In this document: positions 1-64,000 of the stretch, in pieces
Layout: the number at the start of each line of letters is the position of its first letter
Position numbering within the stretch: position 1 is the first letter of the stretch
Source of the DNA: Chloroflexota bacterium
GTDB taxonomy: Bacteria; Chloroflexota; UBA11872; UBA12225
Length of the DNA stretch: 64,000 nucleotides
Direction: 5' to 3'
Assembly: GCA_030447525.1 (NCBI GenBank)
Contig: JAUJOR010000001.1
Location: 299,466-363,465, forward strand
Made by a program: the position numbers and the translations under genes
Notes under the pieces: generated by a model
What the model was told of the DNA's origin: nothing
What the model saw: only the letters and a program-made list of their open reading frames with translations
Databases searched by the model: none

Positions 1-961
1 GGCGTCATCCCCGTCTCGCGCCGGGAGACACGGGCGACGTCGATCTCCATCCCGCTCTCCCCCTTGCTGGCGCATTCCACCACGGAGCTGGTCAGCCCGG
101 CGGCGCCGAGGTCCTGCATCGCCACCAGCCAGGGGGCATCCATCGCCTCGAGGCAGGCCTCGATGAGGAGCTTCTCGCGGAAAGGGTCGCCTACCTGGAC
201 GACGCCCCGGTGAGAGGCCTGCGGGTCGTCCACGCTGGCGAAGGTGGCCCCGTGCAGCCCGTCGCGCCCGGTATCGGCCCCCACGAGCAGGACGCTGTTC
301 CCCGTTCCGGTGGCCCCGGAGGAGACCAGGCGCCCGGCGCGGGCAATGCCGACGCACATGGCGTTGACCAGGGGGTTCTCCGAGTAGCTGCGCCCAAAGA
401 CCACCTCGCCCCCGACGTTGGGGACGCCGATGCAGTTGCCGTAGTGGGCCACCCCGGCCACCACCCCCTCGCAGAGGTAGCGGTTGCGCGCCCCGCGCGC
501 CGGGTCATCCGGTGGACCGAAGCGCAGGGAGTCCAGGATTGCCACCGGGCGCGCCCCCATGGTGAAGATGTCCCGCACGATCCCCCCCACACCGGTGGCG
601 GCCCCCTGAAACGGCTCCACCGCGCTGGGGTGGTTGTGGCTCTCGATCTTGAACACGGCAGCCAGGCCGTCGCCGACGTCCACCGCCCCGGCGTTTTCCT
701 CCCCGGCGCCGATCAACACCCGGCCGGCCGGGGGCGGGGCGGCCGTCGCCCCGGCAGTGGGGGCGCTTCGAGAGGAGGCCGGCCCCTCCGGAGGGGCGCG
801 GAAGCGGCGCAGGAGCACCTTGCTGTTCTTGTAGCCGCAGTGCTCGCTCCACATCGCGCCGCACATCCCCAGCTCGACGGCGTTCGGCGCCCGCCCCAGC
901 CGCCGGCAGATCTCGTCGTACTCGGCGCGGCTCAGGGCCACCTCACGGAGCTGCCCGTCCG
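1..961 (-). CDS. purL: Phosphoribosylformylglycinamidine synthase II (PurL). N-terminal ~320 aa only, because the gene runs off the left edge of the window.
   Basis: My own minus-strand translation from the ATG at 961 gives [50 protein letters not shown], which is the canonical PurL N-terminus with the WSEHCxYK motif. It follows purS-purQ in the usual order. It is absent from the ORF track because no stop codon lies inside the window. Confidence 0.8.
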
Positions 962-967
962 TGACGT

Positions 968-1672
968 TCATACCTGCACCAACGCGGCGACCACCGACTG
1001 CCACAGTCCCAAGCCGTCGACCCCGCCCAGGAGGGGCTCGCTGCAGCGCTCCGGGTGGGGCATCATTCCCAGGACGTTACCCCGGCGATTGCGGATGCCG
1101 GCGATGTTCGCTGCCGAGCCGTTGGGGTTGGCCGCCGGCGTCACCCGCCCGGCGGCGTCACAGTAGCGAAACACCACCTGCCCCGCCCCCTCCAGCTCGG
1201 CGAGCGTCTGGGGTTCGGCAAAGTAGTTCCCGTCGCCGTGGGCGATGGGCATCTTGAGCACCTGGCCTTCACGGTAGCGTCGGGTGAACGGCGTCCTATC
1301 GTCCTCCACCCGCAGGTGTACCCATTGGCTGCGGAACTCCAGCGACGCATTGCGCAGGATGGCCCCCGGCAGGAGACCGGATTCCAGGAGCACCTGGAAG
1401 CCGTTGCAGATCCCCAGCACCAGCCCTCCCCGCTCGGCATGGGCCCGTACCCCCTCCATCACCGGGGCAATCGCGGCGATCGCCCCTACCCGTAAGTAGT
1501 CGCCGTAGGCGAACCCGCCCGGGAGGATGACGCAGTCGTACGCGGCGAGGGCCTCCCGCCCGGCCGTGGCGTACCAGACGTACTCAACCGGCTCCTGGAG
1601 CACGTCGCCGATGACGTGCGCCGTGTCTGCCTCGCAGTTAGAGCCGGGGAACACGACGACGGCGGCCTTCAT
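968..1672 (-). CDS. purQ: Phosphoribosylformylglycinamidine synthase I, glutaminase subunit (PurQ)
   Basis: The translation [18 protein letters not shown]...GICNGFQVL...MPHPER shows the class I glutamine amidotransferase triad motifs. The true start is the internal ATG at 1672, because the upstream 109 codons of the listed ORF are low-complexity read-through. It overlaps purS by 4 bp (ATGA). Confidence 0.9.
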
Positions 1673-1935
1673 CGGTCCACCTCGGCCGGCTCCGCCAGCT
1701 CGAAGCGGTAGCGCTCGATCACCGGGTTGACCAGCAGCCGCTGGCACATCTCCGTTACCGCCCGCTCGGCCGCCCCCCGATCTGTGGCCTCCAGGCACAC
1801 CTCCAGGTAGCGCCCGGCGCGCACCCCCTCCACACCGGAGAAGCCCAGCTGATGCAGGCCACCGGCAATGGCCAGCCCCTGGGGGTCGTTGACCGCCGGC
1901 TTCAACGTCACGTGGATCCTGGCCAGGAGCTTCAT
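1669..1935 (-). CDS. purS: FGAM synthase PurS subunit
   Basis: An 88-aa protein, [20 protein letters not shown]..., lying between purC and purQ. Confidence 0.85.
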
Positions 1936-2999
1936 CGTCCTCTCTCCCCGCCGGCGGGGGCCGTGGCGCCGCCGCCCGCTCCCGGCTCGGCGGCGACATC
2001 CTGTCCGGCGAGGCGTTGCAGGGCGTCGAGGTACTTGGCGCGCGTCTGCGCCACCACCTCAGGGGGCAGGGCCGGCGCCGGGGGCTCCTTGTTCCATGCC
2101 GTCCGCTCCAGATAATCCCGCACGTACTGCTTGTCGTAGCTCGGCGGAGACGCTCCCGGCTGGTAGGTCGACGCCTCCCAGAAACGAGAGCTGTCCGGGG
2201 TGAGCAGCTCGTCGATCAAGAGCAGCGTCCCGGCCGCCCCATCGTGGGCGTTGCGCAAGGGCCCCTCCGCCGGCCGCTCAGAAGGGCCCCCGGGGGAGCT
2301 ACCCCCTGGGGAGACTCCCGCTTCGGATGCCCCGCCGGCGGGCAGGAGGCCGAACTCCATCTTGGTGTCGGCGATGATAATTCCCCGCGCCCTGGCGTAG
2401 TCGGCGGCCACCCGGTACATGGCCAGCGTCGCCTCCCGCAGGCGCTCGGCCAGGGGCTGCCCCACGATCTCACCCAGGCGCTCGAAAGTGATGTTCTCGT
2501 CGTGCCCGGTGGGGGCCTTGATTGCCGGGGTAAAGATGGGCTCCGGAAGCTCCTGGCTCTCCATCAGCCCGGTTGGGAGCGGGATTCCGCAGGCCGTCCC
2601 CTGGCGCCGGTACTCGCTCCAGGCCGATCCGGCGAGGTAGCCCCGGGCGACGCACTCGACGTCAATGCGCCGCGCGCGGCGGACGAGCATGCTCCGCCCG
2701 GCCAGGAGGTGCCCGTAGGCTTGGAGCGCTGCGGGGTACTCCCCCACGTCGTCGGTCAGGAAATGATTGGGGATCAGGTGGGCCAGGCGCCGCAGCCAGA
2801 AGGCGGAAAGCCGGTTTAAGACCTGGCCCTTGTCCGGGATGGGCGTCGGCAGCACGGCGTCAAAAGCCGAGATACGATCGGTGGCCACGATCAGCAGGCG
2901 GTCGTCGCCGACGGCGTAGAGGTCACGCACCTTGCCCTGGAGCGCCGGCTGCAGCCCCGGCAGGTTGATGTGATGCCGGCCGGCCTGAGGGGAAGTCAC
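1932..2999 (-). CDS. purC: SAICAR synthetase (PurC) carrying a Gly/Ser/Pro-rich insertion
   Basis: It contains the motifs [17 protein letters not shown] and [11 protein letters not shown] roughly 40-aa low-complexity insert ([25 protein letters not shown]) is present. Confidence 0.85.
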
Positions 3000-4378
3000 A
3001 CGTCCCCCTGTGCCGCCCCGGCCGGCGTCGCGACGCGGGCGGGCAGACCCTGGGACTTGAGGGGCGAGGCCTCGGACGGGGGGCTTTCGAGGAGGCCGGC
3101 GCGCCGAAAGGCCAGGTCGACGTGCTTGAAGTGGTACCCGAGGTCGAACAGGTCGTCCAGCTCGGACGCACTGAGGTGGGCCTGCACCGCCGGGTCGGCC
3201 GCCAGGAGCGTGCGGAAGTCCTTGCCTTCCGTCCAGGCAGTCATGGCGTGGCCCTGGACGATCTTGTAGGCCGCCGTGCGGTCGATGTCATGGTCGATGA
3301 GGGCCAGCAGGACGCGCTGGGAAGCGTGCAGTCCGCGGGACAGCTCGATGTTGCGGCGCATGGCATCCGGCAGGACGCGCAGACCCTCCATCACCCCGCA
3401 GAACAGGTGCAGCATGTAGTCCAGGGCAATGCAGGCGTCCGGCAGGATGATCCGCTCGGCGGAGGAGTGGGAGATATCCCGCTCGTGCCACAAGGCCACG
3501 TTCTCCAGCCCGGTGCTGGCGTACCCCCGCAGGACGCGGGCCAGGCCAGAGACCCGCTCGCAGCGGGCGGGATTGCGCTTGTGGGGCATAGAGGACGATC
3601 CCTGGCGCCCGGGCTCGAACGGCTCCTCGGCCTCCAACACCTCTGTGCGCTGGAGGTGGCGGATCTCCGTGGCGAACTTGTCCAGCGAAGCGCCCACCAC
3701 TGCCACGGTGCACAGGAACTGGGCATGGCGATCGCGCTGCACAATCTGGCTGGATACCGGATCCACGGCCAGCCCCAGCGTGGCGCAGACGTGCTCCTCC
3801 ACCTCCGGCGGGACGTTGGCGTGGGTGCCCACGGCCCCGGAGATCTTGCCCACGCTCACCTCGGCCTTGGCCCCTGCCAGGCGATGCTGGTTGCGGCGCA
3901 TCTCCTCTACCCACTGCAGGAGCTTGAAGCCGAAGGTGATCGGCTCGGCGTGCACGCCGTGGGTGCGCCCCATCTGGGGCGTGTCCTTGTAGGCCAGGGC
4001 CCCCTTGATCAGTATCTCGGTGAGGCGCTGGGACTTCTGGATCAGGATCTCTGCCGCCCGCTTGAGCTGCAGGGCCAGGCCGGTGTCCACCACGTCCGAG
4101 GAGGTCAGCCCCAGGTGCACGAAGCGCGCTTCCGGCCCCAGGCTCTCGCCGAAGGCCTGCACGAAGGCCCCCAGATCGTGGTCGCTGACCCGCTCGATCT
4201 CCTGCATTCGCTGTAGGGAGTAGCTACCCCGGCGGATCTTGGCCACGTCCGCCTCGGGGATCACCCCCAGTTTGCCCCACCCCTCGCAGGCGGCGATCTC
4301 CACAGCCCGCCAGGCGTCGGCCTTGGCCTCGTCCGTCCAGACGCCGCCCATCTCGGGCAATGTGTAGCGCTTGATCAC
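2996..4378 (-). CDS. purB: Adenylosuccinate lyase (PurB)
   Basis: It is a fumarate-lyase family protein in which VIKRYTLPEM matches the PurB N-terminus. I place the start at the GTG at 4378, preceded by GGAGAGGGACGAG, because the ATG-extended ORF reaching 4453 adds about 26 non-homologous residues. Confidence 0.9.
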   Translation of the reverse strand: MIKRYTLPEMGGVWTDEAKADAWRAVEIAACEGWGKLGVIPEADVAKIRRGSYSLQRMQEIERVSDHDLGAFVQAFGESLGPEARFVHLGLTSSDVVDTGLALQLKRAAEILIQKSQRLTEILIKGALAYKDTPQMGRTHGVHAEPITFGFKLLQWVEEMRRNQHRLAGAKAEVSVGKISGAVGTHANVPPEVEEHVCATLGLAVDPVSSQIVQRDRHAQFLCTVAVVGASLDKFATEIRHLQRTEVLEAEEPFEPGRQGSSSMPHKRNPARCERVSGLARVLRGYASTGLENVALWHERDISHSSAERIILPDACIALDYMLHLFCGVMEGLRVLPDAMRRNIELSRGLHASQRVLLALIDHDIDRTAAYKIVQGHAMTAWTEGKDFRTLLAADPAVQAHLSASELDDLFDLGYHFKHVDLAFRRAGLLESPPSEASPLKSQGLPARVATPAGAAQGDV

Positions 4379-4491
4379 GGCTCGTCCCTCTCCACTCTTG
4401 CTCCGCGCCGGCAAGTCTCGTGGTGCGCCACAGCCATTCTGCGGGGTCGCCACTCCTGGGAGCTACCTCGCGGTCTCGCGTTGACAGCGCA

Positions 4492-5772
4492 TTAGGGCGT
4501 GGCGGCGGTCAACTCGCGGTCTCCGATGTCTCTGCGGTACTGCATCCCGTGGAAGTGGATACGCTCCACATTGTCATAGGCCTTGCGCCGGGCCTCCGCC
4601 AGGCCCGGGCCCAGCCCCACGACGGTGAGGATGCGTCCCCCCCGGGTGATGGTCGCCCCGTTCTGCCGCGCCGTCCCGGCGTGGAAGACCAGGACGTCCG
4701 GCTCGACATGTTCCAGCCCGGTGACGGGAACGCCGTCACGCACCGCCTCGGGATAGCCGGCCGAGGCGAGACAGACGGCGCAGCTCGCCCCGGCCCGCCA
4801 GCGCAGCGCCGTCCCGGCCAGGCGCCGGTCGAGCGCCAGTCCAATGAGCTCGATCAAGTCGGACTCCAGGAGGGGCAGGATGGCCTGGGCCTCCGGGTCG
4901 CCGAAGCGAGCGTTGAACTCCAAGACGTATGGCCCGCTCGCGGTGAACAAGAGATTGGCGAACAGGAACCCGGTAAAGGGGCGCCCCGCGGCGCCCATGG
5001 CGGCGATGGCAGGGCGTATCGTCCGCTCCATCACTGCCTCCATCACCGTCCCGGTGACGAGGCGGGTAGGGCTGTAGGCCCCCATCCCTCCGGTGTTGGG
5101 ACCGCGGTCTCCATCGGCGATGCGCTTGTGGTCGCGCGCCGCACCCATGGCCACGGCCGTCTCACCGTCACACAGGGCGAAGAGCGAGGCTTCCGGCCCC
5201 TCGAGGCGCTGCTCGATCACCACTCGCCGGCCGGCGGCGCCGAAGACCCCCTGCTCCATCAGCGCCTCTACGGCCTCGTGGGCGGCGTCGAGGGTGTCGC
5301 AGACGATGGCCCCTTTCCCCCGCGCCAGGCCATCGGCCTTGACCACCAGCCGGCCGTCCCAGGGCCGGGAATCGACGAAACGGTGCGCCGGCCGGGGATC
5401 GTCGAAATGCCGGAACGGGGCCGTGGGGATGCCGTGACGCTGCATGAACTCCTTGGACCACACCTTGGACGACTCGATCTGCGCGGCCAGCCGGGTGGGG
5501 CCAAAGGCGGGCACCCCTTTCTCGGACAGGGCGTCCACCGCCCCGGCCGCCAGGGGGTCGTCGGGGCCGACGATGGCCAGGTCGATCCCCTCCCCAACGG
5601 CCGCCCCGGCCAGGGTCGGGAGGTCGAGCGGATCGACGGCCACGTTGGCCCCCAGCGTGGCCGTGCCGGCGTTGCCCGGGGCCGTGACCACGGTGGTGAC
5701 ACGCGGGCTGCGGGCGGCGCTCCAGGCCAGGGCATGCTCCCGCGCCCCGCCTCCCACGACCATCACCTTCAC
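4492..5772 (-). CDS. purD: Phosphoribosylamine-glycine ligase (PurD)
   Basis: The N-terminus MKVMVVGGGAREHALAW and an ATP-grasp body are present. Confidence 0.9.
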   Translation of the reverse strand: MKVMVVGGGAREHALAWSAARSPRVTTVVTAPGNAGTATLGANVAVDPLDLPTLAGAAVGEGIDLAIVGPDDPLAAGAVDALSEKGVPAFGPTRLAAQIESSKVWSKEFMQRHGIPTAPFRHFDDPRPAHRFVDSRPWDGRLVVKADGLARGKGAIVCDTLDAAHEAVEALMEQGVFGAAGRRVVIEQRLEGPEASLFALCDGETAVAMGAARDHKRIADGDRGPNTGGMGAYSPTRLVTGTVMEAVMERTIRPAIAAMGAAGRPFTGFLFANLLFTASGPYVLEFNARFGDPEAQAILPLLESDLIELIGLALDRRLAGTALRWRAGASCAVCLASAGYPEAVRDGVPVTGLEHVEPDVLVFHAGTARQNGATITRGGRILTVVGLGPGLAEARRKAYDNVERIHFHGMQYRRDIGDRELTAATP

Positions 5773-5923
5773 CGGTAACCCTCCACCGTCACCAGCGACC
5801 CTTCGTCAAGGCCATCCCCAGGTGATCCTCGTCCCTGGGCCGGCAGTGGCGAGAACACGCTTCATCGTTCCACCGGCCGGGCGCGAGGGCGTTCCGAGTT
5901 CATGCCCCGCAGGTGCCTTTCAC

Positions 5924-5946
5924 GCCCGGCGGGGCACCCGCCGGGC
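5924..5946 (-). terminator. GC-rich perfect hairpin (GCCCGGCGGG-GCAC-CCGCCGGGC) immediately 3' of guaA; a candidate intrinsic terminator with no U-tract
   Basis: A stem of 9-10 bp is seen directly in the sequence between the guaA stop (5978) and the purD start (5772). Confidence 0.3.
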
Positions 5947-5977
5947 ACAAGAGACTCCCGGGGAAAGGGGAGCAAAC

Positions 5978-7669
5978 CTACTCCCATTCGATGGTTGCCG
6001 GGGGCTTGGAGGTCACATCGTAGACCACACGGTTGACGCCCTTTACCTCGTTGGCGATCCGGGTGGCCACCGCGCCGAGGAGCTCATAGGGCAGGCGCGC
6101 CCAGTCGGCGGTCATAAAGTCGTCTGTGGTGATCGCCCGCAGGGCCACGACGTGGCCGTAGGAGCGGTAGTCGCCCTGGACGCCGGTGCTGCGGGAATCG
6201 GTGAGCACGGCGAACACCTGGCCCACGCTGCGGTAGAGCCCGGCTGCCTTGACTTCTTCCACGAAGATGGCATCCGCCTCGCGCAGCACCGCCAGGCGCT
6301 CCTCGGTAACCTCGCCGAGGACGCGCACCGCCAGCCCTGGCCCGGGAGAGGGATCTCGCCACACGATCTCCTCCGGCAATCCCAGCTCGGTGCCCACGGC
6401 GCGGGCCTCGTCTTTGAAGAGGTAGCGCAGGGGCTCGATGAGCTGGAAGGACAGGTCCTTGGGGAGGCCGCCGACGTTGTGATGGGTCTTGATCTTTGAG
6501 GCCGCCCTGCTCTCCGGCGTGGCGCTCTCGATCACGTCCGGGTACAGGGTGCCCTGCGCCAGGTAGGTGAAGGGGCCGGATTCCTGTTCCAGGGCCAGGG
6601 CCTGGCGCTCGAAGGCGCGGATAAAGCGCTCCCCGACGATCGTCCGCTTCTGCTCCGGGTCGGTGACGCCCCGCAGGCGGGAAAGGAAGTCCTCCCTGGC
6701 ATCCACATGGCTGAGCCGAAAGCCGAGGTGCTCGCGGAAGGTGCGCACCACCGTTTGGGCCTCGTCCTTTCGCAGCAGACCGTGGTCGACGAACACACAG
6801 GTCAGCTGATCCCCCACGGCGCGGTGGATCAGGGCGGCGGCAACCGACGAGTCCACCCCCCCGGAGACGCCGCACAGGACGCGACCGCTGCCCACCTGCG
6901 TCCGGATCCGCTCCACCGCCTCGGCCATAAAGGAGCCCGGCGTCCAGGTCGGCTCGCAGCGGCACAGGGTGTAGCAGAAGTTCTGAAGCAAGAGCAGCCC
7001 TTGCGGGGTATGCGCCACTTCGGGATGAAACTGCATGGCCACGATCGGCCCCCCTGCCGAGCTGCCCCCTCGAGCGTCCGCTCCACTCCCGCCGTCGACC
7101 CCGGCCGGCCCATTGCTCATGGCGGCGAAGGGGCTGGTGGTGGTACGGGCCAGGGCATGGAAGCCTGGGGGCAGCGCAGCCACCTGGTCGCCGTGGCTCA
7201 TCCACACGGCGGGGCGATCCGGCAGGCCGCGCATCAAGGCATGGCCGCGGTCGAGCACTTCCAGGTTGGCGTGGCCGTATTCCCGGTGGGTACTCGGCTC
7301 CACCCGCCCGCCCAGGGCGTGGGCCAGGAGCTGCATCCCGTAGCAGATCCCCAGCACGGGCACGCCCAGCTCCAGCACCACCTCCGGCAGGGCCGGCGCC
7401 CCCGGCTCGTAGACGCTGGAAGGGCCGCCAGAAAGGATGATCCCCCTGGGGTGCAGCGCCCGCAGGACGCTGGCCGGTACGTCCCAGGGGAGCACCTCGC
7501 AGTAGACGCGGCACTCCCGGACGCGCCGGGCGATCAGCCGGCTGTACTGAGAGCCAAAATCCAGGACGACGACGGTGTCCCGGCGGGTTGGATGGACCGT
7601 CACCGGGGGCAGCGTCATGGCCGGGCTCAGCTGACCGACCGTAGGCTGGGGGAGGACTGGGACGCTCAC
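5978..7669 (-). CDS. guaA: GMP synthase, glutamine-hydrolysing (GuaA), with a Gly/Ser-rich insert in the GATase domain
   Basis: The motifs [29 protein letters not shown] and SGGVDSSV (PP-loop) and a C-terminal dimerisation domain ending ...IEWE are present. The start may be the second ATG at 7618. Confidence 0.9.
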
Positions 7670-7718
7670 ACCAGATTATAACGAGCGGCCACCCGCTGCT
7701 ATACTTTTTCTAGAAGGT

Positions 7719-8720
7719 ATGAGCACGCGCGCCCTTACGTGGACGCGACCAAACGGCCTGACCCCGGCGGCGCGGCGCCGCTTCTGGCGCCAGACCGCTA
7801 TCGCCTACCTCTATCTCTCCCCGGCCATCCTCCTGCTCACCGTCTTTCATTTCTTTCCTGCCATCTACGCCTTCTACATCAGCCTGTTCCGCTGGGACAT
7901 CGTCCAGGGTCGCTTCCTGGGCCTGGAGAACTATCAGCGCCTGCTGGTGGACGAGGCCTTCTGGAACAGCCTGGGCGTCACCGTCTGGTACGTCCTGCTG
8001 GCCATCCCGGCGGAGATGGTGCTAGGGCTGCTGATTGCCTACCTCCTGTTCCAGCCCATCCGCGGGCGCATCGCCTATCGCACGGCCTACTTTGTGCCAT
8101 ACATCACCAGCACGGTGGCGGCCGCTATCGTCTGGCGCTGGATCTACAATCCCAATAACGGCCTGCTGAACAGCATCCTGGCCTGGGCGGGCCTGCCGAC
8201 CTCCCAGTGGCTCAACGAGTCCTCCGGGGTCTTTGCCCTGCTCCTGGCCGGGGCTGGGGTCACCTTGCCGCCGGGGCTGGGCTGGCTGGCCGGCCCGAGC
8301 GTCGCGCTCGTGGCCGTGGCGTTGATGTCGGTCTGGCACTACACCGGGTTTCACATCGTCATCTTCCTGGCCGGGCTGGGAGGTATCCCCAAAGAGCTCT
8401 ACGAGGCCGCCAGGATCGATGGGGCCAATGAGTGGCAGGTGTTTCGACGCATCACGCTGCCCCTGCTGTCGCCGACCAGCTTCTTTCTCGTCACGGTCAG
8501 CACTATTGGCGCCCTACAGGCCTTTTCCCAGATCTACGTCATGACCAATGGGGGCCCGCAAGACACGACGCGCACCGTCTTGATGCTCGTCTTCAAGACC
8601 TTCTACCAGCAGACCCGTCTGGGCTATGGTTCGGCCATCGCTTTCGTCCTTACCGGGATGATCCTGGCCTTGACGCTGGTCAACTTCCGCTTCGTCGGCC
8701 GGCGCGTGCATTACGACTAG
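7719..8720 (+). CDS. Carbohydrate ABC transporter permease (MalF/UgpA-like)
   Basis: It has six predicted TM segments and the EAA-type loop (ELYEAARIDGANEWQVFRRITLPLL). Confidence 0.85.
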   Translation: MSTRALTWTRPNGLTPAARRRFWRQTAIAYLYLSPAILLLTVFHFFPAIYAFYISLFRWDIVQGRFLGLENYQRLLVDEAFWNSLGVTVWYVLLAIPAEMVLGLLIAYLLFQPIRGRIAYRTAYFVPYITSTVAAAIVWRWIYNPNNGLLNSILAWAGLPTSQWLNESSGVFALLLAGAGVTLPPGLGWLAGPSVALVAVALMSVWHYTGFHIVIFLAGLGGIPKELYEAARIDGANEWQVFRRITLPLLSPTSFFLVTVSTIGALQAFSQIYVMTNGGPQDTTRTVLMLVFKTFYQQTRLGYGSAIAFVLTGMILALTLVNFRFVGRRVHYD

Positions 8721-9094
8721 AGGGTGCCTTGCCAGGATCGTGGCGCTTCCTGCTCCAGAGGAGGCGGATCATGCCCCGCGCTCGGCGCGTGCCCTGCGCC
8801 GGACGAAGGAGCTTGCCCGGAGCGCGGGGCAGAGATGACCTGGCAAAGGCGAGGCCCATGACAACTGGCCCGCTAGTCCGCGATGGCAAGATGACGTGGC
8901 CGCCGCGGCCGCGTGAGGGTACGCCGTCGCCGGTGGAGGTTAACGCCGCTGTTACGTTTGGTCGCTAGGATAACCGGGGTGAAGGTGAGGCGAGGCTCGC
9001 GTGGCACGCGACGCGGGCGCGGTCCGGCATGGCCTTCAGGCAGGGCACGGCGAGGTGACCGTGCCGGTCGCCGGCGGAGTGTGAAAGCTATCCC

Positions 9095-10045
9095 ATGGCG
9101 CAGGTAGTCGAGGCACCGGGCATGACGCCGACTGCCGTGGGTCAAGCCGCGCCGTCGGCCGCGCCGATTCCGGCCGTGCAGGGGGTGCCTCAGCCACGCG
9201 TGGCCGAGGTGGCGCCCGCGCGGCGCAGTCCCTGGGTACGACTGCTGATCCACGGGGCGCTGCTCCTGGGGGCGGTGATGGTGGTGTTCCCCTTCTACTG
9301 GATGATCATCACCTCGTTCAAGTCCAACACCGAGGCGATGGCCTCGCCGCCGACGTTCTGGCCACGGGAGTGGCATCCGGAACAGTACCCGCTGGCGCTG
9401 ACCCAGGCTCCGTTCCAGCGCTACTTTTTCAACACCGCCTACGTCGCCTTCTGGCAGGTCCTGGGCGTGCTGGTAGTCTCGTCGCTGGCGGCCTATGCCT
9501 TCGCCCGCATGGAGTTCTTCGGCAAGAACATCCTGTTTACCGCTTTCCTGGCCACGCTGATGATCCCGTTCGAGGTGACGCTGATCCCCAACTTTGTGAT
9601 CATCACCAAATGGCTCGGCTGGTATGACACCTACATCGCCCAGTTCATCGTCAGCATAGGGAGCGTTTTTGCCATCTTCCTCCTCCGTCAGTTTTTCATG
9701 TCCATCCCCAAGGAGCTAGAGGACGCGGCGGAAATAGATGGCTGCTCTCAGCTGCGGTTTCTATGGGAGGTCGTCCTGCCCCTGTCCCGGCCAGCGCTGA
9801 TCACCGTGGCGCTGTTCAACTTTCTCGGATCTTGGAACGCCTTTCTGTGGCCCTTGCTGGTCACGCGGAGTCCAGAGATGCGCCCCATCCAGCTGGGGCT
9901 GCAGGTGTTCCAATCCGAGTTCGGGTCACGCTATGCGGAGCTGATGGCGGCGTCCACACTGGTGATCCTGCCCACGGTGCTGGTGTACCTGGTGGCGCAG
10001 AAGTACTTCGTGGAAGGCATCGCTCGTTCTGGCCTCAAGGGCTAG
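9095..10045 (+). CDS. Carbohydrate ABC transporter permease (MalG/UgpE-like)
   Basis: The EAA loop (ELEDAAEIDGCSQLRFLWEVVLPLSRPAL) and TM helices are present. The N-terminal approximately 50 aa are Ala/Pro-rich. Confidence 0.85.
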   Translation: MAQVVEAPGMTPTAVGQAAPSAAPIPAVQGVPQPRVAEVAPARRSPWVRLLIHGALLLGAVMVVFPFYWMIITSFKSNTEAMASPPTFWPREWHPEQYPLALTQAPFQRYFFNTAYVAFWQVLGVLVVSSLAAYAFARMEFFGKNILFTAFLATLMIPFEVTLIPNFVIITKWLGWYDTYIAQFIVSIGSVFAIFLLRQFFMSIPKELEDAAEIDGCSQLRFLWEVVLPLSRPALITVALFNFLGSWNAFLWPLLVTRSPEMRPIQLGLQVFQSEFGSRYAELMAASTLVILPTVLVYLVAQKYFVEGIARSGLKG

Positions 10046-10131
10046 CCGGTGATGCTGCAGCGGAGTGAGGCGGGCCGTGAGGGCAGCGGCCAGTTGCAAG
10101 TGCCTTCTTGAAGGTAAGGAGAGACAGACCA

Positions 10132-11514
10132 ATGGCAATCTCAAGACGCAGATTTGTGACGCAGGCAGTGGCCGGGGCGGTGTCCCTGGCCACGCTCCCG
10201 GCCCTGGCGGCGTGTGGCGCGCCGCAAGGAGGCGGCAGCACGGCGCCGGAGGTCAAGTTTGGCGACCCGGTCAATGTGACCTTCTGGCACACCCAGACCG
10301 GTGTCAACGCCGACGCCCTCCAGTCCATTGTGGACAAGTTCAATGCTTCGAACGGCAAGAACATCACCCTCAAGAGCGAGTTCCAGGGCGACTACACGCA
10401 GGTGTATCAGAAGGTGATCGCCGCCATTCAGGCCGGTAGCCCCCCGGACGTCGCCGTGGGCTACGAGAGCATGGTGGCCGAGTATATGCGGGCCAACGCC
10501 GTGGTCAACCTGGACGATTACGCCTTGCGTGGCCCGCAGGCCTTCTCCAAGGAGAGCCTGGCGGACATCTTCCCATCGTACATCAAGAACAACCAGTACG
10601 AGGAGTTCGACAACAAGCTGCTGTCCTTTCCGTTCACCAAGAGCCTGGCCGTGCAGTACATCAACGAGGACCTGTTCCGCGCCGCCGGCGCGACGAAGCT
10701 GGGGTACCCCGGGCAGTTCTACAATTTCGACGAGTTCAAGAAGATGTCCGCGGCTGTGAGCCGGAAGGAAGGCCCCGGCCAGTCGGTCGTGTACGGGCAG
10801 AACATCCGCCTGGACGCCTCCTATATCGACGCCTTTATCTACGCCAACGGCGGGGAGCTGCTCACCAAGGACAAGACCAAGGTGCGCTTTAACGAGCAGC
10901 CGGGCATCGAGGTCTTCGAGATGTGGGGGAACATGGTCCGCGACGGTCATGCCTACGCCGCGCAGGGCCGCGATTACCAGCCGGATTTCGGCAACCAGAA
11001 AGTCGCCGGGCTCCATGACAGTAGCACCAGCCGCCCGTTCCTCCGCGAGTTCATCGTCGACAAGGCGACTGGGCGCGAGAAGTTCAAGTGGGGCGCGGGC
11101 ATGATCCCCCAGAAAGACCCCGCCAAGCCGGTCACAGTGCTGTTCGGGGGCAACATCGTCGTCTTCAAGACCACTCCTATCAAGCAGGCGGCGTCCTGGG
11201 AGTGGGTGAAGTTCTTCAACGAGAAGGATCAGACGGTGCTCTCGGCCATCCGCTCCAGCTACATGCCGTCGCGCCGCTCGGCGGCCGAGCACCCCGATCT
11301 CAAGGCGCACTGGGAGCGGGTCGACCCGCAGGGGAAGCAGGCCTTCGACCTCACCCCCTATGCCGTGGCCGAGCCGAGCATCACCGCCTGGCAGTCCATC
11401 CGTGACGTCCTGAAGGAAGCCCTCGCCAGCGTCATCACCCAGAAGCAGACGGCCAAGGCGGCCCTCGACGACGCGGCCAGGCAGTCCAACAAGCTGATCG
11501 ACGAGAAGCGCTAG
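10132..11514 (+). CDS. ABC transporter substrate-binding lipoprotein (family 1 extracellular solute-binding protein) with a TAT-type signal
   Basis: I place the start at the ATG at 10132, preceded by AAGGAGAG. The N-terminus MAISRRRFVTQAVAGAVSLATLPALAAC has a twin-arginine motif and a lipobox Cys. Confidence 0.85.
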   Translation: MAISRRRFVTQAVAGAVSLATLPALAACGAPQGGGSTAPEVKFGDPVNVTFWHTQTGVNADALQSIVDKFNASNGKNITLKSEFQGDYTQVYQKVIAAIQAGSPPDVAVGYESMVAEYMRANAVVNLDDYALRGPQAFSKESLADIFPSYIKNNQYEEFDNKLLSFPFTKSLAVQYINEDLFRAAGATKLGYPGQFYNFDEFKKMSAAVSRKEGPGQSVVYGQNIRLDASYIDAFIYANGGELLTKDKTKVRFNEQPGIEVFEMWGNMVRDGHAYAAQGRDYQPDFGNQKVAGLHDSSTSRPFLREFIVDKATGREKFKWGAGMIPQKDPAKPVTVLFGGNIVVFKTTPIKQAASWEWVKFFNEKDQTVLSAIRSSYMPSRRSAAEHPDLKAHWERVDPQGKQAFDLTPYAVAEPSITAWQSIRDVLKEALASVITQKQTAKAALDDAARQSNKLIDEKR

Positions 11515-11611
11515 TACGGTTCCGCGGAGGTCCGGCGGTAGATCCCCACCTGGGAGACTTTCCGAGCGACTTCAGCCCAGCTGTCCTAGGGATTTTTCCC
11601 CTCACCCCTTG

Positions 11612-11646
11612 CCCCCTCTCCCGTCCGGGGGAGGGGGTTGTTCTTT
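11612..11646 (+). terminator. Rho-independent terminator: a 10-12 bp GC stem (CCCCCTCTCCCG..CGGGGGAGGGGG) followed by TTGTTCTTT
   Basis: The hairpin plus T-tract is read directly in the sequence, 98 bp after the first solute-binding protein gene stops. Confidence 0.6.
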
Positions 11647-11669
11647 AGCAGGGGGTATCTTTATGGAGC

Positions 11670-13040
11670 ATGCGTCTCACACGCCGGCGGCTCATGGCGC
11701 ACGGTGCCGGCGCTTACGGCGCGGCCCTCTCAGCCTGCGCGCCCCTTGGCATCGCCACTCAGGGCGCCCGTGGGGGGACGGCTGCCCCGGCGGTCAAGTT
11801 CGGCGATCCGGTGAGCATCACCTTCTGGCATACCCAGACGGGGGTGAACCAGAAGGCCCTGGCGGAGCTGGTAGGCAAGTTCAGCACTGCCAACGGGAAA
11901 AACATCACCCTGCGCGGCGAGTACCAGGGGAGCTACCAGCAAGTCTTCCAGAAGACCATGGTGGCCATCCAGGCCGGCAGCCCGCCGGACGCGGCCCTGG
12001 CCTTTGAGAGCATGGTGCAGGAGTACGCCCGGGCCGGGGCCGTGGTCGACCTGGACGAGTACCTGGCCAAGGGCCCATCGCCGTTAGACAAGGAGAGCCT
12101 GGGCGACCTGTTCCCGGCCTACCTTGGCGGTGGCCGGCTGGACGCATTCCGCCGCCGGCTGCTCTCGTTTCCCTTCGCCAAGAGCCTGGCCGTGCAGTAC
12201 TTCAACGAGGACCAGCTCAAGTCCGCGGGGCAGACGAAGCTTTCCGGTCTCTCCTTTGACGAGTTCCGGCGCCAGGTGGCCGCCGTGACGAAAAAGGACA
12301 GCCGGGGCCGGACGACGGTCTACGGGCAGCACATTCGCGTAGACGCCTCATACATCGACGCCTTTGTCTATGCAAACGGGGGCGAGCTCCTGGCCCGGGA
12401 CAACAGCAAGGTGCGCTTCCACGAGGCCCCCGGGGTGGAGGTGTTCGAGATGTGGGCGGAGATGGTCAGGCAAGGGCAGGCCTACACCGGCCAGGGGTTT
12501 GACTACCAGACCGACTTCGGCCAGGGAAAGGTGGCCGGCGTGCATGACTCGTCGGCCAGCCGGCCCTTCATTGCCGGCGAGACGGTGGATCGAACCACCA
12601 GGCGCGAGCGCTTCCGCTGGGGCATCGGCATGATCCCGCAGAAGGACCCCGCCCGGCCGGTGACGGTTACGTTCGGCGGCAACATCGCCGTCTTCAAGAG
12701 CACGCCCCTCAAGCAGGCGGCCGCCTGGGAGTGGATCAAGTTCTTCAGCGAGCGTGACCAGACAGTCTCGTGGTCGATCGCCTCCAGCTATATGCCCCTG
12801 CGTCGCTCCGCGGCCGAGCATCCGGAGATCAAGGCCTTGTGGGAGAGGAGTCCGCAGGCCAGGCAGGCCTTCGAGCTGGCGCAGCACGCCCGACCGGAGC
12901 CGAATATCGCCGCCTGGCAGGACATCCGTGAGCTCCTGGCCAGCGCTTTGACGGCGGTTATCACTAAGGACATGCCCCCCAGAGCGACCCTCGAGGAAGC
13001 GGCCAGGCAGGCCAACCGCCTGATCGCAGAGCAGAAGTAA
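11670..13040 (+). CDS. Second ABC substrate-binding lipoprotein, a paralogue of the gene at 10132..11514
   Basis: It is roughly 60-65% identical to the upstream solute-binding protein over its full length (KFGDPVxxTFWHTQTGVN..., NGKNITL..., AIQAGSPPD...). It has a TAT/lipobox N-terminus, MRLTRRRLMAHGAGAYGAALSAC. Confidence 0.85.
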   Translation: MRLTRRRLMAHGAGAYGAALSACAPLGIATQGARGGTAAPAVKFGDPVSITFWHTQTGVNQKALAELVGKFSTANGKNITLRGEYQGSYQQVFQKTMVAIQAGSPPDAALAFESMVQEYARAGAVVDLDEYLAKGPSPLDKESLGDLFPAYLGGGRLDAFRRRLLSFPFAKSLAVQYFNEDQLKSAGQTKLSGLSFDEFRRQVAAVTKKDSRGRTTVYGQHIRVDASYIDAFVYANGGELLARDNSKVRFHEAPGVEVFEMWAEMVRQGQAYTGQGFDYQTDFGQGKVAGVHDSSASRPFIAGETVDRTTRRERFRWGIGMIPQKDPARPVTVTFGGNIAVFKSTPLKQAAAWEWIKFFSERDQTVSWSIASSYMPLRRSAAEHPEIKALWERSPQARQAFELAQHARPEPNIAAWQDIRELLASALTAVITKDMPPRATLEEAARQANRLIAEQK

Positions 13041-13644
13041 GCCCCTCCCCACTGTCCCACGACTGGGAGGGACTTCTTGCCTCATCGGCCCCCGCCCGGG
13101 GGCAGACCCTCCGCTGCCGGTCGCTGAATGGGCCCCCGCGAGAGCCATCGTGCCCGGCGCTGCCCCCGGCGCTGCCCCCGGCGCCGCCCGCCGGGGCAGG
13201 CAGAGGGACGAAATCCTCCCCCCCCGCCGGAGGTGCATCGAATCCCGGCTGCACCCTACCCCTAGCGTTTGCTATCGTTTGCGTATCCGTAGCGCGGCCG
13301 CGAGTGACGCGGGGCGCGAGGCCGAGGCGGACCTGCCGGCCTGGGGGAGCGCTCCCCGGGGCTGGCACAGCACCGGCGGGGGAGTCAATTGGAGGTCATC
13401 ACGGCATCGTAAAGCGGGCGGCGCAGATCCCAAGAAAAGGAGGGTCGCCGTAAAGGTGCAACCCGAACGCCCGACATGGCAGTCCCGTCCCGCTCAGCGG
13501 CGTTCCAGACCCAGCAGCGCAGTCGTCTGCGCTCCAGCGCTCCTCAGATCGATCGTCCAGTCACAGCCGGCGGCCTTCCGGCGCCTGGCCCTGTTCCCGG
13601 CCCTGCCCGAAGGGGGTGCAGCTGCCGTTCCAGGGGGCCCGTTC

Positions 13645-15147
13645 ATGAGCACGTCCGGCGGCCTGCTGCCCCTGGCGGCCGGACGCCCGCTGGGGCCGGA
13701 CGTTCAGTTCCCCGGCAGCGCGCCCTTGCGACCCCTGGCCGCGTCCTGCGCCCTGCTGCTCCTCTTCTGGGGCGGCGTGATCGCCCGTGGCCCGGGTGAT
13801 GTCACGCTCCCTGGCACGGCGGAGGTGGTGAGCCGGGAAGTGGTGAGCCGGGAGGTACTGGGCGCGGCCGGTCTCTTGCGCCACGTGGCCGGGGCGTTAC
13901 CCCGCGCCGGGACGGTTATCCTGGCCCGCTTCCGACCGGCCGTTCCCGGGGCGCCGGTCCCGTGGACGGTCGTGGAAGTGGATGGCAAGCTCCTGCGGGC
14001 CGCGCCGGATGCCGGGGGCGTGGAGCTGGCCCTGGCGGCGGCCGGGGTACATCTAGACGAAGCCGACCGCCTCCTCGTCGTCCCCAATGAGGCGCCCGCT
14101 GCGGGGGCAAGGGCCGGTGGAAGTGCGGATGGGAGGGTCGTCGTGCAGCGCGCCGTCCCCTTCTTCGTGGTGGACTCCGGGTTACGTATCGGACTGCGGG
14201 CGGCCGCCGGCACCGTCGGCGAGGCCCTGGGGGTGGCGGGCATTGACGTGCACAGCGCGGACGGGCTACTCCCAGCCGGCGAGACGCCCCTCGTCCCCGG
14301 CCTGACGGTGGCCATCTGGCGCGCCACCCCGGTAGCCATCCTGGATCATGACGTGCACGTGGAGACGCGCACGCGCGCGGCCACGGTATCCGAGCTGCTC
14401 GCAGAGCACCACCTCCAGCCAGGCCCGCTCGACCGCGTGGAGCCACCCTTGGACGCCCCGGTGCCGCTGCGGGGCACGGTACGAGTCGTCCGCATCCGGG
14501 AGGAGACCGGCACGGAGCTACAGGTGGTGCCTTTCCACACGCGGCTGCACTCCCGGCCGGATCTGCCCCCTGGTGCCCGGTGGCGGGTGCAGGAGGGACT
14601 GCCTGGCCTGGTGGAGCGCCTGGTGCGCGTCAGGTACGAGGATGGAAACGAGGTCTCTCGCACCCTTGTCCAGCAGGCGACGGTGCGCCCGGCGGTGGAC
14701 GAGGTGATCGCCGTCGGCCCAGACGTCGCCAAGCTGATCCCGGCGCCCCCCTCCGACGCCCCGGCGCCTCTGCCACAGATCCCGCCGCGAGAGGCCCCCG
14801 CCGGCCCGGTACCCCCGGTCACCTTGCCGGACGGCGCTGCGGTGCGGCGTACCCTCGCGGTGGTGGCCACGGCCTACGATCCCGGCCCGGTGAGCACCGG
14901 AAAGTCTCCCGGTCATCCGGCCTATGGCATCACCGCCACCGGGATGCGGGCCGGCCGGGGCGTAGTGGCCGTCGACCCGCGGGTGATCCCTTTCTACACC
15001 CGCCTGTACGTCCCGGACTACGGGTACGCCGTGGCCGGGGATACCGGGCGGGCCATCAAGGGGAACCGCATAGACGTCGGCTTCCCCACCTACGATGAGG
15101 CCGTCCGCTGGGGACGCCGCAGCCTGACGGTGTATATCTTGGAGTAG
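13645..15147 (+). CDS. Membrane-anchored DUF348/G5/3D-domain protein (YabE/RpfB-architecture cell-wall protein)
   Basis: The C-terminal 3D domain is VATAYDPGPVSTGKSPGHPAYGITATGMRAGRGVVAVDPRVIPFYTRLYVPDYGYAVAGDTGRAIKGNRIDVGFPTYDEAVRWG. An N-terminal TM segment follows the ATG at 13645 (the listed ORF start 13150 is a read-through of the open frame). Confidence 0.7.
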   Translation: MSTSGGLLPLAAGRPLGPDVQFPGSAPLRPLAASCALLLLFWGGVIARGPGDVTLPGTAEVVSREVVSREVLGAAGLLRHVAGALPRAGTVILARFRPAVPGAPVPWTVVEVDGKLLRAAPDAGGVELALAAAGVHLDEADRLLVVPNEAPAAGARAGGSADGRVVVQRAVPFFVVDSGLRIGLRAAAGTVGEALGVAGIDVHSADGLLPAGETPLVPGLTVAIWRATPVAILDHDVHVETRTRAATVSELLAEHHLQPGPLDRVEPPLDAPVPLRGTVRVVRIREETGTELQVVPFHTRLHSRPDLPPGARWRVQEGLPGLVERLVRVRYEDGNEVSRTLVQQATVRPAVDEVIAVGPDVAKLIPAPPSDAPAPLPQIPPREAPAGPVPPVTLPDGAAVRRTLAVVATAYDPGPVSTGKSPGHPAYGITATGMRAGRGVVAVDPRVIPFYTRLYVPDYGYAVAGDTGRAIKGNRIDVGFPTYDEAVRWGRRSLTVYILE

Positions 15148-15996
15148 ATGACCCGCTACGACCTTACCGATGGCCGGCAGGTAGGGGCCGTGCTGTCGCG
15201 TCACGGCGTGTGGCTGACGCGGGAGATGGGCCAGCATCTCCTGGTCGACGCGGGCGTTCTGCACCGTATTGTGGCGGCGGCCACGCTAGGGCCACAAACC
15301 GAGGTGCTGGAGGTAGGACCGGGGGTGGGGGCGCTGACGGCGGAGCTGAGCCGCCGGGCCGGTCGGGTGGTCGCCGTCGAGCTCGACCGGCGGCTGCTGG
15401 CCGTCTTACGCGAGACGGTGCCGGCCCCCAACGTGGAGATCGTCCACGGCGACGCCCTGGCAGCCGATCTCCCCGGCCTCTTCGGCGGCCGGCCCTTTAG
15501 CGTCGTCGCCAATCTCCCCTACGGCGTGGCTACTCCCTTGATCCGTCGCCTGCTGTACGCCCCGCCGGGGCGGGTGCCGGGAGAGCTGGTGGTGATGGTG
15601 CAGCGCGAGGTAGGCCAGCGCCTGGCGGCCCGCCCGGGAGACATGAGCCGCCTCAGCGTCCAGGTGCAGCTCGTCGCCGAGGTCGAGCTCCTGTTCGAGG
15701 TCGGCCGGCAGGCCTTTTTCCCGCCCCCGGAGGTGTCTTCGGCCGTCGTCCGCCTGCAGCCCCTGCCGGGCTACCGTGTCCCCCCACTCCCTAACGAGCA
15801 GCGCTTCTTTCAGACCGTGGAGGCCGGCTTCCGGCATCGCCGCAAGCAGCTGCACAATGCCTTGGGGGAGCTGGGGGTGGGCACCGAGACCATCGCAGCG
15901 GCCCTGGCCGCCACGGGGATCGACGCCCGGCGACGCGCCGAGACGCTGACCCTAGAGGACTGGTCGCGCCTCTCCGCTGCCCTCTGGGAATGGTAA
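15148..15996 (+). CDS. rsmA: 16S rRNA (adenine1518/1519-N6)-dimethyltransferase RsmA/KsgA
   Basis: The motifs VLEVGPGVGALT and NLPYGVATPLIRRLL are present. The start abuts the upstream stop codon. Confidence 0.9.
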   Translation: MTRYDLTDGRQVGAVLSRHGVWLTREMGQHLLVDAGVLHRIVAAATLGPQTEVLEVGPGVGALTAELSRRAGRVVAVELDRRLLAVLRETVPAPNVEIVHGDALAADLPGLFGGRPFSVVANLPYGVATPLIRRLLYAPPGRVPGELVVMVQREVGQRLAARPGDMSRLSVQVQLVAEVELLFEVGRQAFFPPPEVSSAVVRLQPLPGYRVPPLPNEQRFFQTVEAGFRHRRKQLHNALGELGVGTETIAAALAATGIDARRRAETLTLEDWSRLSAALWEW

Positions 15997-16015
15997 ACTT
16001 TGGGGCCAAGAAAGG

Positions 16016-16056
16016 CAGGGCCGGTTCAGCTGAACCGGCCCTGTTTGGCGTTGCTT
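16016..16056 (+). terminator. Rho-independent terminator: a perfect 14-bp palindrome CAGGGCCGGTTCAG/CTGAACCGGCCCTG followed by TTTGGCGTTGCTT
   Basis: It is read directly in the sequence 20 bp after the rsmA stop. Confidence 0.65.
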
Positions 16057-16092
16057 ACCCCCAGCTCACCGCTTTCAGGTCGCTGTACATAG

Positions 16093-16821
16093 ATGAAGGC
16101 GATCGTCGGCCTGGGAAATCCCGGGCCACGCTATCAGCGCACGCGCCATAACGTCGGCTGGCAGGTAGTGGACGAGCTGGCCCGCCGCTGGGGCGATGGG
16201 GCACGTGGCCAGGCGAGGGCGGAGACAGGGCGTCAAGCCGGCTGGCCAGGAGGGGAGAAGCCGGCCCAGGCCCGCCACGCCGAGCTGGTCAAGACCGCCT
16301 GGGAGGGGGAAACCGTCCTGCTGGTCAAGCCTCAGACGTTCATGAACGACAGCGGCAAGACGGTGCGCGCCCTGGTGGAAAAGGACGGCCTGGAGCCACA
16401 GGACATCCTCGTCGTCTACGACGACCTCGACCTGGCGCTGGGCCGCATCCGCATCCGGGGCACGGGGAGCGCCGGGGGCCACCGGGGCATCCAGTCCATC
16501 CAGCAGCACCTGGCGACCATCCCCCGGCTCCAGAACCGGGCGCCGGAGGTCGGCAGCTCGCAGGCACAAGAACGACTTGCCGGGAGCGCCACCCCCAAGG
16601 GAGACAGTCCGCGGAAGCCGGAACCACCGGCCTTTCCGCGCCTCAAGGTGGGGATCGGGCGCCCCCCCGCCGGCGTCGACCCCATCGACTTCGTTCTGGC
16701 CGGCTTCCTGCCGGACGAGATGGCCCTGCTCCGGCCGGCCATCCAGCGGGCCGCCGACGCCGCCGAGTGCTGGGTCAGCGCCGGGACGGACGTGGCCGCC
16801 AACCGCTTCAACGGGATGTAA
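16093..16821 (+). CDS. pth: Peptidyl-tRNA hydrolase (Pth) carrying two lineage-specific inserts
   Basis: The N-terminus MKAIVGLGNPGPRYQRTRHNVGWQVVDELA and the motifs FMNDSGKTVRAL and GGHRGIQSI are present. The gene is about 50 aa longer than a typical Pth because of inserts. Confidence 0.85.
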   Translation: MKAIVGLGNPGPRYQRTRHNVGWQVVDELARRWGDGARGQARAETGRQAGWPGGEKPAQARHAELVKTAWEGETVLLVKPQTFMNDSGKTVRALVEKDGLEPQDILVVYDDLDLALGRIRIRGTGSAGGHRGIQSIQQHLATIPRLQNRAPEVGSSQAQERLAGSATPKGDSPRKPEPPAFPRLKVGIGRPPAGVDPIDFVLAGFLPDEMALLRPAIQRAADAAECWVSAGTDVAANRFNGM

Positions 16822-16827
16822 CTGACT

Positions 16828-19800
16828 ATGCGTCTATCTGGACTCGTACCCCTACTGGATCAACTGGAAGACTTTCGCCGCTTGGTAGAGGTCGCCCGGG
16901 GGGCCCGGGCGCCGGCCGCTGCGGTGGATTCCGCCCCTTCGAAGACGCCCCTCGACGAGCCCCCTGGTCTTGACGACGCGGGCGAAGGTGACGTCCCGCC
17001 CCCCCACGTCCCCCTCCCCATGCCTGCTGCCCTGGCCGTGGTGCGCGAGGCCGCCAAGCCGTACCTCCTGGCCGGGTTGCAGGGGCAGGGCGGTCGGCCC
17101 ATCGTCCTCGTGGCGCCGGATGCCTCCCGGGCGCAGGAGTGGTATGGCGACCTCCTTACCTGGTCGGCGGCGCCGGAACGGGTGCTGCATTTCCCCGCCT
17201 TTGACGCCCTGCCGTACGAGCAGCTCCCCGCCGTGCCGGAGACGATCGCCGCCCGCGTGGGGACGTTGATTCAGCTCGCCGCCGCCGACGCCACCGACAG
17301 CCCCTACGTCGTGGTTACCAGCGTGCAGGCCCTCCTATCCATGCTGGCCCCCCCGTCGGAGTTCGGCCGGCGTGTCCTCAGCCTGCGTCCCGGGGCGCGA
17401 TGCGACATGGAAGGGCTGATCCACCAGCTGGCCGCCGGGGGCTACGAGCGCGCCGGCCTGGTGGAGACCCCGGGCTCGTTCAGCCAGCGCGGGGGTATCG
17501 TGGACATCTACCCCCCCCTGGCCGAGAGTCCGGTGCGCCTGGAGTTCTTCGGCGACGAAGTGGAGAGCATCCGCACCTTCGACCCCGCCACCCAGAGATC
17601 TACGGGGGACCTGGAGCGCTTCCAGCTGGCCCCGGCAACCGAGCTGCCCCTGTGGCGTGGCGCCGAGGGGGCCGGCGCCCTGCGCAATCTGGACTGGACC
17701 GGTCTGCGCCAGGAGGTGCGGGAGGAGTGGGACTGGCAGGTGCGCGACCTCGAAGCGGGGGCGTTCTTTAGCGAAGCCCCGTTCTACGCCCGGTACCTGC
17801 TCCCGGAGCCGGCCAGTCTCCTGGACTATCTCCCTGATGCCCTCGTCGTGCTGGACGAGCCGCCGGCCGTCCGCGAGGGCCTCGACGAGCTGGAGAGCCA
17901 CAGGCGCGAGCTAGGGGGCAAGCTCACCGCCTCGGGGGCCATTCCGGCCGGCTTCCAGGCGCCGTACTTTTCCCGGGATGACTTCCTGCAGCGCCTGCGG
18001 CGCATGGCGACGTTGCACCTCAGCTACCGGTCGGCCGCCGTGCCCCTGCTGGCGAGCCGGTTCTCGGCGGGCGGTGAAGGAGGTCCGGGGCAGGACTCGC
18101 ACCGGGAGCCACAACGTCCCCCGTCAGGCGCAGAGGGGGAGAAAGAAGTGGGCAGCGGCCCCCCGGCGGCCGTCGACGTCGTCCCCGAGACGGTCATCGA
18201 GCTCGCCTCATTCGAGATGTCCCCCACCTATGGGGGACGGATCAAGGACGTCATCGAGGCGACGCGCTCCCGCGCCGCCGGCAAGCAGCGGGTGGTGCTC
18301 ATCTCCCAGCAGGCCGCTCGCCTGACGGAGCTCTACGCCGACCGCGGTGTACCCATCAGCGGACGCGAGCGCCTCGACCGTCCCCCGGAGCCGGGGGCGC
18401 TGACCCTCGTCCAGGGGCAGCTGGGTGAGGGCTGGAGCAACCCGGCGCTGGCCATCTTTCTTCTCACGGACACGGAGATTTTCGGCTGGGCCAAGCCCCG
18501 GCGGGTGATCCGCCGCCGGCGCATCGCCCGGGAGAGCTTTCTGGCCGAGCTCAAGCCAGGGGACTTCGTGGTGCACATTGAGCATGGCATCGCCCAGTAC
18601 CAGGGGCTGGTGCGCCGGCGTACGGAAGGCGGGGAGCGGGAGTACCTCTTGCTCCAGTTCGCCGGCAGCGACCGTGTCTACGTCCCCACCGATCAGCTCG
18701 ACCGCGTCGATCGCTACATCGGGGTGGGGGACCATGTCCCGGGCCTGAGCAAGCTGGGCGGCGCGGAATGGGAACGGGCCAAGGGCCGGGTCAAGCAGTC
18801 CGTGGCCGAGGCGGCCAAAGCCCTGCTGGAGCTGTATTCCGCGCGGGAGATCGCCGAGGCCTACCCGGCCTCGCCGGACAACGAGTGGCAGCGTGACCTG
18901 GAAGACTCCTTCCCCTATGTCGAGACGCCCGACCAGCTGCGGGCCATCAACGACGTCAAGCACGATCTAGAGAGTGGCAAGCCGATGGACCGCCTGGTCT
19001 GCGGCGACGTGGGGTACGGCAAGACCGAGGTGGCAGTGCGCGCGGCGTTCAAGGTGGCGCAGGACGGGAAGCAGGTAGCGGTGCTGGTGCCCACCACTAT
19101 CCTGGCGCTGCAGCACTATGAAACCTTCCGCCAGCGCTTGCAAGCCTACCCCGTCAGGGTAGAGCTCCTGAGCCGCTTCCGCACGCCCAAAGAGCAAGAG
19201 GCGGTGGTTGCCGGGTGCGCGTCCGGGGAGGTGGACATCGTTATCGGGACGCACCGCCTGCTCGGCAAGGACGTGCGGTTCAAGGACCTGGGCCTGCTGG
19301 TGATCGACGAAGAGCACCGCTTTGGCGTGATGCACAAGGAGCGCCTCAAGCAGCTGCGGGTCGCCGTCCACGTCCTCACCCTGACGGCCACTCCCATCCC
19401 GCGGACGTTGCACACCAGCCTGGTGGGGTTGCGGGACATGAGCGTAATCGAGACCCCGCCGGAGGCCCGCCTGCCGATCAAGACCTACGTCACAGGGACG
19501 AACGACGACCTGATCCGCGAGGCTGTCTTAAGGGAGGTGGATCGCGGGGGGCAGGTCTACTTTGTCCATAATCGGGTGCAGTCTATCCAGCAGGTTGCCC
19601 GCAAGCTGGGACGGCTGGTGCCAGAGGTGGACATCACCGTGGGCCACGGGCAGATGGACGAGGACACGCTCGAAAAAGTGATGGTGGAGTTCGGCCAGGG
19701 CTCGCACGACGTCCTGGTCTGCACCACCATTATCGAGAGCGGCCTGGACATCCCCAACGTCAACACCATCATCATGAACGACGCCGGGAATTTCGGCCTG

Positions 19801-20559
19801 GCGCAGCTCTACCAGCTCCGGGGGCGCGTCGGGCGCGGGGGCAACCAGGCCTACGCTTACCTCCTCTACGAGCCTAACCGCCGGCTGACGGAAGCGGCCG
19901 AAAAGCGCCTGCGCACGATCTTCGAGGCCACCGACCTGGGGGCCGGCTTCAAGATCGCCATGAAGGACCTCGAGATCCGCGGCGCCGGGAATCTCCTGGG
20001 ACCCGAACAAAGCGGGTTCATGAACAGCGTGGGCTTCGATCTCTATTGCCGGCTCCTGGCGCAGGCCGTGGACGAGCTGCGCGGCAAGCGCACCATCCCT
20101 GAGTTCGACCTGGTCATCGACTTGCCCCTGGGGGCGCACCTCCCAGACGCGTACATCGGAGACCCGGACCTCAAGGTGCGCCTCTACCGGCGCCTGGCCA
20201 CGCTGGCCAGCGAGGCGGAGGTGGACGAGGTGGAGCGGGAGTTCTTGGATCGCTTCGGACCGCTCCCCCCGCCGGTGCGGGATATGTTCTACCTCCTGCG
20301 GGTAAAGATGCTGGCCACGGCCCGCTATCTGCGTGGCATCGAGACCCAGGGCGATGGGATCGTGATCAAGACGTCGCCCTTCGTCGTCTCCGACCGCCTG
20401 GCCCTCTACAAGGCCTTCGGCACGGCGGCCGTAGTACGTAACCAGCAGATCCGGTTCCCCAAGCACCCTCAGCCAGATCGCTGGAAGGCCGATCTCCTGG
20501 CCACGCTGCGGTCACTGCGCGTCGTGGAAGCCCAGGGTACCGCCGCCGCCGGCGGCTAG
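16828..20559 (+). CDS. mfd: Transcription-repair coupling factor Mfd
   Basis: It is a 1243-aa protein with a UvrB-homology N-terminus, an RNAP-interaction domain, a DEAD/DEAH helicase core ([18 protein letters not shown]) and a TRG motif. It lies downstream of pth, which is the conserved pth-mfd order. Confidence 0.9.
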
Positions 20560-20695
20560 TCAGGTCTCAGGCGTCAGGCGTATGTTTGCACAAGCCACTG
20601 GTACGGCAGTGACACGGTCTAACTCCCGCTCAACGTGCCGTGCGTCGCCGTGCCGACGTGGTCAGAGTACACTCTACGCTCAACGACGCCCCCGG

Positions 20696-20727
20696 ACGAA
20701 GTGACGCACGGACGAAGTGACGCACGG
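20696..20727 (+). repeat. Perfect tandem direct repeat, 2 x 16 bp (GACGAAGTGACGCACG), ending 9 bp before the GT2 start codon
   Basis: It is read directly in the sequence and overlaps the SD region (GGAGC) of the GT2 gene. Confidence 0.7.
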
Positions 20728-20736
20728 AGCAAGGTC

Positions 20737-21672
20737 ATGGCGCAGATCGGCATCGTGGTCCCCGCGTACAACGGCGCTCGGTTTCTGCGGCAGATGCTGG
20801 AGAGCGTCCTGGCGCAGACGGTAGCCGACTGGGAGCTGGTCGTCGTTGACGACGGGTCACACGACGAGACGCCCGAGATCGTCCGGCGCTTTGCCGACCG
20901 CGACCGGCGGATCCGGCTGGTGCAGCAGGGCAATGGTGGCGTCGCCGTGGCACGTAACCGCGGCATGGCCGAGCTGAGCGCCGATTGCCTCGAGATAGCC
21001 TTCTTGGATCACGACGACGTCTGGGAGGCCGACGCGCTGGCGACCTTGTCCGGCGCCTTGGAGCGCGATCCACAGGCGGCTGGGGCGTACGGACTGGCGC
21101 GATTCGTGGATGCTCAGGGACGCCCCGATCCGACCCACGAGCTGGAGGCCTTCGGCCGGCGCCGGCGCGGCGTGCGGGACGGGAGCTTGCAGGACTGGCC
21201 GCCCACCTGGCCGACGGGCCTCGAGGTGATGGCGGTCGGGTGCTGCATCTCCACGCCCGGGCAGGTGCTCATCCGGCGCCAGGCGCTGGGGGCGGCAGAA
21301 CCGTTCGACGCTGCGGCCGCGCCGTCGGATGACTGGGACTTGTGGCTACGACTCTGCACCGCCGGGCACCTGGCCTTCGTCGACCGCCTCGTCATCGGCT
21401 GGCGCCAGCACGACAACAACGCCTCGCGCCAGCACCGCTCCGAAAGCGCGTCAATCCGCTACACGCGGGCGAAGCTGGCGCGATCGCCGCAGCTGACGAA
21501 CGAGCAGCGCCGGTTGATCCGGCTCGCCGATCGCTGGCACCGCTGGGACGCCAGCCAATGGCGCGCGAGATGGGCCAGGTCGGCCCTTATCGAAGGACGC
21601 GTCCTTGATGCGGCCAATCACCTGCGCCACGCCGTTGTTGACCGGATCGCCTTCCACACCTCTCGGGTCTGA
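20737..21672 (+). CDS. Family 2 glycosyltransferase
   Basis: The N-terminus MAQIGIVVPAYNGARFL and the motifs VVVDDGSHDET (DXD) and GGVAVARNRG are present. I place the start at the ATG at 20737. Confidence 0.8.
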   Translation: MAQIGIVVPAYNGARFLRQMLESVLAQTVADWELVVVDDGSHDETPEIVRRFADRDRRIRLVQQGNGGVAVARNRGMAELSADCLEIAFLDHDDVWEADALATLSGALERDPQAAGAYGLARFVDAQGRPDPTHELEAFGRRRRGVRDGSLQDWPPTWPTGLEVMAVGCCISTPGQVLIRRQALGAAEPFDAAAAPSDDWDLWLRLCTAGHLAFVDRLVIGWRQHDNNASRQHRSESASIRYTRAKLARSPQLTNEQRRLIRLADRWHRWDASQWRARWARSALIEGRVLDAANHLRHAVVDRIAFHTSRV

Positions 21673-21749
21673 TCGCCATCGCACAACGTCCCACCGGCGG
21701 CGCAGCCGGCACCATACCCTGGCCGCAGCCCCCACGCCTCGCCGAGGCA

Positions 21750-22493
21750 TTAGATGACGAGGTAGGGGTAGCCACGTAGGGCCAGGTCGACTACGGCCGC
21801 CACGCGGTAGAAGTAGCGGTCGAAGGTAGGGATGAAGTCTTCCCGCCTGACCTCCCGTGGGGCAATGGTGTCCCCGGTCGCGAGGGCTAAGGCGGGGATG
21901 GCGTCTCGCTCTCCTGACCAGAGGCGCAAGAGGTCGGCCACGGCTACTCCTTCCAGGGCGTGCACCTCCACCGGCTGCGGCCGGAACGCTGCCAACGGGA
22001 AGGGCGAGCGCCACAGGAAGACGTCTTGCAGCTCCCGGTCTCGCCCCGCCCCCGGCGGCTCGCTGACGGAAACACGGTGTCCCAGGGGGATCAAGTCTTC
22101 CAGGCGCGCCGCCTGGCCGATCTCCTCCTCTACCTCGCGCACGACGTCTTGGAGCGTCTCCCCGGCTCGGTAGTGGCCCCCGACGGAGGCGTCCAGCCGT
22201 CCGGGCCAGGTGTCCTTGTACCGGCCCCGCCGCTGGAGGATCAGCAGGGGGGATGAGGCGCCGGTCGCCGGCGGGGGGCCGCTCTCAGGCGCAGGGGAAG
22301 GCTGCGGGCCCAGGCAGGTAACCCAGCAGTGGAATGAGCGGTGCCAGTCCCCGTCACGGTGGACGTCGGCGCGGCGCTTGACCCGGCCGGCCAGGCGACC
22401 GTCGCTGTGGTAGAGGTCGAACAGCTCGCCGGGATCGCTAAAGGGGTCCACCCTCTCGCCGGGGCCGTTCGCGTCAAGGGGAGTGGCTGACAT
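21750..22493 (-). CDS. NUDIX hydrolase
   Basis: The Nudix box is GGHYRAGETLQDVVREVEEEIG. Confidence 0.8.
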   Translation of the reverse strand: MSATPLDANGPGERVDPFSDPGELFDLYHSDGRLAGRVKRRADVHRDGDWHRSFHCWVTCLGPQPSPAPESGPPPATGASSPLLILQRRGRYKDTWPGRLDASVGGHYRAGETLQDVVREVEEEIGQAARLEDLIPLGHRVSVSEPPGAGRDRELQDVFLWRSPFPLAAFRPQPVEVHALEGVAVADLLRLWSGERDAIPALALATGDTIAPREVRREDFIPTFDRYFYRVAAVVDLALRGYPYLVI

Positions 22494-22523
22494 CGGGCGA
22501 CTGGCAGGACCGGCGGGGACGGC

Positions 22524-24641
22524 TCAGGGCTTGGTGCGCACGAAGACGAGAAAGGCCCCGGACTGGTGGGCCACCTCATAGGCATCTTCCAGGTAGCTGT
22601 GGACGATCCTCCCCAGCGTGGGATCCCAGAGGAACAGGGCCAGGACATCGATGCGGGGGTAGCCGGCGATCTGCCCGTCAAAGTCGGTGATGCCCCGCTG
22701 GTCGAGAAGGAGGAGGTGCCCCCAGAAGGTGTCCTGGTCGATGTAGTGCTGCTCTCTGGTGTAATAGGCGACGTCGCGCGAGGCGACGTAGGGCTCGTCC
22801 GGACGCAGGATGGTATCCAGATAGGTGGCCGTCTCACGCTGCCCGGAGACGCCGTAATTGTACGCCGTAGAGTAGGTCGCCCGCGCCTGGGCACCGTTCA
22901 CCCCCCAGCTCCAGGAGAGTGTCAGCAACAGGCCGAGGATGGCCAGCTGCCGCGGGAGGTGGTAGCGCCCCAGGGCGGCGCCGAGGACGAGAAAGGCGAA
23001 GCCGAGGGCCGCCGGCCAGACGAGCAGGGGGAGGACGAAGTCGTAGCCCTGGAACAGGACGTAGCGATCCCCGACGAAGGTGACGAAGTAGCCGGCCATG
23101 CCGGCCAGCACCACGCCATACACCGGCAGCTCCCACCACGCCAGGGAGGGGACGTAACGGGCCAGGAAGTAGGCCAGTCCCACGGCGCAGAACGGCATCA
23201 TGCTGATGTGGTACTTGGGAAAGCTGGCCGCCAGCTTGATGAGGTAGGCCAGGCCGATGACCCCGCCGCTCAGGAGCACGAAGTCCAGCGGTCGCCCCCC
23301 CCAGGAGTGACCGGTGCCCGGCAGCCGTCGCAGCCGCCGCCACAGGGCGACGAACGGCTGCCCCACCAGGTCCACGGTGCGGGAAAGGGAGGCCCAGGCG
23401 AACAGTCCGATGGCGTACGGCGAGACCCACAGGGCGACGTAACTCACCATGTCCAGCAGGATACGGGGGTTCTCGCGCCAGGTCCCGGAGCTCCCGGCGG
23501 CGTCTCGCAGCTGGAGATCCAGGATGCGGAAGGGGAGAGCGAAGGGCATGCCCAAGGCGAGACAGACGCCCCACCAGGTCACCAGGAAGAGGCCGGCGCC
23601 GCCGAAGGCGACGATCGGGGTGTCCACCAGCAGGCGCCACGGGCGCCAGGGGTGCGTCGCCAGCAGCCGGTAGAGCGCGGCCGCGGCCACTAAGGCCAGC
23701 GATGTGGTCATCTTGGCCCACAGCGAAAGGGCAAAGGTGAACGTAGCCAGCCCCAGCAGTGTCCAGGTCACCGGGCTGCGCAGGGGCCGATTGGAGCGCA
23801 AGAGCAAGACGTAGACGAACGCCAGCAGGGCGATGGAGGCGACCAGAACGGTACCGTCGATGTCCAGCAGCAAGGCGCTCTGGATGACGAACGGATTGGT
23901 GACGTACAGCGCCGTCCCAGCGGCGGCGAAGATGGGGGCAGCCCGTGTCTGGCGCCACAGGACGACCGTGGCCGTGGCGAAGACGAGAAGGGCCGCCACG
24001 GCGTTACAGATGAGCCCCACCGAGCGTGCCACCGTCTCCGACTCGCCCCACTGGCGAAAGGCCAGGCCCAGGACATAGACGTACAGGGGCGGGTGCCACA
24101 AGGCCCAGTTGAAGCGCTGGGAAAAGTCGCCCGGCGTCTCGGTCTGCATGTGCCCGACGTTGGACAGGGGGATGCCTCTCTCGGCCACGGCCTGCCCGGC
24201 AAAGGCAAAAGCGGCCTCGTCGTAGACGTATGGCTTGCCGAGCTGGGGCTGCGCGAACCACCAGGCGATCACAAAGGCCCCGGCCACGATGCCCAGGGCG
24301 ACCACCCAGCCGGCGAGCGTGGCCAGGGCGCTCCCCTGGAGCACCCGAGCCGGCCCTCGCCCGGCGCGCCCTGCGGGGGCGCCGGCGGGGCGGGGGGCAC
24401 CAGCCGGACGCTCAGGGGGAGACGCCTCCCAGCCGGCCGGTCCCGGCACGGCGCCCTCATGGTCGAGCGCCGGAAGGTCGAGCGTCCCGCCCACGGAGAC
24501 CGGCCCCGGCTGCTTCGCCCGGTGCCTCGGTCGGAGCCGGCCCGGCGGCCCAGGTGGCGTTTGCGCGAGATCGGCGTCTGTGGTGGTCGTCACACCTGGG
24601 TAGCCCGTTCGGCAAGGGGGCGGCGACGGGTATGGTACCAA
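22524..24641 (-). CDS. Polytopic membrane glycosyltransferase, ArnT/PMT (GT39/GT83)-like, with an approximately 100-aa Pro/Ala-rich cytoplasmic N-terminus
   Basis: It has more than 12 TM helices and a PMT_2-like N-terminal loop. It is adjacent to the Nudix and GT2 genes. Confidence 0.65.
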   Translation of the reverse strand: MVPYPSPPPCRTGYPGVTTTTDADLAQTPPGPPGRLRPRHRAKQPGPVSVGGTLDLPALDHEGAVPGPAGWEASPPERPAGAPRPAGAPAGRAGRGPARVLQGSALATLAGWVVALGIVAGAFVIAWWFAQPQLGKPYVYDEAAFAFAGQAVAERGIPLSNVGHMQTETPGDFSQRFNWALWHPPLYVYVLGLAFRQWGESETVARSVGLICNAVAALLVFATATVVLWRQTRAAPIFAAAGTALYVTNPFVIQSALLLDIDGTVLVASIALLAFVYVLLLRSNRPLRSPVTWTLLGLATFTFALSLWAKMTTSLALVAAAALYRLLATHPWRPWRLLVDTPIVAFGGAGLFLVTWWGVCLALGMPFALPFRILDLQLRDAAGSSGTWRENPRILLDMVSYVALWVSPYAIGLFAWASLSRTVDLVGQPFVALWRRLRRLPGTGHSWGGRPLDFVLLSGGVIGLAYLIKLAASFPKYHISMMPFCAVGLAYFLARYVPSLAWWELPVYGVVLAGMAGYFVTFVGDRYVLFQGYDFVLPLLVWPAALGFAFLVLGAALGRYHLPRQLAILGLLLTLSWSWGVNGAQARATYSTAYNYGVSGQRETATYLDTILRPDEPYVASRDVAYYTREQHYIDQDTFWGHLLLLDQRGITDFDGQIAGYPRIDVLALFLWDPTLGRIVHSYLEDAYEVAHQSGAFLVFVRTKP

Positions 24642-24659
24642 CCTGCGACCGGGAGTTGC

Positions 24660-24863
24660 TCAGCCTTTCCCGGAGGTCTCCTCCTCAAGTCCCTCGCCCC
24701 CGTAGCGCGCGGCGCGCCGCCGGTCGCGCAGCCCCAGGCGCCGATCAAGCGGGTCCCAGGCCGCGGCCAGGAGGAACAGGAACAGCAACCCGATACCCGC
24801 CATCACCTCGAAGGCCAGCGTGAGCAAGTCTGTTACGCCCGAGCGTACCGCGTCGCGTGCCAT
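24660..24863 (-). CDS. Possible small single-TM protein (67 aa), 19 bp upstream of the GT39-like gene
   Basis: The ORF contains one hydrophobic helix (LLTLAFEVMAGIGLLFLFLLAAAW). There is no homology support. Confidence 0.25.
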   Translation of the reverse strand: MARDAVRSGVTDLLTLAFEVMAGIGLLFLFLLAAAWDPLDRRLGLRDRRRAARYGGEGLEEETSGKG

Positions 24864-24973
24864 GTCCTGTCACTCCCGAGCGTTCTCGTCCCTCTGTAAC
24901 GCGACAGCGTGACAGATGATGCGAAATCGGTGATGCAGCATCGACCATAGGGCGCTGCGGTACGATCCAGACC

Positions 24974-25549
24974 ATGTGGCCGGCCCTGGAGGCGATAGAC
25001 GCAATGGCTCCGACTGCCTTGCTGCAGTCCCTGGCGGCCGCCGCGGTGCCCTACGACATCCGCCGGCACGACCCGGCGCGCCACGCGCGACACCTTGCGG
25101 CCATCTGGGGCATCCCCCTGCCCGAGGCCGGACGGGCAACGCTGTTCGATGCCGGCGGGGCGCCGGTGCTTGTCCTCGTCCCTGCCGACCGCAAGGTGTC
25201 GGCGCCCCGACTGCGCAGCGTTCTCGGGGTCACAGACCTGCGAGTGCTGCGCGGCGATCGCGGGGTGGGTCGCACCGGCTGGCGCGGCCTGCCCGGAGAG
25301 CCGGGGGTCCTGCCCGCCGTGCCCCGCCTGTACGGGGCGCGCTGCCTGGTAGAGGAGCTCGTCCTGAACCGAGAACGCCTGGTGGTCTCGCTGGAAGCGG
25401 GTCGGTCGGTGGCCCTGCTCCCCGCCGACTACGTCCGGGTAGTAGGGGCGGCGACGGCTCGTTTCGCGGGTGGGACGAGGCTCCTGCCTGAAGGGGGCAT
25501 GATCACCGAAGTGACGTTGGTGGGCCGGGAAGGATTCGAACCTCCGTAG
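24974..25549 (+). CDS. YbaK/ProX-like aminoacyl-tRNA deacylase domain protein; its 3' end overlaps the tRNA-Tyr gene
   Basis: A YbaK-like pattern is seen (PVLVLVPADRKVSAPRLRSVLGV..., GVGRTGWRGLPGEPGVLP). The last approximately 10 codons (GREGFEPP) are a translation of the tRNA T-arm/acceptor on the opposite strand. Confidence 0.45.
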   Translation: MWPALEAIDAMAPTALLQSLAAAAVPYDIRRHDPARHARHLAAIWGIPLPEAGRATLFDAGGAPVLVLVPADRKVSAPRLRSVLGVTDLRVLRGDRGVGRTGWRGLPGEPGVLPAVPRLYGARCLVEELVLNRERLVVSLEAGRSVALLPADYVRVVGAATARFAGGTRLLPEGGMITEVTLVGREGFEPP

Positions 25550-25605
25550 GGCGTCAGCCCGTCAGATTTACAGTCTGATGCAATTGACCGCTCTGCCACC
25601 GACCC
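25518..25605 (-). tRNA. tRNA-Tyr (anticodon GTA) with a long variable arm and an encoded CCA end
   Basis: I folded it by hand. The acceptor is GGGTCGG/CCGGCCC. The D-arm is GCAG-AGCGGTCAA-TTGC. The anticodon stem TCAGA/TCTGA carries the loop CTGTAAA. The variable arm is GGGCTGACGCCC. The T-arm is GGAGG-TTCGAAT-CCTTC. The discriminator is A, followed by CCA. Confidence 0.85.
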
Positions 25606-25613
25606 GTGGGCGA

Positions 25614-25642
25614 GAGTATGCAGCCCCCGCCTAGGACGTCAA
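25614..25642 (-). promoter_or_regulatory. Candidate sigma70-type promoter for tRNA-Tyr (TTGACG, 17-nt spacer, ATACTC, about 8 nt to the tRNA 5' end)
   Basis: The hexamers and spacing are read on the minus strand. Confidence 0.4.
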
Positions 25643-25780
25643 AGTATACCAATCGAGTCGTGTCGATCTCGGCCTACCCCGTTCGACGCCTTAGGAGAGG
25701 GCAGTGACGGTCGGACGCCACCATCCGCCGGCCAGCCCTCGCGGCCGACGGCAACAGCTACCAACAATGGAGACAGTTCG

Positions 25781-26206
25781 GTGCGAGTCATGGTCTTGAT
25801 CAAAGCCACCCAGGACAGCGAGGCGGGCGTCCTCCCCAGCAAGCAGATCCTGACCGAGATGATGCAGTACAACCAGGAGCTGGTAAAGGCCGGCATCTTG
25901 CTCGCCGGCGAGGGGCTCCACCCAAGCTCGAGGGGGGCGCGGGTCAGGTTCTCCGGGGGCAAGACGACCGTGATCGATGGACCCTTCACCGAGACGAAGG
26001 AGCTGATCGCCGGCTTCTGGCTGTGGCAGGTGAAGTCGATGGACGAGGCCATCGCCTGGGTCAAGCGTTGCCCCAATCCCGAGGGCGTCGAGGCCGAGAT
26101 CGAGATCCGCCCGGTGTTCGAAGCGGAGGACTTTGGGGCCGAGTTCACGCCCGAGCTCAGGGAGCAGGAGGCGCGCTTGCGCGCCCAGGCGGCCGCGAAG
26201 CAGTAA
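25781..26206 (+). CDS. YciI-like (YCII/DGPF domain) protein
   Basis: It is 141 aa (MRVMVLIKATQDSEAG...GPFTETKELIAGFWLWQVKSMDEAIAWVKRCP), which is the typical YCII fold signature. Confidence 0.8.
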   Translation: MRVMVLIKATQDSEAGVLPSKQILTEMMQYNQELVKAGILLAGEGLHPSSRGARVRFSGGKTTVIDGPFTETKELIAGFWLWQVKSMDEAIAWVKRCPNPEGVEAEIEIRPVFEAEDFGAEFTPELREQEARLRAQAAAKQ

Positions 26207-26259
26207 TCGCCGTGTGCCGGGCCTTGCGCCGGCGGGCACTAATCCTATAGACGGATGCC

Positions 26260-27429
26260 GTGACCGGATCAGAGACGCACCGCGCGATCGAGACGGTCTG
26301 GAGGATCGAGTCTGTCAGGCTCATCGCCGGCCTCACGCGGGACGTGCGGGACATCGGGCTCGCCGAAGAGCTGGCCCAGGATGCGCTCGTCGCCGCGCTG
26401 GAGCAGTGGCCCGAGTCGGGCGTCCCGCGCAACCCGGGCGCCTGGCTCATGGCCGTTGCCCGGCGGCGCGCAATTGACCAGCTGCGTCGGCGGGCGATGC
26501 TGGGGCGCAAGCACGAGGCGCTGGGCCGCGAGCTGGAGGTTCAGCAGGAGCTGGCCGCGGACGATCTCGATGGCGCGATGGACGTCGATGACGACATCGG
26601 AGACGACCTGCTGCGTCTCATGTTCATCGCCTGTCATCCGGTGCTGTCGACCGAGGCGCGCGTTGCGCTCACGCTCCGCCTGCTCGGGGGGTTGACCACC
26701 GAGGAGATCGCGCGCCCCTTTCTCGCCCCGGAGCCGACGGTCGCCCAGCGGATCGTCCGCGCCAAGCGCACCCTGGCCGCGGCGCGTGTCCCGTTCGAGG
26801 TTCCCGGCGGAGCCGAGCGCGCCGCCCGTCTGTCTTCGGTGCTCGAGGTGCACTACCTCATCTTCAACGAGGGCTACGCGGCGACCGCCGGCGACGCCTG
26901 GATCCGACCGGCGCTGTGCGAGGAGGCGCTCCGCCTCGGGCGCGTCCTGGCCGAGCTGGCGCCGAATGAGCCGGAGGTCCACGGCCTGGTCGGGCTGATG
27001 GAGCTCCAGGCGTCGCGCTTACGCGCCCGGATCGGCCCATCGGGAGAGCCCGTTCTGCTCCTCGATCAAGACCGTGCCCGCTGGGATCAGCTCCTCATCC
27101 GCCGCGGGCTGACTGCGCTGGAGCGGGCCGCGGCGCTCGGCGGCGCCCTCGGCCCATACGCCCTGCAGGGGGCGATCGCCGACTGTCACGCACGTGCGCG
27201 GGACCCTGAGGAGACCGAGCGGCACGCACCTAGCCGCCAACCATACGTTGCCCCGGGTCGCACCAAGGGGGCGGAAAGGAGAGTTCCTCTAGAAGCCGGC
27301 GAAGCGTGCCGGCGGGGAGGGCGCCGGGGCGTCGGGGTCGAGACGCTCGGCAGAGCGCTTCGCCGCTTCGTTAAGGGAAACGGCGCGGTGCACCTCCAGG
27401 ACCATGTGGCGCACTCGCACCAACTCTGA
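26260..27429 (+). CDS. ECF-type RNA polymerase sigma factor with a long C-terminal extension (DUF6596-type, conserved FNEGY motif)
   Basis: Sigma2 and sigma4 regions are present (LAQDALVAALEQW, PVLSTEARVALTLRLLGGLTTEEIARPF), and the extension contains HYLIFNEGYAAT. The pairing with an upstream YciI-like gene is a conserved arrangement. Confidence 0.8.
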   Translation: MTGSETHRAIETVWRIESVRLIAGLTRDVRDIGLAEELAQDALVAALEQWPESGVPRNPGAWLMAVARRRAIDQLRRRAMLGRKHEALGRELEVQQELAADDLDGAMDVDDDIGDDLLRLMFIACHPVLSTEARVALTLRLLGGLTTEEIARPFLAPEPTVAQRIVRAKRTLAAARVPFEVPGGAERAARLSSVLEVHYLIFNEGYAATAGDAWIRPALCEEALRLGRVLAELAPNEPEVHGLVGLMELQASRLRARIGPSGEPVLLLDQDRARWDQLLIRRGLTALERAAALGGALGPYALQGAIADCHARARDPEETERHAPSRQPYVAPGRTKGAERRVPLEAGEACRRGGRRGVGVETLGRALRRFVKGNGAVHLQDHVAHSHQL

Positions 27430-27691
27430 GGCGGCTCGCTGGTTTCCAGGGTCGGTCGCGATCGTGCGCTGGAGCTGCTCACGATACGCCACCAGGCGCA
27501 GCAAGCGGGTGAGAACGACCCGGTAGGGTCCATCGGCAGGCGCCGCTTCGCCCGGCCCGAGGGGGGGCTGGAGGTCGGCCGTCAACGCGCTCACGCTCAC
27601 GAAATCTACCCTTTGCCTGGTGCCGCCTGGGGGGTGCGCCGCGCCGACGCCCCTGCCCTAGGGCTTGTAACGAGTCGGCGGGCGGAAGGTG

Positions 27692-28168
27692 TCACGCCTC
27701 GCTCGCTCGCGGCGCTCCCGGCGCCAGGTCGAGGAACGTCGCTGCCAGGGTGTCGAGGTCGAGCAAGGCGCAGCGATTCCACATCGCCGCTCGGAGCTTT
27801 ACCACCTTGGTGGGGCCCAGCCAGGCGATACCCTCGGTGTGGTGGACGTGGCCACAGACGTGGGCGCGGGGGGCCGCACCTGGTTGCACCGGCGCGCCTT
27901 GGTCGTGGACGACGTAATGCAGACCGCGCGGCGGGAGGTGGGTGAGCAAGATCGCCCCGGCCAGGTCGAGGGTAAGGGTCTCCCCAGGCGCCAGCTGCGA
28001 ATCGTGGGGGGCAGTACCGTCTCCCCCAAAGCCCACGAAGCGGACGCCGGCTACCTCCCGCTCTTGACGGTGGATGGTCACCCCCGCCCGGCGGAACTCC
28101 TCGACGGCCCGCAAGGTGTCGTTGTTCCCGTGCACCAGCAGGAGCGGCAGACCATGGCGCCGCACCAC
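27692..28168 (-). CDS. Metallophosphoesterase (YfcE/MJ0936-like); homology continues upstream to about 28320 but no canonical start codon is available there
   Basis: The motifs LLLVHGNNDT and GHVHH are present. The upstream in-frame translation ...RTALCLADLHSNVTALRRVDAFLARKGPELSVVLLAGDV contains the DxH motif I. There is no ATG, GTG or TTG between the upstream TAA and the DxH motif. Confidence 0.6.
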   Translation of the reverse strand: MVRRHGLPLLLVHGNNDTLRAVEEFRRAGVTIHRQEREVAGVRFVGFGGDGTAPHDSQLAPGETLTLDLAGAILLTHLPPRGLHYVVHDQGAPVQPGAAPRAHVCGHVHHTEGIAWLGPTKVVKLRAAMWNRCALLDLDTLAATFLDLAPGAPRASEA

Positions 28169-28429
28169 GCCGATAACGTCCCTGGCGTAGGCCTCATGCC
28201 CAGAAATGGTGACGTCCCCGGCCAGGAGGACAACGCTCAGCTCGGGCCCTTTCCGTGCCAGGAAAGCGTCGACCCGGCGCAGGGCGGTGACGTTACTGTG
28301 CAGGTCGGCGAGGCACAGGGCGGTGCGGGGCCGGCGCCCGGTGGCTGCCGTCGTCCGCAGTCCTGCCGGTGACCAGAGGCGACGAACCCGGGGCGAGACC
28401 TCGTCTCCCTCTGCCGGCGCTGGCCGGCG

Positions 28430-28687
28430 TTAGGTGCGCACTCGCCAGGTGATACGTCCGCGTGTCAGGTCGTAGGGCGAGAGCTCCACCTGGACGCGAT
28501 CCCCAATCCCGACGCGGATGTAGTTCTTGCGCATTTTCCCCCCCAGGTGCGCCAGCACCTTGTGGCCCCCTTCGAGCTCGACGGTGAAAAAGGCGTTGGG
28601 GAGGGTCTCCTTGATCACTCCATCCATGGTGATCTTGGACACGTCTTCCTTGCGTGGTTGCCTATTGCCCGTCTGTGCCTGCACCAT
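28430..28687 (-). CDS. infA: Translation initiation factor IF-1
   Basis: The S1-like IF-1 signature ...[56 protein letters not shown] is present. The start may lie downstream of the listed one. Confidence 0.85.
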
Positions 28688-28864
28688 ACGCGCGACCCTC
28701 TCTCGTTCTCGTACCCGTCAACGCAACGCCCCACTTCTCGGTGCGTTCTCTACCCCTCTATAATGACATATGCGTCATGACCTGGCTGCTTCGCGCCGAC
28801 GCCTAGGCGGGCACGTCGCCGGCACTGGTTGATCGCTGCAGAGGCCGCGCTCCGGGAGAACGGG

Positions 28865-29395
28865 ATGCCCAAGTACGTCGAAGTCACCGAAGATGAAGCC
28901 TGGGCCATCGATCATACGATACGCCATACCTTCAGCGAAGGGCCGAACAACGTCGGCCGAGACTTGCTCTTGAAAGTGATGCACGTCATCCTGGAGTTTG
29001 AGGAGCGCCGGGGCAAGCCATTCTCTCCCCAGGTGCTCCCCGTGGCTCTGACAGAGGACGAGTGCTGGGCGGTCGATCACCAGATCCGTTGCGACCTGAC
29101 AGTCAACGGAAAGGCTGTTGGCCGGGGCATCCTGCTGAAGGTGTTTCGCGCCTTGACCGAGTACGCCAACGATCGCGACTCGGAGTCGAGTGTCGTCCGC
29201 CTGGGGTCGTTGGCCGATCTCCTGCGCCCTGGTCCGGGGGACGACGCCGGGGGGGATGGGGAAGGTTCTCCCGGGAGCCCGCATGCCGGTGGCGCCTCAG
29301 ACAAGCGCCCCGGCTCGGGGAGCTCGGAGGGCAATTCCCCCGATCGGCGCCCGCCGGACGATGGTACGGCGGGGCCTTTGCCCCGCGGGAAGTAG
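28865..29395 (+). CDS. Hypothetical protein with an internal tandem duplication of an approximately 40-aa module and an acidic, Gly/Pro-rich C-terminal tail
   Basis: The two modules are VEVTEDEAWAIDHTIRHTFSEGPNNVGRDLLLKVMHVILEF and VALTEDECWAVDHQIRCDLTVNGKAVGRGILLKVFRALTEY. I place the start at the ATG at 28865, preceded by GGGAGA. Confidence 0.5.
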   Translation: MPKYVEVTEDEAWAIDHTIRHTFSEGPNNVGRDLLLKVMHVILEFEERRGKPFSPQVLPVALTEDECWAVDHQIRCDLTVNGKAVGRGILLKVFRALTEYANDRDSESSVVRLGSLADLLRPGPGDDAGGDGEGSPGSPHAGGASDKRPGSGSSEGNSPDRRPPDDGTAGPLPRGK

Positions 29396-29455
29396 ACCCG
29401 CTGGGTCGACTCTGGTTGGGGGATCTCGCCGGCGGCGGCTCCCGGCTGAACCCCC

Positions 29456-30202
29456 TTGTGGCTATACTGCTTTCTTGTGGAAGCGGTGACGCCGCGCGTG
29501 CGCGCGGGCGATAAGCTGGGAGGAGAGAACCCGCCGCTAGGGCCCCCTGCCTCCTTGATCGGGCAAGGCCCCATCGCCGGCGCGCGCTATCTCCTCGAGC
29601 GGACCAGCACCATCATTGGGCGGGCTGAAGATTGCCACATCAGACTTCAGGATCCGCTGGCCTCGCGGCGCCACGCCGAGATTCGTCGCGAGCCGTGGCG
29701 ATACCTGATCGTCGATCTGGGGAGCCGCAACGGGACACGGGTCAACGGCCGGCCGATCACCGGCCCCCACCAGCTCCAGCACGGCGACTCCGTCCTGGTA
29801 GCGTCTATCCCCCTGCGCTTTGAAGATCCGAATGCCACCGTGCCTGTAGCCCGCGAGGCCCTGCGCCAGGCACACCTCCCGGTATGGGTGAACGTTTCCG
29901 CCGGCGAAGCCTACGCCTTCGGCAGGCCGCTGGAGCTCACGCCCAAGGAGTTCGCCCTCCTGGCCCTGCTCTATGAGCGCGCCGGCCAGGTCTGTGACAA
30001 GGACGAGATTGCCCGTGCCGTCTGGCCGGAGTGCGACGGTGTGGTCTACGACTACAACATAGAGACGCTGGTCAGCCGGCTGCGCCACAAGCTTGACCAG
30101 GCCGGGACGAGCGCGGACGCCGTAGTCACGGTGAAAAAGCGCGGCTACCGGCTGGCAGCGGGCGGGCAGACGGACGGGCCGGACGCCGTGGCCCCGGCTT
30201 GA
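29456..30202 (+). CDS. FHA domain plus OmpR/PhoB-type winged-helix DNA-binding domain transcriptional regulator
   Basis: The FHA domain is IIGRAEDCHIRLQDPLASRRHAEIRREPWRYLIVDLGSRNGTRVNGRPI. The trans_reg_C domain is LTPKEFALLALLYERAGQVCDKDEIARAVWPE...ETLVSRLRHKLD...VVTVKKRGYRL. The start is uncertain (TTG at 29456, or GTG at 29477 or 29486). Confidence 0.75.
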   Translation: MWLYCFLVEAVTPRVRAGDKLGGENPPLGPPASLIGQGPIAGARYLLERTSTIIGRAEDCHIRLQDPLASRRHAEIRREPWRYLIVDLGSRNGTRVNGRPITGPHQLQHGDSVLVASIPLRFEDPNATVPVAREALRQAHLPVWVNVSAGEAYAFGRPLELTPKEFALLALLYERAGQVCDKDEIARAVWPECDGVVYDYNIETLVSRLRHKLDQAGTSADAVVTVKKRGYRLAAGGQTDGPDAVAPA

Positions 30203-30290
30203 GCGCGCCGGTCTCCTGTTCCAGGTGGCGCTCCGTTTGTGGAGCCCCCGGCTGCGAGGCCGGTGAGTCCCCCGCCCCTGGCGTAACTCC

Positions 30291-33017
30291 GTGACTGCGG
30301 TGGGCTCGGTGAGCGCTGCCAGGCAGGCTGATGCACCGGCCGGGGTGCTGGCCGGGATCTTCCTCCTTAGCCTGGCCGGTCTCCTGTTCCAGGTGGCGCT
30401 CACCCGGCTGGCCAGCGCCGCCCTGAACTACCACCTCGCCGTTCTCGCCGTGAGCGCCGGCGTGCTGGGGACCGGGGCCGGAGCGACCTGGGTCGCCTGC
30501 TGGCCACCGGGCTCGAGTCGGGACTCTCCCACCGCCCCGCCCGTACCCGGCGGCGGGGGCCGTGAGTGGGCTACCGGGGTGATGGCCGAGAACATCGCCC
30601 GGCGGCGCCTCGGCGCCCTGGCCGTTGGCACGGCCGGGGGCATCGCCGCCGTCGGGGCCGGGTTCGCCTGGGTGCCCCTGGGCCACCTGGGCGCCCCGGG
30701 GCTGCTGGCCCTGATCCTGGTCGCCTATCCCTTGCTGGCCGGGCCATACTTCTGCATTGGTGGGGCCGTGGCGCTGGCGCTGCGCACGTGGCCCCGCCTG
30801 GCCGGCCGGGCCTATGGGGCAGATCTCCTCGGTGCCGCTGCCGGCTGTCTCCTGGCCGTGCCAGTGATGGATGCCCTCGGGCCGCCCCTGGCCGTGTCCA
30901 TGGCCGCCTTCGCCGCCCTGGCCGGTGGCTTCCCGCTGCGCTGCCGGCGCGGGTCACCCCGCGAGGCCCCCCTGGCGCAGGGGGGCCTCGCGGCCCCAGT
31001 TGCCGCTCTCGCCGTCCTGGGCGGCGTCCTGTGGCCGGGTACGCCGAACGTCCTCCCCAACAAGCCCCTGGCCGTGTTCCTGGATGCCCGGCGGTTTCCA
31101 GGGGCGGGGCTGGAGCTCACGCGTTGGGATGCGACCTCTCGGGTAGACGTCTTTGTCGCCCCCGGGGCGTCGCTCCTCTGGCACCCGCCTTCTGAGGCGT
31201 CCGCGGGCGCCCCCGATGCTTTTGCACCCGGCGCCCCTCAGTGGGCGGGGCAGGCTCCAGGGGCGCGGCCGGTGGGGGCTCCCGAGATGCGGGAGGCTCC
31301 CGAGATGCGAGAGGCTCCCGAGATGCGAGAGGCTCCCGAGATGCGGGAGGCTCCCGAGATGCGGGGCATGACGATCGACGCCGACGCCCTGACCGCAGTC
31401 GTGCGCCTCCGGCCGGACCAGCGATTGCCGTTTGCCCGGCGTTTGCCGGCCAGCGTGGCCTACGCCCTCGCCCCGCGCCGGCGCGTCCTGGTCATCGGCC
31501 CCGGGGGCGGCGTCGACGTCGCCGCCGCCCTGGCGTACGGTGCCGAGCGAGTAGATGCCGTGGAGGTCAACCGGGGAGTCGCCCGGCTGATGCTGGGGCC
31601 CCTGGCAGACTTTAGCGGGGGCCTCTTCCTCGACCCGGCGGTGCGCCTGGTGGTGGACGAAGGGCGTACCTTTCTCCAGGCCTCGCCGCAGCGCTACGAC
31701 GCCATCGTCCTCACGGCGGTGGATAGCTGGGCGGCCCTGGCGGCCGGGTCCTACTCCCTGGCCGAGAGCTACCTGTACACCCGTGAGGCGATGGGCACGT
31801 ACCTTGATCGGCTGGGCGAGGGGGGCGTGCTGGCCATTAGCCGCTGGTACACCGCGCCCCCACGGGAGCTGCAGCGGCTGGCGCTGATGGCCGGCGACGT
31901 CCTGCAGGCCCGAGGCGTCCCACCGGCATCCGGGCGATTGCTCTTGAGGGCAGGGGACTTCGGGACGCTCATCGTCCGGCAGGGCCCCCTCACGCCGGAT
32001 GAGCTGGCTCGCGCCAGGGCCTTCGCCAAGGGCAATGGCTTCACCCTCTACGGCGGCGGCGGGCCCTCTGGCTTCCCCCAGCCGCCGTACCCTCCACCCG
32101 AGCCCTCCTCGCCGGGCCTCTTTGCGGGAGCTGCCCCGGCGGCTTTCCCGGATGGTACCGCTGGGGAGGCCTCCGGGACGGCTCCTGAGACGACGCCCAG
32201 GACGTTTCCGGCTGCCACGGACGACCGGCCCTTCTTCTTCGACTTCGTCCCTTGGTCAGACGTCCTGCGCGGGAGGGTTCCCCTGGCCACCCTGCCGCGG
32301 GGTCATGCCGTCCTGCTCCTGACGCTGGTGCAGGGGTTGTGCCTGGGCCTGGCCAGCGCCCTGCTGCCACGCCGGCGTCTCCCCGGATGGCTGGGGGCGC
32401 GGCCTGGGCTGCGCCTGGGGACGTACGCCGCTGCGGTTGGCCTGGGGTTCATGCTGGCGGAGCTCTCTCTCTTGCAGCGCCTTACCCTCCTACTGGGCCA
32501 ACCGGCCCTGTCGCTGGCGGTGACTTTGGGAGCGCTCTTGGGCGGGGCCGGCGCCGGCAGCGCCTTGTGGGCGCGATACTCGGGCCGGGTGGCGGCGCCG
32601 GCCTTGCTTGCGGGTGCCGCGGCGCTGCTCGCCGCGCACGCCGTGCTGCTGCCGGCGCTGTGGGGGCCGGCGCTGGCGTGGCCCCTGGCCGGCCGGATCA
32701 TTCTGGCCCTGGTGAGCCTGCTCCTCCCCGCCGTGTGCATGGGGCCGGCGCTGCCGGCAGGGGCGGCGGCGCTCGGGAGGAGTGACCCGCTGGTGCTCCC
32801 CTGGATGTGGGGCGTCAACGGGGCGGCCTCGGCCGCCGGGGCCGCCCTGGCGGTGATGCTGGCTATGGAGTGGGGACTGCGCGCCACGCTCCTCCTGGCA
32901 GGGGCCCTCTACCTCCTGGCCGCCGGCCTGCTGGCCGGCCATGGGACGGCGTCCGGCGCCGGGGCTGCGGGGGCTGCGGGGGCTGCGGGGGCTGCAGGAC
33001 TGGCGCCCATGCGGTAG
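30291..33017 (+). CDS. Polytopic membrane protein with a central spermidine-synthase-like (SpeE-fold, class I methyltransferase-like) domain
   Basis: An N-terminal bundle of about 7 TM helices and a C-terminal bundle of about 6 flank a core with the SpeE-like motifs VLVIGPGGGVDVAAALAYGAERVDAVEVNRGV and YDAIVLTAVDSW. It contains an in-frame (APEMRE)5 repeat and a C-terminal (GAA)n tract. Confidence 0.7.
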   Translation: MTAVGSVSAARQADAPAGVLAGIFLLSLAGLLFQVALTRLASAALNYHLAVLAVSAGVLGTGAGATWVACWPPGSSRDSPTAPPVPGGGGREWATGVMAENIARRRLGALAVGTAGGIAAVGAGFAWVPLGHLGAPGLLALILVAYPLLAGPYFCIGGAVALALRTWPRLAGRAYGADLLGAAAGCLLAVPVMDALGPPLAVSMAAFAALAGGFPLRCRRGSPREAPLAQGGLAAPVAALAVLGGVLWPGTPNVLPNKPLAVFLDARRFPGAGLELTRWDATSRVDVFVAPGASLLWHPPSEASAGAPDAFAPGAPQWAGQAPGARPVGAPEMREAPEMREAPEMREAPEMREAPEMRGMTIDADALTAVVRLRPDQRLPFARRLPASVAYALAPRRRVLVIGPGGGVDVAAALAYGAERVDAVEVNRGVARLMLGPLADFSGGLFLDPAVRLVVDEGRTFLQASPQRYDAIVLTAVDSWAALAAGSYSLAESYLYTREAMGTYLDRLGEGGVLAISRWYTAPPRELQRLALMAGDVLQARGVPPASGRLLLRAGDFGTLIVRQGPLTPDELARARAFAKGNGFTLYGGGGPSGFPQPPYPPPEPSSPGLFAGAAPAAFPDGTAGEASGTAPETTPRTFPAATDDRPFFFDFVPWSDVLRGRVPLATLPRGHAVLLLTLVQGLCLGLASALLPRRRLPGWLGARPGLRLGTYAAAVGLGFMLAELSLLQRLTLLLGQPALSLAVTLGALLGGAGAGSALWARYSGRVAAPALLAGAAALLAAHAVLLPALWGPALAWPLAGRIILALVSLLLPAVCMGPALPAGAAALGRSDPLVLPWMWGVNGAASAAGAALAVMLAMEWGLRATLLLAGALYLLAAGLLAGHGTASGAGAAGAAGAAGAAGLAPMR
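31278..31367 (+). repeat. In-frame tandem repeat, 5 x 18 bp (GCTCCCGAGATGCGRGAG), encoding (APEMRE)5 inside the SpeE-like membrane protein
   Basis: It is read directly; the units are nearly identical (R = G or A). Confidence 0.9.
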
Positions 33018-33570
33018 ACTTTCGTGTTGGGATCGCTCCGGGGGTGAACGCCACCCCGTAGGCTTAGCGGAGCGAGCCAGCAGCCAGTCCGGTACACCGT
33101 TGGTAACGGCCAGGGAACAACCGGCGGGCGATGGTGCCACTTGTGGCCCGCGCCTGCCAGGGGTCTCCCCGGACCCGGTACCGGCGGTCGGCGAGGAAGC
33201 GCCAGGTGGCGCCGGGTCACGCCCGGGGCCGCGCCGCGGAACGCTTCGCCGGCCGCTCGCCGTTCAGGCGGTGTGGGTCCGGACTGTTCCGCGGCCTGCG
33301 CCTGATGCCCACCAGGTGCGGCCGGGCGCTATTGGGTGGGCATTGGTGCGCCATTTCGGCGTACATCTGCACGAACCCTGACCGGCCGCTGGCTCCTACT
33401 TGGGCCTGCTTCACCCGTGGTCGTCTGCCTGCGGACGCGGCTCGGCCGCCGCCCGCGGGCTTGACGTCCGGCGGACAGGCTTGGGGCGCGATGCCGTCAC
33501 GTGTGACGGGTGGAAGCGCCACGCTCAACGCGCCGGTCAGATGGAGCTGTGCTGGGAGGTAGAGAGCCCC

Positions 33571-34080
33571 ATGCAGCACTTGGTCGTCGACGCCTTTGTC
33601 GACGATGCATCCCGCATCAGCGAGATCGAGCCGGTCTTCGATCTTCTGAACAGCCTGCCGGACGAGATCGGGATGACCAAGATCATCCAGCCCTACGTCT
33701 TCCGCTACAACGGAGTCGTGCCGGAGGACTGGGGGGTTACGGGCGTTGTCATCATCGCCGAGAGCCACATCAGCATCCACACGTTCCCGGAACACAAGCG
33801 CTTCCACATGGACGTCTTCAGCTGCAAGCCGTTCGATTCAGCCGAAGCAATGCGTATCATCGAGCAGCGGCTGGGCGTCACGCAGCGCGCCGCCGACGTC
33901 ATCCGCCGGCCTGTGCTCGGCGCAGAGGTGGAGGCAGCCGGCGAGCTCCACTGGCGTTTTCAACAGATGCCGACCTCGCTCAGCCCAACGTTGTCCGCCC
34001 CTTCAGTGACCCCGGCTGTGCCGAGCACGGCGGCGCTCGCACCGAGCGCGCGCGAGCGAGACCTGGTAGGTGCCCGCTAG
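33571..34080 (+). CDS. speH: S-adenosylmethionine decarboxylase proenzyme (SpeH/SpeD type, pyruvoyl-dependent)
   Basis: The N-terminus is MQHLVVDAFVDDA... The self-cleavage site motif IIAESHISIHTFPE and the tail FHMDVFSCKPF are present. The ATG at 33571 is preceded by GGGAGGT. A C-terminal Ser/Thr/Pro-rich tail follows. Confidence 0.85.
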   Translation: MQHLVVDAFVDDASRISEIEPVFDLLNSLPDEIGMTKIIQPYVFRYNGVVPEDWGVTGVVIIAESHISIHTFPEHKRFHMDVFSCKPFDSAEAMRIIEQRLGVTQRAADVIRRPVLGAEVEAAGELHWRFQQMPTSLSPTLSAPSVTPAVPSTAALAPSARERDLVGAR

Positions 34081-35233
34081 CGATCACGCCGCCCTGTACG
34101 GGTCGGGCCCTACCTTCGCCGCCCTGCCGCCCGAGTCGTCTCGCTACGAGACGGCCCGGGCGGTCGTACTTTCCGTGCCCTACGACGCCACCACCACGTA
34201 TCGCGGTGGGGCTCGTGACGGCCCGCGGGCGATCATAGATGCCTCTCGCGAGATGGAGCTCTACGATGTGGAGCTGGAGTGCGAGATCGCCGGCGTCGGC
34301 ATCCACACCACACCCGCGCTGGAACCGCACCTCGGCGATCCGGCGCAGATGGTTGAGCGCGTGCGGCAGGCCGTGGGCCCCCTCCTGGCCGACGGGAAGC
34401 TCCCCATCTTGCTGGGCGGGGAGCACACCTTGACCGCCGGAGCCATCGTAGCCTGTGCCGCCGCCTGGCCGGATCTGGCGCTGCTGTATGTAGACGCCCA
34501 CGCCGACGTCCGCGGGCCCTATCTGGGGGCGCGGTACAACCACGCCAGCGCCCTGCGTCTGGCCCTGGAAGACGCCCCCCTGCGGGGGAGCGGGCGGGGG
34601 GCGCTGGGGGAAGCTTTCTCGGCCACCTCGCCGATTGGGAGTCAAGCCCCAGCCGGATCACCGGCGCCCTCGCCGCGCAGCGGGGTGGTGGCCTGCGGCG
34701 TCCGCAGCATGGCCCAGGAAGAGGCCACGTACATCAAGGACACCGGCCTGCCCGTGGTCGGCGCCGAGCGGGTAGCGGCGGCGCGCCGCGCCGGCCCCGG
34801 CGCCCTAGAGGGCCTGTGGGCGGAGACGCTGGCGTACCTTGGGCCACCCGGGCGCCCGCTGTACATCAGCGTCGACCTGGACGCCTTTGATACCGGGATC
34901 ATGCCGGCGGTGGGTACACCCGAGCCAGGGGGCCTGGACTGGTACGAGGTGCTGGGCCTGCTCCGCGCCGCCTCCCGCCGGCATCCGATCGTCATGGCGG
35001 ACGTGATGGAGCTGTCCCCGGGTGAGGGGCCAGTGGCCTGCGCCTTCACGGCCGCCAAGCTGGCCTACAAGCTCATCGGGTACGCCCTGGTCGCCCCGGA
35101 CCGTGCCCACCCGGCGCCCCGTACGGGCGCCCTGCCCCAGGGTGCTAGCGCCCGGCAGGGCCCCAGACATGGCGCGGAGGGTGTAGCCGAAGGCGCAGCG
35201 CCGCCGCCGGAGAACAGCGCTCTGGAGCGCTAA
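34070..35233 (+). CDS. speB: Agmatinase / ureohydrolase family protein (SpeB) with a low-complexity insert
   Basis: The arginase-fold motifs are ILLGGEHTLT, YVDAHADV, SVDLDAFD and the loop between them. An approximately 45-aa Gly/Ser/Ala/Pro insert is present. Confidence 0.85.
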   Translation: MPASDHAALYGSGPTFAALPPESSRYETARAVVLSVPYDATTTYRGGARDGPRAIIDASREMELYDVELECEIAGVGIHTTPALEPHLGDPAQMVERVRQAVGPLLADGKLPILLGGEHTLTAGAIVACAAAWPDLALLYVDAHADVRGPYLGARYNHASALRLALEDAPLRGSGRGALGEAFSATSPIGSQAPAGSPAPSPRSGVVACGVRSMAQEEATYIKDTGLPVVGAERVAAARRAGPGALEGLWAETLAYLGPPGRPLYISVDLDAFDTGIMPAVGTPEPGGLDWYEVLGLLRAASRRHPIVMADVMELSPGEGPVACAFTAAKLAYKLIGYALVAPDRAHPAPRTGALPQGASARQGPRHGAEGVAEGAAPPPENSALER

Positions 35234-35254
35234 CGCCGGTCTGACAGGGCGACG

Positions 35255-35296
35255 CTATCAGGGTCACCCTATCAGGGTCACCCTATCAGGGTCACC
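35255..35296 (+). repeat. Tandem repeat, 3 x 14 bp (CTATCAGGGTCACC), each unit containing the near-palindrome GGGTCACCC
   Basis: It is read directly, in the convergent intergenic between the speB stop (35233) and the csp stop (35321). Confidence 0.85.
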
Positions 35297-35320
35297 CCCA
35301 GGCGGAGCGCTTGGGCAAGG

Positions 35321-35548
35321 CTAGGCCTCGAGCTGAACGCGTACGGCGCGTTGACCGCGCCCGCGGGTGTCCTGCTCGATGTCGAACGTGACGGCCTGCC
35401 CCTCTTGAAGATTATCGAACGGGTACCCGGTCATCCCCGTGGCGTGGAAAAAGACCTCCTGGCCGTTCTCCATGCGGATGAAGCCGAACCCGCGATCCCG
35501 CACGATGCGGACGATTGTCCCTCGATTCACGACCGGCGCCTCCTGCAC
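35321..35548 (-). CDS. Cold-shock protein (CspA family)
   Basis: The nucleic-acid-binding motifs are GTIVRIVRDRGFGFI (RNP1-like) and VFFH (RNP2-like). It is 75 aa. Confidence 0.85.
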   Translation of the reverse strand: MQEAPVVNRGTIVRIVRDRGFGFIRMENGQEVFFHATGMTGYPFDNLQEGQAVTFDIEQDTRGRGQRAVRVQLEA

Positions 35549-35747
35549 ACTTGTGTTCCGGCAGCCCGCTGATCGTCACCGGATCCCGTGCCGGCGCCTG
35601 CGTGCTGACGGCCGTTTTGGATCGCATCTGCGGCTCGATCCTCACCGGCGGTCCCTGGACGCACCGGCCGGAGAAACGGCCCGGGGCGCCAGGTGCACGT
35701 AGAAGTATACGCCCCTCATCAAGGGGCGGCCTCATCAAGGGCCGCGC

Positions 35748-36488
35748 TCAGGCCGCGCTTGGTCCACCGGGCAGGGGCCCTACCGGCTGCACCCGGCGCC
35801 CCGATGGAGGAACTCCCAGGGCGGCGTCAACCTCCCAGCGCCGCGAAACTAACGACAGGGAGTAGTTAATCAAGAAGTAGATGCAGGCGCAGACGAACAA
35901 TGACTGGAGCGGATTGACCTCGCTCTGATAGATCAGCTGCCCCCGGCGGGTCAGCTCCCCCACCCCGATCACGGCGGCCAGGGACGTGTCCTTGATCAGT
36001 GTGATGATCTGGCTTACCTGGGGGGGCACCACCCGCCGTGCCGCCTGGGGAAAGACGATGTAGCTCAACGTCTGCCGGTAGTCCAGGCCCAGGGATCGCG
36101 CCGCTTCCCACTGGCCGCGCCCGATGGAGGTGATTCCGGCGCGCATGATCTCGGCGTTGATCGCGCCGGTGTACAGGGTGAGCGCCAGCGTCCCGGCGCC
36201 AAACGGGCTGAGACCCAGCCCCGCCCGGGCGGCACCAAAAAAGATGAAGAAGATCAGGAGCAGCACCGGCAAGGCGCGGACCGTCTCGACAAAGACTACC
36301 GCCGGGTAGCGCAAGAAGGGGAGGCGCGACATCCGGCACAGGGCCAGGAACAGCCCCAGCGCCAGGCTGCCGATGATGGCGATGGCCGCCATGGACAGGG
36401 TGATCTGCAGACCCGTCCAGATAAACTGCCAGATCGCCGGCTCCAGGAATGGGGCCCAGCGCCGTGGCTCGAAGAACGCTTGCATCAC
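35748..36488 (-). CDS. Amino-acid ABC transporter permease (HisM/GlnP family)
   Basis: The EAA loop is AARSLGLDYRQTLSYIVFPQAARRVVPP. It has 5 TM helices. Confidence 0.8.
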   Translation of the reverse strand: MMQAFFEPRRWAPFLEPAIWQFIWTGLQITLSMAAIAIIGSLALGLFLALCRMSRLPFLRYPAVVFVETVRALPVLLLIFFIFFGAARAGLGLSPFGAGTLALTLYTGAINAEIMRAGITSIGRGQWEAARSLGLDYRQTLSYIVFPQAARRVVPPQVSQIITLIKDTSLAAVIGVGELTRRGQLIYQSEVNPLQSLFVCACIYFLINYSLSLVSRRWEVDAALGVPPSGRRVQPVGPLPGGPSAA

Positions 36489-36581
36489 GGAGATCCTGCG
36501 CCCTTGGTCCTGAGCGCTCCTCCTCGTCTGGGGCAGCCTGGACGAGGGCGGAACGGCATGGCTCTGGCAAAGACCGAGGGC

Positions 36582-37298
36582 CTATCGGTAGCGCGTCAGG
36601 CGCCGCTCCAGCAGACCCACCAGCGCCCCCATGGGGAGGGTGAACACCAGGTAGCACAGCCCGACGAAGCCGTAGATCTCGTACGTCGCAAAGGTACGTG
36701 AGTTGATGATCTGGGCGTTATAGAGCAGCTCGGCGACGGCGATGCTGCTGGCCAGGCTAGTGTTCTTGAACAGGGCGATGGACAAGTTTCCCAGGGGGGG
36801 CACCGTGGCCGCAATGGCCTGGGGGAGGACAACGTAGCGCATGCCCTGCCCGAAGCTCATCCCCAGGGAGCGGGCGGCCTCGGACTGGCCACGGTCCACC
36901 GCCAGGATGCCGGACCGGATGGCCTCGGTGACGAAGGCCCCGGTATAGACGCCTAGGGCCAAAAACGCCGCCGTAAAGGCCGGCAGACGCACGCCAACGG
37001 TGGGGAGTCCAAAGTAAGCGAAAAACGTCTGCACCAGCAAGGGCGTGTTGCGCACGAACTCGACGTACGCCGTGCCCACGAAGCGCAAGGGACGCACCGG
37101 CACGCTGCGCAAGATGGCGAAGACGACCCCCAAGGCCAGGGCCAAGACCAGCGCCAGCAGGGCCAGCTGCACCGTGGCCAGCATTCCACTCAGCAGAAAG
37201 GGCAGGTTGGCGAGCACCGCCGTCCCGAAGGGGGGCGGGGCCCCGCCGCCGGCCAGGGCTGTAGGTGTGGCCTGGAGCATCGTCACATCCGCCGACAA
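36582..37298 (-). CDS. Amino-acid ABC transporter permease (HisQ/GlnP family)
   Basis: The EAA loop is AARSLGMSFGQGMRYVVLPQAIAATVPP. Confidence 0.8.
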   Translation of the reverse strand: MSADVTMLQATPTALAGGGAPPPFGTAVLANLPFLLSGMLATVQLALLALVLALALGVVFAILRSVPVRPLRFVGTAYVEFVRNTPLLVQTFFAYFGLPTVGVRLPAFTAAFLALGVYTGAFVTEAIRSGILAVDRGQSEAARSLGMSFGQGMRYVVLPQAIAATVPPLGNLSIALFKNTSLASSIAVAELLYNAQIINSRTFATYEIYGFVGLCYLVFTLPMGALVGLLERRLTRYR

Positions 37299-37374
37299 GA
37301 CGCCCCGCCGGGGCGCTCCTTTACTGGGTACTGGGCCGGTCCTTACCGAGGCGCTCCCTTACCGCCGCGATCCT

Positions 37375-38259
37375 TTACTGGGGCGGTTCGGGGACGGGGC
37401 CGAACTTACCCAGCCACTGCTGGTAGATGGCCTTCCAGCGCCCATTCCCCTTGATCCTCGCCAGCACCCCGTTGGTGAACTCGGTGAAGCCGGTGCTGGT
37501 CTTGGCGATCCCCAGGCCGTACGGCTCGTCGGTGAACTTGCCGCCGACCAGCTTGAGGCTGGGATCCTGGTCGGCGAAGCCGGCGAGGATGACGTCGTCC
37601 GTGCTGACGGCGTCGACACGGCCCTGCTGCAGGGCGGTGACGCACTCGGCGTAGCCGGGAAAGAGCACCTTCTGCACGGTGGGGGCGAACTTGGTGATGT
37701 TCTGCTCGCTGGTCGAGCCGGCGGCCGAGCAGATCGTCCGCTCCGGCCGGTCCAGATCCTGGATCCGGGCCACGGTGCTGTCCCGCTTCACCAGGAGCGT
37801 CTGCCCGGCCATGTAGTAGACGTCGGAAAAGTCGATCTGCTCCTTGCGCGCGTCGGTGATCGTCATAGTGGCGGCGACGATGTCCACGCCACCTTCTTGC
37901 AGGATGGGGATGCGCTGGGCGGAGGTGACCGGCTTCAGCTCCAGCCGCGCCGGGGAGGCGTCGCCGTTAAAGAGGGCCTTGGCCACCTCCCGGACGATGT
38001 CTACGTCGAAGCCTTCCAGCTGGTTGCTGCGCGGACTTAGGTAGCCGAACAGGGGCTGGTCCTGCTTGACCCCGGCCACCAGCCGGCCGCGCTGGACGAT
38101 CCTGGCCATGTAGCTGCCGGACGCAAAGGCCGGCACCGCCGTGCCCGCAGGCAGTCCGGCCGGCGCGGCCGACCCACCGCTCTGTCCACAGCCCGCCACG
38201 GCCACCACCAGGGGCAGGCCCCCCACGCCGCGCAAGAGCGCGCGTTTCGGTAGGCGCAT
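37375..38259 (-). CDS. Amino-acid ABC transporter substrate-binding lipoprotein (family 3 solute-binding protein)
   Basis: I place the start at the ATG at 38259, which is preceded by GAGGAGG. The signal and lipobox are MRLPKRALLRGVGGLPLVVAVAGC. SBP_bac_3-like motifs are present (DVDIVREVAKAL, QIDFSDVYY). Confidence 0.8.
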   Translation of the reverse strand: MRLPKRALLRGVGGLPLVVAVAGCGQSGGSAAPAGLPAGTAVPAFASGSYMARIVQRGRLVAGVKQDQPLFGYLSPRSNQLEGFDVDIVREVAKALFNGDASPARLELKPVTSAQRIPILQEGGVDIVAATMTITDARKEQIDFSDVYYMAGQTLLVKRDSTVARIQDLDRPERTICSAAGSTSEQNITKFAPTVQKVLFPGYAECVTALQQGRVDAVSTDDVILAGFADQDPSLKLVGGKFTDEPYGLGIAKTSTGFTEFTNGVLARIKGNGRWKAIYQQWLGKFGPVPEPPQ

Positions 38260-38615
38260 TGTTGACTCGTTCCTCCTCATTCGCTGATACACCGTCCCCA
38301 GTGGACGGCATTGCCCATGCCGTGAGCACAAGAGCCTTGTGACACCCGAGCTGACGTCTCTCGATAGGTCTCCCAGGTTGGGATCTGCCGCAGGACTGCC
38401 GGAGAATTGTACTGGCGCCCCCACTCACCGCCTGCCCTCAGGAGAGTCCATGCCGGACTCTGGGGGCAGGCGCGAGTTGCCGAGCAGGGCCCTCATGGAC
38501 CCTAGAGGCCAACCCGGCCATGCGTCAAGAGGGGCATAGTCGTCCTGGGTGCGGGGGGCGCCGGCAAGGGGTACCGTGGGGCGTACGGCGGGGTGCAGGG
38601 ACGGGATGGGGCCCC

Positions 38616-39398
38616 TCAGTGGGTGAGGATCTTGCTGAGGAACTGCCGCGTGCGCTCCTGCTGCGGCCGGGCAAAGAAGTCCGCCGGTGGGGCCTCCTCG
38701 ACCACGACGCCGCCGTCCATGAACATCACGCGCGAGGCCACTTCCCGGGCGAAGCCCATCTCATGGGTGACCACTACCATGGTCATGCCGTCACGTGCCA
38801 GGCCGCGGATGACGTCAAGCACCTCGTTGATCATCTCTGGGTCGAGGGCTGAGGTCGGCTCGTCGAAGAGCATGATGCGTGGGCTCATCGCCAGCCCGCG
38901 GGCGATGGCGACGCGCTGCTGCTGCCCCCCGGAGAGCTGCCCCGGGTAGACTCCGGCCTTGTCCGGGATGCCGACGCGCTCCAAGAGAGCATGCGCCGTC
39001 TTCTCTGCTTCCCCCCGCGAGACACCCTTCACCTTTTGCGGGGCCAGGGTGATATTGTCCAGCACCGTCAGGTGGGGGAACAGGTGGAACTGCTGGAACA
39101 CCATGATGATCTGGGCGCGTAGCTGGTTGACGTTCGTCTTCGGGTCGTGCACCGCCTGGCCATAGACGTACACCTGGCCGCTGTCAATCGTGTCCAGGCG
39201 GTTGATGCAGCGTAGGAGCGTGCTTTTCCCTGAGCCGCTGGGGCCACAGATGACCACCACGTCGCCGGGGGCGACGCTCCCGGAGATGCCTTTGAGCACC
39301 TCCAGCCGCCCAAAGCGCTTGTGCACCGCGTCGAAGACGATGGCGGCATCCGTAGTTGCAGGCGAGGCGATGGGCTTCGCGTCAGCGCTCGTCGCCAC
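38616..39398 (-). CDS. Amino-acid ABC transporter ATP-binding protein (GlnQ/HisP-like)
   Basis: Walker A is GPSGSGKST, the ABC signature is [15 protein letters not shown], Walker B is [12 protein letters not shown], and an H-loop is present. Confidence 0.9.
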
Positions 39399-40344
39399 GG
39401 CAGAGGGCCTCCTGCAGCTGGGGAAGGTTCTCGAAGACGTAATCCGGTTGCGTGGGGCTGGCGGCGAGGTCGGCCCGCTGGGCCACCCCGGTAAGCACCA
39501 GGATCGTGGTCACCCCGGCCCGTTGCCCGGCGAGGATGTCTGTCAGCAGGCCGTCACCCACGATAGCCGTCTCGGCCGGCGACGCTCCAATGCGCTGCAT
39601 GGCGACCTCGAGCATCGTGGCCGCCGGCTTGCCGACCACCATCGGGCTGACTCCGGTGGCGGCCTGCAGGTAGGCCAGGGTGGCCCCGTTCCCCGGCAGA
39701 AATCCCCCCTCGGTGGGGAGCGATAGGTCAGGGTTGGTGGCGATCAACCGCGCCCCGGCGCGAATGGCAAGGCAGGCCCGCTGCAATCGCTCATAGGTCA
39801 GGCGCCGGTCGAGGCCGCAGACGACCACCTCCGGTTCGCGGTCAACCAGGCGAAAGCCGTGTCCCAGCAGGGCCCGCACCAGGCCCTCTTCCCCGATGGC
39901 CATGACCCGGGCCCCCGGCGCCAGGTACCCCTGCAAGTACACCGCCGTCGCTTCAGAGGAGGTCAGCACTCCCTCCGGCCCCACGGCTATTCCCATGCCC
40001 GCGAGCTTGGCGGCGTACTGGTCGGCCGAGAGGGTGGAGTTGTTGGTGATGCACTGGCAGCGGCGCCCGCTGCGGCGCAGATAGCTGAAGAACTCGGCTG
40101 CCCCCGGCAAGGCGGTGCTCCCGGTGTAGACGACGCCGTCCAAGTCGAGCAGGATGGCGCGCAGGGCGCTCAGCGAGAGGGCCGAGCCGGGGCGTGACCT
40201 GTCGCCGCCACCGCCGGCGGGTGCGGTGCTGACGCTGCGGGCGTGCCTGATAGGAGATGCGGTATCGGCGTCCACGGGCCGGGAGAGTCTAGCACCCGGC
40301 GCCGCCGGCGGACGGACAAGGGGGCAGGCCGCGCTCGACGTCAC
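39382..40344 (-). CDS. HAD-superfamily hydrolase, subfamily IIA (NagD/CUT1-like sugar phosphatase)
   Basis: The motifs are LLDLDGVVY (motif I), CITNNS (motif II) and [24 protein letters not shown] (motifs III and IV). It overlaps the ATPase start by 17 bp, so it is probably the first gene of the operon. Confidence 0.75.
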
Positions 40345-40443
40345 CCTGATTCGGCACCACCACGTTCGGCCGCTACCTGGACGGCGCCCCTGAGCCCGGG
40401 AAACGTGAGGATCCGGCTGAGAGCATGACCGGCAGCTCCAGGT

Positions 40444-40884
40444 CTACGAGGTCCCGGAGTGCAGCGGATTCTCCCAGCGCAGGTCAGAGAACCGGGCGAA
40501 GTCGCCGTCGGTGGAGCAGAGGACGAGGCCGTGCTCGATGGCCAGTGCTGCAAGGTGGGTATCTGGTACCAGGTTCGCGCCCGCGCCCTGGCGCCGAAAC
40601 AGCAGGTCCAGGGTGGCGCGGTGGCGGTCGGTCGGCTGCGGGACCCACACGGGCGGGCAGTCGAGCCACTCCTCCACCTGGCCCCAGGCCCCGGCGACGG
40701 GCTGGGGTCGCTCGAAGACGCGCGGGTTGGATACCAGGCGCACGAACGCCAGGAGGCTGGGCCAGGGCAGCCCTACCGGTGCCACCCCGTTCAGCCGCGC
40801 GTCGAGCCAGGCCCGCGCGGCGGGGTGCTGCGGGACCGTGGTGACATGCGCGTAGACCAACAGGTTTGCATCCACCAGGATCAC
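40444..40884 (-). CDS. vapC: PIN-domain ribonuclease toxin VapC
   Basis: The GTG start overlaps the vapB TGA in a GTGA arrangement. The N-terminus is (M)ILVDANLLVYAHV, and the PIN acidic residues fall in the D5, ...DTHLAALAIEHGLVLCSTDGDFARF pattern. Confidence 0.75.
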   Translation of the reverse strand: MILVDANLLVYAHVTTVPQHPAARAWLDARLNGVAPVGLPWPSLLAFVRLVSNPRVFERPQPVAGAWGQVEEWLDCPPVWVPQPTDRHRATLDLLFRRQGAGANLVPDTHLAALAIEHGLVLCSTDGDFARFSDLRWENPLHSGTS

Positions 40885-41129
40885 CGGAAGGTCTCCCCTT
40901 CCGCGGCGGCCAGAGCCGCCGCGACGTCGTCCAGGCTGCCGACGAGGCAACGGCCGAGCGATACGGTAGCGGTGCGGTAGGGTCTCCTTGGTCGCGCCGG
41001 CGCCATCATCTGCTGCAGCCCGTAGCGCAGGGCCTCGTTCACCGCCTGCTTCAAGCTGAGGCCACGGCCCTCGCGGACGCGATCGAGGAGGGCCGCCACG
41101 TCGTCGTCGAGCGTCAGCGTCGTTCTCAC
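40881..41129 (-). CDS. vapB: VapB-family antitoxin (ribbon-helix-helix / DUF2191-like)
   Basis: It is 82 aa (MRTTLTLDDDVAALLDRVREGRGLSLKQAVNEALR...) with a GTG start. It lies immediately upstream of and translationally coupled to vapC. Confidence 0.7.
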   Translation of the reverse strand: MRTTLTLDDDVAALLDRVREGRGLSLKQAVNEALRYGLQQMMAPARPRRPYRTATVSLGRCLVGSLDDVAAALAAAEGETFR

Positions 41130-41142
41130 AGGTCCAAGGATA

Positions 41143-41174
41143 CATCAAGACATCGATCAGATGATGTCTTGATG
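41143..41174. promoter_or_regulatory. 12-bp inverted repeat CATCAAGACATC-N8-GATGTCTTGATG, 14 bp upstream of the vapB start; candidate VapB autoregulatory operator
   Basis: It is read directly in the sequence, within the divergent vapB/dprA promoter region. Confidence 0.4.
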
Positions 41175-41314
41175 ACTATCCTCGCTTGGAAGAGCAGGAC
41201 GTGACCCCTGTGGCGCGTTGACCACCGCCATCACCAGGGCCCGAACAACAGCGTCCGAATGATCGAAGGAGGCGCCGAGCACAGGGCTGGCGGGGTCGAT
41301 CGGGCGGGGCTACC

Positions 41315-41451
41315 ATGAGTCCCCGCATGGACGGCATTGCGGAGAGCCGGTACGAGCGGGAGCCGGTGGAGCCCCCGGTGGCGCCGCCACCGGGGGGGCG
41401 CCTCATAGACGACGACGAGCGGGGCTTCTGGGTGGCCTTTAACCGCACCCC
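41315..41451 (+). pseudogene. dprA: dprA 5' fragment (codons 1 to about 46) severed from the rest of the gene by the IS insertion
   Basis: The fragment MSPRMDGIAESRYEREPVEPPVAPPPGGRLIDDDERGFWVAFNRTPG joins in frame to the segment beginning at 43149 (...VGAARFRRLLARFG) once the IS and one copy of CCCCGG are removed. Confidence 0.6.
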
Positions 41452-43148
41452 CGGGGCCTGTTGCCAAAGTCGGGTATGGTGGTCAGGAGGAGCACGGTGC
41501 GGGGTACGCGGGCGCCCCGTGCACGCGACGGGAACGGCCGCTGGCCCGACCGGAGCTCGAACCGGGGACAGGCCCGCTTGAGAAGGGGGGGAGGGCCCAA
41601 CGCCGCACCCCCATGGCCGGGCTGGGGCGCGCCGTTGGGCCAGCTTCTTGACGTCGTACGCGATGGCGCTGCCCAGCGCCTGGATCAGCACCTTGTCTCG
41701 CCCCCGACACTGCGCCCGCCGCAGCCCGTGACGGTCCTTCAGTTCGGCGTTGGCCGTCTCGACCCAGTACGCGCGGGCGCGCCGGCTGCGCTTGGCGGGT
41801 GGCGTGCGGAGATAGGCGACGACTCGGTCGCGCAGTCCCCCATCGTCCGGGCGCACGAGGGTGCGGGCGGCCGCCGGGTCGCAGCACTGCGCCTTGACCG
41901 GGCACGCCCCGCAGACCTTCGGCCGCCCGCGGTAGATCAGGCCACCGGCCGCCCCGGCAGTGCGCGAGGAGCCCTGGCGGGTGAGGAGCCTGCCCGGTGG
42001 GACACCGATAGCGATTAGCGATCGGCGCGAACTCGTACACGAAGCGGTCGGCAGAGTAGTCACCCCGGTCGCTCATGGTGCTGTGGGGCGGGATGCTCGC
42101 CCGGATGCCCTGCTGCTCCAGCGCCACGTAGTTGGCGTAGGTCCCGTACTTGGTATCCGCCACCACTTCGGCCACCGTACGCCCGGTCGTGCCTCGATGC
42201 TCCTTGAGCAGCCGGTCCAGCAGGTGCTCGTCGGCAACCTCGCCCGGAGTCACGTCCAGCGCGGTGATGAGACGCGCCCGCCCGCCGTCCACGCCGACGT
42301 GCGCCTTGTAATAGAAGGCGTAGGGGACCCCTCGCGCTTGACCAGCCCCGCGTCGGGATCGGTGCGACTGGTCACCAAGGCGTTCACCGGCCCCTGGTCC
42401 CCGTTGGGCACGTCCTCCGGACCGGCCACGTGCAGCGACGGGCGCGCCGCCGCGCCCGCCGTGAGGCCACCGGCCGAGTCCGGCGCCGGCTGCTCCCCCT
42501 CGCCGGGAGGGGCCGCTGGCGGCGTGGGATCGGAGACGGGATCTCCTGCCACACCGTCGCGACGTACCCGGCCGCGCTCGGCAGCTGAGTGAGCAGCGCC
42601 TGCGCGCCGGCCGACCCAAGACTGGCATTGGCCTTGACCAGCGTGCTGTCCACGTAGAGGACGTCGCCCCGCACCAGGCCGGCCCGCTCGCACTGCCGCA
42701 CCACCTCGGTGAAAGCCGCCTGGTACACGGGCAGGCCGAAGCGCGCCCGCGCCTTGGACAGCATCGAGTGGTCCGGCGGCGTCTCGTCGAGGTCGTACCC
42801 CAAGAACCAGCGGAAGGCCAGGTGCAGGCGCGCCTCCTCGGCCAGCCGCCGCTCCGACGTGATGCCGTAGAGGTACCCGAGCAGCATCAGCTTGAACAGC
42901 ACCACCGGATCGACCCCCGGCCGGCCGGTGTGGCTGTAGAACCGCGCCGTCAGCCGCGCACAAAGCTGAGGTCGAGCGTCCCCGATGCGCGCAGCAAGTG
43001 GTCGCTCGGGACCTGCGCTTCTAGCGAGAACTCGTAGAAGCGCTTCGGCGTGAATTCCTTACGGCCCAACATCGTGCCCCACCTCGAACAGGGGAGCCAC
43101 CATCCTACTCAGACCTCGGCCGGTCCGGCCAGAGTTTGGCAACAGGCC
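41452..43148 (-). mobile_element. IS1182/IS5-family insertion sequence (1697 bp) with terminal inverted repeats GGCCTGTTGCCAAA / GGCCTGTTTGCCAAA and flanking 6-bp direct repeats CCCCGG
   Basis: The inverted repeats lie at 41452-41465 and 43134-43148. The target-site duplications lie at 41446-41451 and 43149-43154. Excising the element precisely restores a continuous dprA reading frame. Confidence 0.75.
41470..43072 (-). pseudogene. IS1182/IS5-family DDE transposase inactivated by frameshifts (three reading-frame segments)
   Basis: The N-terminus MLGRKEFTPKRFYEFSLEAQVPSDHLLRASGTLDLSFVRG is followed by a stop then a shift. It continues in another frame as RLTARFYSHTGRPGVDPVVLFKLMLLGYLYGITSERRLAEE (DUF772 / InsH N-terminal domain). 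The middle segment, in a second frame, is YKAHVGVDGGRARLITALDVTPGEVADEHLL. The C-terminal segment, in a third frame, is CGACPVKAQCC...AYWVETANAELKDRHGLRRAQCRGRDKVLIQALGSAIAYDVKKL. There is a 1-nt deletion at CGCGGCTGACG, where CGCCGGCTGACG is expected. Confidence 0.7.
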
Positions 43149-44250
43149 CCCCGGAGTTGGCGCGGCCCGCTTCCGGCGCCTCCTGGCCCGCTTCGGCACG
43201 CTGGCCCAGGCCTGGGGGGCCAGCCCGGGGCAGCTGGCGCTGGCGGGGCTCGACCGGCGGACGCTGGAGACCTTGACCGCCCTGCGCCGCCGGCTCGATC
43301 CGGCGCAGGAGCTGGAGCGAGCCCGCCGCTACGGCGCCGAGGTGCTCACCTGGGGGGATGCCCATTACCCCCGGCGGCTGGCCGCCATCCCTGACCCCCC
43401 GCCGGTGCTCTTCCTGCGCGGAACGCTCCTCCCGGGAGATGAGCGGGCCCTGGCCGTGGTAGGGACGCGCCGCCCGACGTACTATGGGCGCGACGTTGCC
43501 GAGCGCCTCTCGGCCGCCGTTGCCGCTGCCGGGTTGACCATCGTCAGCGGGCTGGCCAAGGGGGTAGACACGCACGCCCACCGCGGGGCCCTCAGCGCCG
43601 GCGGGCGGACGATCGCCGTCCTGGGCCACGGCCTGCAGACGGTCTACCCGCCGGAGAACCGCCGCCTGGCCGAGGCCGTGGCCGAGCGCGGGGCACTCTT
43701 GACGGAATACGCCCCCGGCGTTGGCCCGGCCGCGGAGAACTTCCCGCCCCGCAACCGGATCATCTCCGGTCTCGCCGCCGGCGTGCTGATCGTCGAGGCC
43801 GGCGAGCACTCCGGGGCCTTGATCACCAGCCGGTACGCCGCCGAGCAGGGGCGCGACGTCTTCGCCGTCCCCGGCCCGATCAGCTCCTTGGCCAGCCGGG
43901 GCTGCCATCGGTTGATCCAGGACGGGGCCAAGCTGGTCACCGGCGCCGCCGACGTCCTCGAGGAGATCGAGCCCCACTCGGAGCGGGCGGCCCCCCGGCA
44001 GATGGTCCTCGACCTCTCACCGGGGGCCGGCCCCGGCCCGATCGACGGGGCCGGGGGGGAGGGGGCATCGACTCCACAGGAAGATGGGCTCGTCCGGCTG
44101 CTGGCCGAGGTGGGCCAGCCGGCCCACGTCGACCAGCTGGCCCGCCGAATGGCGGTACCGGTGCAGGAGATCAGCGGGACGCTGGCCTGCCTGGAAGTGC
44201 AGGGGCGCGTGCGCCACGTCGGCGGGATGCGCTACAACATTTCCGGGTAA
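43149..44250 (+). pseudogene. dprA: dprA 3' portion (DNA-processing protein A, Rossmann-like DprA domain plus C-terminal DML1-like domain), displaced from its start codon and promoter by the IS
   Basis: The motifs ...PGVGAARFRRLLARFG..., VVGTRRPTYYGRDVAERLSAAVAAAGLTIVSGLAKGVDTHAHRGAL and VLIVEAGEHSGALITSRYAAEQGRDVFAVPG are present. The ORF track shows only an internal TTG at 43273. Confidence 0.7.
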
Positions 44251-44405
44251 CGACGCCGGGGGGCCGCCCCCGGGTGCCGGGCTGGAACGGGCCCGATCCT
44301 CGAAGGGCGTCCTCCCGTGGGGGACGGGAACTCTCAAGCGGCTCGCTTCCGTATATGAGGGTAGTAGGCCACAGACAGCAGACAGAGGGGATAGCACAGA
44401 GCACC

Positions 44406-45800
<1,395 letters not shown>

Positions 45801-45801
45801 C

Positions 45802-46749
45802 GTGTTCAACATCATCGGGCGGCGACGCTTCTACTTTCTCCTCTCCGGCCTGCTGATCGCGCCCGGGATCGTCGCCCTGCTCCTCTGGGGTCTGCGTCTG
45901 GGCGTAGACTTCACCGGCGGCAGCCTGTTGGAGGTGCGCCTGGCCCAATCCCCTCCGCCGGCGGCGGTGCGCGACGTGTTCGTCGAGAACGGCGTCACCG
46001 AGGTCAGCGTGGTGACGAGCACCGACCCCTCCGGCCGGTCAAGCTACAACATCCGCTTGCCGGCGCTGGAGACGCCGCGCAAGAACGAGATCCTGGCCCG
46101 GCTAGAGGAACGCTTCGGCACGGTCACGGAGGACCGCTTCGAGACCGTGGGACCGGCGGTCAGCGCCGAGACGACGCGCAACGCCCTGTACGCCACCGGA
46201 CTGGCGGCGCTGGCCATCCTGGGATACCTCACCTTCGCCTTCCGCCAGGTGCCCAAGCCGTGGCGCTACGGCGCCTGCGCCGTGGTCGCCTTGCTGCACG
46301 ACACCCTGCTCGTGCTTGGCCTGTGGGCCATCTTCGGGCGCTTCTTCGGCCTGGAAGTGGACTCCCTGTTCGTCACCGCCATCTTGACGGTGATCGGATT
46401 CTCGGTGCACGACACGATTGTCGTCTTTGACCGCATTCGCGAGAACGTGCGCCGCTTCCATGGGGAGTCGTTCGAGCGGATCGCCAACTTTAGCGTGAAT
46501 CAGACGCTGGACCGGTCGATCAACACCGGCCTGGCCACGATCTTTACCTTGACGGCGCTGCTCTTGATGGGTGGCAGCACCATCCGCAACTTCGTGCTCG
46601 TGCTGCTCATTGGGATCATCTCCGGGACGTACTCCTCCATCTTCAACGCCACCTGCCTGCTGGTGGTGTGGGAGAACGGTGACCTGACTCGCTTCTGGCA
46701 GCGCCTCACCGGGCGCCGACGGCCGGTGCCCGTCGCCGCCGGCGCCTGA
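45802..46749 (+). CDS. secF: Protein translocase subunit SecF
   Basis: The GTG at 45802 lies 1 nt after the secD TGA. The sequence runs VFNIIGRRRFYFLLSG...GLAAL...FSVHDTIVVFDRIREN. Confidence 0.85.
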   Translation: MFNIIGRRRFYFLLSGLLIAPGIVALLLWGLRLGVDFTGGSLLEVRLAQSPPPAAVRDVFVENGVTEVSVVTSTDPSGRSSYNIRLPALETPRKNEILARLEERFGTVTEDRFETVGPAVSAETTRNALYATGLAALAILGYLTFAFRQVPKPWRYGACAVVALLHDTLLVLGLWAIFGRFFGLEVDSLFVTAILTVIGFSVHDTIVVFDRIRENVRRFHGESFERIANFSVNQTLDRSINTGLATIFTLTALLLMGGSTIRNFVLVLLIGIISGTYSSIFNATCLLVVWENGDLTRFWQRLTGRRRPVPVAAGA

Positions 46750-46765
46750 GGCGGGTGGCGAGGAC

Positions 46766-47431
46766 TTACGTGTTGGGGGTGCCCGGAGGCTCGGCCTCTA
46801 GACCCCCCGGGGTGAGGCCGGCCGGTGTTGGAGGCTCGCCCACGGGTTCGAGCGTGCCTGCAGTGACGACGTGGGCCTGGATGGCCCCTTGCATCGCCAT
46901 CGTCTCCTGGGCGGCACGGGCCTCGCCGGCTGCGCCGACACGGACGGCGACGATCGTGTCGCCCTGGTCGAGGCGCAAGGCGTAGCGCATCGCCAGGTCG
47001 TGAGGCAGGCCCCGAGTGCGCTGCACGAGCGCGCCGGCGGTGGCCCCAAGCGCGGCCCCCACCAGCACTTCCAGGGCCCTGACCATGCCACTGGGGACGA
47101 GATCGCGTACGGCCAGCGGGGCCAGCGGGGCCAGCGGGTCGGCCCCCATTTCCGGGAGTAGCTGAGGCACCAGAAAGACGGCCAGGGCGGTGAGCAGGCC
47201 ACCGCCGATGGCGCCTATCAAAGCGGAGACGCTGATGCGCTCGGTGCGATTCACCAGACGGGCCGGCTCTCCCACCGGCAGCACGGGGACGCGTCCCGCG
47301 AGGAGGAGGCGCCCCCCACCGGCGCGGCCCACGGCGGAGATTGCCTCCGGCGTGAGACCGTCATCGAGCAAGGCGCGCGTCGCCTGCTCGGCCTCACTCA
47401 GTGTGGTGAAGGCCCCGATGACTAACGGCAA
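46766..47431 (-). CDS. General-stress-protein YflT-like (DUF1269-type) membrane protein with two YflT-like repeats
   Basis: The first repeat is MPLVIGAFTTLSEAEQATRALLDDGLTPEAISAV. It has central TM helices and a second similar module (DTIVAVRVGAAGEARAAQETMAMQGA). An in-frame (GCCAGCGGG)3 repeat encodes LAPLAPLA. Confidence 0.5.
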   Translation of the reverse strand: MPLVIGAFTTLSEAEQATRALLDDGLTPEAISAVGRAGGGRLLLAGRVPVLPVGEPARLVNRTERISVSALIGAIGGGLLTALAVFLVPQLLPEMGADPLAPLAPLAVRDLVPSGMVRALEVLVGAALGATAGALVQRTRGLPHDLAMRYALRLDQGDTIVAVRVGAAGEARAAQETMAMQGAIQAHVVTAGTLEPVGEPPTPAGLTPGGLEAEPPGTPNT

Positions 47432-47682
47432 CTAGATCCTCTCCCACGAGGGACGCGGCACTGCGCCGCCGCGGGACAAGCGGTACGCACCCGGCCGCTG
47501 CCCACGCCCGGACGGCGACCCCATGCCGCATAATGCACTATCGGCACAGGTCCCGGCAACTACAGATCGTTGTATCGGTCCCTGGCTGCATGGGCCCCTC
47601 GAGGTGGCCACGACTCCAGCCGAGGGATGAGACGTGTGGCGATCCATGCACCGGCCAGTCACAGGCGCACGGCAGGAGCGAT

Positions 47683-48453
47683 ATGGCGGACGGCAAGCTG
47701 CGGGGAAAGACGGCGTTGGTCACAGGGGCCGGCTCGGGCATCGGCGAGGCCATCGCGATGCTCTTCGCTGCCCAGGGGGCCGGCGTGGCTGTCGTGGACT
47801 TTGACCCAACAGGGGGGGAGCGCACGGCGCAGCGGATCGCCGACGCCGGGGGCAACGCCACGTACATCCTGGCCGACGTCTCGCGGGCGGGCGACGCCGA
47901 GCGTATGGTAGCTCAGACCCTGGCGCGCTTCGGTCGCCTGGACATCTTGTGCAACAACGCCGGCATCGGCGTTGCGGCCGTGTGCCATGAGACCAGCGAG
48001 GCCGATTGGGACCACACCATGGCCGTCGACCTCAAGGGGGTGTTCCTGGGCTGTAAGTACGCCATCCCGCACATGCTCCGGCAGGGCCGGGGCGTGATCT
48101 GCAACACCGCGTCCGTTGCCGGGCAGGTAGGCGTGCCCAACCGAGCGGCGTACTGCGCCGCCAAGGCGGGGGTCTTGGGGCTGACGAAGTCCATTGCCAT
48201 CGACTACGCCGAACAGGGGATCCGTTGCAACGCCCTCCTCCCTGGGACGGTGGACTCCCCATGGATTGGAAAGATCCTGGCCCAGCAGGCCGATCCACAG
48301 GGGCAGCGCAAGCTGATGGAGGCCCGCCAGCCGCTGGGGCGCATGGGCCGCCCGGAGGAGATTGCCGGGGCGGCCCTCTTTCTGTGCTCGGACGACGGCG
48401 CCTTTGTCACGGGCACCGGACTGGTGATCGACGGGGGCTTGACCGCCCGCTGA
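47683..48453 (+). CDS. Short-chain dehydrogenase/reductase (SDR) family oxidoreductase
   Basis: The motifs are TGAGSGIGEA (cofactor-binding), NNAG, the catalytic residues S-Y-K (YCAAK) and PG. The ATG at 47683 is preceded by AGGAG. Confidence 0.85.
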   Translation: MADGKLRGKTALVTGAGSGIGEAIAMLFAAQGAGVAVVDFDPTGGERTAQRIADAGGNATYILADVSRAGDAERMVAQTLARFGRLDILCNNAGIGVAAVCHETSEADWDHTMAVDLKGVFLGCKYAIPHMLRQGRGVICNTASVAGQVGVPNRAAYCAAKAGVLGLTKSIAIDYAEQGIRCNALLPGTVDSPWIGKILAQQADPQGQRKLMEARQPLGRMGRPEEIAGAALFLCSDDGAFVTGTGLVIDGGLTAR

Positions 48454-48605
48454 CTCAAGCCCGCACAGCCCTCGGTCATCAGTCGGCAGCGCTCACGACC
48501 ACAGCCGGCCATGGACCATCGACCGCGTGGCCCGGCGCCTCTCGCCAGGGGCACCGGCCCGTCCTGGGGGCAGGGAGCAGGCCGTTATGAGCCTGCTCTA
48601 AGCAC

Positions 48606-49661
48606 CTAGCGGGGGAGCGGGAGCTTGATTGGGCGCCCCTCGCGAGCCGACTGCTCGGCGGCGAAGACGATCTCGTACGTCTTGGCATCCTCCGCGATCA
48701 TCAGCCGGGGCTGCCGGTCGTTCAGAATGGCGTCTACGAGGTCATCGATCTCGCCGGGGAAGGGGTGATGGGTCACCTCCGGCGTGTCCGGCAAGATGGT
48801 GGGGAACTGGGCCCACCCTTCCAGCCCTGGGTCGAGGTAGGTGGTGCGGAAGCGGTCGTTGATCAGCGTCCCCTTGGCCCCGTGGAGTCGGACGTTAAAG
48901 GTGTACTTGACGTTCCCTTCCAGGACGCAGCCGACCTTGCCGATGGCCCCATTGGCGAAGCGGATCAGCGTCAGGATGGTGGGGTCCCACTCCATCACGT
49001 CGGTGAAGTTCCCGGCGTAGGCGAACACCTCGGTGGCTTCGGCACGGACGAACTGGCGGATGGCGTCCACAGCGTGGCAGCCGGCGGCGGGGAGGGCCGA
49101 GCCACCCTTCTCCTTGGTCTTGACCCAGGGGTAGCCGGGGTACCACTTCTCCCAGTTGCCAGAGAAATAGTCGCACTCGGCGTAGTAGATATCGCCGAAG
49201 AAGCCGGCGTCGATCATCTGGTGCACGGACTGGAAGTAAGGGCTCCAGTGCAGCTCGAAGCCCCCCTGACTCTTCACGCCGGCCTTTTCAATCGCCCGTT
49301 CCACCCGCCGCAGGCCCTGCAGATCGAGAGCGACGGGCTTCTCGATCAGGACGTGCTTTCCGGCTTCAGCGGCGGCCACGCCTTGCTCTACGTGCTCGTG
49401 GTTCATCGAGCACACGGAGACGACGTCCACGCGGTCGTCTTTGAGGAGCTCCTGGTAGTCCGTGTAGATGCGGGCATCGCTGAGGCCATGGGTGTCCCTC
49501 GCCCGCTCGGCATTCACACGCTGGTGGCTGGCTAAGGCCACCACACGACAATGCCTGTTTTGTACATACGCCTTGATGTGCTCGCCGGCCACCCAGCCAA
49601 TGCCGATGATGCCGACGCCGAGGGTTCGGGCCTGATCGTTGGTCATGGGGGAAGTCGCCAT
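48606..49661 (-). CDS. Gfo/Idh/MocA-family NAD(P)-dependent oxidoreductase
   Basis: The N-terminal Rossmann fold is LGVGIIGIGWVAGEHIKAY, with a C-terminal alpha/beta domain. The ATG at 49661 is preceded by GAAGGTGA. Confidence 0.85.
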   Translation of the reverse strand: MATSPMTNDQARTLGVGIIGIGWVAGEHIKAYVQNRHCRVVALASHQRVNAERARDTHGLSDARIYTDYQELLKDDRVDVVSVCSMNHEHVEQGVAAAEAGKHVLIEKPVALDLQGLRRVERAIEKAGVKSQGGFELHWSPYFQSVHQMIDAGFFGDIYYAECDYFSGNWEKWYPGYPWVKTKEKGGSALPAAGCHAVDAIRQFVRAEATEVFAYAGNFTDVMEWDPTILTLIRFANGAIGKVGCVLEGNVKYTFNVRLHGAKGTLINDRFRTTYLDPGLEGWAQFPTILPDTPEVTHHPFPGEIDDLVDAILNDRQPRLMIAEDAKTYEIVFAAEQSAREGRPIKLPLPR

Positions 49662-49723
49662 AAGGGTGTTCACCTTCACAATGGAGTCTCTTGGGCCCGT
49701 TGGGGTGCCGGCAGCGAAGGAAA

Positions 49724-49753
49724 TCGGAACGCCGTAGTGCCCGGTAGTGCCCG
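49724..49753 (+). repeat. Tandem repeat, 3 x 10 bp (GTAGTGCCCG), in the divergent intergenic between the Gfo-family gene and the GT1 gene
   Basis: It is read directly in the sequence. Confidence 0.85.
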
Positions 49754-50039
49754 GTAGTGCCCGGCCGGTGGCACGATGGACCATTTTCCCACCGGCTGCG
49801 CCCCGCGGCCGGCCGCGACCATGGGGCATGAATACCGGTGATCTTCAGTGCAGTCGTCCTGACGGCTCGCCGTCACCATCCCGGATGAGAATGGGCCATT
49901 CTCTAACCAGTGTGGCCGTTATGGTGCACCGGCGGAGGCGCCGCCGCAAGCCGCGCCCGGCCCCAGGCCGGTTGAGGGCGCCGACGATGGGCAATGGAGT
50001 ATAACGACGGGCCGTGGCGATGACCGCTGAGGGCTGCGG

Positions 50040-51617
50040 GTGAGGGTCCTGGCCGTCGTCAGCGGCCAGAAGTGGCTGGGGGGACTGACGATTCACACGG
50101 CGCTCCTGTGCCGTGAGCTGGAGCGCCTGGGGCACCAGGTGGCGGTCGTGTCCATTGGAGAGGACGCCGTGGTCGACCTCTTCCCCCACACCCGTACCCG
50201 CTATGGTCCCCGGACGGGGGCTCGCCCGGACGGTGGGCCGGCGATGGATGGCCCGGCCGGCCGGACCGATCTCCCGCAGCCGCCCCAGCGGGGGGAGGAC
50301 TACGTATTCCGCTACGAGGTGGTGGCGGATGCGGCGCGCTACCTCCCGCCGGGACGGCTGGCGGTGCGCCGGGCACTGGCTCCGGTGGCGCGCCTGGGGA
50401 TGGCCGTGGTCGTCCCGCCGGCCGACCGCTCGCGGGCCCCGCTGCGGCAGGCGCGGGGCCTGGCCGCCTCCCTGGCTCGAGGTCTGGGGGCGGCGCTGGA
50501 CGCCGGGCTCAGCGGGGGGGCCGCCGAGGCGCCCTTTCTGGCTCGCCTCCTGCTGCACACGGACGAGGAGGATCTGCGCCGCCTGGAGGAGATCCGGCGC
50601 TGGTTCCAGCCGGATGTGGAGTACGCCTGCGACCTGGCCCTCGTCCCGATGATGGCCCGCCTGCAGGATCTCTCCATACCCCTGGTGGCGGCGGCCCAGG
50701 GCTTTGAGATCGTCCAGCGCCGGGGCGTGGGGCTGTTGACTGGGCTGCACGCCGCCCGCCATCGGCTTGATCTGGTGCTCTCTGGCTCCAGAGCCAACGT
50801 GGACGAGAACCTCCGGCAACTCCCCCTGTTCCAGGATGGGGCATTGCCGGTGCGGGTCGTCCCCTACGGCGTCTCCCTGGACGGGGGCTGGGAGATGAGC
50901 CGCGCGCGGGCGGTCGAGCGCGTCCGGGATCTGGAGCGCCAGCTGACGCCGGACCAGCGGGGGGCCGGCGGGCTGTGGGGGAGCGGAGACGAACCGCCCC
51001 CATTCATCGCCACCTCCTTTTCCCGCATTGACGTGGAGAAGGGCACCGATCTGGCCCTGCACGCCCTGTCTATCCTGCGCCGCCAGGGAGTCCCGGCACG
51101 TCTGTGGATCGCCGGCAACGCCATGCCCGGCTCAGCCTACCTGGACGTCCTGCGCCAGAAGATCCGCTTGTTGGACCTGGGGCACTGCGTCAGCTTGATC
51201 GGCACGCTCCGTGACCAATCGGACAAGATCGCCCTGTTGCGGGCCAGCGATGCCTTTGTCGCCGGGTTTATTCGCTCCGAGCCCTTCGGCCTGGTGTTGA
51301 CTGAGGCCTTTGCCACCGAGCTGGCGGTGGTCGCCCCGGCCACCGGGGCGGCGCCGGAGCTGATGGCGTACGTCGGGGACACGTCCACGCTCTACCCGCC
51401 CAATGACACCGGAGCGCTGGCCGAGCGGCTCCAGGGCCTGCACCTGGACCCGGCCCGCCGGGCGGCCCTCGCCCACCGCCAGCGTCAGGCCTTTACCACC
51501 CACTTCAATGCCACGGAGATGGCCAGGGTCACCGCCGCCGAGTTCGAGCGGGCGATCCAGGGGCGAGGTGGCCGTCCCCACGGCTCCAACGGACGCCGGC
51601 GGCCGGCAGGCTGCTAG
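50040..51617 (+). CDS. Large family 1 (GT4-type, GT-B fold) glycosyltransferase
   Basis: The C-terminal GT1 signature is ...SRIDVEKGTDLALHA...FIRSEPFGLVLTEAFATELAVVA.... It is 525 aa with an extended N-terminal acceptor domain. Confidence 0.8.
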   Translation: MRVLAVVSGQKWLGGLTIHTALLCRELERLGHQVAVVSIGEDAVVDLFPHTRTRYGPRTGARPDGGPAMDGPAGRTDLPQPPQRGEDYVFRYEVVADAARYLPPGRLAVRRALAPVARLGMAVVVPPADRSRAPLRQARGLAASLARGLGAALDAGLSGGAAEAPFLARLLLHTDEEDLRRLEEIRRWFQPDVEYACDLALVPMMARLQDLSIPLVAAAQGFEIVQRRGVGLLTGLHAARHRLDLVLSGSRANVDENLRQLPLFQDGALPVRVVPYGVSLDGGWEMSRARAVERVRDLERQLTPDQRGAGGLWGSGDEPPPFIATSFSRIDVEKGTDLALHALSILRRQGVPARLWIAGNAMPGSAYLDVLRQKIRLLDLGHCVSLIGTLRDQSDKIALLRASDAFVAGFIRSEPFGLVLTEAFATELAVVAPATGAAPELMAYVGDTSTLYPPNDTGALAERLQGLHLDPARRAALAHRQRQAFTTHFNATEMARVTAAEFERAIQGRGGRPHGSNGRRRPAGC

Positions 51618-51718
51618 ACTCGGCGCTAGTGGTCCAAGGGCGTCCAGGGCGCACATTCGAGCAGCTCTCACCTGGAGCATCGACGAACGACCTTTCCATA
51701 GGTGCATAGGAGCTCGAC

Positions 51719-52732
51719 ATGCGCGCCGTGCTGCCCCATCTCGCCGCCAGACCGTTTCCCGCGCTGCGTCGCGGCGTCCTGGAGACGCTCCAGGTCAACC
51801 TGGGGTACCGCTGTAACTTGCAGTGCGTCCACTGCCACGTGAATGCCGGCCCCCGACGCATGGAGATGATGGGGCGGGAGACGGCCGAGCAGGTGATCGC
51901 CTACCTGCGCCGGGCAGGGATTAGGACGCTGGATCTGACCGGCGGTGCCCCGGAGCTCAACCCGCACTTTCGCTCCCTCGTGGAGAGGGCCCGTGCCCTT
52001 GGCGTGCGCGTGATTGACCGCTGCAACCTCACCGTGCTGTGGGAGCCGGGCCAGGAAGACCTGGCGGCGTTCCTCGCCGCCAACGGCGTGGAGGTGGTGG
52101 CCTCCCTCCCCTGCTACCTGGAGGAGAACGTCGACCAGCAGCGCGGGCGGGGTGTGTTCGAAGGGAGCGTCCAGGGATTGCTCCGCCTGAATGCGCTGGG
52201 CTATGGGCGGCCCGGCTCGGGCCTCATCCTGGACCTGGTGTACAACCCCATCGAGCCGCAGCTCCCGCCGCCACAGGCGGAGCTGGAGCAGGACTACCAC
52301 GACGAGCTGGAGCGGCGCTTCGGGATCGTATTCAACCGCCTCTACACGCTGGCCAACATGCCCATCCAGCGCTTTGGGAGCCTGTTGCTCTCTACGGGTC
52401 GCTTCGACGAGTACATGGCCCTGCTCCAGGGAGCGCATCGGGACGAGAACCTGGATACCGTGATGTGCCGCTCGCTGATGAGCGTGGACTGGCAGGGCCA
52501 CGTCTACGATTGTGACTTCAACCAGATGCTCGGACTCCCCCTGACCCTCGAGGGGGCGGACGAGGAAGCAGGGGGCGGGCACGGGAGTGGCCGGAGCGGC
52601 CGGAGCGGTCGGCGGGTGCACCTCACCGAGCTGTCGAGTGCCCAGCTGGAAGGCAACGTCATCGCCGTCGCGGGGCACTGCTACGGCTGCACCGCCGGGC
52701 AGGGGAGCAGCTGCAGCGGCGCGCTGGCCTAG
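51719..52732 (+). CDS. Radical SAM / Cys-rich domain protein of the ArsS-like (TIGR04167-type) family
   Basis: The N-terminal cluster LQVNLGYRCNLQCVHCHVNAGPRRMEMM is the CxxxCxHC variant typical of this family. A C-terminal Cys-rich segment ends AGHCYGCTAGQGSSCSGALA. Confidence 0.75.
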   Translation: MRAVLPHLAARPFPALRRGVLETLQVNLGYRCNLQCVHCHVNAGPRRMEMMGRETAEQVIAYLRRAGIRTLDLTGGAPELNPHFRSLVERARALGVRVIDRCNLTVLWEPGQEDLAAFLAANGVEVVASLPCYLEENVDQQRGRGVFEGSVQGLLRLNALGYGRPGSGLILDLVYNPIEPQLPPPQAELEQDYHDELERRFGIVFNRLYTLANMPIQRFGSLLLSTGRFDEYMALLQGAHRDENLDTVMCRSLMSVDWQGHVYDCDFNQMLGLPLTLEGADEEAGGGHGSGRSGRSGRRVHLTELSSAQLEGNVIAVAGHCYGCTAGQGSSCSGALA

Positions 52733-52739
52733 GGTGCCC

Positions 52740-53438
52740 CTAGGCGAACCCCAGGCGGCGCTCTTTCAGGGAGATGTACCCTTCTCGCCCCGGGCCGGGC
52801 CGCCCGACGACGACGTGGTCGAGCACCTCGATGTCCAGCAGCCGTCCGGCGTCGGCGGCGTCTGTGGTGATGCGGACGTCCTCGGGGGAGGGAGTGGGAT
52901 CGCCGCTGGGGTGATTGTGGACGACGATCACGGCGGCGGCGTTCTCCCGGATGGCGTCACGGAACAGCTCGGCCACGCGGACGGTGCTGGCGTTCAGCGT
53001 TCCGCGGTACACCTCGCGCACGGCCATGACGTGGTTCTTGGTGTTGAGCAGGACGACCCGCAGGTGCTCTCAATCCAGCAGGGTCATCTCGGACGCGACG
53101 AGATGGTAGACGTCACGCGGGGAATGGATCTCCGTGCGCTGCGCCGGCTCTAGGGCCGTCAGGCGGCGCCCCAGCTCGAGGGCGGCTTGCACCTCCGCCG
53201 CCTTGACCGGGCCGACGCCGGCCAGGCCTTTCAGCTCTACGGTGGAAGCCTTGGCCAGGCCGGCCAGGCCGGCCAGGCCGCCCAGGCGGGCCAGCGCCCG
53301 GTTGGCCACGTCCAGGGCGCTTTCCCGGGACCGGCCCGAGCTGCCGGTGCGCCAGATGATGGCCAGCAGCTCGCCGTTGCTGAGGTGCTCCGGCCCGTAG
53401 CGGGCGAGGCGCTCCCGCGGGCGCTCGCTGCTGGGCAT
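52740..53438 (-). pseudogene. radC: radC (JAB/MPN-domain DNA-repair-associated protein) interrupted by an in-frame TGA at 53058-53060
   Basis: The N-terminal part ends ...HSPRDVYHLVASEMTLLD-TGA. It continues in the same frame as [26 protein letters not shown]...[15 protein letters not shown], which is the JAMM motif. I verified frame continuity by hand. Confidence 0.7.
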
Positions 53439-53679
53439 GTCCCGGATCAAGAGGTACTCCCGACCGGTGGCCGCCGGGGCGCCGCTCGGCCCTGCCCCGT
53501 TCACTGAGCGGGCATCTGGTCCGGGGCCGGTGGCCTGCCCGGACGTTTCAGTAGTGGTGTTCGGGCTCGTCCCTCTGGGGACTGCGGGGGCTCTGGGGGC
53601 TCTGGGGGCTGCTCGCCCCGGTTTGGGAGCAGACCGGCGGGAGCTGGCGCGCAGCACGGCGGAGGACGTCGCTCGGGGC

Positions 53680-55480
53680 ATGTCAGTCGGTATCGTACCC
53701 GGACGGCGGCCGGCGTACCATCAGCCTCCGTCCCTCCACCCCGCTCTGAACAGGCGGCCCGGCGGCGAGCCGGGAGGGGAGGGGGCACCGAGAGCGGCCC
53801 TCTACCGGCACCGCTTCCGCCTCCTGGCCGGGCTGACGCTCCTGGCCTTGCTCCTGCGCATCTGGGCCCTCGACCAGTCGCCCCTCGGCCTGGATCCGGG
53901 CGAAGCCTCCATTGGCTACAACGCCTACTCCGTCTTGCGCACCGGCCGAGACGAGTACGGCTAGCCGTGGCCCCTGACCTTCCGGGCTTTTGGCGAGTAC
54001 AAGCGCCCGGCCTACGTCTACGCCGCCATCCCAGGTATCGCCCTCTTGGGCCCGACGCCGGCCGGCGTCCGCATCGCGGCCGCCGTCGCCGGGACGCTGT
54101 CGGTTCCGGCGCTCTACGCCGTGGCCACGCTCCTGCTGCGGAGCTGGCGGGGGGCGCTGGTGGCGGCGACCATGCTCGCCCTCTCGCCCTGGCACCTCCA
54201 GTTCACCCGGGCCGCTCGAGAGGCCAGCCTGCTCGTCCTGGCCATCCTCTTGCTCGCCGGGGCCTTGCTGCGGGCGTGGCACGCGCCTCCCGCCGAGCGC
54301 CCCGGTCGCCCGGCCGGCTCCAACCTCCTGTACGTCGGCGCCGCCCTGGCCTTTCTCCTGGCGGTGTACAGCTACCCCGGTGGCCTCCTCTTCACCCCGC
54401 TGCTCGTGCTCGTCCTGGTATGGGCCTACGGGAGCCGGGTGCGCCGCCGGCCGCGAGCGTGGCTGGGAGCCGCCCTGGCCATTGCCGCCCTGGGTCTGGT
54501 GCCCCTGGTGGTACAGCTCACCGATGGCCGGGCGCGGGCGGGCCTCAGCCAGGCCTCGATCTTCAACTTCCCGGCGGTGCGTCAGCTGGCCGAAGCCCGC
54601 GTCGCACGCGACCGTCGGGAAGGTGCCCCGCGGCTGCTCAACAGCTCGATGATGGTGGCCCTGCGCCAGGCGGTCAACGCCTATCTGACTCACTTCGACC
54701 CGACCTATCTCTTCACCCGCGGGGACGCCGAGTGGCGCCACCACTCCAGCGACGCCGGCCAGCTGTACTTGTGGGACGTGCCCCTCCTGGGGATTGGCCT
54801 GGTGAGGGTCGCCCGAGGCTGGCGACGCCCGGCGGCGATGCGCGCCATCGGGGCCTGGCTGCTGATCGGCCCGTTGCCGGTGGCGTTCGCCGAGAACGCC
54901 CCCCACGCCGTGCGGTCGATCGTCATGCTCCCGGCGTGGTACCTCCTGGCGGCCGCCGGTGTGTCCCCCCCCTGTGGCGCTGGCTCCGGCGCCGGGGCTA
55001 TGAGCGAGACTGGTTGCTGCTTCTCGTCCTGAGCCTGGCCTTCTCTATACCTTCTACCGCTACTACCCCATTGAGCACGCCCCATCCTGGCAAAGCGGGA
55101 TGCTGGAGGGCTTTCGCGCGGCGCAGGCGGAGGTAGACGCCGGACGCTACCGGCGCGTCGTCATCCCCCAGGAGATGTCTCCTTCGTACATCTACGCCCT
55201 CTATGCCAATGGCTATGACCCGCACTCCTACCTGACCCAGGGCGGCAGTGTCGTCGACCCCAGCGGCCCGTTCTTCCCTGCACCCGGCCCGCTGCAGTTT
55301 CGCCCCTACGAGGTGCGGGTGGTGGACTGGCGCACCGAGCCGCGGCTCCCGGAGGTGCTCTACGTCTTGGAAGCCTCGAACCGTCTACCCCCGGGGCTGG
55401 AGGTGGTCAAGGTGGTCAAGGTGGTCAAGGGCGTGGGGGGCCGGGATAGGCTGCAGCTCGTGGCCGCCCCGGGCGGGTGA
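53680..55480 (+). pseudogene. PMT/ArnT-like (GT39 family) membrane glycosyltransferase carrying an in-frame TAG at 53962-53964 and at least two frameshifts (a C8 tract at about 54964-54971, and near 55080)
   Basis: The first segment is ...LYRHRFRLLAGLTLLALLLRIWALDQSPLGLDPGEASIGYNAYSVLRTGRDEYG. A TAG stop follows, where PMT_2 proteins normally have a basic residue. The next segment is PWPLTFRAFGEYKRPAYVYAAIPGIALLGPTPAGVRIAAAVAGTLSV.... The C-terminal domain continues in two other frames after CCCCCCCC. Confidence 0.6.
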
Positions 55481-55491
55481 TACGTCCCAGG

Positions 55492-55707
55492 CTAAGACCT
55501 CAGGGCGCCCAGCAGCAGCTCGGCGCTGCAAACGCTGAGATAGGCGACGCCGAAGACGGCGACCGCCGTCCCCAGGAGCACCCTCAGGGCGCCGGCGTCG
55601 AGCAGCCCGGGGTCGTCCGTGACCAGGAGGCTGACCACGGCCAGGGTGATGGCCAGGGCGCAGGTCACGCGCCCGGTGAAGGTGCGGGCGATGTGGAGCC
55701 GGCTCAC
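55492..55707 (-). CDS. Possible small two-TM membrane protein (71 aa); unsupported
   Basis: It is a hydrophobic ORF between the GT39 pseudogene and murT with no homology signal. Confidence 0.2.
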   Translation of the reverse strand: MSRLHIARTFTGRVTCALAITLAVVSLLVTDDPGLLDAGALRVLLGTAVAVFGVAYLSVCSAELLLGALRS

Positions 55708-55905
55708 GTCTCTACGTACGCCCCGGCATGTTGGTGCGGTGCCCCCTTCGAAGCCCTAGGGCTTCGCGCTCCACGAACGTCCCGGCCGGTACATAGGGGA
55801 CGATGATACGGGCCGGGTGGAGGCTGTTACCATCCCACCAGGGGCTTGGCACGGCGCGGACGCCGTCGTTGAACGAGGGAAGGGACAGGGAGAGCGGCAG
55901 GGGGA

Positions 55906-57492
55906 ATGGCACCAAGCGGACGGCGAGACCTGCGCGTCGGCATGGCCTCCCTGGCGGCACGGGCGGCGGCGACGGCATCGCGGGTGTTGAAGCGGGGGGG
56001 CGGGACGGCCCTGCCCGGCCTGATCGCCGAGCGTGTCGCGCCGGGGCTCCTGGCCCACCTGGCCGGCCAACTCCCGGGCGGCGTGGTGGTAGTCACCGGG
56101 ACGAACGGGAAGACCACCACCAGCCACATGCTGGCAGCTATCTTCCACCGGGCGGGGCTGTCTCCGGTGCGTAACGCCTCCGGCTCCAACCTCTCGCGCG
56201 GGATCGCGGCGGCCCTGGCCGTGCACGCCGACTGGACGGGGCGCCTGCGTCTCCGGCCGGCCGCTCCGCCGGGTGGGGGCTCCCCAGGGGCCGGCCTCTC
56301 TGCGCAGCGAGACGCGAGGCACGGCGGAGCGGTGGGCCTCTTCGAGACCGACGAGGCGGCGTTCGCTCGTGTCGTGCCGGCGGTGCAGCCGGGCGTGGTG
56401 GTGGTCACGAACCTGTTCCGCGACCAGCTTGACCGCTACGGGGAGGTGGACACGGTGGCGGCGATCTGGCGCACTGCCCTCTCCGCCCCCGCCCGGGGCA
56501 GCACGCCGGGCACGCTCGTGCTCAACGTAGACGACCCCACGGTGGCCTCGTTAGCCCCGCCAGGGGACGAGGGGGCGCCAGTGCCGCCGGTCGGGGGCAC
56601 CGCGGGGGCCCTCTTGTTTGGCATCGAGGATGCCCGCTGGGGGCACCCGGGCCCGGAGCACGCGGCCGATGCCAAGGTCTGTCCTCGATGCGGCGCGCGC
56701 CTGGAGTACCCGGTGTGCTTTTACGGGCATCTGGGTCACTACCACTGCCCCAACGGGCACCGCCGCCCGGCGCCGGCGGTCAGCGCGACGCGCCTGGAGC
56801 CGCACGGCTTTGACGGCACCGATCTGACCTTGACCACGCCGGCCGGGGAGCTCGCCTTCCGTCTCCCCCTGCCCGGCCTCTACAACGTCTACAATGCCCT
56901 GGCCGCCGCCGCCGGGGCGCTCGCCACCGGCGTCCCGCTCTCCGCCGTGCGTGAGGGCCTGGCCGGCTTTACAGCCGCCTTTGGTCGCCTGGAGCGCGTC
57001 CAGGTGGGGGCGCACGTCGTCTACCTCGTCCTGGCCAAGAACCCTGTGGGGATGAATGAGGCCTTGCGCACGCTCTTCGCCGATGGCCGGCCAAAGCACC
57101 TCTTGATGGCCCTGAACGACCTGGACGCCGACGGGCGGGACGTATCCTGGATCTGGGATGCCGACTTCGAGCACGTCGCCGGCCAGGCGGCCAGCCTGAC
57201 CGTCTCCGGCCGGCGCGCCGAGGAGCTGGCCATGCGCCTCAAGTATGCCGGGGTGGCCGGCGGGACGGCGCTGGAGATCGAGCCCGACCTGCGCCGGGCC
57301 CTGGATCGGGCTCTGGCCATGATGCCCGCCGGGGAGACGCTCTACGCCGTGCTGACCTACACCGCCATGTTGGGGCTGCGCCACGTCCTCGCCGAGCGCG
57401 GCCACCTGATGGCCTACTGGGACGAGGGGGCCGACGTTTCAGGTCTCAATTCCCAGGTCTCACGTCTCACGTCAGGTATGGAACGACCATGA
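55906..57492 (+). CDS. murT: Lipid II isoglutaminyl synthase, Mur-ligase-like subunit MurT
   Basis: The Mur ligase central domain is VVVTGTNGKTTTSHML. The MurT-specific 4-Cys ribbon is CPRCGARLEY...YGHLGHYHCPNGH. A DUF1727-type C-terminus is present. It is paired with gatD downstream. Confidence 0.85.
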   Translation: MAPSGRRDLRVGMASLAARAAATASRVLKRGGGTALPGLIAERVAPGLLAHLAGQLPGGVVVVTGTNGKTTTSHMLAAIFHRAGLSPVRNASGSNLSRGIAAALAVHADWTGRLRLRPAAPPGGGSPGAGLSAQRDARHGGAVGLFETDEAAFARVVPAVQPGVVVVTNLFRDQLDRYGEVDTVAAIWRTALSAPARGSTPGTLVLNVDDPTVASLAPPGDEGAPVPPVGGTAGALLFGIEDARWGHPGPEHAADAKVCPRCGARLEYPVCFYGHLGHYHCPNGHRRPAPAVSATRLEPHGFDGTDLTLTTPAGELAFRLPLPGLYNVYNALAAAAGALATGVPLSAVREGLAGFTAAFGRLERVQVGAHVVYLVLAKNPVGMNEALRTLFADGRPKHLLMALNDLDADGRDVSWIWDADFEHVAGQAASLTVSGRRAEELAMRLKYAGVAGGTALEIEPDLRRALDRALAMMPAGETLYAVLTYTAMLGLRHVLAERGHLMAYWDEGADVSGLNSQVSRLTSGMERP

Positions 57493-58382
57493 AACTAGTG
57501 CTCGGCCACCTCTATGGCGATCTCCTGAACCTGTACGCCGATCGGGGAAACATCATCGCCCTGCAACAGCGCTGCGCCTGGCGTGGCGTCGACCTGGAGG
57601 TGCGCCAGATCGGGATCGGCGAGGCCGTGCGGCCGGACGCCCTCGATCTCCTCTTCATGGGGGGCGGGCAGGACGGCGACCAGCGCCTCATGGCCGACGA
57701 CCTTTTCCGGCTCAAGGCCGACGCCCTGCGCGGGGCGCTCGTTGACGGCCTGCCTATGCTCGCCGTCTGTGGGGGGTATCAGCTCTTTGGGGAGTACTAC
57801 CAGCCGGCGGAGGGCCCGCCCCTCCCTGGGCTGGGGCTGTTCGACCTGCACACGGTGCACCCCGGGCCCCGCGTCCGGCGCTGCATCGGGAACGTCGTGG
57901 TGGAGTGGTTGACGGCGGGGACCGTAGACCAGTCGCACGTCTCGAGCCGCGAGTCGCACGTCTCAGCTGCCGAGACGGGACCGGGGGCGAGACTTGTGAC
58001 TCGGGCGCCCGCCCCGGCACCCCTTGGGCGCGGCGCGACCCCGCCGGTGCGGCGCACCACGCTCGTCGGCTTCGAGAACCATGGGGGGCGCACCTACCTC
58101 GGTCCAGGGGCGCGGCCCCTGGGGCGCGTCATCAGCGGGCACGGCAACAATGCGCGGGACGGCACGGAAGGGGCCGTCGTCCACCAGGCGTACGGCACGT
58201 ACCTCCACGGGTCGCTGCTGCCGAAGAACCCTCACCTGGCCGACCACTTACTGACGCTGGCCCTGCGGCGGCGCCACCCGGGGGCGACGCTGGCCCCGCT
58301 GGACGATACCGCGGAGTGGCGGGCCCACGAGGCCATAGTGAAGCGATATGGCCGGCGGGGGGCGGTGCGTCGAGCGGCCTGA
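57489..58382 (+). CDS. gatD: Lipid II isoglutaminyl synthase glutaminase subunit GatD (CobB/CobQ-like GATase) with an approximately 55-aa insert
   Basis: The N-terminus is MKLVLGHLYGDLLNLYADRGN, with LAVCGGYQLFGEYY (catalytic Cys) and HGSLLPKNPHLAD (His). The start overlaps the murT stop (ATGA). Confidence 0.8.
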   Translation: MKLVLGHLYGDLLNLYADRGNIIALQQRCAWRGVDLEVRQIGIGEAVRPDALDLLFMGGGQDGDQRLMADDLFRLKADALRGALVDGLPMLAVCGGYQLFGEYYQPAEGPPLPGLGLFDLHTVHPGPRVRRCIGNVVVEWLTAGTVDQSHVSSRESHVSAAETGPGARLVTRAPAPAPLGRGATPPVRRTTLVGFENHGGRTYLGPGARPLGRVISGHGNNARDGTEGAVVHQAYGTYLHGSLLPKNPHLADHLLTLALRRRHPGATLAPLDDTAEWRAHEAIVKRYGRRGAVRRAA

Positions 58383-58397
58383 AGGGCCTGAGACCTC

Positions 58398-60170
58398 ATG
58401 AACCTGGACGCCCTGGCACTTGGCGCCGTGTGCGCCGAACTGCGCCGCACTATCCTGGGTGGACGGGTGCAGCACGTGCATCTCCCGGACGAGCATGGCC
58501 TGGCGATGGAGCTCTACGCCGCGGGTCAGGCGCGCTGGCTCTATGCCTCGGCCCACCCACAGCGCGCCCGGCTGCACCTGGTCACGTCCCGGCCGCCGCG
58601 CCCCTCGGACGACGTGACGCCAGTCCTGCTCATGTTACGGAAATACGTGCACGAGGGCCGGCTGGACGGCGTGCGGCAGCCGGCCCTCGAGCGGATCGTC
58701 CATCTGCAGTTCAGCAAGCGTGCGCCGTCCGGCGCGATCTGGCGCACCACGCTGGTGGTCGAGCTGATGGGACGACAAAGCAACCTCATCCTCCTGGACG
58801 AGGATGGCACGGTGATGGACGCAACGAAGCGCGTCGGGCCGCAGCAGAGCCGCAGCCGGGTGGTGCTACCGCAGCGGCGCTACGATCCGCCAGCGATGCC
58901 AGAGCGCCTCGATCCCCGCCGGGTACAGGAGGGTGACCTGGCTCTGCGTGGGGCCACGGCCGCGCCGGAGCAGCCCCTGCGCCAGCTCCTCGTAGGTGCC
59001 GTGCAGGCCTGCAGCCCTCTGCTGGCCCGGGAGGTAGTCTACGGCGTCCACGGCGACGCCGGAGCCACGGTGGGGCGCGACGGCTGGGAGGGGCTGGCCG
59101 CAGGGCTGCGGGAGGTGTGGGGGGCGTCCGAAGAGGGACGTTGGGCGCCGACGGCGGCCTTCGAGGGGGAGCGCCTCGTCGCCTACGCCGCCTACCCGTT
59201 GCGGAGCTTCCCGGACGTCCGTCCGGCGCCGAGCATCAGCCGGGCCATCGAGCGCTGGTTCGAGGAAGCGGCGCCGGCGGCGGGGCCGGAAGGCCCCCTC
59301 CAGGTGGGTACCCTGCAGGCGCGCAAGGCCCCCCTGCGCCAGGCGCTGGAAGGGGCCCGTGACCGGCTGCGGGCCAAGCGCTACTCCCTGCAGCAGGGGC
59401 TGATCGACGAGGCGGAGGTGATCCGGCTGCGCCGCGCCGGGGAGCACCTCCTGGCCTTTGGCCGAGAGCTGGCGCCTGGTACAGATCGCTTCAGCCTGCC
59501 GGATGACTCCACGACGCTGGCGGCCGACCCGACGCTCAGCGCGGTAGAGAACGCCCAGCGGTATTTCTCCCGCTACGCCAAGGCCAAGGGGGCCGCGCGG
59601 GAGGTACCGGCGCTCCTCGCCGCCACGGAGCACGAGCTGCGCTACCTGGACGAGGCGCTGACCCACCTCGACCTGGCCGAAGGGCCGGACGAGATCGCCG
59701 GCCTGCGGGCGGAGTGGGGGGAGCTGGGGTACCTCGGGGCCGGCGGACGCCCAAAATCCAGGGGCGGGGCTACCGGCAAGACCAGGCGACGCCAGCCGGA
59801 CCGGCACCAGGGCCGAGGGGCGGCGCCGTACCGCCGCCTGGTGATCGACGGCTTCGAGGTGCTGGTGGGGCGGAGCGGGAAAGGGAACGACGCCCTCCTG
59901 TCGCGCGACGGGCACCCCGCCGACCTCTGGCTGCACGCCCGGGGCCTACCCGGAGGGCACGTCCTCATTCGCACCGCCGGGCGCCCCGTACCGGACCCGG
60001 TTCTACGCCAGGCGGCAGGGATCGCCGCCGGTCAGAGCCAGGGCCGCACCGCCCCCACGGTCGCCGTCGACTACACCCTGCGCAAGTACGTCGACCGGAT
60101 CAAGGGGGCCCCACCGGGGTTGGTCACCTATAGGGGGGAGCGGACGATCCACGTCCCGCCAGCTGAGTAG
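58398..60170 (+). CDS. Rqc2/RqcH-family (NFACT) ribosome quality control protein; fibronectin-binding-protein-A N-terminal domain plus a DUF814/NFACT-R C-terminus
   Basis: The NFACT-N region is LELMGRQSNLILLDEDGTV. The NFACT-R region is VIDGFEVLVGRSGKGNDALL...HARGLPGGHVLIRTAGRPVPDPVLRQAAGIAA. Confidence 0.8.
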   Translation: MNLDALALGAVCAELRRTILGGRVQHVHLPDEHGLAMELYAAGQARWLYASAHPQRARLHLVTSRPPRPSDDVTPVLLMLRKYVHEGRLDGVRQPALERIVHLQFSKRAPSGAIWRTTLVVELMGRQSNLILLDEDGTVMDATKRVGPQQSRSRVVLPQRRYDPPAMPERLDPRRVQEGDLALRGATAAPEQPLRQLLVGAVQACSPLLAREVVYGVHGDAGATVGRDGWEGLAAGLREVWGASEEGRWAPTAAFEGERLVAYAAYPLRSFPDVRPAPSISRAIERWFEEAAPAAGPEGPLQVGTLQARKAPLRQALEGARDRLRAKRYSLQQGLIDEAEVIRLRRAGEHLLAFGRELAPGTDRFSLPDDSTTLAADPTLSAVENAQRYFSRYAKAKGAAREVPALLAATEHELRYLDEALTHLDLAEGPDEIAGLRAEWGELGYLGAGGRPKSRGGATGKTRRRQPDRHQGRGAAPYRRLVIDGFEVLVGRSGKGNDALLSRDGHPADLWLHARGLPGGHVLIRTAGRPVPDPVLRQAAGIAAGQSQGRTAPTVAVDYTLRKYVDRIKGAPPGLVTYRGERTIHVPPAE

Positions 60171-60234
60171 GAGCGCGTCGGACGTCCCCGACCCGCCAGG
60201 AGAGCGCTGGCGCCGAGCGCAGGGCGCCCGGCGC

Positions 60235-61059
60235 TCAAGGACGGCGGGCGACGAAGATGGCCCGGGGCGACGTGCGGGTAAGCGGGTCGCCCCGGTAGGT
60301 GCCATATGTCGCCTCCACGGCGTACCCCTCCCGCTCCAGCAGGGCCCGCACCTGATCCGGCTCCGCCAGGCGCAAGCGGTAGGTAAACTGGGCCAGCCGG
60401 CTGGCCGGGGCGTCGCTGAGAGGTTCGGCGGCGTAGTAGCGCACCTCCGAGACGCCCTGCCGGCGTGCGGGATCGTAGGTGTAGTCCTTGATGCGCAGTA
60501 CGGTCTGGCCCTGCCAGGGCAGGGCGAGGCGCTGGGTGATTCCGGTCTCGTTCTGCCGGTCGTCGTCGTTCGGTGGGAACACGTCCAGGACGAAGCGCCC
60601 TTCCGGGGCCAGGTGGCGGGCGACGGCGCGCAGGCAGCTCGCCTGGCCCGCCTCGTTGTCCAGGAGCCAGAAGGAGTTGTAGGCGATAAAGACGAGGCCG
60701 AACTGGCGCCCAGGGAGATCAAAGGCGGCCATGTCCGCTTCCACCCAGTCCAGTCGGGCGGCCACGGACGGGGGGAGGCGAGCGCAGCGCGCCCGGGCGC
60801 GTTCCAGCATCCCGGGGGCGCGCTCCAGGCCGGTGACCCGGTGTCCCTTACGCGCCAGGGCGATGGCAACACGGCCGCTCCCGGCGGCGAGCTCGAGGAC
60901 GGCGCCGCCGGAGGTGCCGGCCAGCTGGTGCCAGAAGCCGAGCTCTGCCCCCCGGCAGGCGGGATGCTCCAGGTCATACAGGCGGGCGATCGTCCCCCAG
61001 TCTTCCTGCGAGGGAGGGTCGCTGCTCTGGTAGACTCGGCGCCCAGCGCCCGGGCGCAT
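60235..61059 (-). CDS. Class I SAM-dependent methyltransferase
   Basis: Motif I is VLELAAGSGRVAIALARKGHRVTGLE, and the post-I acidic residue and motif II (LVFIAYNSF) are present. The start is uncertain (61059 or 61116). Confidence 0.7.
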   Translation of the reverse strand: MRPGAGRRVYQSSDPPSQEDWGTIARLYDLEHPACRGAELGFWHQLAGTSGGAVLELAAGSGRVAIALARKGHRVTGLERAPGMLERARARCARLPPSVAARLDWVEADMAAFDLPGRQFGLVFIAYNSFWLLDNEAGQASCLRAVARHLAPEGRFVLDVFPPNDDDRQNETGITQRLALPWQGQTVLRIKDYTYDPARRQGVSEVRYYAAEPLSDAPASRLAQFTYRLRLAEPDQVRALLEREGYAVEATYGTYRGDPLTRTSPRAIFVARRP

Positions 61060-61117
61060 GGCCAGGCGCACCGTACGTTCTGACGCGCTGTTCTTGGAGG
61101 AGGACACAAAGGACATG

Positions 61118-62539
61118 GCCGACGTCCGACCTTTCCCTGGGCTGCGCTTCGATCCGGCGCAGGTCGACCTGGGCGCCGCCGTGTGTCCGCCGTTTGACGT
61201 CATCTCTCCGGCAGAGCAGAGAGCGTATCACGCGCGCGATCCGCACAACATCGTCCGCGTGGAGCTGGGAATGGGGCCGGCCGATCCCGACGCCCCGGGG
61301 AATCGGTACGCCGCGGCCGCCGCCGCCCTGGCGGCCTGGCGCCGGGAGGGGACGTTGCGCCCGGACGCCACGCCGGCGTTCTACCTCTACGAGCATGCCT
61401 TCCAGCACCAGCACCGCACGGTCGTGCGGCGCGGGCTGTTCGTGGCCGGACGTCTCCATGAGCCATCCGCCACGGGCGTCCTGCCCCACGAGGACACGCG
61501 TAAGGGGCCGATCACGGACCGCCTGGCCCTGCTCCGCGCCACGGCGACGAACGTCAGCCCCCTGTGGCTGCTGTACGAGGACGCCGACAAATCGGTGGCC
61601 CGATCCCTGGAGAGGGGCTGGGACGCGCCGGTGGCCGCCGTGGCTGAGGGCGAGGGGGAGCGGCACAGCCTGCGAGTCGTCGACGATCCGCGGACTCTGC
61701 GTGCCGTGGTGGCCGCCTTTGCCGCGCGTCCGCTGTACATTGCCGACGGCCACCATCGCTACAAGACGGCGCAGGTCTACCGTGACGAGCGCAGGGGGAC
61801 AAGCTCAGGGGGCCGGAACGGCCAGCCGGACGGCCAGCCGGACGCCGGCTACGAGTTCGCCCTCATGCTCCTGGTGCCACTGGACGATCCCGGGCTGATG
61901 GTGCTGCCGACACACCGGCTGGTGCGCCACTCCGGGCGACCCCTGGAGGACGTGCGCCGGGCCCTGGCCCAGTGGCTGACCCTGGAGCCGTTACCCCCGC
62001 CCGGTGGGGGAACCGACGCGACCGCGACCGCCCTGACGCGCGTCCTGGACGCCGCCGGGGTGGCGGGGCACGCCTTTGTGCTCCTCGAGCGCGAGGGGGC
62101 TTGGCTGCTCAGGTTGCGCGAAGACGTAGACTGGCGTAGCCACCTCCCGGCAGGACACGGGGCAGCCTGGCAAGGACTGGACGTGGCCGTGCTCGACGCC
62201 CTGGCCATCCGTGGCGCCTGCGGCATCCGCGCCGAGGCGGAATCGGCTGGCGCCGGGGAGGCGAGTCACACCCCGCCCTCGCCGGATCTGACTCCCCGTC
62301 TCCCCACAGCGGGCTCGCCCGACCGCCTGGCCTACGTTTCCCAGGCCGTCGACGCGGTGGAGGCCATCCGCCGCGGCGAGGCCGACCAGGCCTACCTCCT
62401 CAACCCCACGCGTGTGGAGCAGGTCTGCGCCGTCGCCGCCGCCGGCGACCGCATGCCCCCCAAGTCTACGTTCTTCTATCCGAAGCCGGTCACGGGCCTG
62501 GTGCTGCACTCCCTGGAGGGCACGCGTCCGGCGCCGTGA
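61118..62539 (+). CDS. DUF1015-domain protein
   Basis: The conserved N-terminus is MADVRPFPGLRFDP...VCPPFDVIS, with ADGHHRY in the core, and the C-terminus is STFFYPKPVTGLVLHSLE. The ATG at 61118 is preceded by GGAGGAGG. Confidence 0.75.
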   Translation, partial: ADVRPFPGLRFDPAQVDLGAAVCPPFDVISPAEQRAYHARDPHNIVRVELGMGPADPDAPGNRYAAAAAALAAWRREGTLRPDATPAFYLYEHAFQHQHRTVVRRGLFVAGRLHEPSATGVLPHEDTRKGPITDRLALLRATATNVSPLWLLYEDADKSVARSLERGWDAPVAAVAEGEGERHSLRVVDDPRTLRAVVAAFAARPLYIADGHHRYKTAQVYRDERRGTSSGGRNGQPDGQPDAGYEFALMLLVPLDDPGLMVLPTHRLVRHSGRPLEDVRRALAQWLTLEPLPPPGGGTDATATALTRVLDAAGVAGHAFVLLEREGAWLLRLREDVDWRSHLPAGHGAAWQGLDVAVLDALAIRGACGIRAEAESAGAGEASHTPPSPDLTPRLPTAGSPDRLAYVSQAVDAVEAIRRGEADQAYLLNPTRVEQVCAVAAAGDRMPPKSTFFYPKPVTGLVLHSLEGTRPAP

Positions 62540-62756
62540 ACAAGTGGTCATGCCCCGCCGGTGGCTGGCAGGGCAGGAAACGTGGTGCGCCATCTTCACA
62601 GGAAACGTGGTGCGCTATCTTCACAGGAAGTGCCATGTCCGGGACGGACAGAGACGGCAAGGGAAATGGGGAGCGCGCCGGGACGATCGTCAGCTATGCT
62701 CGCAGGAACGTGACAGGAATCCGGCGCCGTCGGGAGACGGCTTGCAGAACGGGGCG

Positions 62757-63662
62757 CTAGCGGAGCGCCCGCTGCAGATCGGCGGCCGCCCGGGGGCTGG
62801 CGAGATGAGCCGAGCCCACCTGCACGGCCACCGCCCCGGCGCGGAGGTAGGCGCTGGCCTGGGCCGGGCCGACGACCCCGCCACAGGCGACGATGGGGAG
62901 TGGTGCGCCTGGGGCCAGGCCAGCGACCAGCTCGAGGATGACCGGGAAGGTGGCCGGCCCGACGAGTCGACCCCCTTCTGACACGGACTGCTCCGCCGTC
63001 TCGTCCTGTCCCGCCCCTTCAGGGTACTGCCGGCGCCTTCCTCTGCCGCTCCACCCTCCCACCGCCGGGAGGCCGGCGGCAAGCGTGGCCGCACTGACCC
63101 GCGCCGCCGCCGCGCCCTGCAGCGTGGCGTCCATGTCCGGGGCATGGGCGGGGAGCTTGACCAGCACCGGCAGGTCACAAACGCGCCGCACGTCACCCAC
63201 GATACGACGAAGGGCCAGGGGATCGAAACCGAAGGGAACTCCCGTCTCGTCGTCCGGCGCCGTGAGGTCGAGCTCGAGGGCGCGGATGCCCGGCACTCCC
63301 TCCAGCTCCCCAGCGGCGAGGGCGAAATCACCCGCCGTTGCCCCCTTGAGGTTGACGATTACCGGGTATGGGGCGCTGGCCCACAGCCGGGCATAGCGGA
63401 GCAGGGCGACGTCTACCCCCAGGGCGGCCCTCCCCGGGGTGTACACCACCCCGGCTGCGGTCTCGGTCAGGCGTGGGGCCCTGCCCGCGCGTGACCGCCA
63501 GGAGATGCCGGAGGTGATGGCGGCCCCCAGGGTGTCTGGAGCTGCCGCATCCTCCGGCTCACCGGCAGCCGCCGGGAGTGGGCCCGCCCCGTAGCCCAGC
63601 GAGCCGGCGGCCGCGATCACCTCCGCCGGGAGGCGTAGGGCGCCCAGGTGCACTTGAGACAT
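62757..63662 (-). CDS. Dihydroorotate dehydrogenase family (PyrD type-1-like, TIM barrel) protein
   Basis: The substrate-site motif is LPAEVIAAAGSLGYGAG. The sequence ...YPVIVNLKGATAGDFALAAGELE...PVLVKLP...PIVACGGVVGPAQASAYLRAGAVAVQVGSA is also present. It has atypical Gly/Arg-rich inserts. Confidence 0.65.
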   Translation of the reverse strand: MSQVHLGALRLPAEVIAAAGSLGYGAGPLPAAAGEPEDAAAPDTLGAAITSGISWRSRAGRAPRLTETAAGVVYTPGRAALGVDVALLRYARLWASAPYPVIVNLKGATAGDFALAAGELEGVPGIRALELDLTAPDDETGVPFGFDPLALRRIVGDVRRVCDLPVLVKLPAHAPDMDATLQGAAAARVSAATLAAGLPAVGGWSGRGRRRQYPEGAGQDETAEQSVSEGGRLVGPATFPVILELVAGLAPGAPLPIVACGGVVGPAQASAYLRAGAVAVQVGSAHLASPRAAADLQRALR

Positions 63663-63685
63663 GCGTGCGCTTCCTCCCTCTGGAG

Positions 63686-63746
63686 CCCGCCCTGTGGGAC
63701 CCGCCCTGTGGGACCCGCCCTGTGGGACCCTCCCCGCAGGGCGGAC
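63686..63746 (-). repeat. Three direct 15-bp repeats (sense strand GTCCCACAGGGCGGG) plus an inverted partner (CCGCCCTGCGGG), directly upstream of the SD of the PyrD-like gene
   Basis: It is read directly in the sequence. On the mRNA-sense strand the 5' arm CCGCCCTGCGGG can pair with any of three downstream CCCACAGGGCGG copies. The sequence CUCCAGAGGGAGG overlaps the SD. Confidence 0.8.
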
Positions 63747-64000
63747 GCCGGTCCGGCACCGCGAGGCAAAGGGAGTCGCTCAGCCCCGGGGGACACAGGG
63801 TAGCGCGCCACCGAGCGCCACGGCGTGTCGAGTGTACTGAGTATTACCGCCGGGCAGTTTCGAGGCCCGGTCTCGGTTTTCCAGGGAAGAGTGCTACACT
63901 ACGCCAGGTCTCGGGGGACGCGGCCGCCGGGGTCGGCTGCGGTCACCGAGGGCGGTCGTCGGGGGTAGGCTTGCACCAGTCGTCATGGGCGTGATAATCG

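What the first reader, a model, noticed from the sequence alone, without database searches (positions are those of the whole stretch)
41315..44250. dprA split at codon ~46 by an IS1182/IS5-family element with a clean 6-bp target duplication; the IS transposase is itself frameshifted
The 5' part of dprA (41315-41451, ...RGFWVAFNRTPG) and the rest of the gene (43149 onward, VGAARFRRLLARFG...) become one uninterrupted DprA reading frame if 41452-43148 plus one CCCCGG copy are removed. The insert has 14/15-bp terminal inverted repeats (GGCCTGTT(T)GCCAAA). It encodes an IS1182-like transposase (MLGRKEFTPKRFYEF..., DUF772, DDE C-terminus). That transposase is broken into three frames, with a visible 1-nt deletion at FVRG*. 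So the IS is probably immobile and the dprA disruption is fixed. Because DprA loads RecA on incoming ssDNA, this predicts loss or impairment of natural transformation in this strain. Alternatively, expression of a truncated DprA that lacks its N-terminal SAM-like domain could occur from a start within the IS end, since an in-frame TTG exists at 43135.
Basis: seen in the sequence. Interest (0 to 1): 0.7.

Follow-up and report, generated by a model that had tools for sequence, protein, structure and literature searches.

The report
Mobile element inserted in dprA gene
A 1.7-kb IS1182-family jumping gene has recently landed inside the DNA-uptake gene dprA of one strain of a Chloroflexota bacterium; this is an ordinary event, and the apparent "broken" state of the element's own gene is most likely a sequencing-assembly artefact.

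Summary
Window 41455-43148 is a 1694-bp IS1182-family insertion sequence with perfect 14-bp terminal inverted repeats (16 bp if the flanking GG/CC are counted). It interrupts dprA at codon 46/47, inside the N-terminal HhH domain. Removing exactly 1700 bp restores a 411-aa DprA with all three DprA domains. Two independent genomes carry the empty site TTTAACCGCACCCCCGGAGTTGGC. One of them (GCA_030446645.1) is 99.6% identical to the window on both flanks, so the insertion is strain-specific and recent.

- The duplication cannot be fixed at 6 bp. It is 2-7 bp, depending on where the G/C-rich ends are drawn.
- The claimed in-frame TTG at 43135 does not exist. The TTG is at 43136 and out of frame; the first canonical in-frame start is TTG 43273.
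- The "dead transposase" is doubtful. The window copy has at least 4 core frame shifts. At least seven other near-identical copies on large NCBI contigs each carry different frame shifts (34 frame shifts against 37 amino-acid mismatches). The three testable window shifts are private to this copy, and unique genes are clean. This fits unpolished long-read errors in a multi-copy repeat. The IS is probably intact and active.

Interest is low.

The parts
41315..41454 (+). dprA 5' fragment. It holds codons 1-46 plus 2 nt of codon 47. Orthologues L004 and L092 are called from the second ATG, at 41327. In the window the frame runs on into the IS as an 88-aa ORF ending at 41581.
   Evidence: The aligned orthologues share ...ERGFWVAFNRTPG|VGAARF....
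41449..41454 (.). Left copy of the duplicated target CCCCGG. Depending on where the IS ends are drawn, the true duplication may be CC, CCCG, CCCCGG or CCCCCGG.
   Evidence: The BLAST pieces of L092 overlap by 7 nt at the junction.
41455..43148 (-). IS1182-family insertion sequence, 1694 bp (1698 bp if the ends are GGGGCC...GGCCCC). The transposase gene is on the minus strand.
41455..41468 (+). Terminal inverted repeat GGCCTGTTGCCAAA at the transposase-3' end of the IS.
43135..43148 (-). Terminal inverted repeat GGCCTGTTGCCAAA at the transposase-5' end of the IS.
42953..43072 (-). Transposase segment 1 (MLGRKEFTPKRFYEF...LSFVRG*). It ends at a 1-nt deletion, about 42955, relative to intact relatives and to other copies (FVR-RLTARF).
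42543..42952 (-). Transposase segment 2 (DUF772 region, ...RLTARFYSHTGRPG...YVDST...VWQE). It ends at a 1-nt deletion, about 42543 (GAGAAT>GAGAT).
42328..42542 (-). Transposase segment 3 (variable linker, ...PVSDPTPP...SRTDPDAGLVKREG). It ends at a 1-nt deletion in a G run, about 42328.
41989..42327 (-). Transposase segment 4 (DDE_Tnp_1 region, VPYAFYYKAHVGVDGG...VVADTKYG...RCPTGQ). It ends at a 1-nt insertion, about 41988.
41455..41988 (-). Transposase segment 5 (DDE_Tnp_1_6 region, ...LTRQGSS...WVETANAELKDRHGL...KKLAQ, then an unalignable tail with further 1-nt differences). There is no stop codon inside the IS in this frame.
43149..43154 (.). Right copy of the duplicated target CCCCGG.
43155..44250 (+). 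dprA 3' part. It holds the rest of the HhH domain, the Rossmann-like DNA_processg_A domain and the winged-helix domain. The frame is open back to 43054. The first canonical in-frame start is TTG 43273.

Best explanation
A multi-copy, probably still active IS1182-family insertion sequence transposed very recently into codon 46/47 of dprA in this Chloroflexota strain. It duplicated 2-7 bp of a CCCCCGG target and split the gene inside its N-terminal HhH domain. In this strain dprA is therefore a fresh insertional null or hypomorph.

The many frame shifts in the element's transposase gene are most likely residual indel errors of a long-read assembly that short-read polishing could not fix inside a repeated sequence. 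They are probably not real lesions, so the element need not be dead and the insertion need not be fixed.

Shown: the insertion, its ends, its family, the empty site in a near-identical genome, and the copy-specific frame shifts. Inferred: that the frame shifts are technical, that the IS is active, and any effect on transformation.
For: Insertion and restoration:
- establish the element, its repeats and the restored DprA.
- The empty site is found in L004 and in L092 = GCA_030446645.1. L092 is 99.64% and 99.57% identical over 4.7 kb and 4.0 kb on the two sides, and the window has exactly 1700 extra bp.
- dprA shows no decay. Its omega on the window-L004 pair is 0.40, against 0.26-0.29 among intact orthologues. 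There are no stops or shifts in 1.2 kb.

Family:
- NF033551 scores above its cut-off.
- Pfam finds DUF772, DDE_Tnp_1 and DDE_Tnp_1_6.
- The closest intact homologues are 78% identical.

Artefact reading of the frame shifts:
- The window's 173-aa frameshifted ORF is identical to P0241 on a 623,666-bp NCBI contig.
- Seven more fragments of the same IS lie on that contig and on contigs of 334,513, 325,493, 211,718, 126,126 and 65,330 bp.
- A frameshift-aware alignment to the window IS gives 96.7-98.4% amino-acid identity, but 34 frame shifts against 37 amino-acid mismatches over 1346 residues. The shift positions differ from copy to copy.
- The window's shifts at IS nt about 193, 606 and 821 are read straight through by every other copy that covers them.
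- No intact protein more than 78% identical exists in the database. All known copies of a recently mobile IS would then be broken, which is implausible.
- Unique genes in the window are intact, with ORFs up to 1245 aa and full-length Pfam matches.
- Where the window and L092 differ by indels, the window has the intact reading frame.
- Short-read polishing is known to leave errors in repeats (PMC8812927, abstract).
Against: No reads and no DNA of the other copies could be examined, so the artefact reading rests on protein fragments. It also rests on the assumption that the large NCBI contigs belong to the window's assembly. That is proven only for the 623,666-bp contig, and only by identity of one ORF.

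Not all window indels lie in homopolymers. FS1 is in GCGGCGG and FS4 is an extra C in GGCTCC.

The indel test against dprA alone is weak: five or so indels in 1.7 kb of IS against none in 1.2 kb of dprA gives p of about 0.04-0.1 under equal rates.

A defective copy could in principle have been mobilised in trans.
Confidence: 0.75

Rival explanations
1. The frame shifts are real. The copy in dprA is a dead, non-autonomous IS. Either it was mobilised in trans or it decayed in place. The disruption is then effectively permanent.
For: The sequence as given has at least 4 core frame shifts relative to two intact relatives. Some are not in homopolymers. The IRs are intact, so trans-mobilisation is mechanistically possible.
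Against: The three testable window shifts are private to this copy, yet the insertion is younger than the 0.4% divergence from L092.

Across copies, indels are about as frequent as amino-acid substitutions, far above what pseudogene decay normally gives (general knowledge).

No intact donor of transposase more than 78% identical is on record.

dprA itself shows no decay.
Confidence: 0.2
2. DprA function is retained. On this view an N-terminally truncated DprA lacking the HhH/SAM-like domain is made from a start at or near the IS end.
For: The dprA frame is open from 43054. TTG 43273 would give a 325-aa protein that keeps the whole DNA_processg_A and winged-helix domains.
Against: The TTG claimed at 43135 is at 43136 and out of frame.

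There is no ATG, GTG or TTG in frame between 43054 and 43273.

No sigma-70-like promoter was found on either strand of 40900-44400.

The GGAG before TTG 43273 is only 3 nt from it.

The transposase gene is divergent from dprA, so there is no read-through from it.
Confidence: 0.1
3. The insertion is not a property of the whole population. On this view it is an assembly join, or a minority or majority allele in a mixed sample, with intact dprA coexisting.
For: An intact allele with 99.6% identical flanks exists in another public assembly. The IS is a multi-copy repeat, and such repeats are where assemblers make wrong joins (general knowledge).
Against: Both junctions are exact. They carry a target duplication, and restoration is perfect to the base. 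A mis-join would not produce that.
Confidence: 0.05

Closest known systems
IS1182 family insertion sequences (e.g. IS1182, IS1272, ISBma2)
   Same: The repaired transposase matches NCBIfam NF033551 above its cut-off. It has the DUF772 + DDE_Tnp_1 + DDE_Tnp_1_6 layout. The element is about 1.7 kb with one transposase gene between short terminal IRs. Plasmid-borne genes annotated as IS1182 or ISBma2 transposases are about 35% identical.
   Different: The nearest intact protein is only 78% identical, so this would be a new IS by ISfinder's usual rule (from memory). IS1272 replaces inverted-repeat targets and makes no duplication (PMC5678879). Here the target is not replaced, and 2-7 bp are duplicated.
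IS5 family
   Same: There is distant transposase similarity. NF033581 scores 98 bits, and the DDE_Tnp_1 domain is shared.
   Different: All IS5 NCBIfam models score below their cut-offs (98 against 140, 49 against 275, 32 against 140).
Insertional inactivation of competence genes such as dprA by IS elements
   Same: A housekeeping recombination-mediator gene is split by a mobile element, with the empty site present in sister strains.
   Different: No phenotype is known here, and it is not known whether this Chloroflexota lineage is naturally transformable. No other competence gene lies in the window.
Residual indel errors in repeats of short-read-polished long-read assemblies (Polypolish paper, PMC8812927)
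   Same: Indels are confined to a multi-copy repeat while unique sequence is clean, and the indels differ in every copy.
   Different: The sequencing technology and polishing history of this assembly are unknown to me. The match is by pattern only.

Membership tests
IS1182 family | Transposase matches the family's curated model above its cut-off | tested here: met
   The frame-repaired translation scores 318.7 bits on NF033551 against a cut-off of 270. The intact relative P0121 scores 351.6 bits.
IS1182 family | Domain layout: N-terminal DUF772 plus DDE domain (DDE_Tnp_1 / DDE_Tnp_1_6) | tested here: met
   PF05598 (E 9e-19), PF01609 (E 4e-6) and PF13751 (E 2e-13) are found on successive ORF pieces.
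IS1182 family | Conserved acidic residues of the DDE catalytic site are retained | tested here: met
   The window translation keeps YVDST, VVADTKYG and WVETANAELK. These correspond to the invariant columns D143, D315 and E445/E450 of 16 intact homologues. Which E is catalytic is inferred.
IS1182 family | Terminal inverted repeats bounding an element of about 1.3-2.0 kb (size range from memory of ISfinder) | tested here: met
   There are 14-16 bp perfect IRs and the element is 1694-1698 bp. The same IR core is seen in relatives L007-L013 and L089-L091.
IS1182 family | One uninterrupted transposase reading frame | tested here: not met
   The sequence as given has at least 4 frame shifts. This is probably an assembly artefact, so the failure bears on sequence quality or copy integrity, not on family assignment.
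IS1182 family | Characteristic target duplication | tested here: inconclusive
   The family is heterogeneous. IS1272 makes none and targets inverted repeats (PMC5678879). Here the duplication is 2-7 bp depending on end placement. The relatives' metagenomic flanks gave no clear duplication.
IS5 family | Transposase matches an IS5 curated model above its cut-off | tested here: not met
   NF033581 scores 98.3 against 140, NF033578 49.1 against 275, and NF033579 31.7 against 140.
DprA (DNA-processing protein A) | Matches the dprA equivalog model and has the DprA_N / Rossmann-like / winged-helix layout | tested here: met
   The restored protein scores 256.6 bits on TIGR00732 against a cut-off of 191.15. 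It also matches PF21102, PF02481 and PF17782. It is 94% identical to P0001.
DprA (DNA-processing protein A) | Intact gene in this genome | tested here: not met
   The gene is split by 1700 bp at codon 46/47. It is intact in L004, L005, L006 and L092.
DprA (DNA-processing protein A) | Role in natural transformation in this organism | not testable with these tools
   No phenotype data exist, and there are no other competence genes in the window.

The most novel reading that the evidence does not exclude
In this IS1182 clade the transposase reading frame may be open at the element's end and closed by a stop codon supplied by the target at a fixed distance. That would imply target choice for a YTAR-like or palindromic motif about 13-16 bp outside the joint.

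Evidence: 26 of 30 homologues that read through the IR as F-G-N-x-P stop exactly 4 codons later, with variable residues. The window copy does the same (FGNRP-RGCG-TAA). In the window those 15 nt are proven dprA DNA.
Probability: 0.15. Interest if true: 0.4.

Novelty: new member of a known kind. Interest (0 to 1): 0.15.

Why it matters
The biology is routine: an IS knocked out a gene in one strain. There are two practical lessons.

First, this strain probably lacks functional DprA while a sister genome with 99.6% identical flanks keeps it. If the lineage is transformable, this is a natural isogenic pair.

Second, frameshifted transposases in long-read assemblies should not be read as dead elements until the repeat has been re-sequenced from unique flanks. 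Here that caution reverses the inference that the insertion is fixed.

Tried and rejected
- The genome-contig scan with restored DprA found only relatives at 39-42% identity and was useless for the empty site. The protein search plus contig look-ups did the job instead.
Only L009, L011 and L013 were close, and all three are partial.
- Contig look-ups for P0130 and P0132 returned no DNA.
- The look-up for P0242, a second copy of this IS, found nothing and used the last look-up. No DNA of other copies could therefore be read.
- Plasmid tblastn gave only IS1182 genes at about 35% identity.
- I looked for a target duplication around the relatives' elements, at both the inner and the outer candidate ends. 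None was convincing.
- I searched the window for the relatives' outer motif CTARATGCTTSCA and found no match. It is therefore not a repeat family of this genome region.
- I considered programmed frameshifting. I rejected it because the shifts go in both directions, relatives have a single ORF, and the shifts are copy-specific.
- I considered uniform sequencing error. I rejected it because unique genes are intact.
- The dN/dS branch test for neutral decay of dprA had too few changes to be decisive.
Full report
**What is in the sequence**

The + strand reads ATG at 41315, then 46 codons ending ...TTT AAC CGC ACC CCC GG. From 41455 it continues GGCCTGTTGCCAAAGTC.... At the other side it reads ...GAGTTTGGCAACAGGCC up to 43148, followed by CCCCGGAGTTGGCGCGGCC....

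The 14-mer GGCCTGTTGCCAAA occurs only twice in the 64-kb window, once on each strand, at 41455-41468 and 43135-43148. That holds even when two mismatches are allowed. The repeat finder extends the pair to 22 nt at 91% complementarity. CCCCGG flanks the element on both sides, at 41449-41454 and 43149-43154.

Deleting 41455-43154 (1700 bp) gives an open 411-codon frame. Its product matches DprA_N (residues 33-80, so across the junction), DNA_processg_A and DprA_WH in Pfam. It also matches the dprA equivalog TIGR00732 above the cut-off.

**The empty site exists in nature**

A protein search with the restored DprA found intact orthologues at 94%, 78% and 74% identity. Their contigs (L004, L005, L006) all read FNRTPG[VI]GAAR without interruption. 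L004 has the predicted DNA TTTAACCGCACCCCCGGAGTTGGCGCGGCC base for base.

A look-up of the window's SecD protein found contig JAUJMX010000020.1 of assembly GCA_030446645.1 (L092). It is 99.64% identical to window 36697-41454 and 99.57% identical to window 43148-47109. It carries an intact 407-aa dprA and lacks exactly the 1700 bp.

The insertion is therefore real, precise and specific to this strain. It is also younger than about 0.4% sequence divergence. In agreement, the two dprA halves show no stop, no shift and no clear relaxation of selection. Omega is 0.40 on the window-L004 pair against 0.26-0.29 among intact orthologues, and the counts are small.

**What the element is**

The minus strand encodes pieces that match DUF772, DDE_Tnp_1 and DDE_Tnp_1_6. 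The frame-repaired translation scores 318.7 bits on NCBIfam NF033551 (IS1182 family, cut-off 270). All IS5 models stay below their cut-offs. The conserved YVDST, ADTKYG and ETANAELK motifs are present.

The closest intact proteins are 78% identical metagenomic transposases of 512-570 aa. Plasmid-borne genes annotated as IS1182 transposases are about 35% identical. It is a new member of the IS1182 family.

**Ends and duplication**

The junctions lie in G/C runs: ACCCCCGG|GGCC on one side and GGCC|CCCCGGA on the other. All relatives for which an end could be read conserve at least GGGCC, and often GGGGCC, at that end. The IS may therefore be 1694, 1696 or 1698 bp, with a duplication of 6, 4 or 2 bp. 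The BLAST pieces of L092 even overlap by 7 nt. 'A clean 6-bp duplication' is one of several equally valid descriptions.

The IS1182 family is heterogeneous in this respect. IS1272 inserts into inverted-repeat targets without any duplication, and some members are said to target palindromes (PMC5678879).

**The transposase frame shifts**

I compared the window copy with two intact relatives at the DNA level (L007, L008). The window copy differs as follows:
- a 1-nt deletion at FVR|RLTARF;
- a 1-nt deletion after WQE;
- a 1-nt deletion in a G run at KREG|VPYAF;
- a 1-nt insertion after RCPTGQ;
- further 1-nt differences in the C-terminal tail.

The reading path is frame 1>0>2>1>2.

**Why I think the shifts are not biological**

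The 173-aa ORF created by the shifts (42384-42905, minus strand) is 100% identical to a gene product on an NCBI contig of 623,666 bp. That contig is presumably the window's source. Seven further fragments of the same IS lie on that contig and on contigs of 334,513, 325,493, 211,718, 126,126 and 65,330 bp.

I aligned them to the window IS with frame shifts allowed. They are 96.7-98.4% identical in amino acids but need 2, 5, 10, 4, 7, 1 and 5 frame shifts, at positions that differ from copy to copy. In total that is 34 shifts against 37 amino-acid mismatches over 1346 residues. Several are out-and-back slips within 8-20 codons.

The window's own shifts near IS nt 193, 606 and 821 are read straight through by every other copy that covers them. 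They are therefore private to a copy that inserted only recently. No intact protein closer than 78% is on record. If the shifts were real, every known copy of a recently mobile element would be dead.

By contrast, the unique genes of the window are intact and give full-length domain matches. These include purB, purD, guaA, a 1245-aa Mfd, SecD and others. Where the window and L092 differ by indels, it is L092 that has the broken HAD-hydrolase gene.

Errors that survive only inside repeats are the known weakness of short-read polishing of long-read assemblies (PMC8812927). I put about 0.75-0.8 on the artefact reading and about 0.2 on real lesions.

**Consequences for dprA**

The split falls in the HhH motif of the N-terminal domain. 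That TTG starts at 43136 and is one base out of frame. In the dprA frame the sequence is open from 43054, but the first ATG, GTG or TTG is TTG 43273, which is residue 87 of the restored protein.

That start would give a 325-aa protein that keeps the Rossmann-like and winged-helix domains. However, no promoter-like site was found, its GGAG lies only 3 nt upstream, and the transposase gene points away from it. A rescue is possible but unsupported.

Loss of natural transformation follows from the established role of DprA in loading RecA on incoming single strands. This applies only if the lineage is competent, and no other competence gene is in the window.

**Comparison and verdict**

This is an ordinary insertional disruption by a new member of a known IS family, in an uncultured-type Chloroflexota genome. 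The best named relatives of DprA are Chloroflexota MAGs.

The useful results are these:
- the proof of the empty site in a near-identical genome;
- the correction of the start-codon claim;
- the ambiguity of the duplication length;
- the likelihood that the 'dead' transposase is an assembly artefact, which removes the basis for calling the insertion fixed.

**An unexplained detail**

In relatives, inverted symmetry continues about 16 nt beyond the conserved IR core, and it holds the transposase stop codon. Of 30 homologues that read through the IR as FGNxP, 26 stop exactly four codons later. The window copy would do the same (RGCG, then TAA at 41439-41441 on the minus strand), although there this DNA is proven target. 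This may be coincidence, or it may reflect target choice; I could not tell.

Noticed in passing
window 41439-41454; L007, L008, L089, L090, L091 ends: In the closest intact relatives, inverted symmetry runs about 16 nt beyond the conserved IR core (for example CTARATGCTTSCAnnG) and contains the transposase stop codon. Of 30 homologues that read through the IR as FGNxP, 26 stop exactly 4 codons later. The window copy would do the same (FGNRP-RGCG-TAA), but there the 15 nt are dprA target DNA. This may be coincidence, or it may be target preference.
   Followed up: partly
window 39382-40443 (-) versus L092 2683-3661: The near-identical assembly GCA_030446645.1 differs from the window by six deletion events, one of them 3 nt and three of them in G or C runs. 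In L092 its HAD-family hydrolase is called as two genes (86 + 187 aa). The window has one open frame, and the L006 orthologue is 271 aa. This suggests indel errors, or real lesions, in that other assembly.
   Followed up: partly
window 40444-41148 (-) and 40881-41129 (-): A PIN-domain plus RHH (VapBC-like toxin-antitoxin) pair lies directly upstream of dprA and diverges from it. The same arrangement is seen in L005 and L092.
   Followed up: no
outside the window, same 623,666-bp NCBI contig (P0331), and other large contigs (P0242-P0244, P0262, P0337, P0357): At least seven more gene fragments of the same IS exist, so the element is multi-copy in the source genome or in very close relatives. 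None of them is inside this window.
   Followed up: partly
window 22527-24659 (-) and 30267-33014 (+): Two long ORFs with coding-like GC3 (711 and 916 aa) have no Pfam match at E<=1e-5.
   Followed up: no
window 41594-41641: An 18-nt-arm inverted repeat (89% complementary, 12-nt loop) lies inside the IS, in the poorly conserved region downstream of the KKLAQ motif of the transposase. It might be a terminator or a structural element of the IS end.
   Followed up: no
window 25521-25605 (-): There is a single tRNA gene (Rfam RF00005, 58.5 bits). It is the only Rfam match in the window.
   Followed up: no
window 26251-27426 (+): This is an ECF-type sigma factor (Sigma70_r2 / r4_2) fused to DUF6596.
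   Followed up: no

What the first reader, a model, noticed from the sequence alone, without database searches (positions are those of the whole stretch)
50040..52732. ArsS-like radical SAM/Cys-rich enzyme encoded next to an unusually large GT1 glycosyltransferase, with no arsM partner in view
The radical-SAM protein has the uncommon CNLQCVHCHV cluster and a C-terminal ...HCYGCTAGQGSSCSGALA tail. These are characteristic of the arsenosugar-biosynthesis ArsS family, which makes 5'-deoxyadenosyl adducts rather than abstracting H. Here it follows a 525-aa GT-B glycosyltransferase, separated by a 101-bp gap, and sits in a region flanked by other envelope-glycosylation genes (a GT39 remnant, MurT/GatD). 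A 5'-deoxyadenosyl-derived or otherwise modified sugar handed to the GT1 would be a plausible function. I know of no characterised system of that kind. No ArsM-like methyltransferase is adjacent.
Basis: partly seen in the sequence, partly recalled or inferred. Interest (0 to 1): 0.55.

Follow-up and report, generated by a model that had tools for sequence, protein, structure and literature searches.

The report
Orphan arsS gene beside unrelated glycosyltransferase
The radical-SAM gene is a genuine, intact member of the known arsenosugar enzyme family ArsS, but it lies next to the large glycosyltransferase only because of a one-gene insertion in this Chloroflexota genome, so the proposed two-gene pathway is not supported.

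Summary
A 525-aa GT-B glycosyltransferase (50040-51617) is followed after 101 nt by a 337-aa radical-SAM protein (51719-52732). That protein scores 436.9 bits on the ArsS model TIGR04167 (cut-off 300) and keeps every family-invariant residue. No ArsM-like gene lies in the 64-kb window.

The pairing is not conserved.
- In the closest relatives, the glycosyltransferase stop codon is 20-30 nt from the convergent RadC gene, with the same flanking genes and no arsS.
- None of about 25 distinct loci of this Chloroflexota-only GT4 family contains arsS.
- None of 80 genome loci of arsS relatives has this glycosyltransferase within 10 kb.
- The glycosyltransferase's conserved partner is the divergently transcribed Gfo/Idh/MocA oxidoreductase.

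arsS is therefore a lineage-specific insertion of about 1.15 kb. Its nearest homologues sit in five further, unrelated contexts.

A link between ArsS and glycosyltransferase-like genes is already catalogued. It involves other families, TIGR04282 and TIGR04283, found in about half of the proteobacterial loci. Both are absent here.

Verdict: a new member of a known kind, with low interest.

The parts
51719..52732 (+). arsS: intact Cys-type radical SAM/DUF3641 protein of the ArsS family (337 aa)
   Evidence: TIGR04167 scores 436.9 bits against a cut-off of 300. Pfam finds Radical_SAM plus DUF3641. All invariant columns of a 23-sequence alignment are retained, including C32/C36/C39, C102, C132, C250, C265 and C321/C324/C332. 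The codon for C332, which is Sec in selenoprotein members (GxxU; PMC13188914), is TGC.
51586..52739 (.). Lineage-specific inserted segment of about 1.15 kb. It comprises a short 3' extension of the GT ORF, the 101-nt spacer with an AGGAG Shine-Dalgarno-like site 6 nt before the ATG, the arsS ORF, and 7 nt before the RadC stop codon.
   Evidence: Comparison with L092. Similarity ends at the GT C-terminal 'GRPH' codons and resumes at the RadC stop codon, and L092 has only 20-25 nt there. DNA similarity to other arsS loci is confined to the ORF, 51718-52732.
50040..51617 (+). GT4-type retaining GT-B glycosyltransferase of a Chloroflexota-specific family of 500-545 aa. It is a neighbour of arsS, not a demonstrated partner.
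   Evidence: Pfam Glycos_transf_1. 45 homologues with E <= 1e-77 were found, and all those that carry a name are Chloroflexota. The EX7E motif (E414...E422) is conserved. The AlphaFold model has pLDDT 82.7. Its best PDB matches are sucrose-phosphate synthase, BshA, MshA, glycogen synthase and PimA. The extra length comes from low-confidence insertions at residues 60-75 and 123-159.
48606..49829 (-). Gfo/Idh/MocA oxidoreductase, transcribed divergently from the GT. It is the GT's conserved neighbour.
   Evidence: Pfam. It lies directly upstream of the GT in nearly all GT-family loci, down to 40% GT identity.
52740..53681 (-). RadC/UPF0758 gene, convergent with arsS, carrying an in-frame TAG at 53070-53072
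   Evidence: It is 91% identical to the intact RadC of L092, which directly abuts the GT there.
60235..61203 (-). Class I SAM methyltransferase, not ArsM
   Evidence: Pfam Methyltransf_25/11/31. The best NCBIfam hit is the daptide-type methyltransferase at 129 bits, below its cut-off, and no ArsM model matches at E <= 1e-5. A similar gene sits at the same syntenic position in a relative without arsS.

Best explanation
The window comes from a Chloroflexota genome. The gene at 51719-52732 is an intact, Cys-type orthologue of ArsS.

Mechanism, inferred by homology with the characterised cyanobacterial enzyme:
1. The [4Fe-4S] cluster, bound by C32/C36/C39, reductively cleaves SAM.
2. The 5'-deoxyadenosyl radical is not used to abstract a hydrogen atom. 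It adds to the arsenic of dimethylarsenite.
3. The arsenic-centred radical returns the electron to the cluster.
4. The product is 5'-deoxy-5'-dimethylarsinoyl-adenosine, the entry compound of arsenosugar synthesis.
5. The conserved C-terminal Cys motif (C321, C324, C332; the last is selenocysteine in some members) probably holds the arsenical. That step is inference.

Location, shown here. The gene lies where it does because a segment of about 1.15 kb carrying only this ORF was inserted between the stop codons of two convergent genes, the GT4 glycosyltransferase and RadC. That neighbourhood is otherwise syntenic: SDR, Gfo/Idh/MocA, GT, RadC, PMT, MurT, GatD, NFACT, methyltransferase.

Consequence, inferred. 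The glycosyltransferase is a resident gene whose conserved partner is the divergent Gfo/Idh/MocA oxidoreductase, so adjacency to arsS is an accident of insertion and not a pathway. The methylated arsenic substrate would come from an ArsM encoded elsewhere in the genome, or from the environment.
For: Family membership:
- TIGR04167 scores 436.9 bits against a cut-off of 300. The next-best models cover only the N-terminal radical-SAM core, at 54 bits or less.
- DUF3641 is present.
- All invariant residues are retained. Identity is 62-69% to the eight aligned homologues that have an ArsM-like gene complete and directly downstream, the same range as to unlinked ones.

Chemistry of the family: PMC13598754; bioRxiv 10.64898/2026.04.29.721666; bioRxiv 10.1101/2022.09.23.509062.

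Insertion:
- L092 (GT 79%, RadC 91%, Gfo 89% identical) has SDR, Gfo, GT and RadC, with 20 nt between GT and RadC.
- A JGI contig (GT 76%) has GT, RadC, PMT, MurT, GatD, NFACT and a methyltransferase, with no arsS.
- L081, L082, L083-85, L093 and the 20 metagenome loci L094-L113 contain no arsS.
- Similarity to other arsS loci stops at the ORF ends.

arsS is independent of the GT:
- 0 of 80 arsS genome loci have this GT within 10 kb.
- Five other contexts of the closest arsS homologues (69-75% identity) are all different.

The Gfo-GT pair is conserved down to 40% GT identity.
Against: - No arsM was found in 64 kb, and the rest of the 623,666-bp contig and genome could not be read. The source of the substrate is therefore unshown.
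- Only the cyanobacterial enzyme has been assayed. 68 of 80 relatives also lack an adjacent ArsM-like gene, so the equivalog call may over-reach for some members.
- GT and arsS are on the same strand. No consensus terminator or promoter was detected between them, so co-transcription is possible.
- The two genes just downstream, RadC and PMT, carry stops or frameshifts. This may reflect local decay or assembly errors in a metagenome-assembled genome.
Confidence: 0.78

Rival explanations
1. One reading: GT and ArsS form a two-gene pathway. ArsS makes a 5'-deoxyadenosyl- or ribosyl-derived compound, and the GT4 enzyme transfers or decorates it.
For: The genes are on the same strand, 101 nt apart, and no terminator-like site was detected between them. 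The ArsS family as a whole is often linked to glycosyltransferase-like genes: TIGR04283 in 43 of 80 loci and TIGR04282 in 39 of 80.
Against: The adjacency is unique to this genome among all sampled relatives of either gene. In the nearest relatives the GT abuts RadC directly. The GT family exists and is conserved without arsS, and its conserved partner is Gfo/Idh/MocA. The GT is not TIGR04282 or TIGR04283.
Confidence: 0.05
2. The protein is structurally an ArsS-family enzyme but acts on a substrate other than dimethylarsenite. That could be another metalloid or chalcogen centre, or an unknown small molecule. Under this view the 'ArsS' name is over-propagated for orphan members such as the Chloroflexota ones.
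For: Only 9-12 of 80 relatives have an ArsM-like gene next to arsS. Even those methyltransferases fall below every curated ArsM cut-off. Other frequent neighbours have no shown arsenic role: a DedA plus FAD disulfide-reductase fusion, a metallophosphoesterase, DUF547 and DUF3047. Six Chloroflexota-clade contexts show no arsenic gene at all. Some members are selenoproteins (PMC13188914).
Against: The score is well above the equivalog cut-off. Every invariant residue is shared with the ArsM-linked members, at 62-69% identity, with no sign of a separate subfamily. The C-terminal triple-Cys motif suits thiol binding of As(III).
Confidence: 0.14
3. The arrangement is an assembly artefact of a metagenome-assembled genome, with arsS wrongly joined between GT and RadC.
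For: The two genes immediately downstream carry one and three disruptions. The exact ArsS protein was not found in the gene-position index, although a 100% identical database entry exists.
Against: Synteny is restored exactly on both sides of a single complete ORF, which chimeric joins do not normally produce. GC3 of arsS (0.89) matches its neighbours (0.84-0.91). GT and ArsS are both recorded on one 623,666-bp contig.
Confidence: 0.03

Closest known systems
ArsS of Synechocystis sp. PCC 6803 (NCBIfam TIGR04167, arsenosugar biosynthesis radical SAM (seleno)protein)
   Same: Same family by curated model. It shares the CX3CX2C cluster motif, the DUF3641 C-terminal domain and the conserved C-terminal Cys motif, so the same adenosyl-transfer chemistry to As(III) is presumed.
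   Different: In Synechocystis arsS is co-transcribed with arsM. Here no arsM lies within 64 kb, and the gene is a solitary insertion. This protein also has a Gly/Ser/Arg-rich insertion of about 17 residues (around 283-300), shared in variable form with its Chloroflexota-clade relatives. Its activity is untested.
The 'rSAM/selenodomain-associated' gene set: TIGR04167 with TIGR04283 (GT2-like) and TIGR04282 (DUF2064/CofC-like), both now named 'arsenosugar biosynthesis glycosyltransferase' by NCBIfam
   Different: The linked transferases are small (about 225-240 aa) and belong to GT2-like and CofC-like families, not to GT4. They follow arsS in 43 and 39 of 80 mostly proteobacterial loci. They are absent from this window and from the Chloroflexota-clade loci.
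Retaining GT4 glycosyltransferases with solved structures (sucrose-phosphate synthase 6kih, BshA 6n1x, MshA 3c4q, PimA 2gej)
   Same: The GT shares their GT-B fold, Glycos_transf_1 C-terminal domain and EX7E motif.
   Different: Sequence identity is only 13-18%. The N-terminal domain carries about 120-150 extra residues, partly predicted disordered. Donor and acceptor are unknown, and the family is confined to Chloroflexota in the searches made.
ArsL/ArsM arsinothricin pair
   Same: It is a radical-SAM enzyme that makes a C-As bond from SAM.
   Different: ArsL is non-canonical and generates a 3-amino-3-carboxypropyl radical. The window protein matches ArsS, and no ArsL model was among the 25 best of its 41 NCBIfam matches shown.

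Membership tests
ArsS (NCBIfam TIGR04167) | Whole-protein score above the curated equivalog cut-off | tested here: met
   436.9 bits against 300, residues 16-336 on model positions 2-303 of 303
ArsS (NCBIfam TIGR04167) | Radical-SAM CX3CX2C [4Fe-4S] motif | tested here: met
   C32, C36 and C39 are invariant in alignment A1. Pfam Radical_SAM scores 47.5 bits.
ArsS (NCBIfam TIGR04167) | DUF3641 C-terminal domain with the Cys-rich (or Sec) tail HC.GCTAG.GS.C | tested here: met
   PF12345 scores 174 bits over 134 of 134 positions. H320, C321, C324 and C332 are invariant. C332 is encoded by TGC.
ArsS (NCBIfam TIGR04167) | Genomic linkage to arsM, as in the characterised Synechocystis operon | tested here: not met
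   No ArsM-like gene in 64 kb by tblastn or by Pfam and NCBIfam scans. The rest of the genome could not be read. This feature is also absent in 68 of 80 relatives, so it does not define the family.
ArsS (NCBIfam TIGR04167) | Adenosylation of dimethylarsenite to 5'-deoxy-5'-dimethylarsinoyl-adenosine | not testable with these tools
   Needs an enzyme assay. The chemistry is known.
ArsS-associated transferase set (TIGR04282 / TIGR04283) | A TIGR04283 or TIGR04282 gene next to arsS | tested here: not met
   No hit in the window except generic GT2 similarity at 20635-21672, which scores 42.6 bits against a cut-off of 182 and lies 30 kb away.
SPASM/twitch peptide-maturase radical SAM enzymes | SPASM or twitch auxiliary-cluster domain, and a score above the cut-off on a maturase model | tested here: not met
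   Maturase models match only residues ~17-162, the radical-SAM core, at 54 bits or less against cut-offs of 265-725. Pfam finds no SPASM domain.
Conserved GT + ArsS gene pair (the proposed new system) | Adjacency conserved across relatives of either gene | tested here: not met
   0 of about 25 distinct GT-family loci contain arsS, and 0 of 80 + 5 arsS contexts contain the GT.
GT4-type retaining GT-B glycosyltransferases | Glycos_transf_1 domain, EX7E motif and two-Rossmann GT-B fold | tested here: met
   PF00534 scores 74.7 bits. E414 and E422 are invariant. The model has pLDDT 82.7 and Foldseek probability 1.00 to GT4/GT5 structures.

The most novel reading that the evidence does not exclude
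The Chloroflexota-clade ArsS proteins were seen here in six unrelated contexts, never with arsM, TIGR04282, TIGR04283 or any recognisable arsenic gene, and they carry a clade-specific insertion. They might be a stand-alone adenosyl-transferring radical-SAM enzyme working on a substrate other than ArsM-made dimethylarsenite. In this one genome the product might even be used by the upstream GT4 enzyme after a recent operon fusion.
Probability: 0.1. Interest if true: 0.55.

Novelty: new member of a known kind. Interest (0 to 1): 0.15.

Why it matters
As it stands it matters little. It adds a Chloroflexota example to a large, already named enzyme family, and it shows that a suggestive gene adjacency is an insertion accident.

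Two modest points are useful.
- arsS behaves as a solitary, relocating gene in Chloroflexota. That bears on how arsS counts in soil metagenomes should be read, because presence of arsS does not imply a local arsM-arsS operon.
- The 500-545-aa GT4 family, with its conserved Gfo/Idh/MocA and SDR neighbours, is an uncharacterised and phylum-restricted envelope or small-molecule glycosylation module. It could be studied in its own right.

Tried and rejected
- Exact look-up of the ArsS protein in the gene-position index found nothing. Context therefore had to come from homologues.
- I asked whether the methyltransferase at 60235-61203 is the missing ArsM. Rejected: no ArsM model hit, and a similar gene sits at the same syntenic position in a relative without arsS.
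- I asked whether the GT2 at 20635-21672 is the ArsS-associated TIGR04283. Rejected: 42.6 bits against a cut-off of 182.
- I asked whether the glyoxalase-family gene next to a 73% arsS homologue (L115) is an ArsI C-As lyase. Its matches (E <= 1e-5) were fosfomycin-resistance (Fos), glyoxalase I and a dioxygenase (HpaD) model, all below cut-off, and none was an ArsI model.
- I looked for a regulatory RNA, promoter or terminator in or around the insert. There was no Rfam match, no promoter consensus and no terminator between the genes.
- I looked for repeats or mobile-element scars at the insert boundaries. No similarity was found beyond the ORF, and there were no repeated flanks.
- A search for a solved ArsS structure found only distant radical-SAM cores.
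- An ArsS structure prediction and a third large protein search were not run, because they would not change the verdict.
Full report
**1. What is there**

The window is about 70% G+C. GC3-filtered ORF calling gives a clear gene map.

At the finding's coordinates there are two + strand genes:
- 50040-51617, 525 aa.
- 51719-52732, 337 aa, separated from the first by exactly 101 nt.
- An AGGAG Shine-Dalgarno-like site lies 6 nt before the second ATG.

The second protein:
- It scores 436.9 bits on NCBIfam TIGR04167, 'arsenosugar biosynthesis radical SAM (seleno)protein ArsS', whose cut-off is 300.
- All other radical-SAM models match only the N-terminal core, at 54 bits or less.
- Pfam gives Radical_SAM plus DUF3641.

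I aligned it with 22 family members. They include the eight genome loci where an ArsM-like gene lies complete and directly downstream, plus L043, where that gene is cut by the contig end. The protein keeps every invariant column. These include C32/C36/C39 (the ordinary CX3CX2C cluster motif), C102, C132, C250, C265 and the tail H320-C321-x-x-C324-T-A-G-x-G-S-x-C332. C332 corresponds to the GxxU selenocysteine of selenoprotein members (PMC13188914) and is TGC here.

One correction applies: the cluster motif itself is not unusual.

**2. The glycosyltransferase**

- Pfam finds Glycos_transf_1 in residues 321-482 and only a weak Glyco_transf_4 match at the N-terminus.
- A large protein search found 45 homologues with E <= 1e-77. 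Full-length members are about 450-545 aa (one is 713 aa), and all those that carry a name are from Chloroflexota.
- The family conserves the EX7E motif, E414...E422.
- An AlphaFold model built on that alignment (pLDDT 82.7, pTM 0.84) has a GT-B fold.
- Its best PDB matches are sucrose-phosphate synthase, BshA, MshA, glycogen synthase and PimA, at 13-18% identity.
- The extra length comes from insertions in the N-terminal domain, and residues 60-75 and 123-159 have low confidence.

It is thus a GT4-like retaining enzyme of a phylum-restricted family. It is not an aberrant one-off.

**3. Is the pairing conserved? No.**

*(a) From the GT side*

| Relative | GT identity | Gene order seen |
|---|---|---|
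| L092 | 79% | SDR, Gfo/Idh/MocA(-), GT(+), RadC(-); 20 nt between the GT stop and the RadC stop |
| JGI contig | 76% | GT, RadC, PMT, MurT, GatD, NFACT, methyltransferase; the window's order minus arsS |
| L081 | 76% | no arsS in the 371 nt after the GT |
| L093 | 70% | no arsS |
| L082 | 58% | no arsS |
| L083-85 | 55% | no arsS |
| L094-L113 (20 metagenome loci) | 38-76% | no arsS by tblastn |

- L092 is a close relative: its RadC is 91%, Gfo 89% and SDR 86% identical to the window's.
- About 18 distinct loci have at least 400 nt downstream of the GT.
- What is conserved next to the GT, down to 40% identity, is the divergently transcribed Gfo/Idh/MocA oxidoreductase, often with the SDR.

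*(b) From the ArsS side*
- 80 genome loci of relatives (57-66% identity, mostly Proteobacteria) have no homologue of this GT within 10 kb.
- The closest homologues (69-75% identity, at least two of them named Chloroflexi or Chloroflexota) lie in five further contexts, all different:
  - a molybdopterin oxidoreductase with FdhD;
  - a Phosphodiest-family gene with an MFS transporter;
  - DHDPS with a metallo-beta-lactamase-fold protein;
  - a PEP-utilising enzyme;
  - a glyoxalase-family gene.
- None of these contexts contains the GT, an ArsM-like gene, TIGR04282 or TIGR04283.

**4. Anatomy of the insertion**

Against L092, similarity ends in the last GT codons ('GRPH', about 51585) and resumes at the RadC stop codon (52740). 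L092 has 20-25 nt there, and the window has about 1,154 nt.

DNA similarity to every other arsS locus starts and stops at the ORF, 51718-52732. The 101-nt spacer matches nothing. No Rfam family, promoter consensus or terminator lies between the genes.

GC3 of arsS (0.89) is like that of its neighbours. The nearest homologues are of the same phylum. This fits relocation or transfer within Chloroflexota, not a recent import from a distant donor.

The two genes just downstream are damaged:
- RadC has an in-frame TAG where relatives have R or Q.
- The PMT_2/GT39-like gene has one stop and two frameshifts.

A split IS transposase lies 8 kb upstream of the GT.

**5. What the ArsS family usually sits with**

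In the 80 genome loci, the common same-strand neighbours are:

| Neighbour | Loci (of 80) |
|---|---|
| TIGR04283 GT2-like gene (259.8 bits, cut-off 182) | 43 |
| TIGR04282 CofC-like gene (199.1 bits, cut-off 134) | 39 |
| 734-aa DedA plus FAD disulfide-oxidoreductase fusion | 25 |
| Metallophosphoesterase-like gene (assigned by eye from the sequence; no NCBIfam match) | 12-18 |
| DUF547 (assigned by eye from the sequence; no NCBIfam match) | 11 |
| ArsM-like methyltransferase | 9-12 |
| DUF3047 (assigned by eye from the sequence; no NCBIfam match) | 7 |

NCBIfam already calls TIGR04282 and TIGR04283 'arsenosugar biosynthesis glycosyltransferase'. A radical-SAM plus glycosyltransferase association is therefore catalogued, but with different and much smaller transferases. 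Neither is in this window.

**6. Mechanism**

From the literature:
- ArsS uses the 5'-deoxyadenosyl radical as a group to be transferred. It adds the radical to dimethylarsenite to give 5'-deoxy-5'-dimethylarsinoyl-adenosine, in a redox-neutral reaction (PMC13598754; bioRxiv 10.64898/2026.04.29.721666).
- In Synechocystis it is co-transcribed with arsM, which supplies the substrate (bioRxiv 10.1101/2022.09.23.509062).

For the window protein this chemistry is inferred from orthology. The source of its substrate is unknown, because only 64 kb of the genome could be read.

**7. Verdict**

- The family call is right.
- The best description is an orphan arsS inserted into a conserved cell-envelope neighbourhood of a Chloroflexota genome: a new member of a known kind.
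- The remaining open point is whether orphan members such as this one really act on dimethylarsenite. I give the alternative-substrate reading about 0.1-0.15.

Noticed in passing
window 52740-53681 (-): RadC/UPF0758 has an in-frame TAG at 53070-53072 ('LLD*EHL'). The intact orthologues have R (L092, 91% identical overall) or Q (L081) at that position. This is either a pseudogene or a sequence error.
   Followed up: partly
window 53437-55480 (+): The PMT_2/GT39-like mannosyltransferase gene is broken by a stop at 53962-53964 and by two frameshifts near 54970 and 55045. It is intact (550-597 aa) in two relatives. Together with RadC, this makes two damaged genes directly downstream of the arsS insertion.
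   Followed up: partly
window 40444-42905 (-): A split IS transposase (DUF772 at 42384-42905, DDE_Tnp_1_6 at 41176-42063) and a PIN-domain ORF (40444-41148) lie just upstream of dprA.
   Followed up: no
window 47533-51617; loci L081-L112: The trio SDR, Gfo/Idh/MocA (divergent) and the 500-545-aa GT4 is conserved in Chloroflexota down to 40% GT identity. In L082 the GT instead follows plsY and hopanoid/polyprenyl genes. It is an uncharacterised, phylum-restricted glycosylation module.
   Followed up: partly
L081 5406-9533: In this relative (GT 76% identical) the Gfo-GT block is inverted relative to RadC, PMT, MurT, GatD and NFACT. The GT/RadC junction is therefore a recurrent rearrangement point.
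   Followed up: no
L087 12062-12137; L044 8829-9104: Extra fragments resembling arsS are present. One is a second copy of the 3' end in L087 (75% over 76 nt). The other is a second 5' fragment upstream of arsS in L044.
   Followed up: no
L070 3811-4941 and about 10 other proteobacterial loci: The ArsM-like genes directly downstream of arsS score best on the arsinothricin ArsM model NF040538 (366 bits, cut-off 500). They score only 122 bits on the arsenosugar ArsM model NF038099 (cut-off 400), so they fit no curated ArsM subfamily.
   Followed up: no
L067 10909-13113 and 24 other loci: A 734-aa fusion of a DedA/SNARE-like membrane domain with a MerA/lipoamide-dehydrogenase-like FAD disulfide oxidoreductase follows arsS in 25 of 80 loci. 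Its role is unknown.
   Followed up: no
window 22524-24641 (-) and 30291-33017 (+): A 705-aa ORF with strong coding signal has no Pfam match. A 908-aa protein has only a weak spermidine-synthase domain and lies next to AdoMet decarboxylase and an arginase-family gene.
   Followed up: no

Follow-up and report, generated by a model that had tools for sequence, protein, structure and literature searches.

Two divergently oriented neighbouring genes, radC and a glycosyltransferase gene of family GT39, are broken in the 64-kb stretch of DNA analysed here (hereafter the window; coordinates refer to it). The host is an uncultured Chloroflexota population of desert soil, and we consider both genes to be true pseudogenes of young evolutionary age in its dominant genotype, with a probability of roughly 0.86. 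RadC is interrupted by one in-frame stop, and the GT39 gene by a stop and two frameshifts; at all four sites the orthologues carry sense codons or are equal in length. The products that remain, a GT39 stub of 94 aa and a piece of RadC without the JAB domain, are non-functional. The locus and its neighbours comprise the following features:

51719-52732, plus strand: intact DUF3641/ArsS-like radical SAM gene (Pfam DUF3641, E 2e-51), convergent with radC
52740-53681, minus strand: radC pseudogene with UPF0758_N HhH domain and RadC JAB domain, identified by Pfam on the read-through translation and by identity to orthologues
52878-52919, minus strand: intact JAMM motif downstream of the radC TGA, found by translation and identical in loci L002-L005
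53070-53072, minus strand: in-frame TGA at radC codon 204 (tca on the plus strand), truncating RadC ahead of the JAB domain
53253-53294, minus strand: period-9 array, 4.7 copies of GGCCAGGCC, inside radC (TRF and alignment); not a lesion
53680-55480, plus strand: GT39/PMT_2 (GT-C fold) glycosyltransferase pseudogene with its ATG at 53680, divergent from radC
53962-53964, plus strand: in-frame TAG at GT39 codon 95, three codons past the conserved GRDEYG loop motif
54964-54972, plus strand: T plus C8 tract, 2 nt longer than in five orthologues, shifting the frame from mod 3 = 1 to mod 3 = 0
55041-55046 (55043/55044), plus strand: 4-nt deletion, orthologue TTCTATCTCTAT to window TTCTCTAT, giving the second shift, to mod 3 = 2
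55401-55430, plus strand: period-9 array, 3.3 copies of GTGGTCAAG, in the GT39 gene (TRF and alignment); not a lesion
55906-58382, plus strand: intact murT-gatD pair (Pfam), orthologous to genes of L004 and L014, omega 0.16-0.26

The longest reading frame of radC starts at 53681, and the conserved core begins with MPSSERP at about 53438. The translation on both sides of the TGA lies in a single frame. According to Pfam, the read-through protein contains the N-terminal HhH domain PF20582 (UPF0758_N; E 8.6e-22, residues 79-162) and the RadC JAB domain PF04002 (E 4.2e-39, residues 185-309), and the alignment of the latter spans the stop at codon 204. The C-terminal JAB/MPN domain retains the JAMM consensus HxHPxxxxxxSxxD. 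Read through in this way, the protein aligned end to end with intact orthologues (P0082/L002) at 92-93% amino acid identity. The window gene shares the two-domain architecture and the JAMM motif with the RadC/UPF0758 family (PF04002 plus PF20582; E. coli YicR, B. subtilis YsxA). Unlike members of that family, it has no uninterrupted frame, and the TGA lies upstream of the catalytic motif; what is left is therefore a remnant that no longer works. What RadC proteins do in the cell is itself an unsettled matter, on which a paper entitled 'RadC, a misleading name?' reportedly bears.

The codon at the position of the radC stop is CGC (Arg) in L002 and L003 and CAG (Gln) in L004 and L005. Across 120 homologues the residue was Gln in 91, Arg in 19, Ser in 4, Glu in 3 and Phe in 3, and Cys in none of the 120. 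Downstream of the TGA is a 95-aa ORF from which ~35 residues at the start of the JAB domain are missing; direct inspection showed no Shine-Dalgarno sequence upstream of this ORF.

The repaired translation of the GT39 gene scored 30.1 bits against Pfam PMT_2, above the gathering cut-off of 26.1 bits. Its identity was 78% to the intact 548-aa P0001, 78-79% to the orthologue at locus L013 and 70% to P0002, and its N-terminus, M-S-V-G-I-V-P, agrees with those of P0004-P0006. Within the first loop, the acidic DE motif (GRDEYG), presumably catalytic as in other GT-C enzymes, is conserved across the GT39 homologues. The window gene thus resembles the ArnT-/PMT-like, polyprenyl-phosphate-sugar-dependent GT39/PMT_2 enzymes in its PMT_2 domain, its multi-span membrane N-terminal half and its DE-containing first loop, and it shares a conserved C-terminal soluble domain with its Chloroflexota orthologues. 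Unlike these enzymes, it carries three disabling lesions (TAG, +2 nt and −4 nt) and has no uninterrupted frame.

The first of the three, the TAG, follows the loop motif directly in the translation, which reads TGRDEYG, the stop and then PWPLTFRAFGEYK. The codons at this position in five orthologues are CAG, CAG, CAC, GTC and ACG (Gln, Gln, His, Val and Thr). Among 60 homologues the residue is variable (Thr, Glu, Val, Ala, Gln, His and others) and never Cys. At the second lesion, the C8 run occupies 54965-54972 and is preceded by a T at 54964. Since the five orthologues have identical length here and the window has 2 nt more, the change is not simply from C9 to C8. The third lesion lies only ~75 nt from the second, and its exact place is ambiguous inside a short CT/TA repeat; here, too, all five orthologues are equal in length. 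With 2 nt removed, 4 nt restored and the stop read through, the GT39 protein aligned end to end with intact orthologues. Because both RadC and GT39 can be recovered in this way along their whole length, the pattern is more than chance.

Most elements of this locus had been noticed in a sequence-only reading, and several of them are refined here. That reading recognised the radC TGA and placed it at 53058-53060, 12 nt away from its true position, whereas its coordinates for the GT39 TAG after GRDEYG (53962-53964), its intact JAMM motif downstream of the radC stop and its spacing of ~900 bp between the stops (892 bp) were correct. The frameshift that it saw at the C8 tract is real, with the run at 54965-54972 and two extra nucleotides relative to orthologues; the second shift is real as well, although it is the 4-nt deletion at 55043/55044 and does not lie near 55080. 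The GC-rich repeat arrays to which it drew attention exist but cause no lesion. They are in-frame expansions by one unit, GGCCAGGCC adding GLA to RadC relative to its orthologues and GTGGTCAAG adding VVK to GT39 relative to L004; similar period-9 mini-arrays are scattered throughout the window (TRF).

The closest homologues of both proteins all belong to uncultured Chloroflexota. Intact orthologous loci were available for RadC (L002 and L003, 92-93%), for GT39 (L013, 78-79%) and for both genes together (L004/L005 and L014). In L004/L005 and L014, radC and the GT39 gene are adjacent and divergent, in the same arrangement as in the window. The gene order GT1-radC-GT39-small ORF-murT-gatD-NFACT-methyltransferase-DUF1015 is kept, with all genes intact, in L004 and L014, so the block belongs to the core chromosome and not to a decaying accessory island. 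Of the earlier proposal of a decaying accessory region, the decay therefore stands and the accessory nature does not. The DUF3641/ArsS-like gene is a lineage-specific insertion, absent from the junction in L004, L014 and L002. In a scan of GTDB species genomes, relatives reached at most 56% identity, and none had an adjacent radC. When the ArsS-like and MurT proteins on either side were looked up by exact sequence, there was no match, probably because gene callers chose different starts.

The surroundings of the locus are otherwise intact, as had been supposed. The window has a GC content of 69.8%. A GC-phase frame plot was too noisy, GC1 also being high, and a trained codon log-odds ORF score was used instead. 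In the resulting codon-usage-trained ORF map, ~45 other genes had near full-length Pfam matches. They include purL/Q/C/B/D, guaA, ABC transporter genes, rsmA, pth, mfd, infA, polyamine genes, dprA, secDF, murT-gatD and the genes of an NFACT protein and a DUF1015 protein. Apart from radC and the GT39 gene, damage was seen in one gene alone, which encodes an IS1182/IS5-like transposase and is split over three frames (DUF772, DDE_Tnp_1 and DDE_Tnp_1_6). It sits in a ~1.7 kb element with 22-nt imperfect inverted ends. Several pairs or series of abutting ORFs in the same frame (13024/15148, 16093/16822, 21750/22524/24660, 27692/28430 and 35748/36582) were considered as further in-frame stops and rejected, each being composed of separate complete genes; the ORF pair 24920/25550 is spurious and overlies the tRNA-Tyr gene.

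All four lesions are present in an assembled read consensus. Logan contig L001 (10,040 bp, run SRR24765285) is identical to window positions 52567-62606 at 100%, without gaps, and includes every lesion; the middle GT39 fragment is likewise on record from the Logan assembly of this run (P0008). For run SRR24765285, soil from the hyperarid Qaidam Basin was made into a PCR-free library and sequenced as 2x150 on Illumina NovaSeq; the study that lists the run assembled it with MEGAHIT (PMC12624003). The two assemblies share this one read set.

A real but polymorphic state of the lesions, in which the assembly is a mosaic of strains and some cells keep an intact radC and/or GT39 gene, is unlikely. 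Metagenome-assembled genomes (MAGs) are population consensuses, and a very recent inactivation would fit alleles that are not yet fixed; the Logan contig also ends near the locus, at 52567, although this end coincides with a 9-nt repeat array. Against a mixture, the two assemblers took an identical path with no break over the 2.7 kb, and the length of the source contig (623,666 bp) suggests low strain heterogeneity. Furthermore, a collection of 5.8 billion proteins contained no full-length protein above 92% identity to RadC or 78% to GT39, and two scans of JGI metagenomes in which the mutated base was left free recovered no allele of either stop site. The truncated radC and GT39 fragments were found in no other sample.

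Sequencing or assembly error, with the true genes intact, had been listed as a candidate explanation by the sequence-only reading, and we consider it very improbable. The source is a metagenome assembly, one lesion falls at a homopolymer with short GC-rich repeats close by, and both assemblies come from the same run. However, two different assemblers agreed completely across 10 kb of PCR-free Illumina short reads, which makes an artefact unlikely. Neither substitutions, of which there are two here, nor a deletion of 4 nt, of which there is one, are typical error types. The window contains 21 G/C runs of at least 7 nt. Intact ORFs, including the 1,245-aa mfd, contain three further C8 tracts, and neither these nor the 17 other 7-nt runs are accompanied by a frameshift. 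Within the 64 kb, only the IS transposase gene is otherwise broken.

That the two genes are young pseudogenes is also consistent with the pattern of substitutions. Omega relative to the closest orthologue (NG86) was 0.06 for RadC and 0.22 for GT39, inside or below the range of 0.16-0.35 obtained for intact neighbours. Lineage-specific changes were polarised with two outgroups. For RadC, nonsynonymous changes on the window and relative branches numbered 9 and 3, and synonymous changes 18 and 20 (Fisher's test, p = 0.11); for GT39, the corresponding counts were 28 and 34, and 42 and 40 (p = 0.50). Neither omega nor the polarised counts showed a significant excess indicative of relaxed selection on the window lineage in either gene. 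Purifying selection thus appears to have acted until recently, and the inactivation is recent. We read the absence of relaxation in this sense, and not as evidence against pseudogene status. An apparent 8:1 excess of RadC amino acid changes on the window branch shrank to the above 9:3 (synonymous changes, 18:20) when each site was polarised on its own.

It is slightly surprising that three disabling hits in GT39 are accompanied by no detectable excess of amino acid changes; the expected excess is ~5-15 with a sampling error of about ±6, so the result lies within small-number noise.

Most substitutions on the window branch are C>T and G>A, and the two nonsense changes belong to this class. Bacterial mutation is generally AT-biased, in agreement with nonsense changes from G:C to A:T. 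Loss of radC would most simply have required one nonsense substitution, a G:C-to-A:T transition that turned CGA (Arg) into TGA; this one-step path is only inferred, as the closest radC orthologue has CGC. The GT39 stop would have arisen in a single C-to-T step from CAG (Gln) to TAG, CAG being found directly in the closest orthologues. Replication slippage probably caused the 2-nt gain at the C-rich tract, and the 4-nt deletion fell in the short CT/TA repeat. Whichever GT39 lesion came first would have removed selection, after which the others could accumulate neutrally. The three lesions of GT39 would then represent one loss event followed by decay, and the locus two loss events instead of four. 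The lesions, the orthologue states and the presence of the lesions in the read consensus are observations, while the succession of events and the way in which each mutation arose are our reconstruction from them.

Disabling substitutions and short indels, intact orthologues and several hits per gene are likewise features of unitary bacterial pseudogenes, from which radC and the GT39 gene differ in nothing essential. As the sequence-only reading had expected under simple decay, the orthologues carry sense codons at both stop positions. What stands out is that two divergent neighbours are both broken among ~45 intact genes. With ~3 of ~50 window genes damaged, we estimate that chance alone would strike a neighbour of the first pseudogene in roughly 10% of cases, so their adjacency is not very unlikely. 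A non-coincidental co-loss could be imagined, either as a loss selected in this population of a hyperarid desert (for instance, because cells lacking a surface glycan escape phage, or because a regulatory unit common to both genes was given up) or as the local mark of C-to-T mutagenesis of the UV type, an idea suggested by the fact that both nonsense changes are C-to-T following a pyrimidine. We give such scenarios little credence.

Phase variation through the C-tract, also raised earlier, would make GT39 a contingency locus switched by tract length, and is rejected here as highly implausible. A poly-C tract coincides with the frameshift, as in the contingency loci of Neisseria, Haemophilus and Campylobacter, and L003 has a C7 tract at the same place. 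In contrast to those loci, the GT39 tract is internal, lying deep in the coding region away from the 5' end, and is not conserved, being merely C4 in L013, L014 and L004. Readings with C5 through C11 all stop at codon 95, the upstream TAG, and give no full-length frame; even when the TAG is ignored, they end at codons 441-486 of ~600. The frame is thus not restored at any of these lengths, and the locus has no ON state.

That both genes are functional and their stops recoded, with UGA decoded as selenocysteine or simply read through, UAG decoded as pyrrolysine, or the genetic code altered, can practically be dismissed. Recoding could not in any case repair the two GT39 frameshifts. UGA is generally known as the leakiest stop codon, and the DUF3641 radical SAM family of the adjoining gene includes selenoprotein members. 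Homologues nevertheless carry Gln or Arg in RadC and Thr, Glu, Val, Ala or Gln in GT39 at the stop positions, never Cys. The 73 nt from the radC UGA onward folded no better than shuffled sequences (z = −0.24). An Rfam search detected no SECIS element even at E values up to 10, the only match at the gathering threshold being one tRNA. Together with the lack of Cys among the 120 RadC homologues, these results bear out the earlier opinion that the TGA does not encode selenocysteine. No gene for tRNA-Sec or tRNA-Pyl and no pyl gene was present within the 64 kb, where tRNA-Tyr is the sole tRNA. The UAG is not conserved in orthologues, which have CAG, CAC, GTC or ACG. All three stop codons act as terminators of intact window genes (TGA in 17, TAG in 15 and TAA in 10), contrary to an alternative code.

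Protein databases currently hold the two genes as five fragments, of 94, 328 and 126 aa for GT39 and of 144 and 95 aa for radC; in this MAG, both would be better flagged as pseudogenes. The locus also illustrates that stops and frameshifts clustered in a high-GC MAG can reflect true decay and not error, and that comparison with orthologues and a second assembly can address this question without the reads. Young pseudogenes of this well-known kind reflect ordinary gene decay and have little import beyond annotation. For the organism, their presence implies that neither RadC nor the GT39 glycosyltransferase is essential in its habitat.

On the assumption that the longest ORFs represent the true genes, radC and GT39 have divergent start codons that share bases within a CATG palindrome (53679-53682). 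A low-complexity N-terminal extension of 60-90 aa was also found in close RadC orthologues, where its presence is conserved and its sequence is not. The radC TGA (53070-53072) and the GT39 TAG (53962-53964) each reflect a C-to-T change immediately 3' of a pyrimidine (GAT/TGA and GGC/TAG, respectively). The source habitat is a hyperarid desert with high UV; linking this habitat to C-to-T changes after pyrimidines is speculation, with two events only.

Gene content at the junction between the glycosyltransferase gene GT1 and radC differs among the window and L002 and L004, the orthologous loci from related uncultured Chloroflexota. This junction is empty in L004 and is otherwise occupied as follows:

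Window 51719-52732, DUF3641/ArsS-like radical SAM gene
L002 2311-2939, toxin-antitoxin pair (69-aa protein and PIN)

The junction looks like a small insertion hotspot within an otherwise syntenic block.

Elsewhere in the window, an IS1182/IS5-like element (~41453-43150) is bounded by 22-nt imperfect terminal inverted repeats, and its transposase is split among three reading frames. It adjoins the following pair:

40444-41129, VapBC-like RHH and PIN pair

Comparison with L004 revealed neither the element nor the pair between the HAD hydrolase gene and dprA.

Two further genes were recorded:

22524-24659, minus strand, 711-aa ORF with strong coding signal
25518-25605, minus strand, tRNA-Tyr (GTA), the sole RNA gene detected within the window

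Pfam gave no match for the 711-aa ORF, and high-scoring spurious ORFs overlie the tRNA gene.

Three perfect or near-perfect tandem repeats have periods not divisible by three:

35255-35297, 14 nt, 3.1 copies
62574-62629, 25 nt, 2.2 copies
63686-63734, 14 nt, 3.5 copies

At least the first falls between called ORFs. Short in-frame arrays of period 9 or 18 are numerous within coding regions throughout the window, for example:

31277-31365
32961-32995
47111-47138
52584-52612
53253-53294, in radC
55401-55430, in GT39

Because the radC and GT39 arrays are each one unit longer than those of the orthologues, the comparison suggests that slippage-type expansion is active in the window's lineage.
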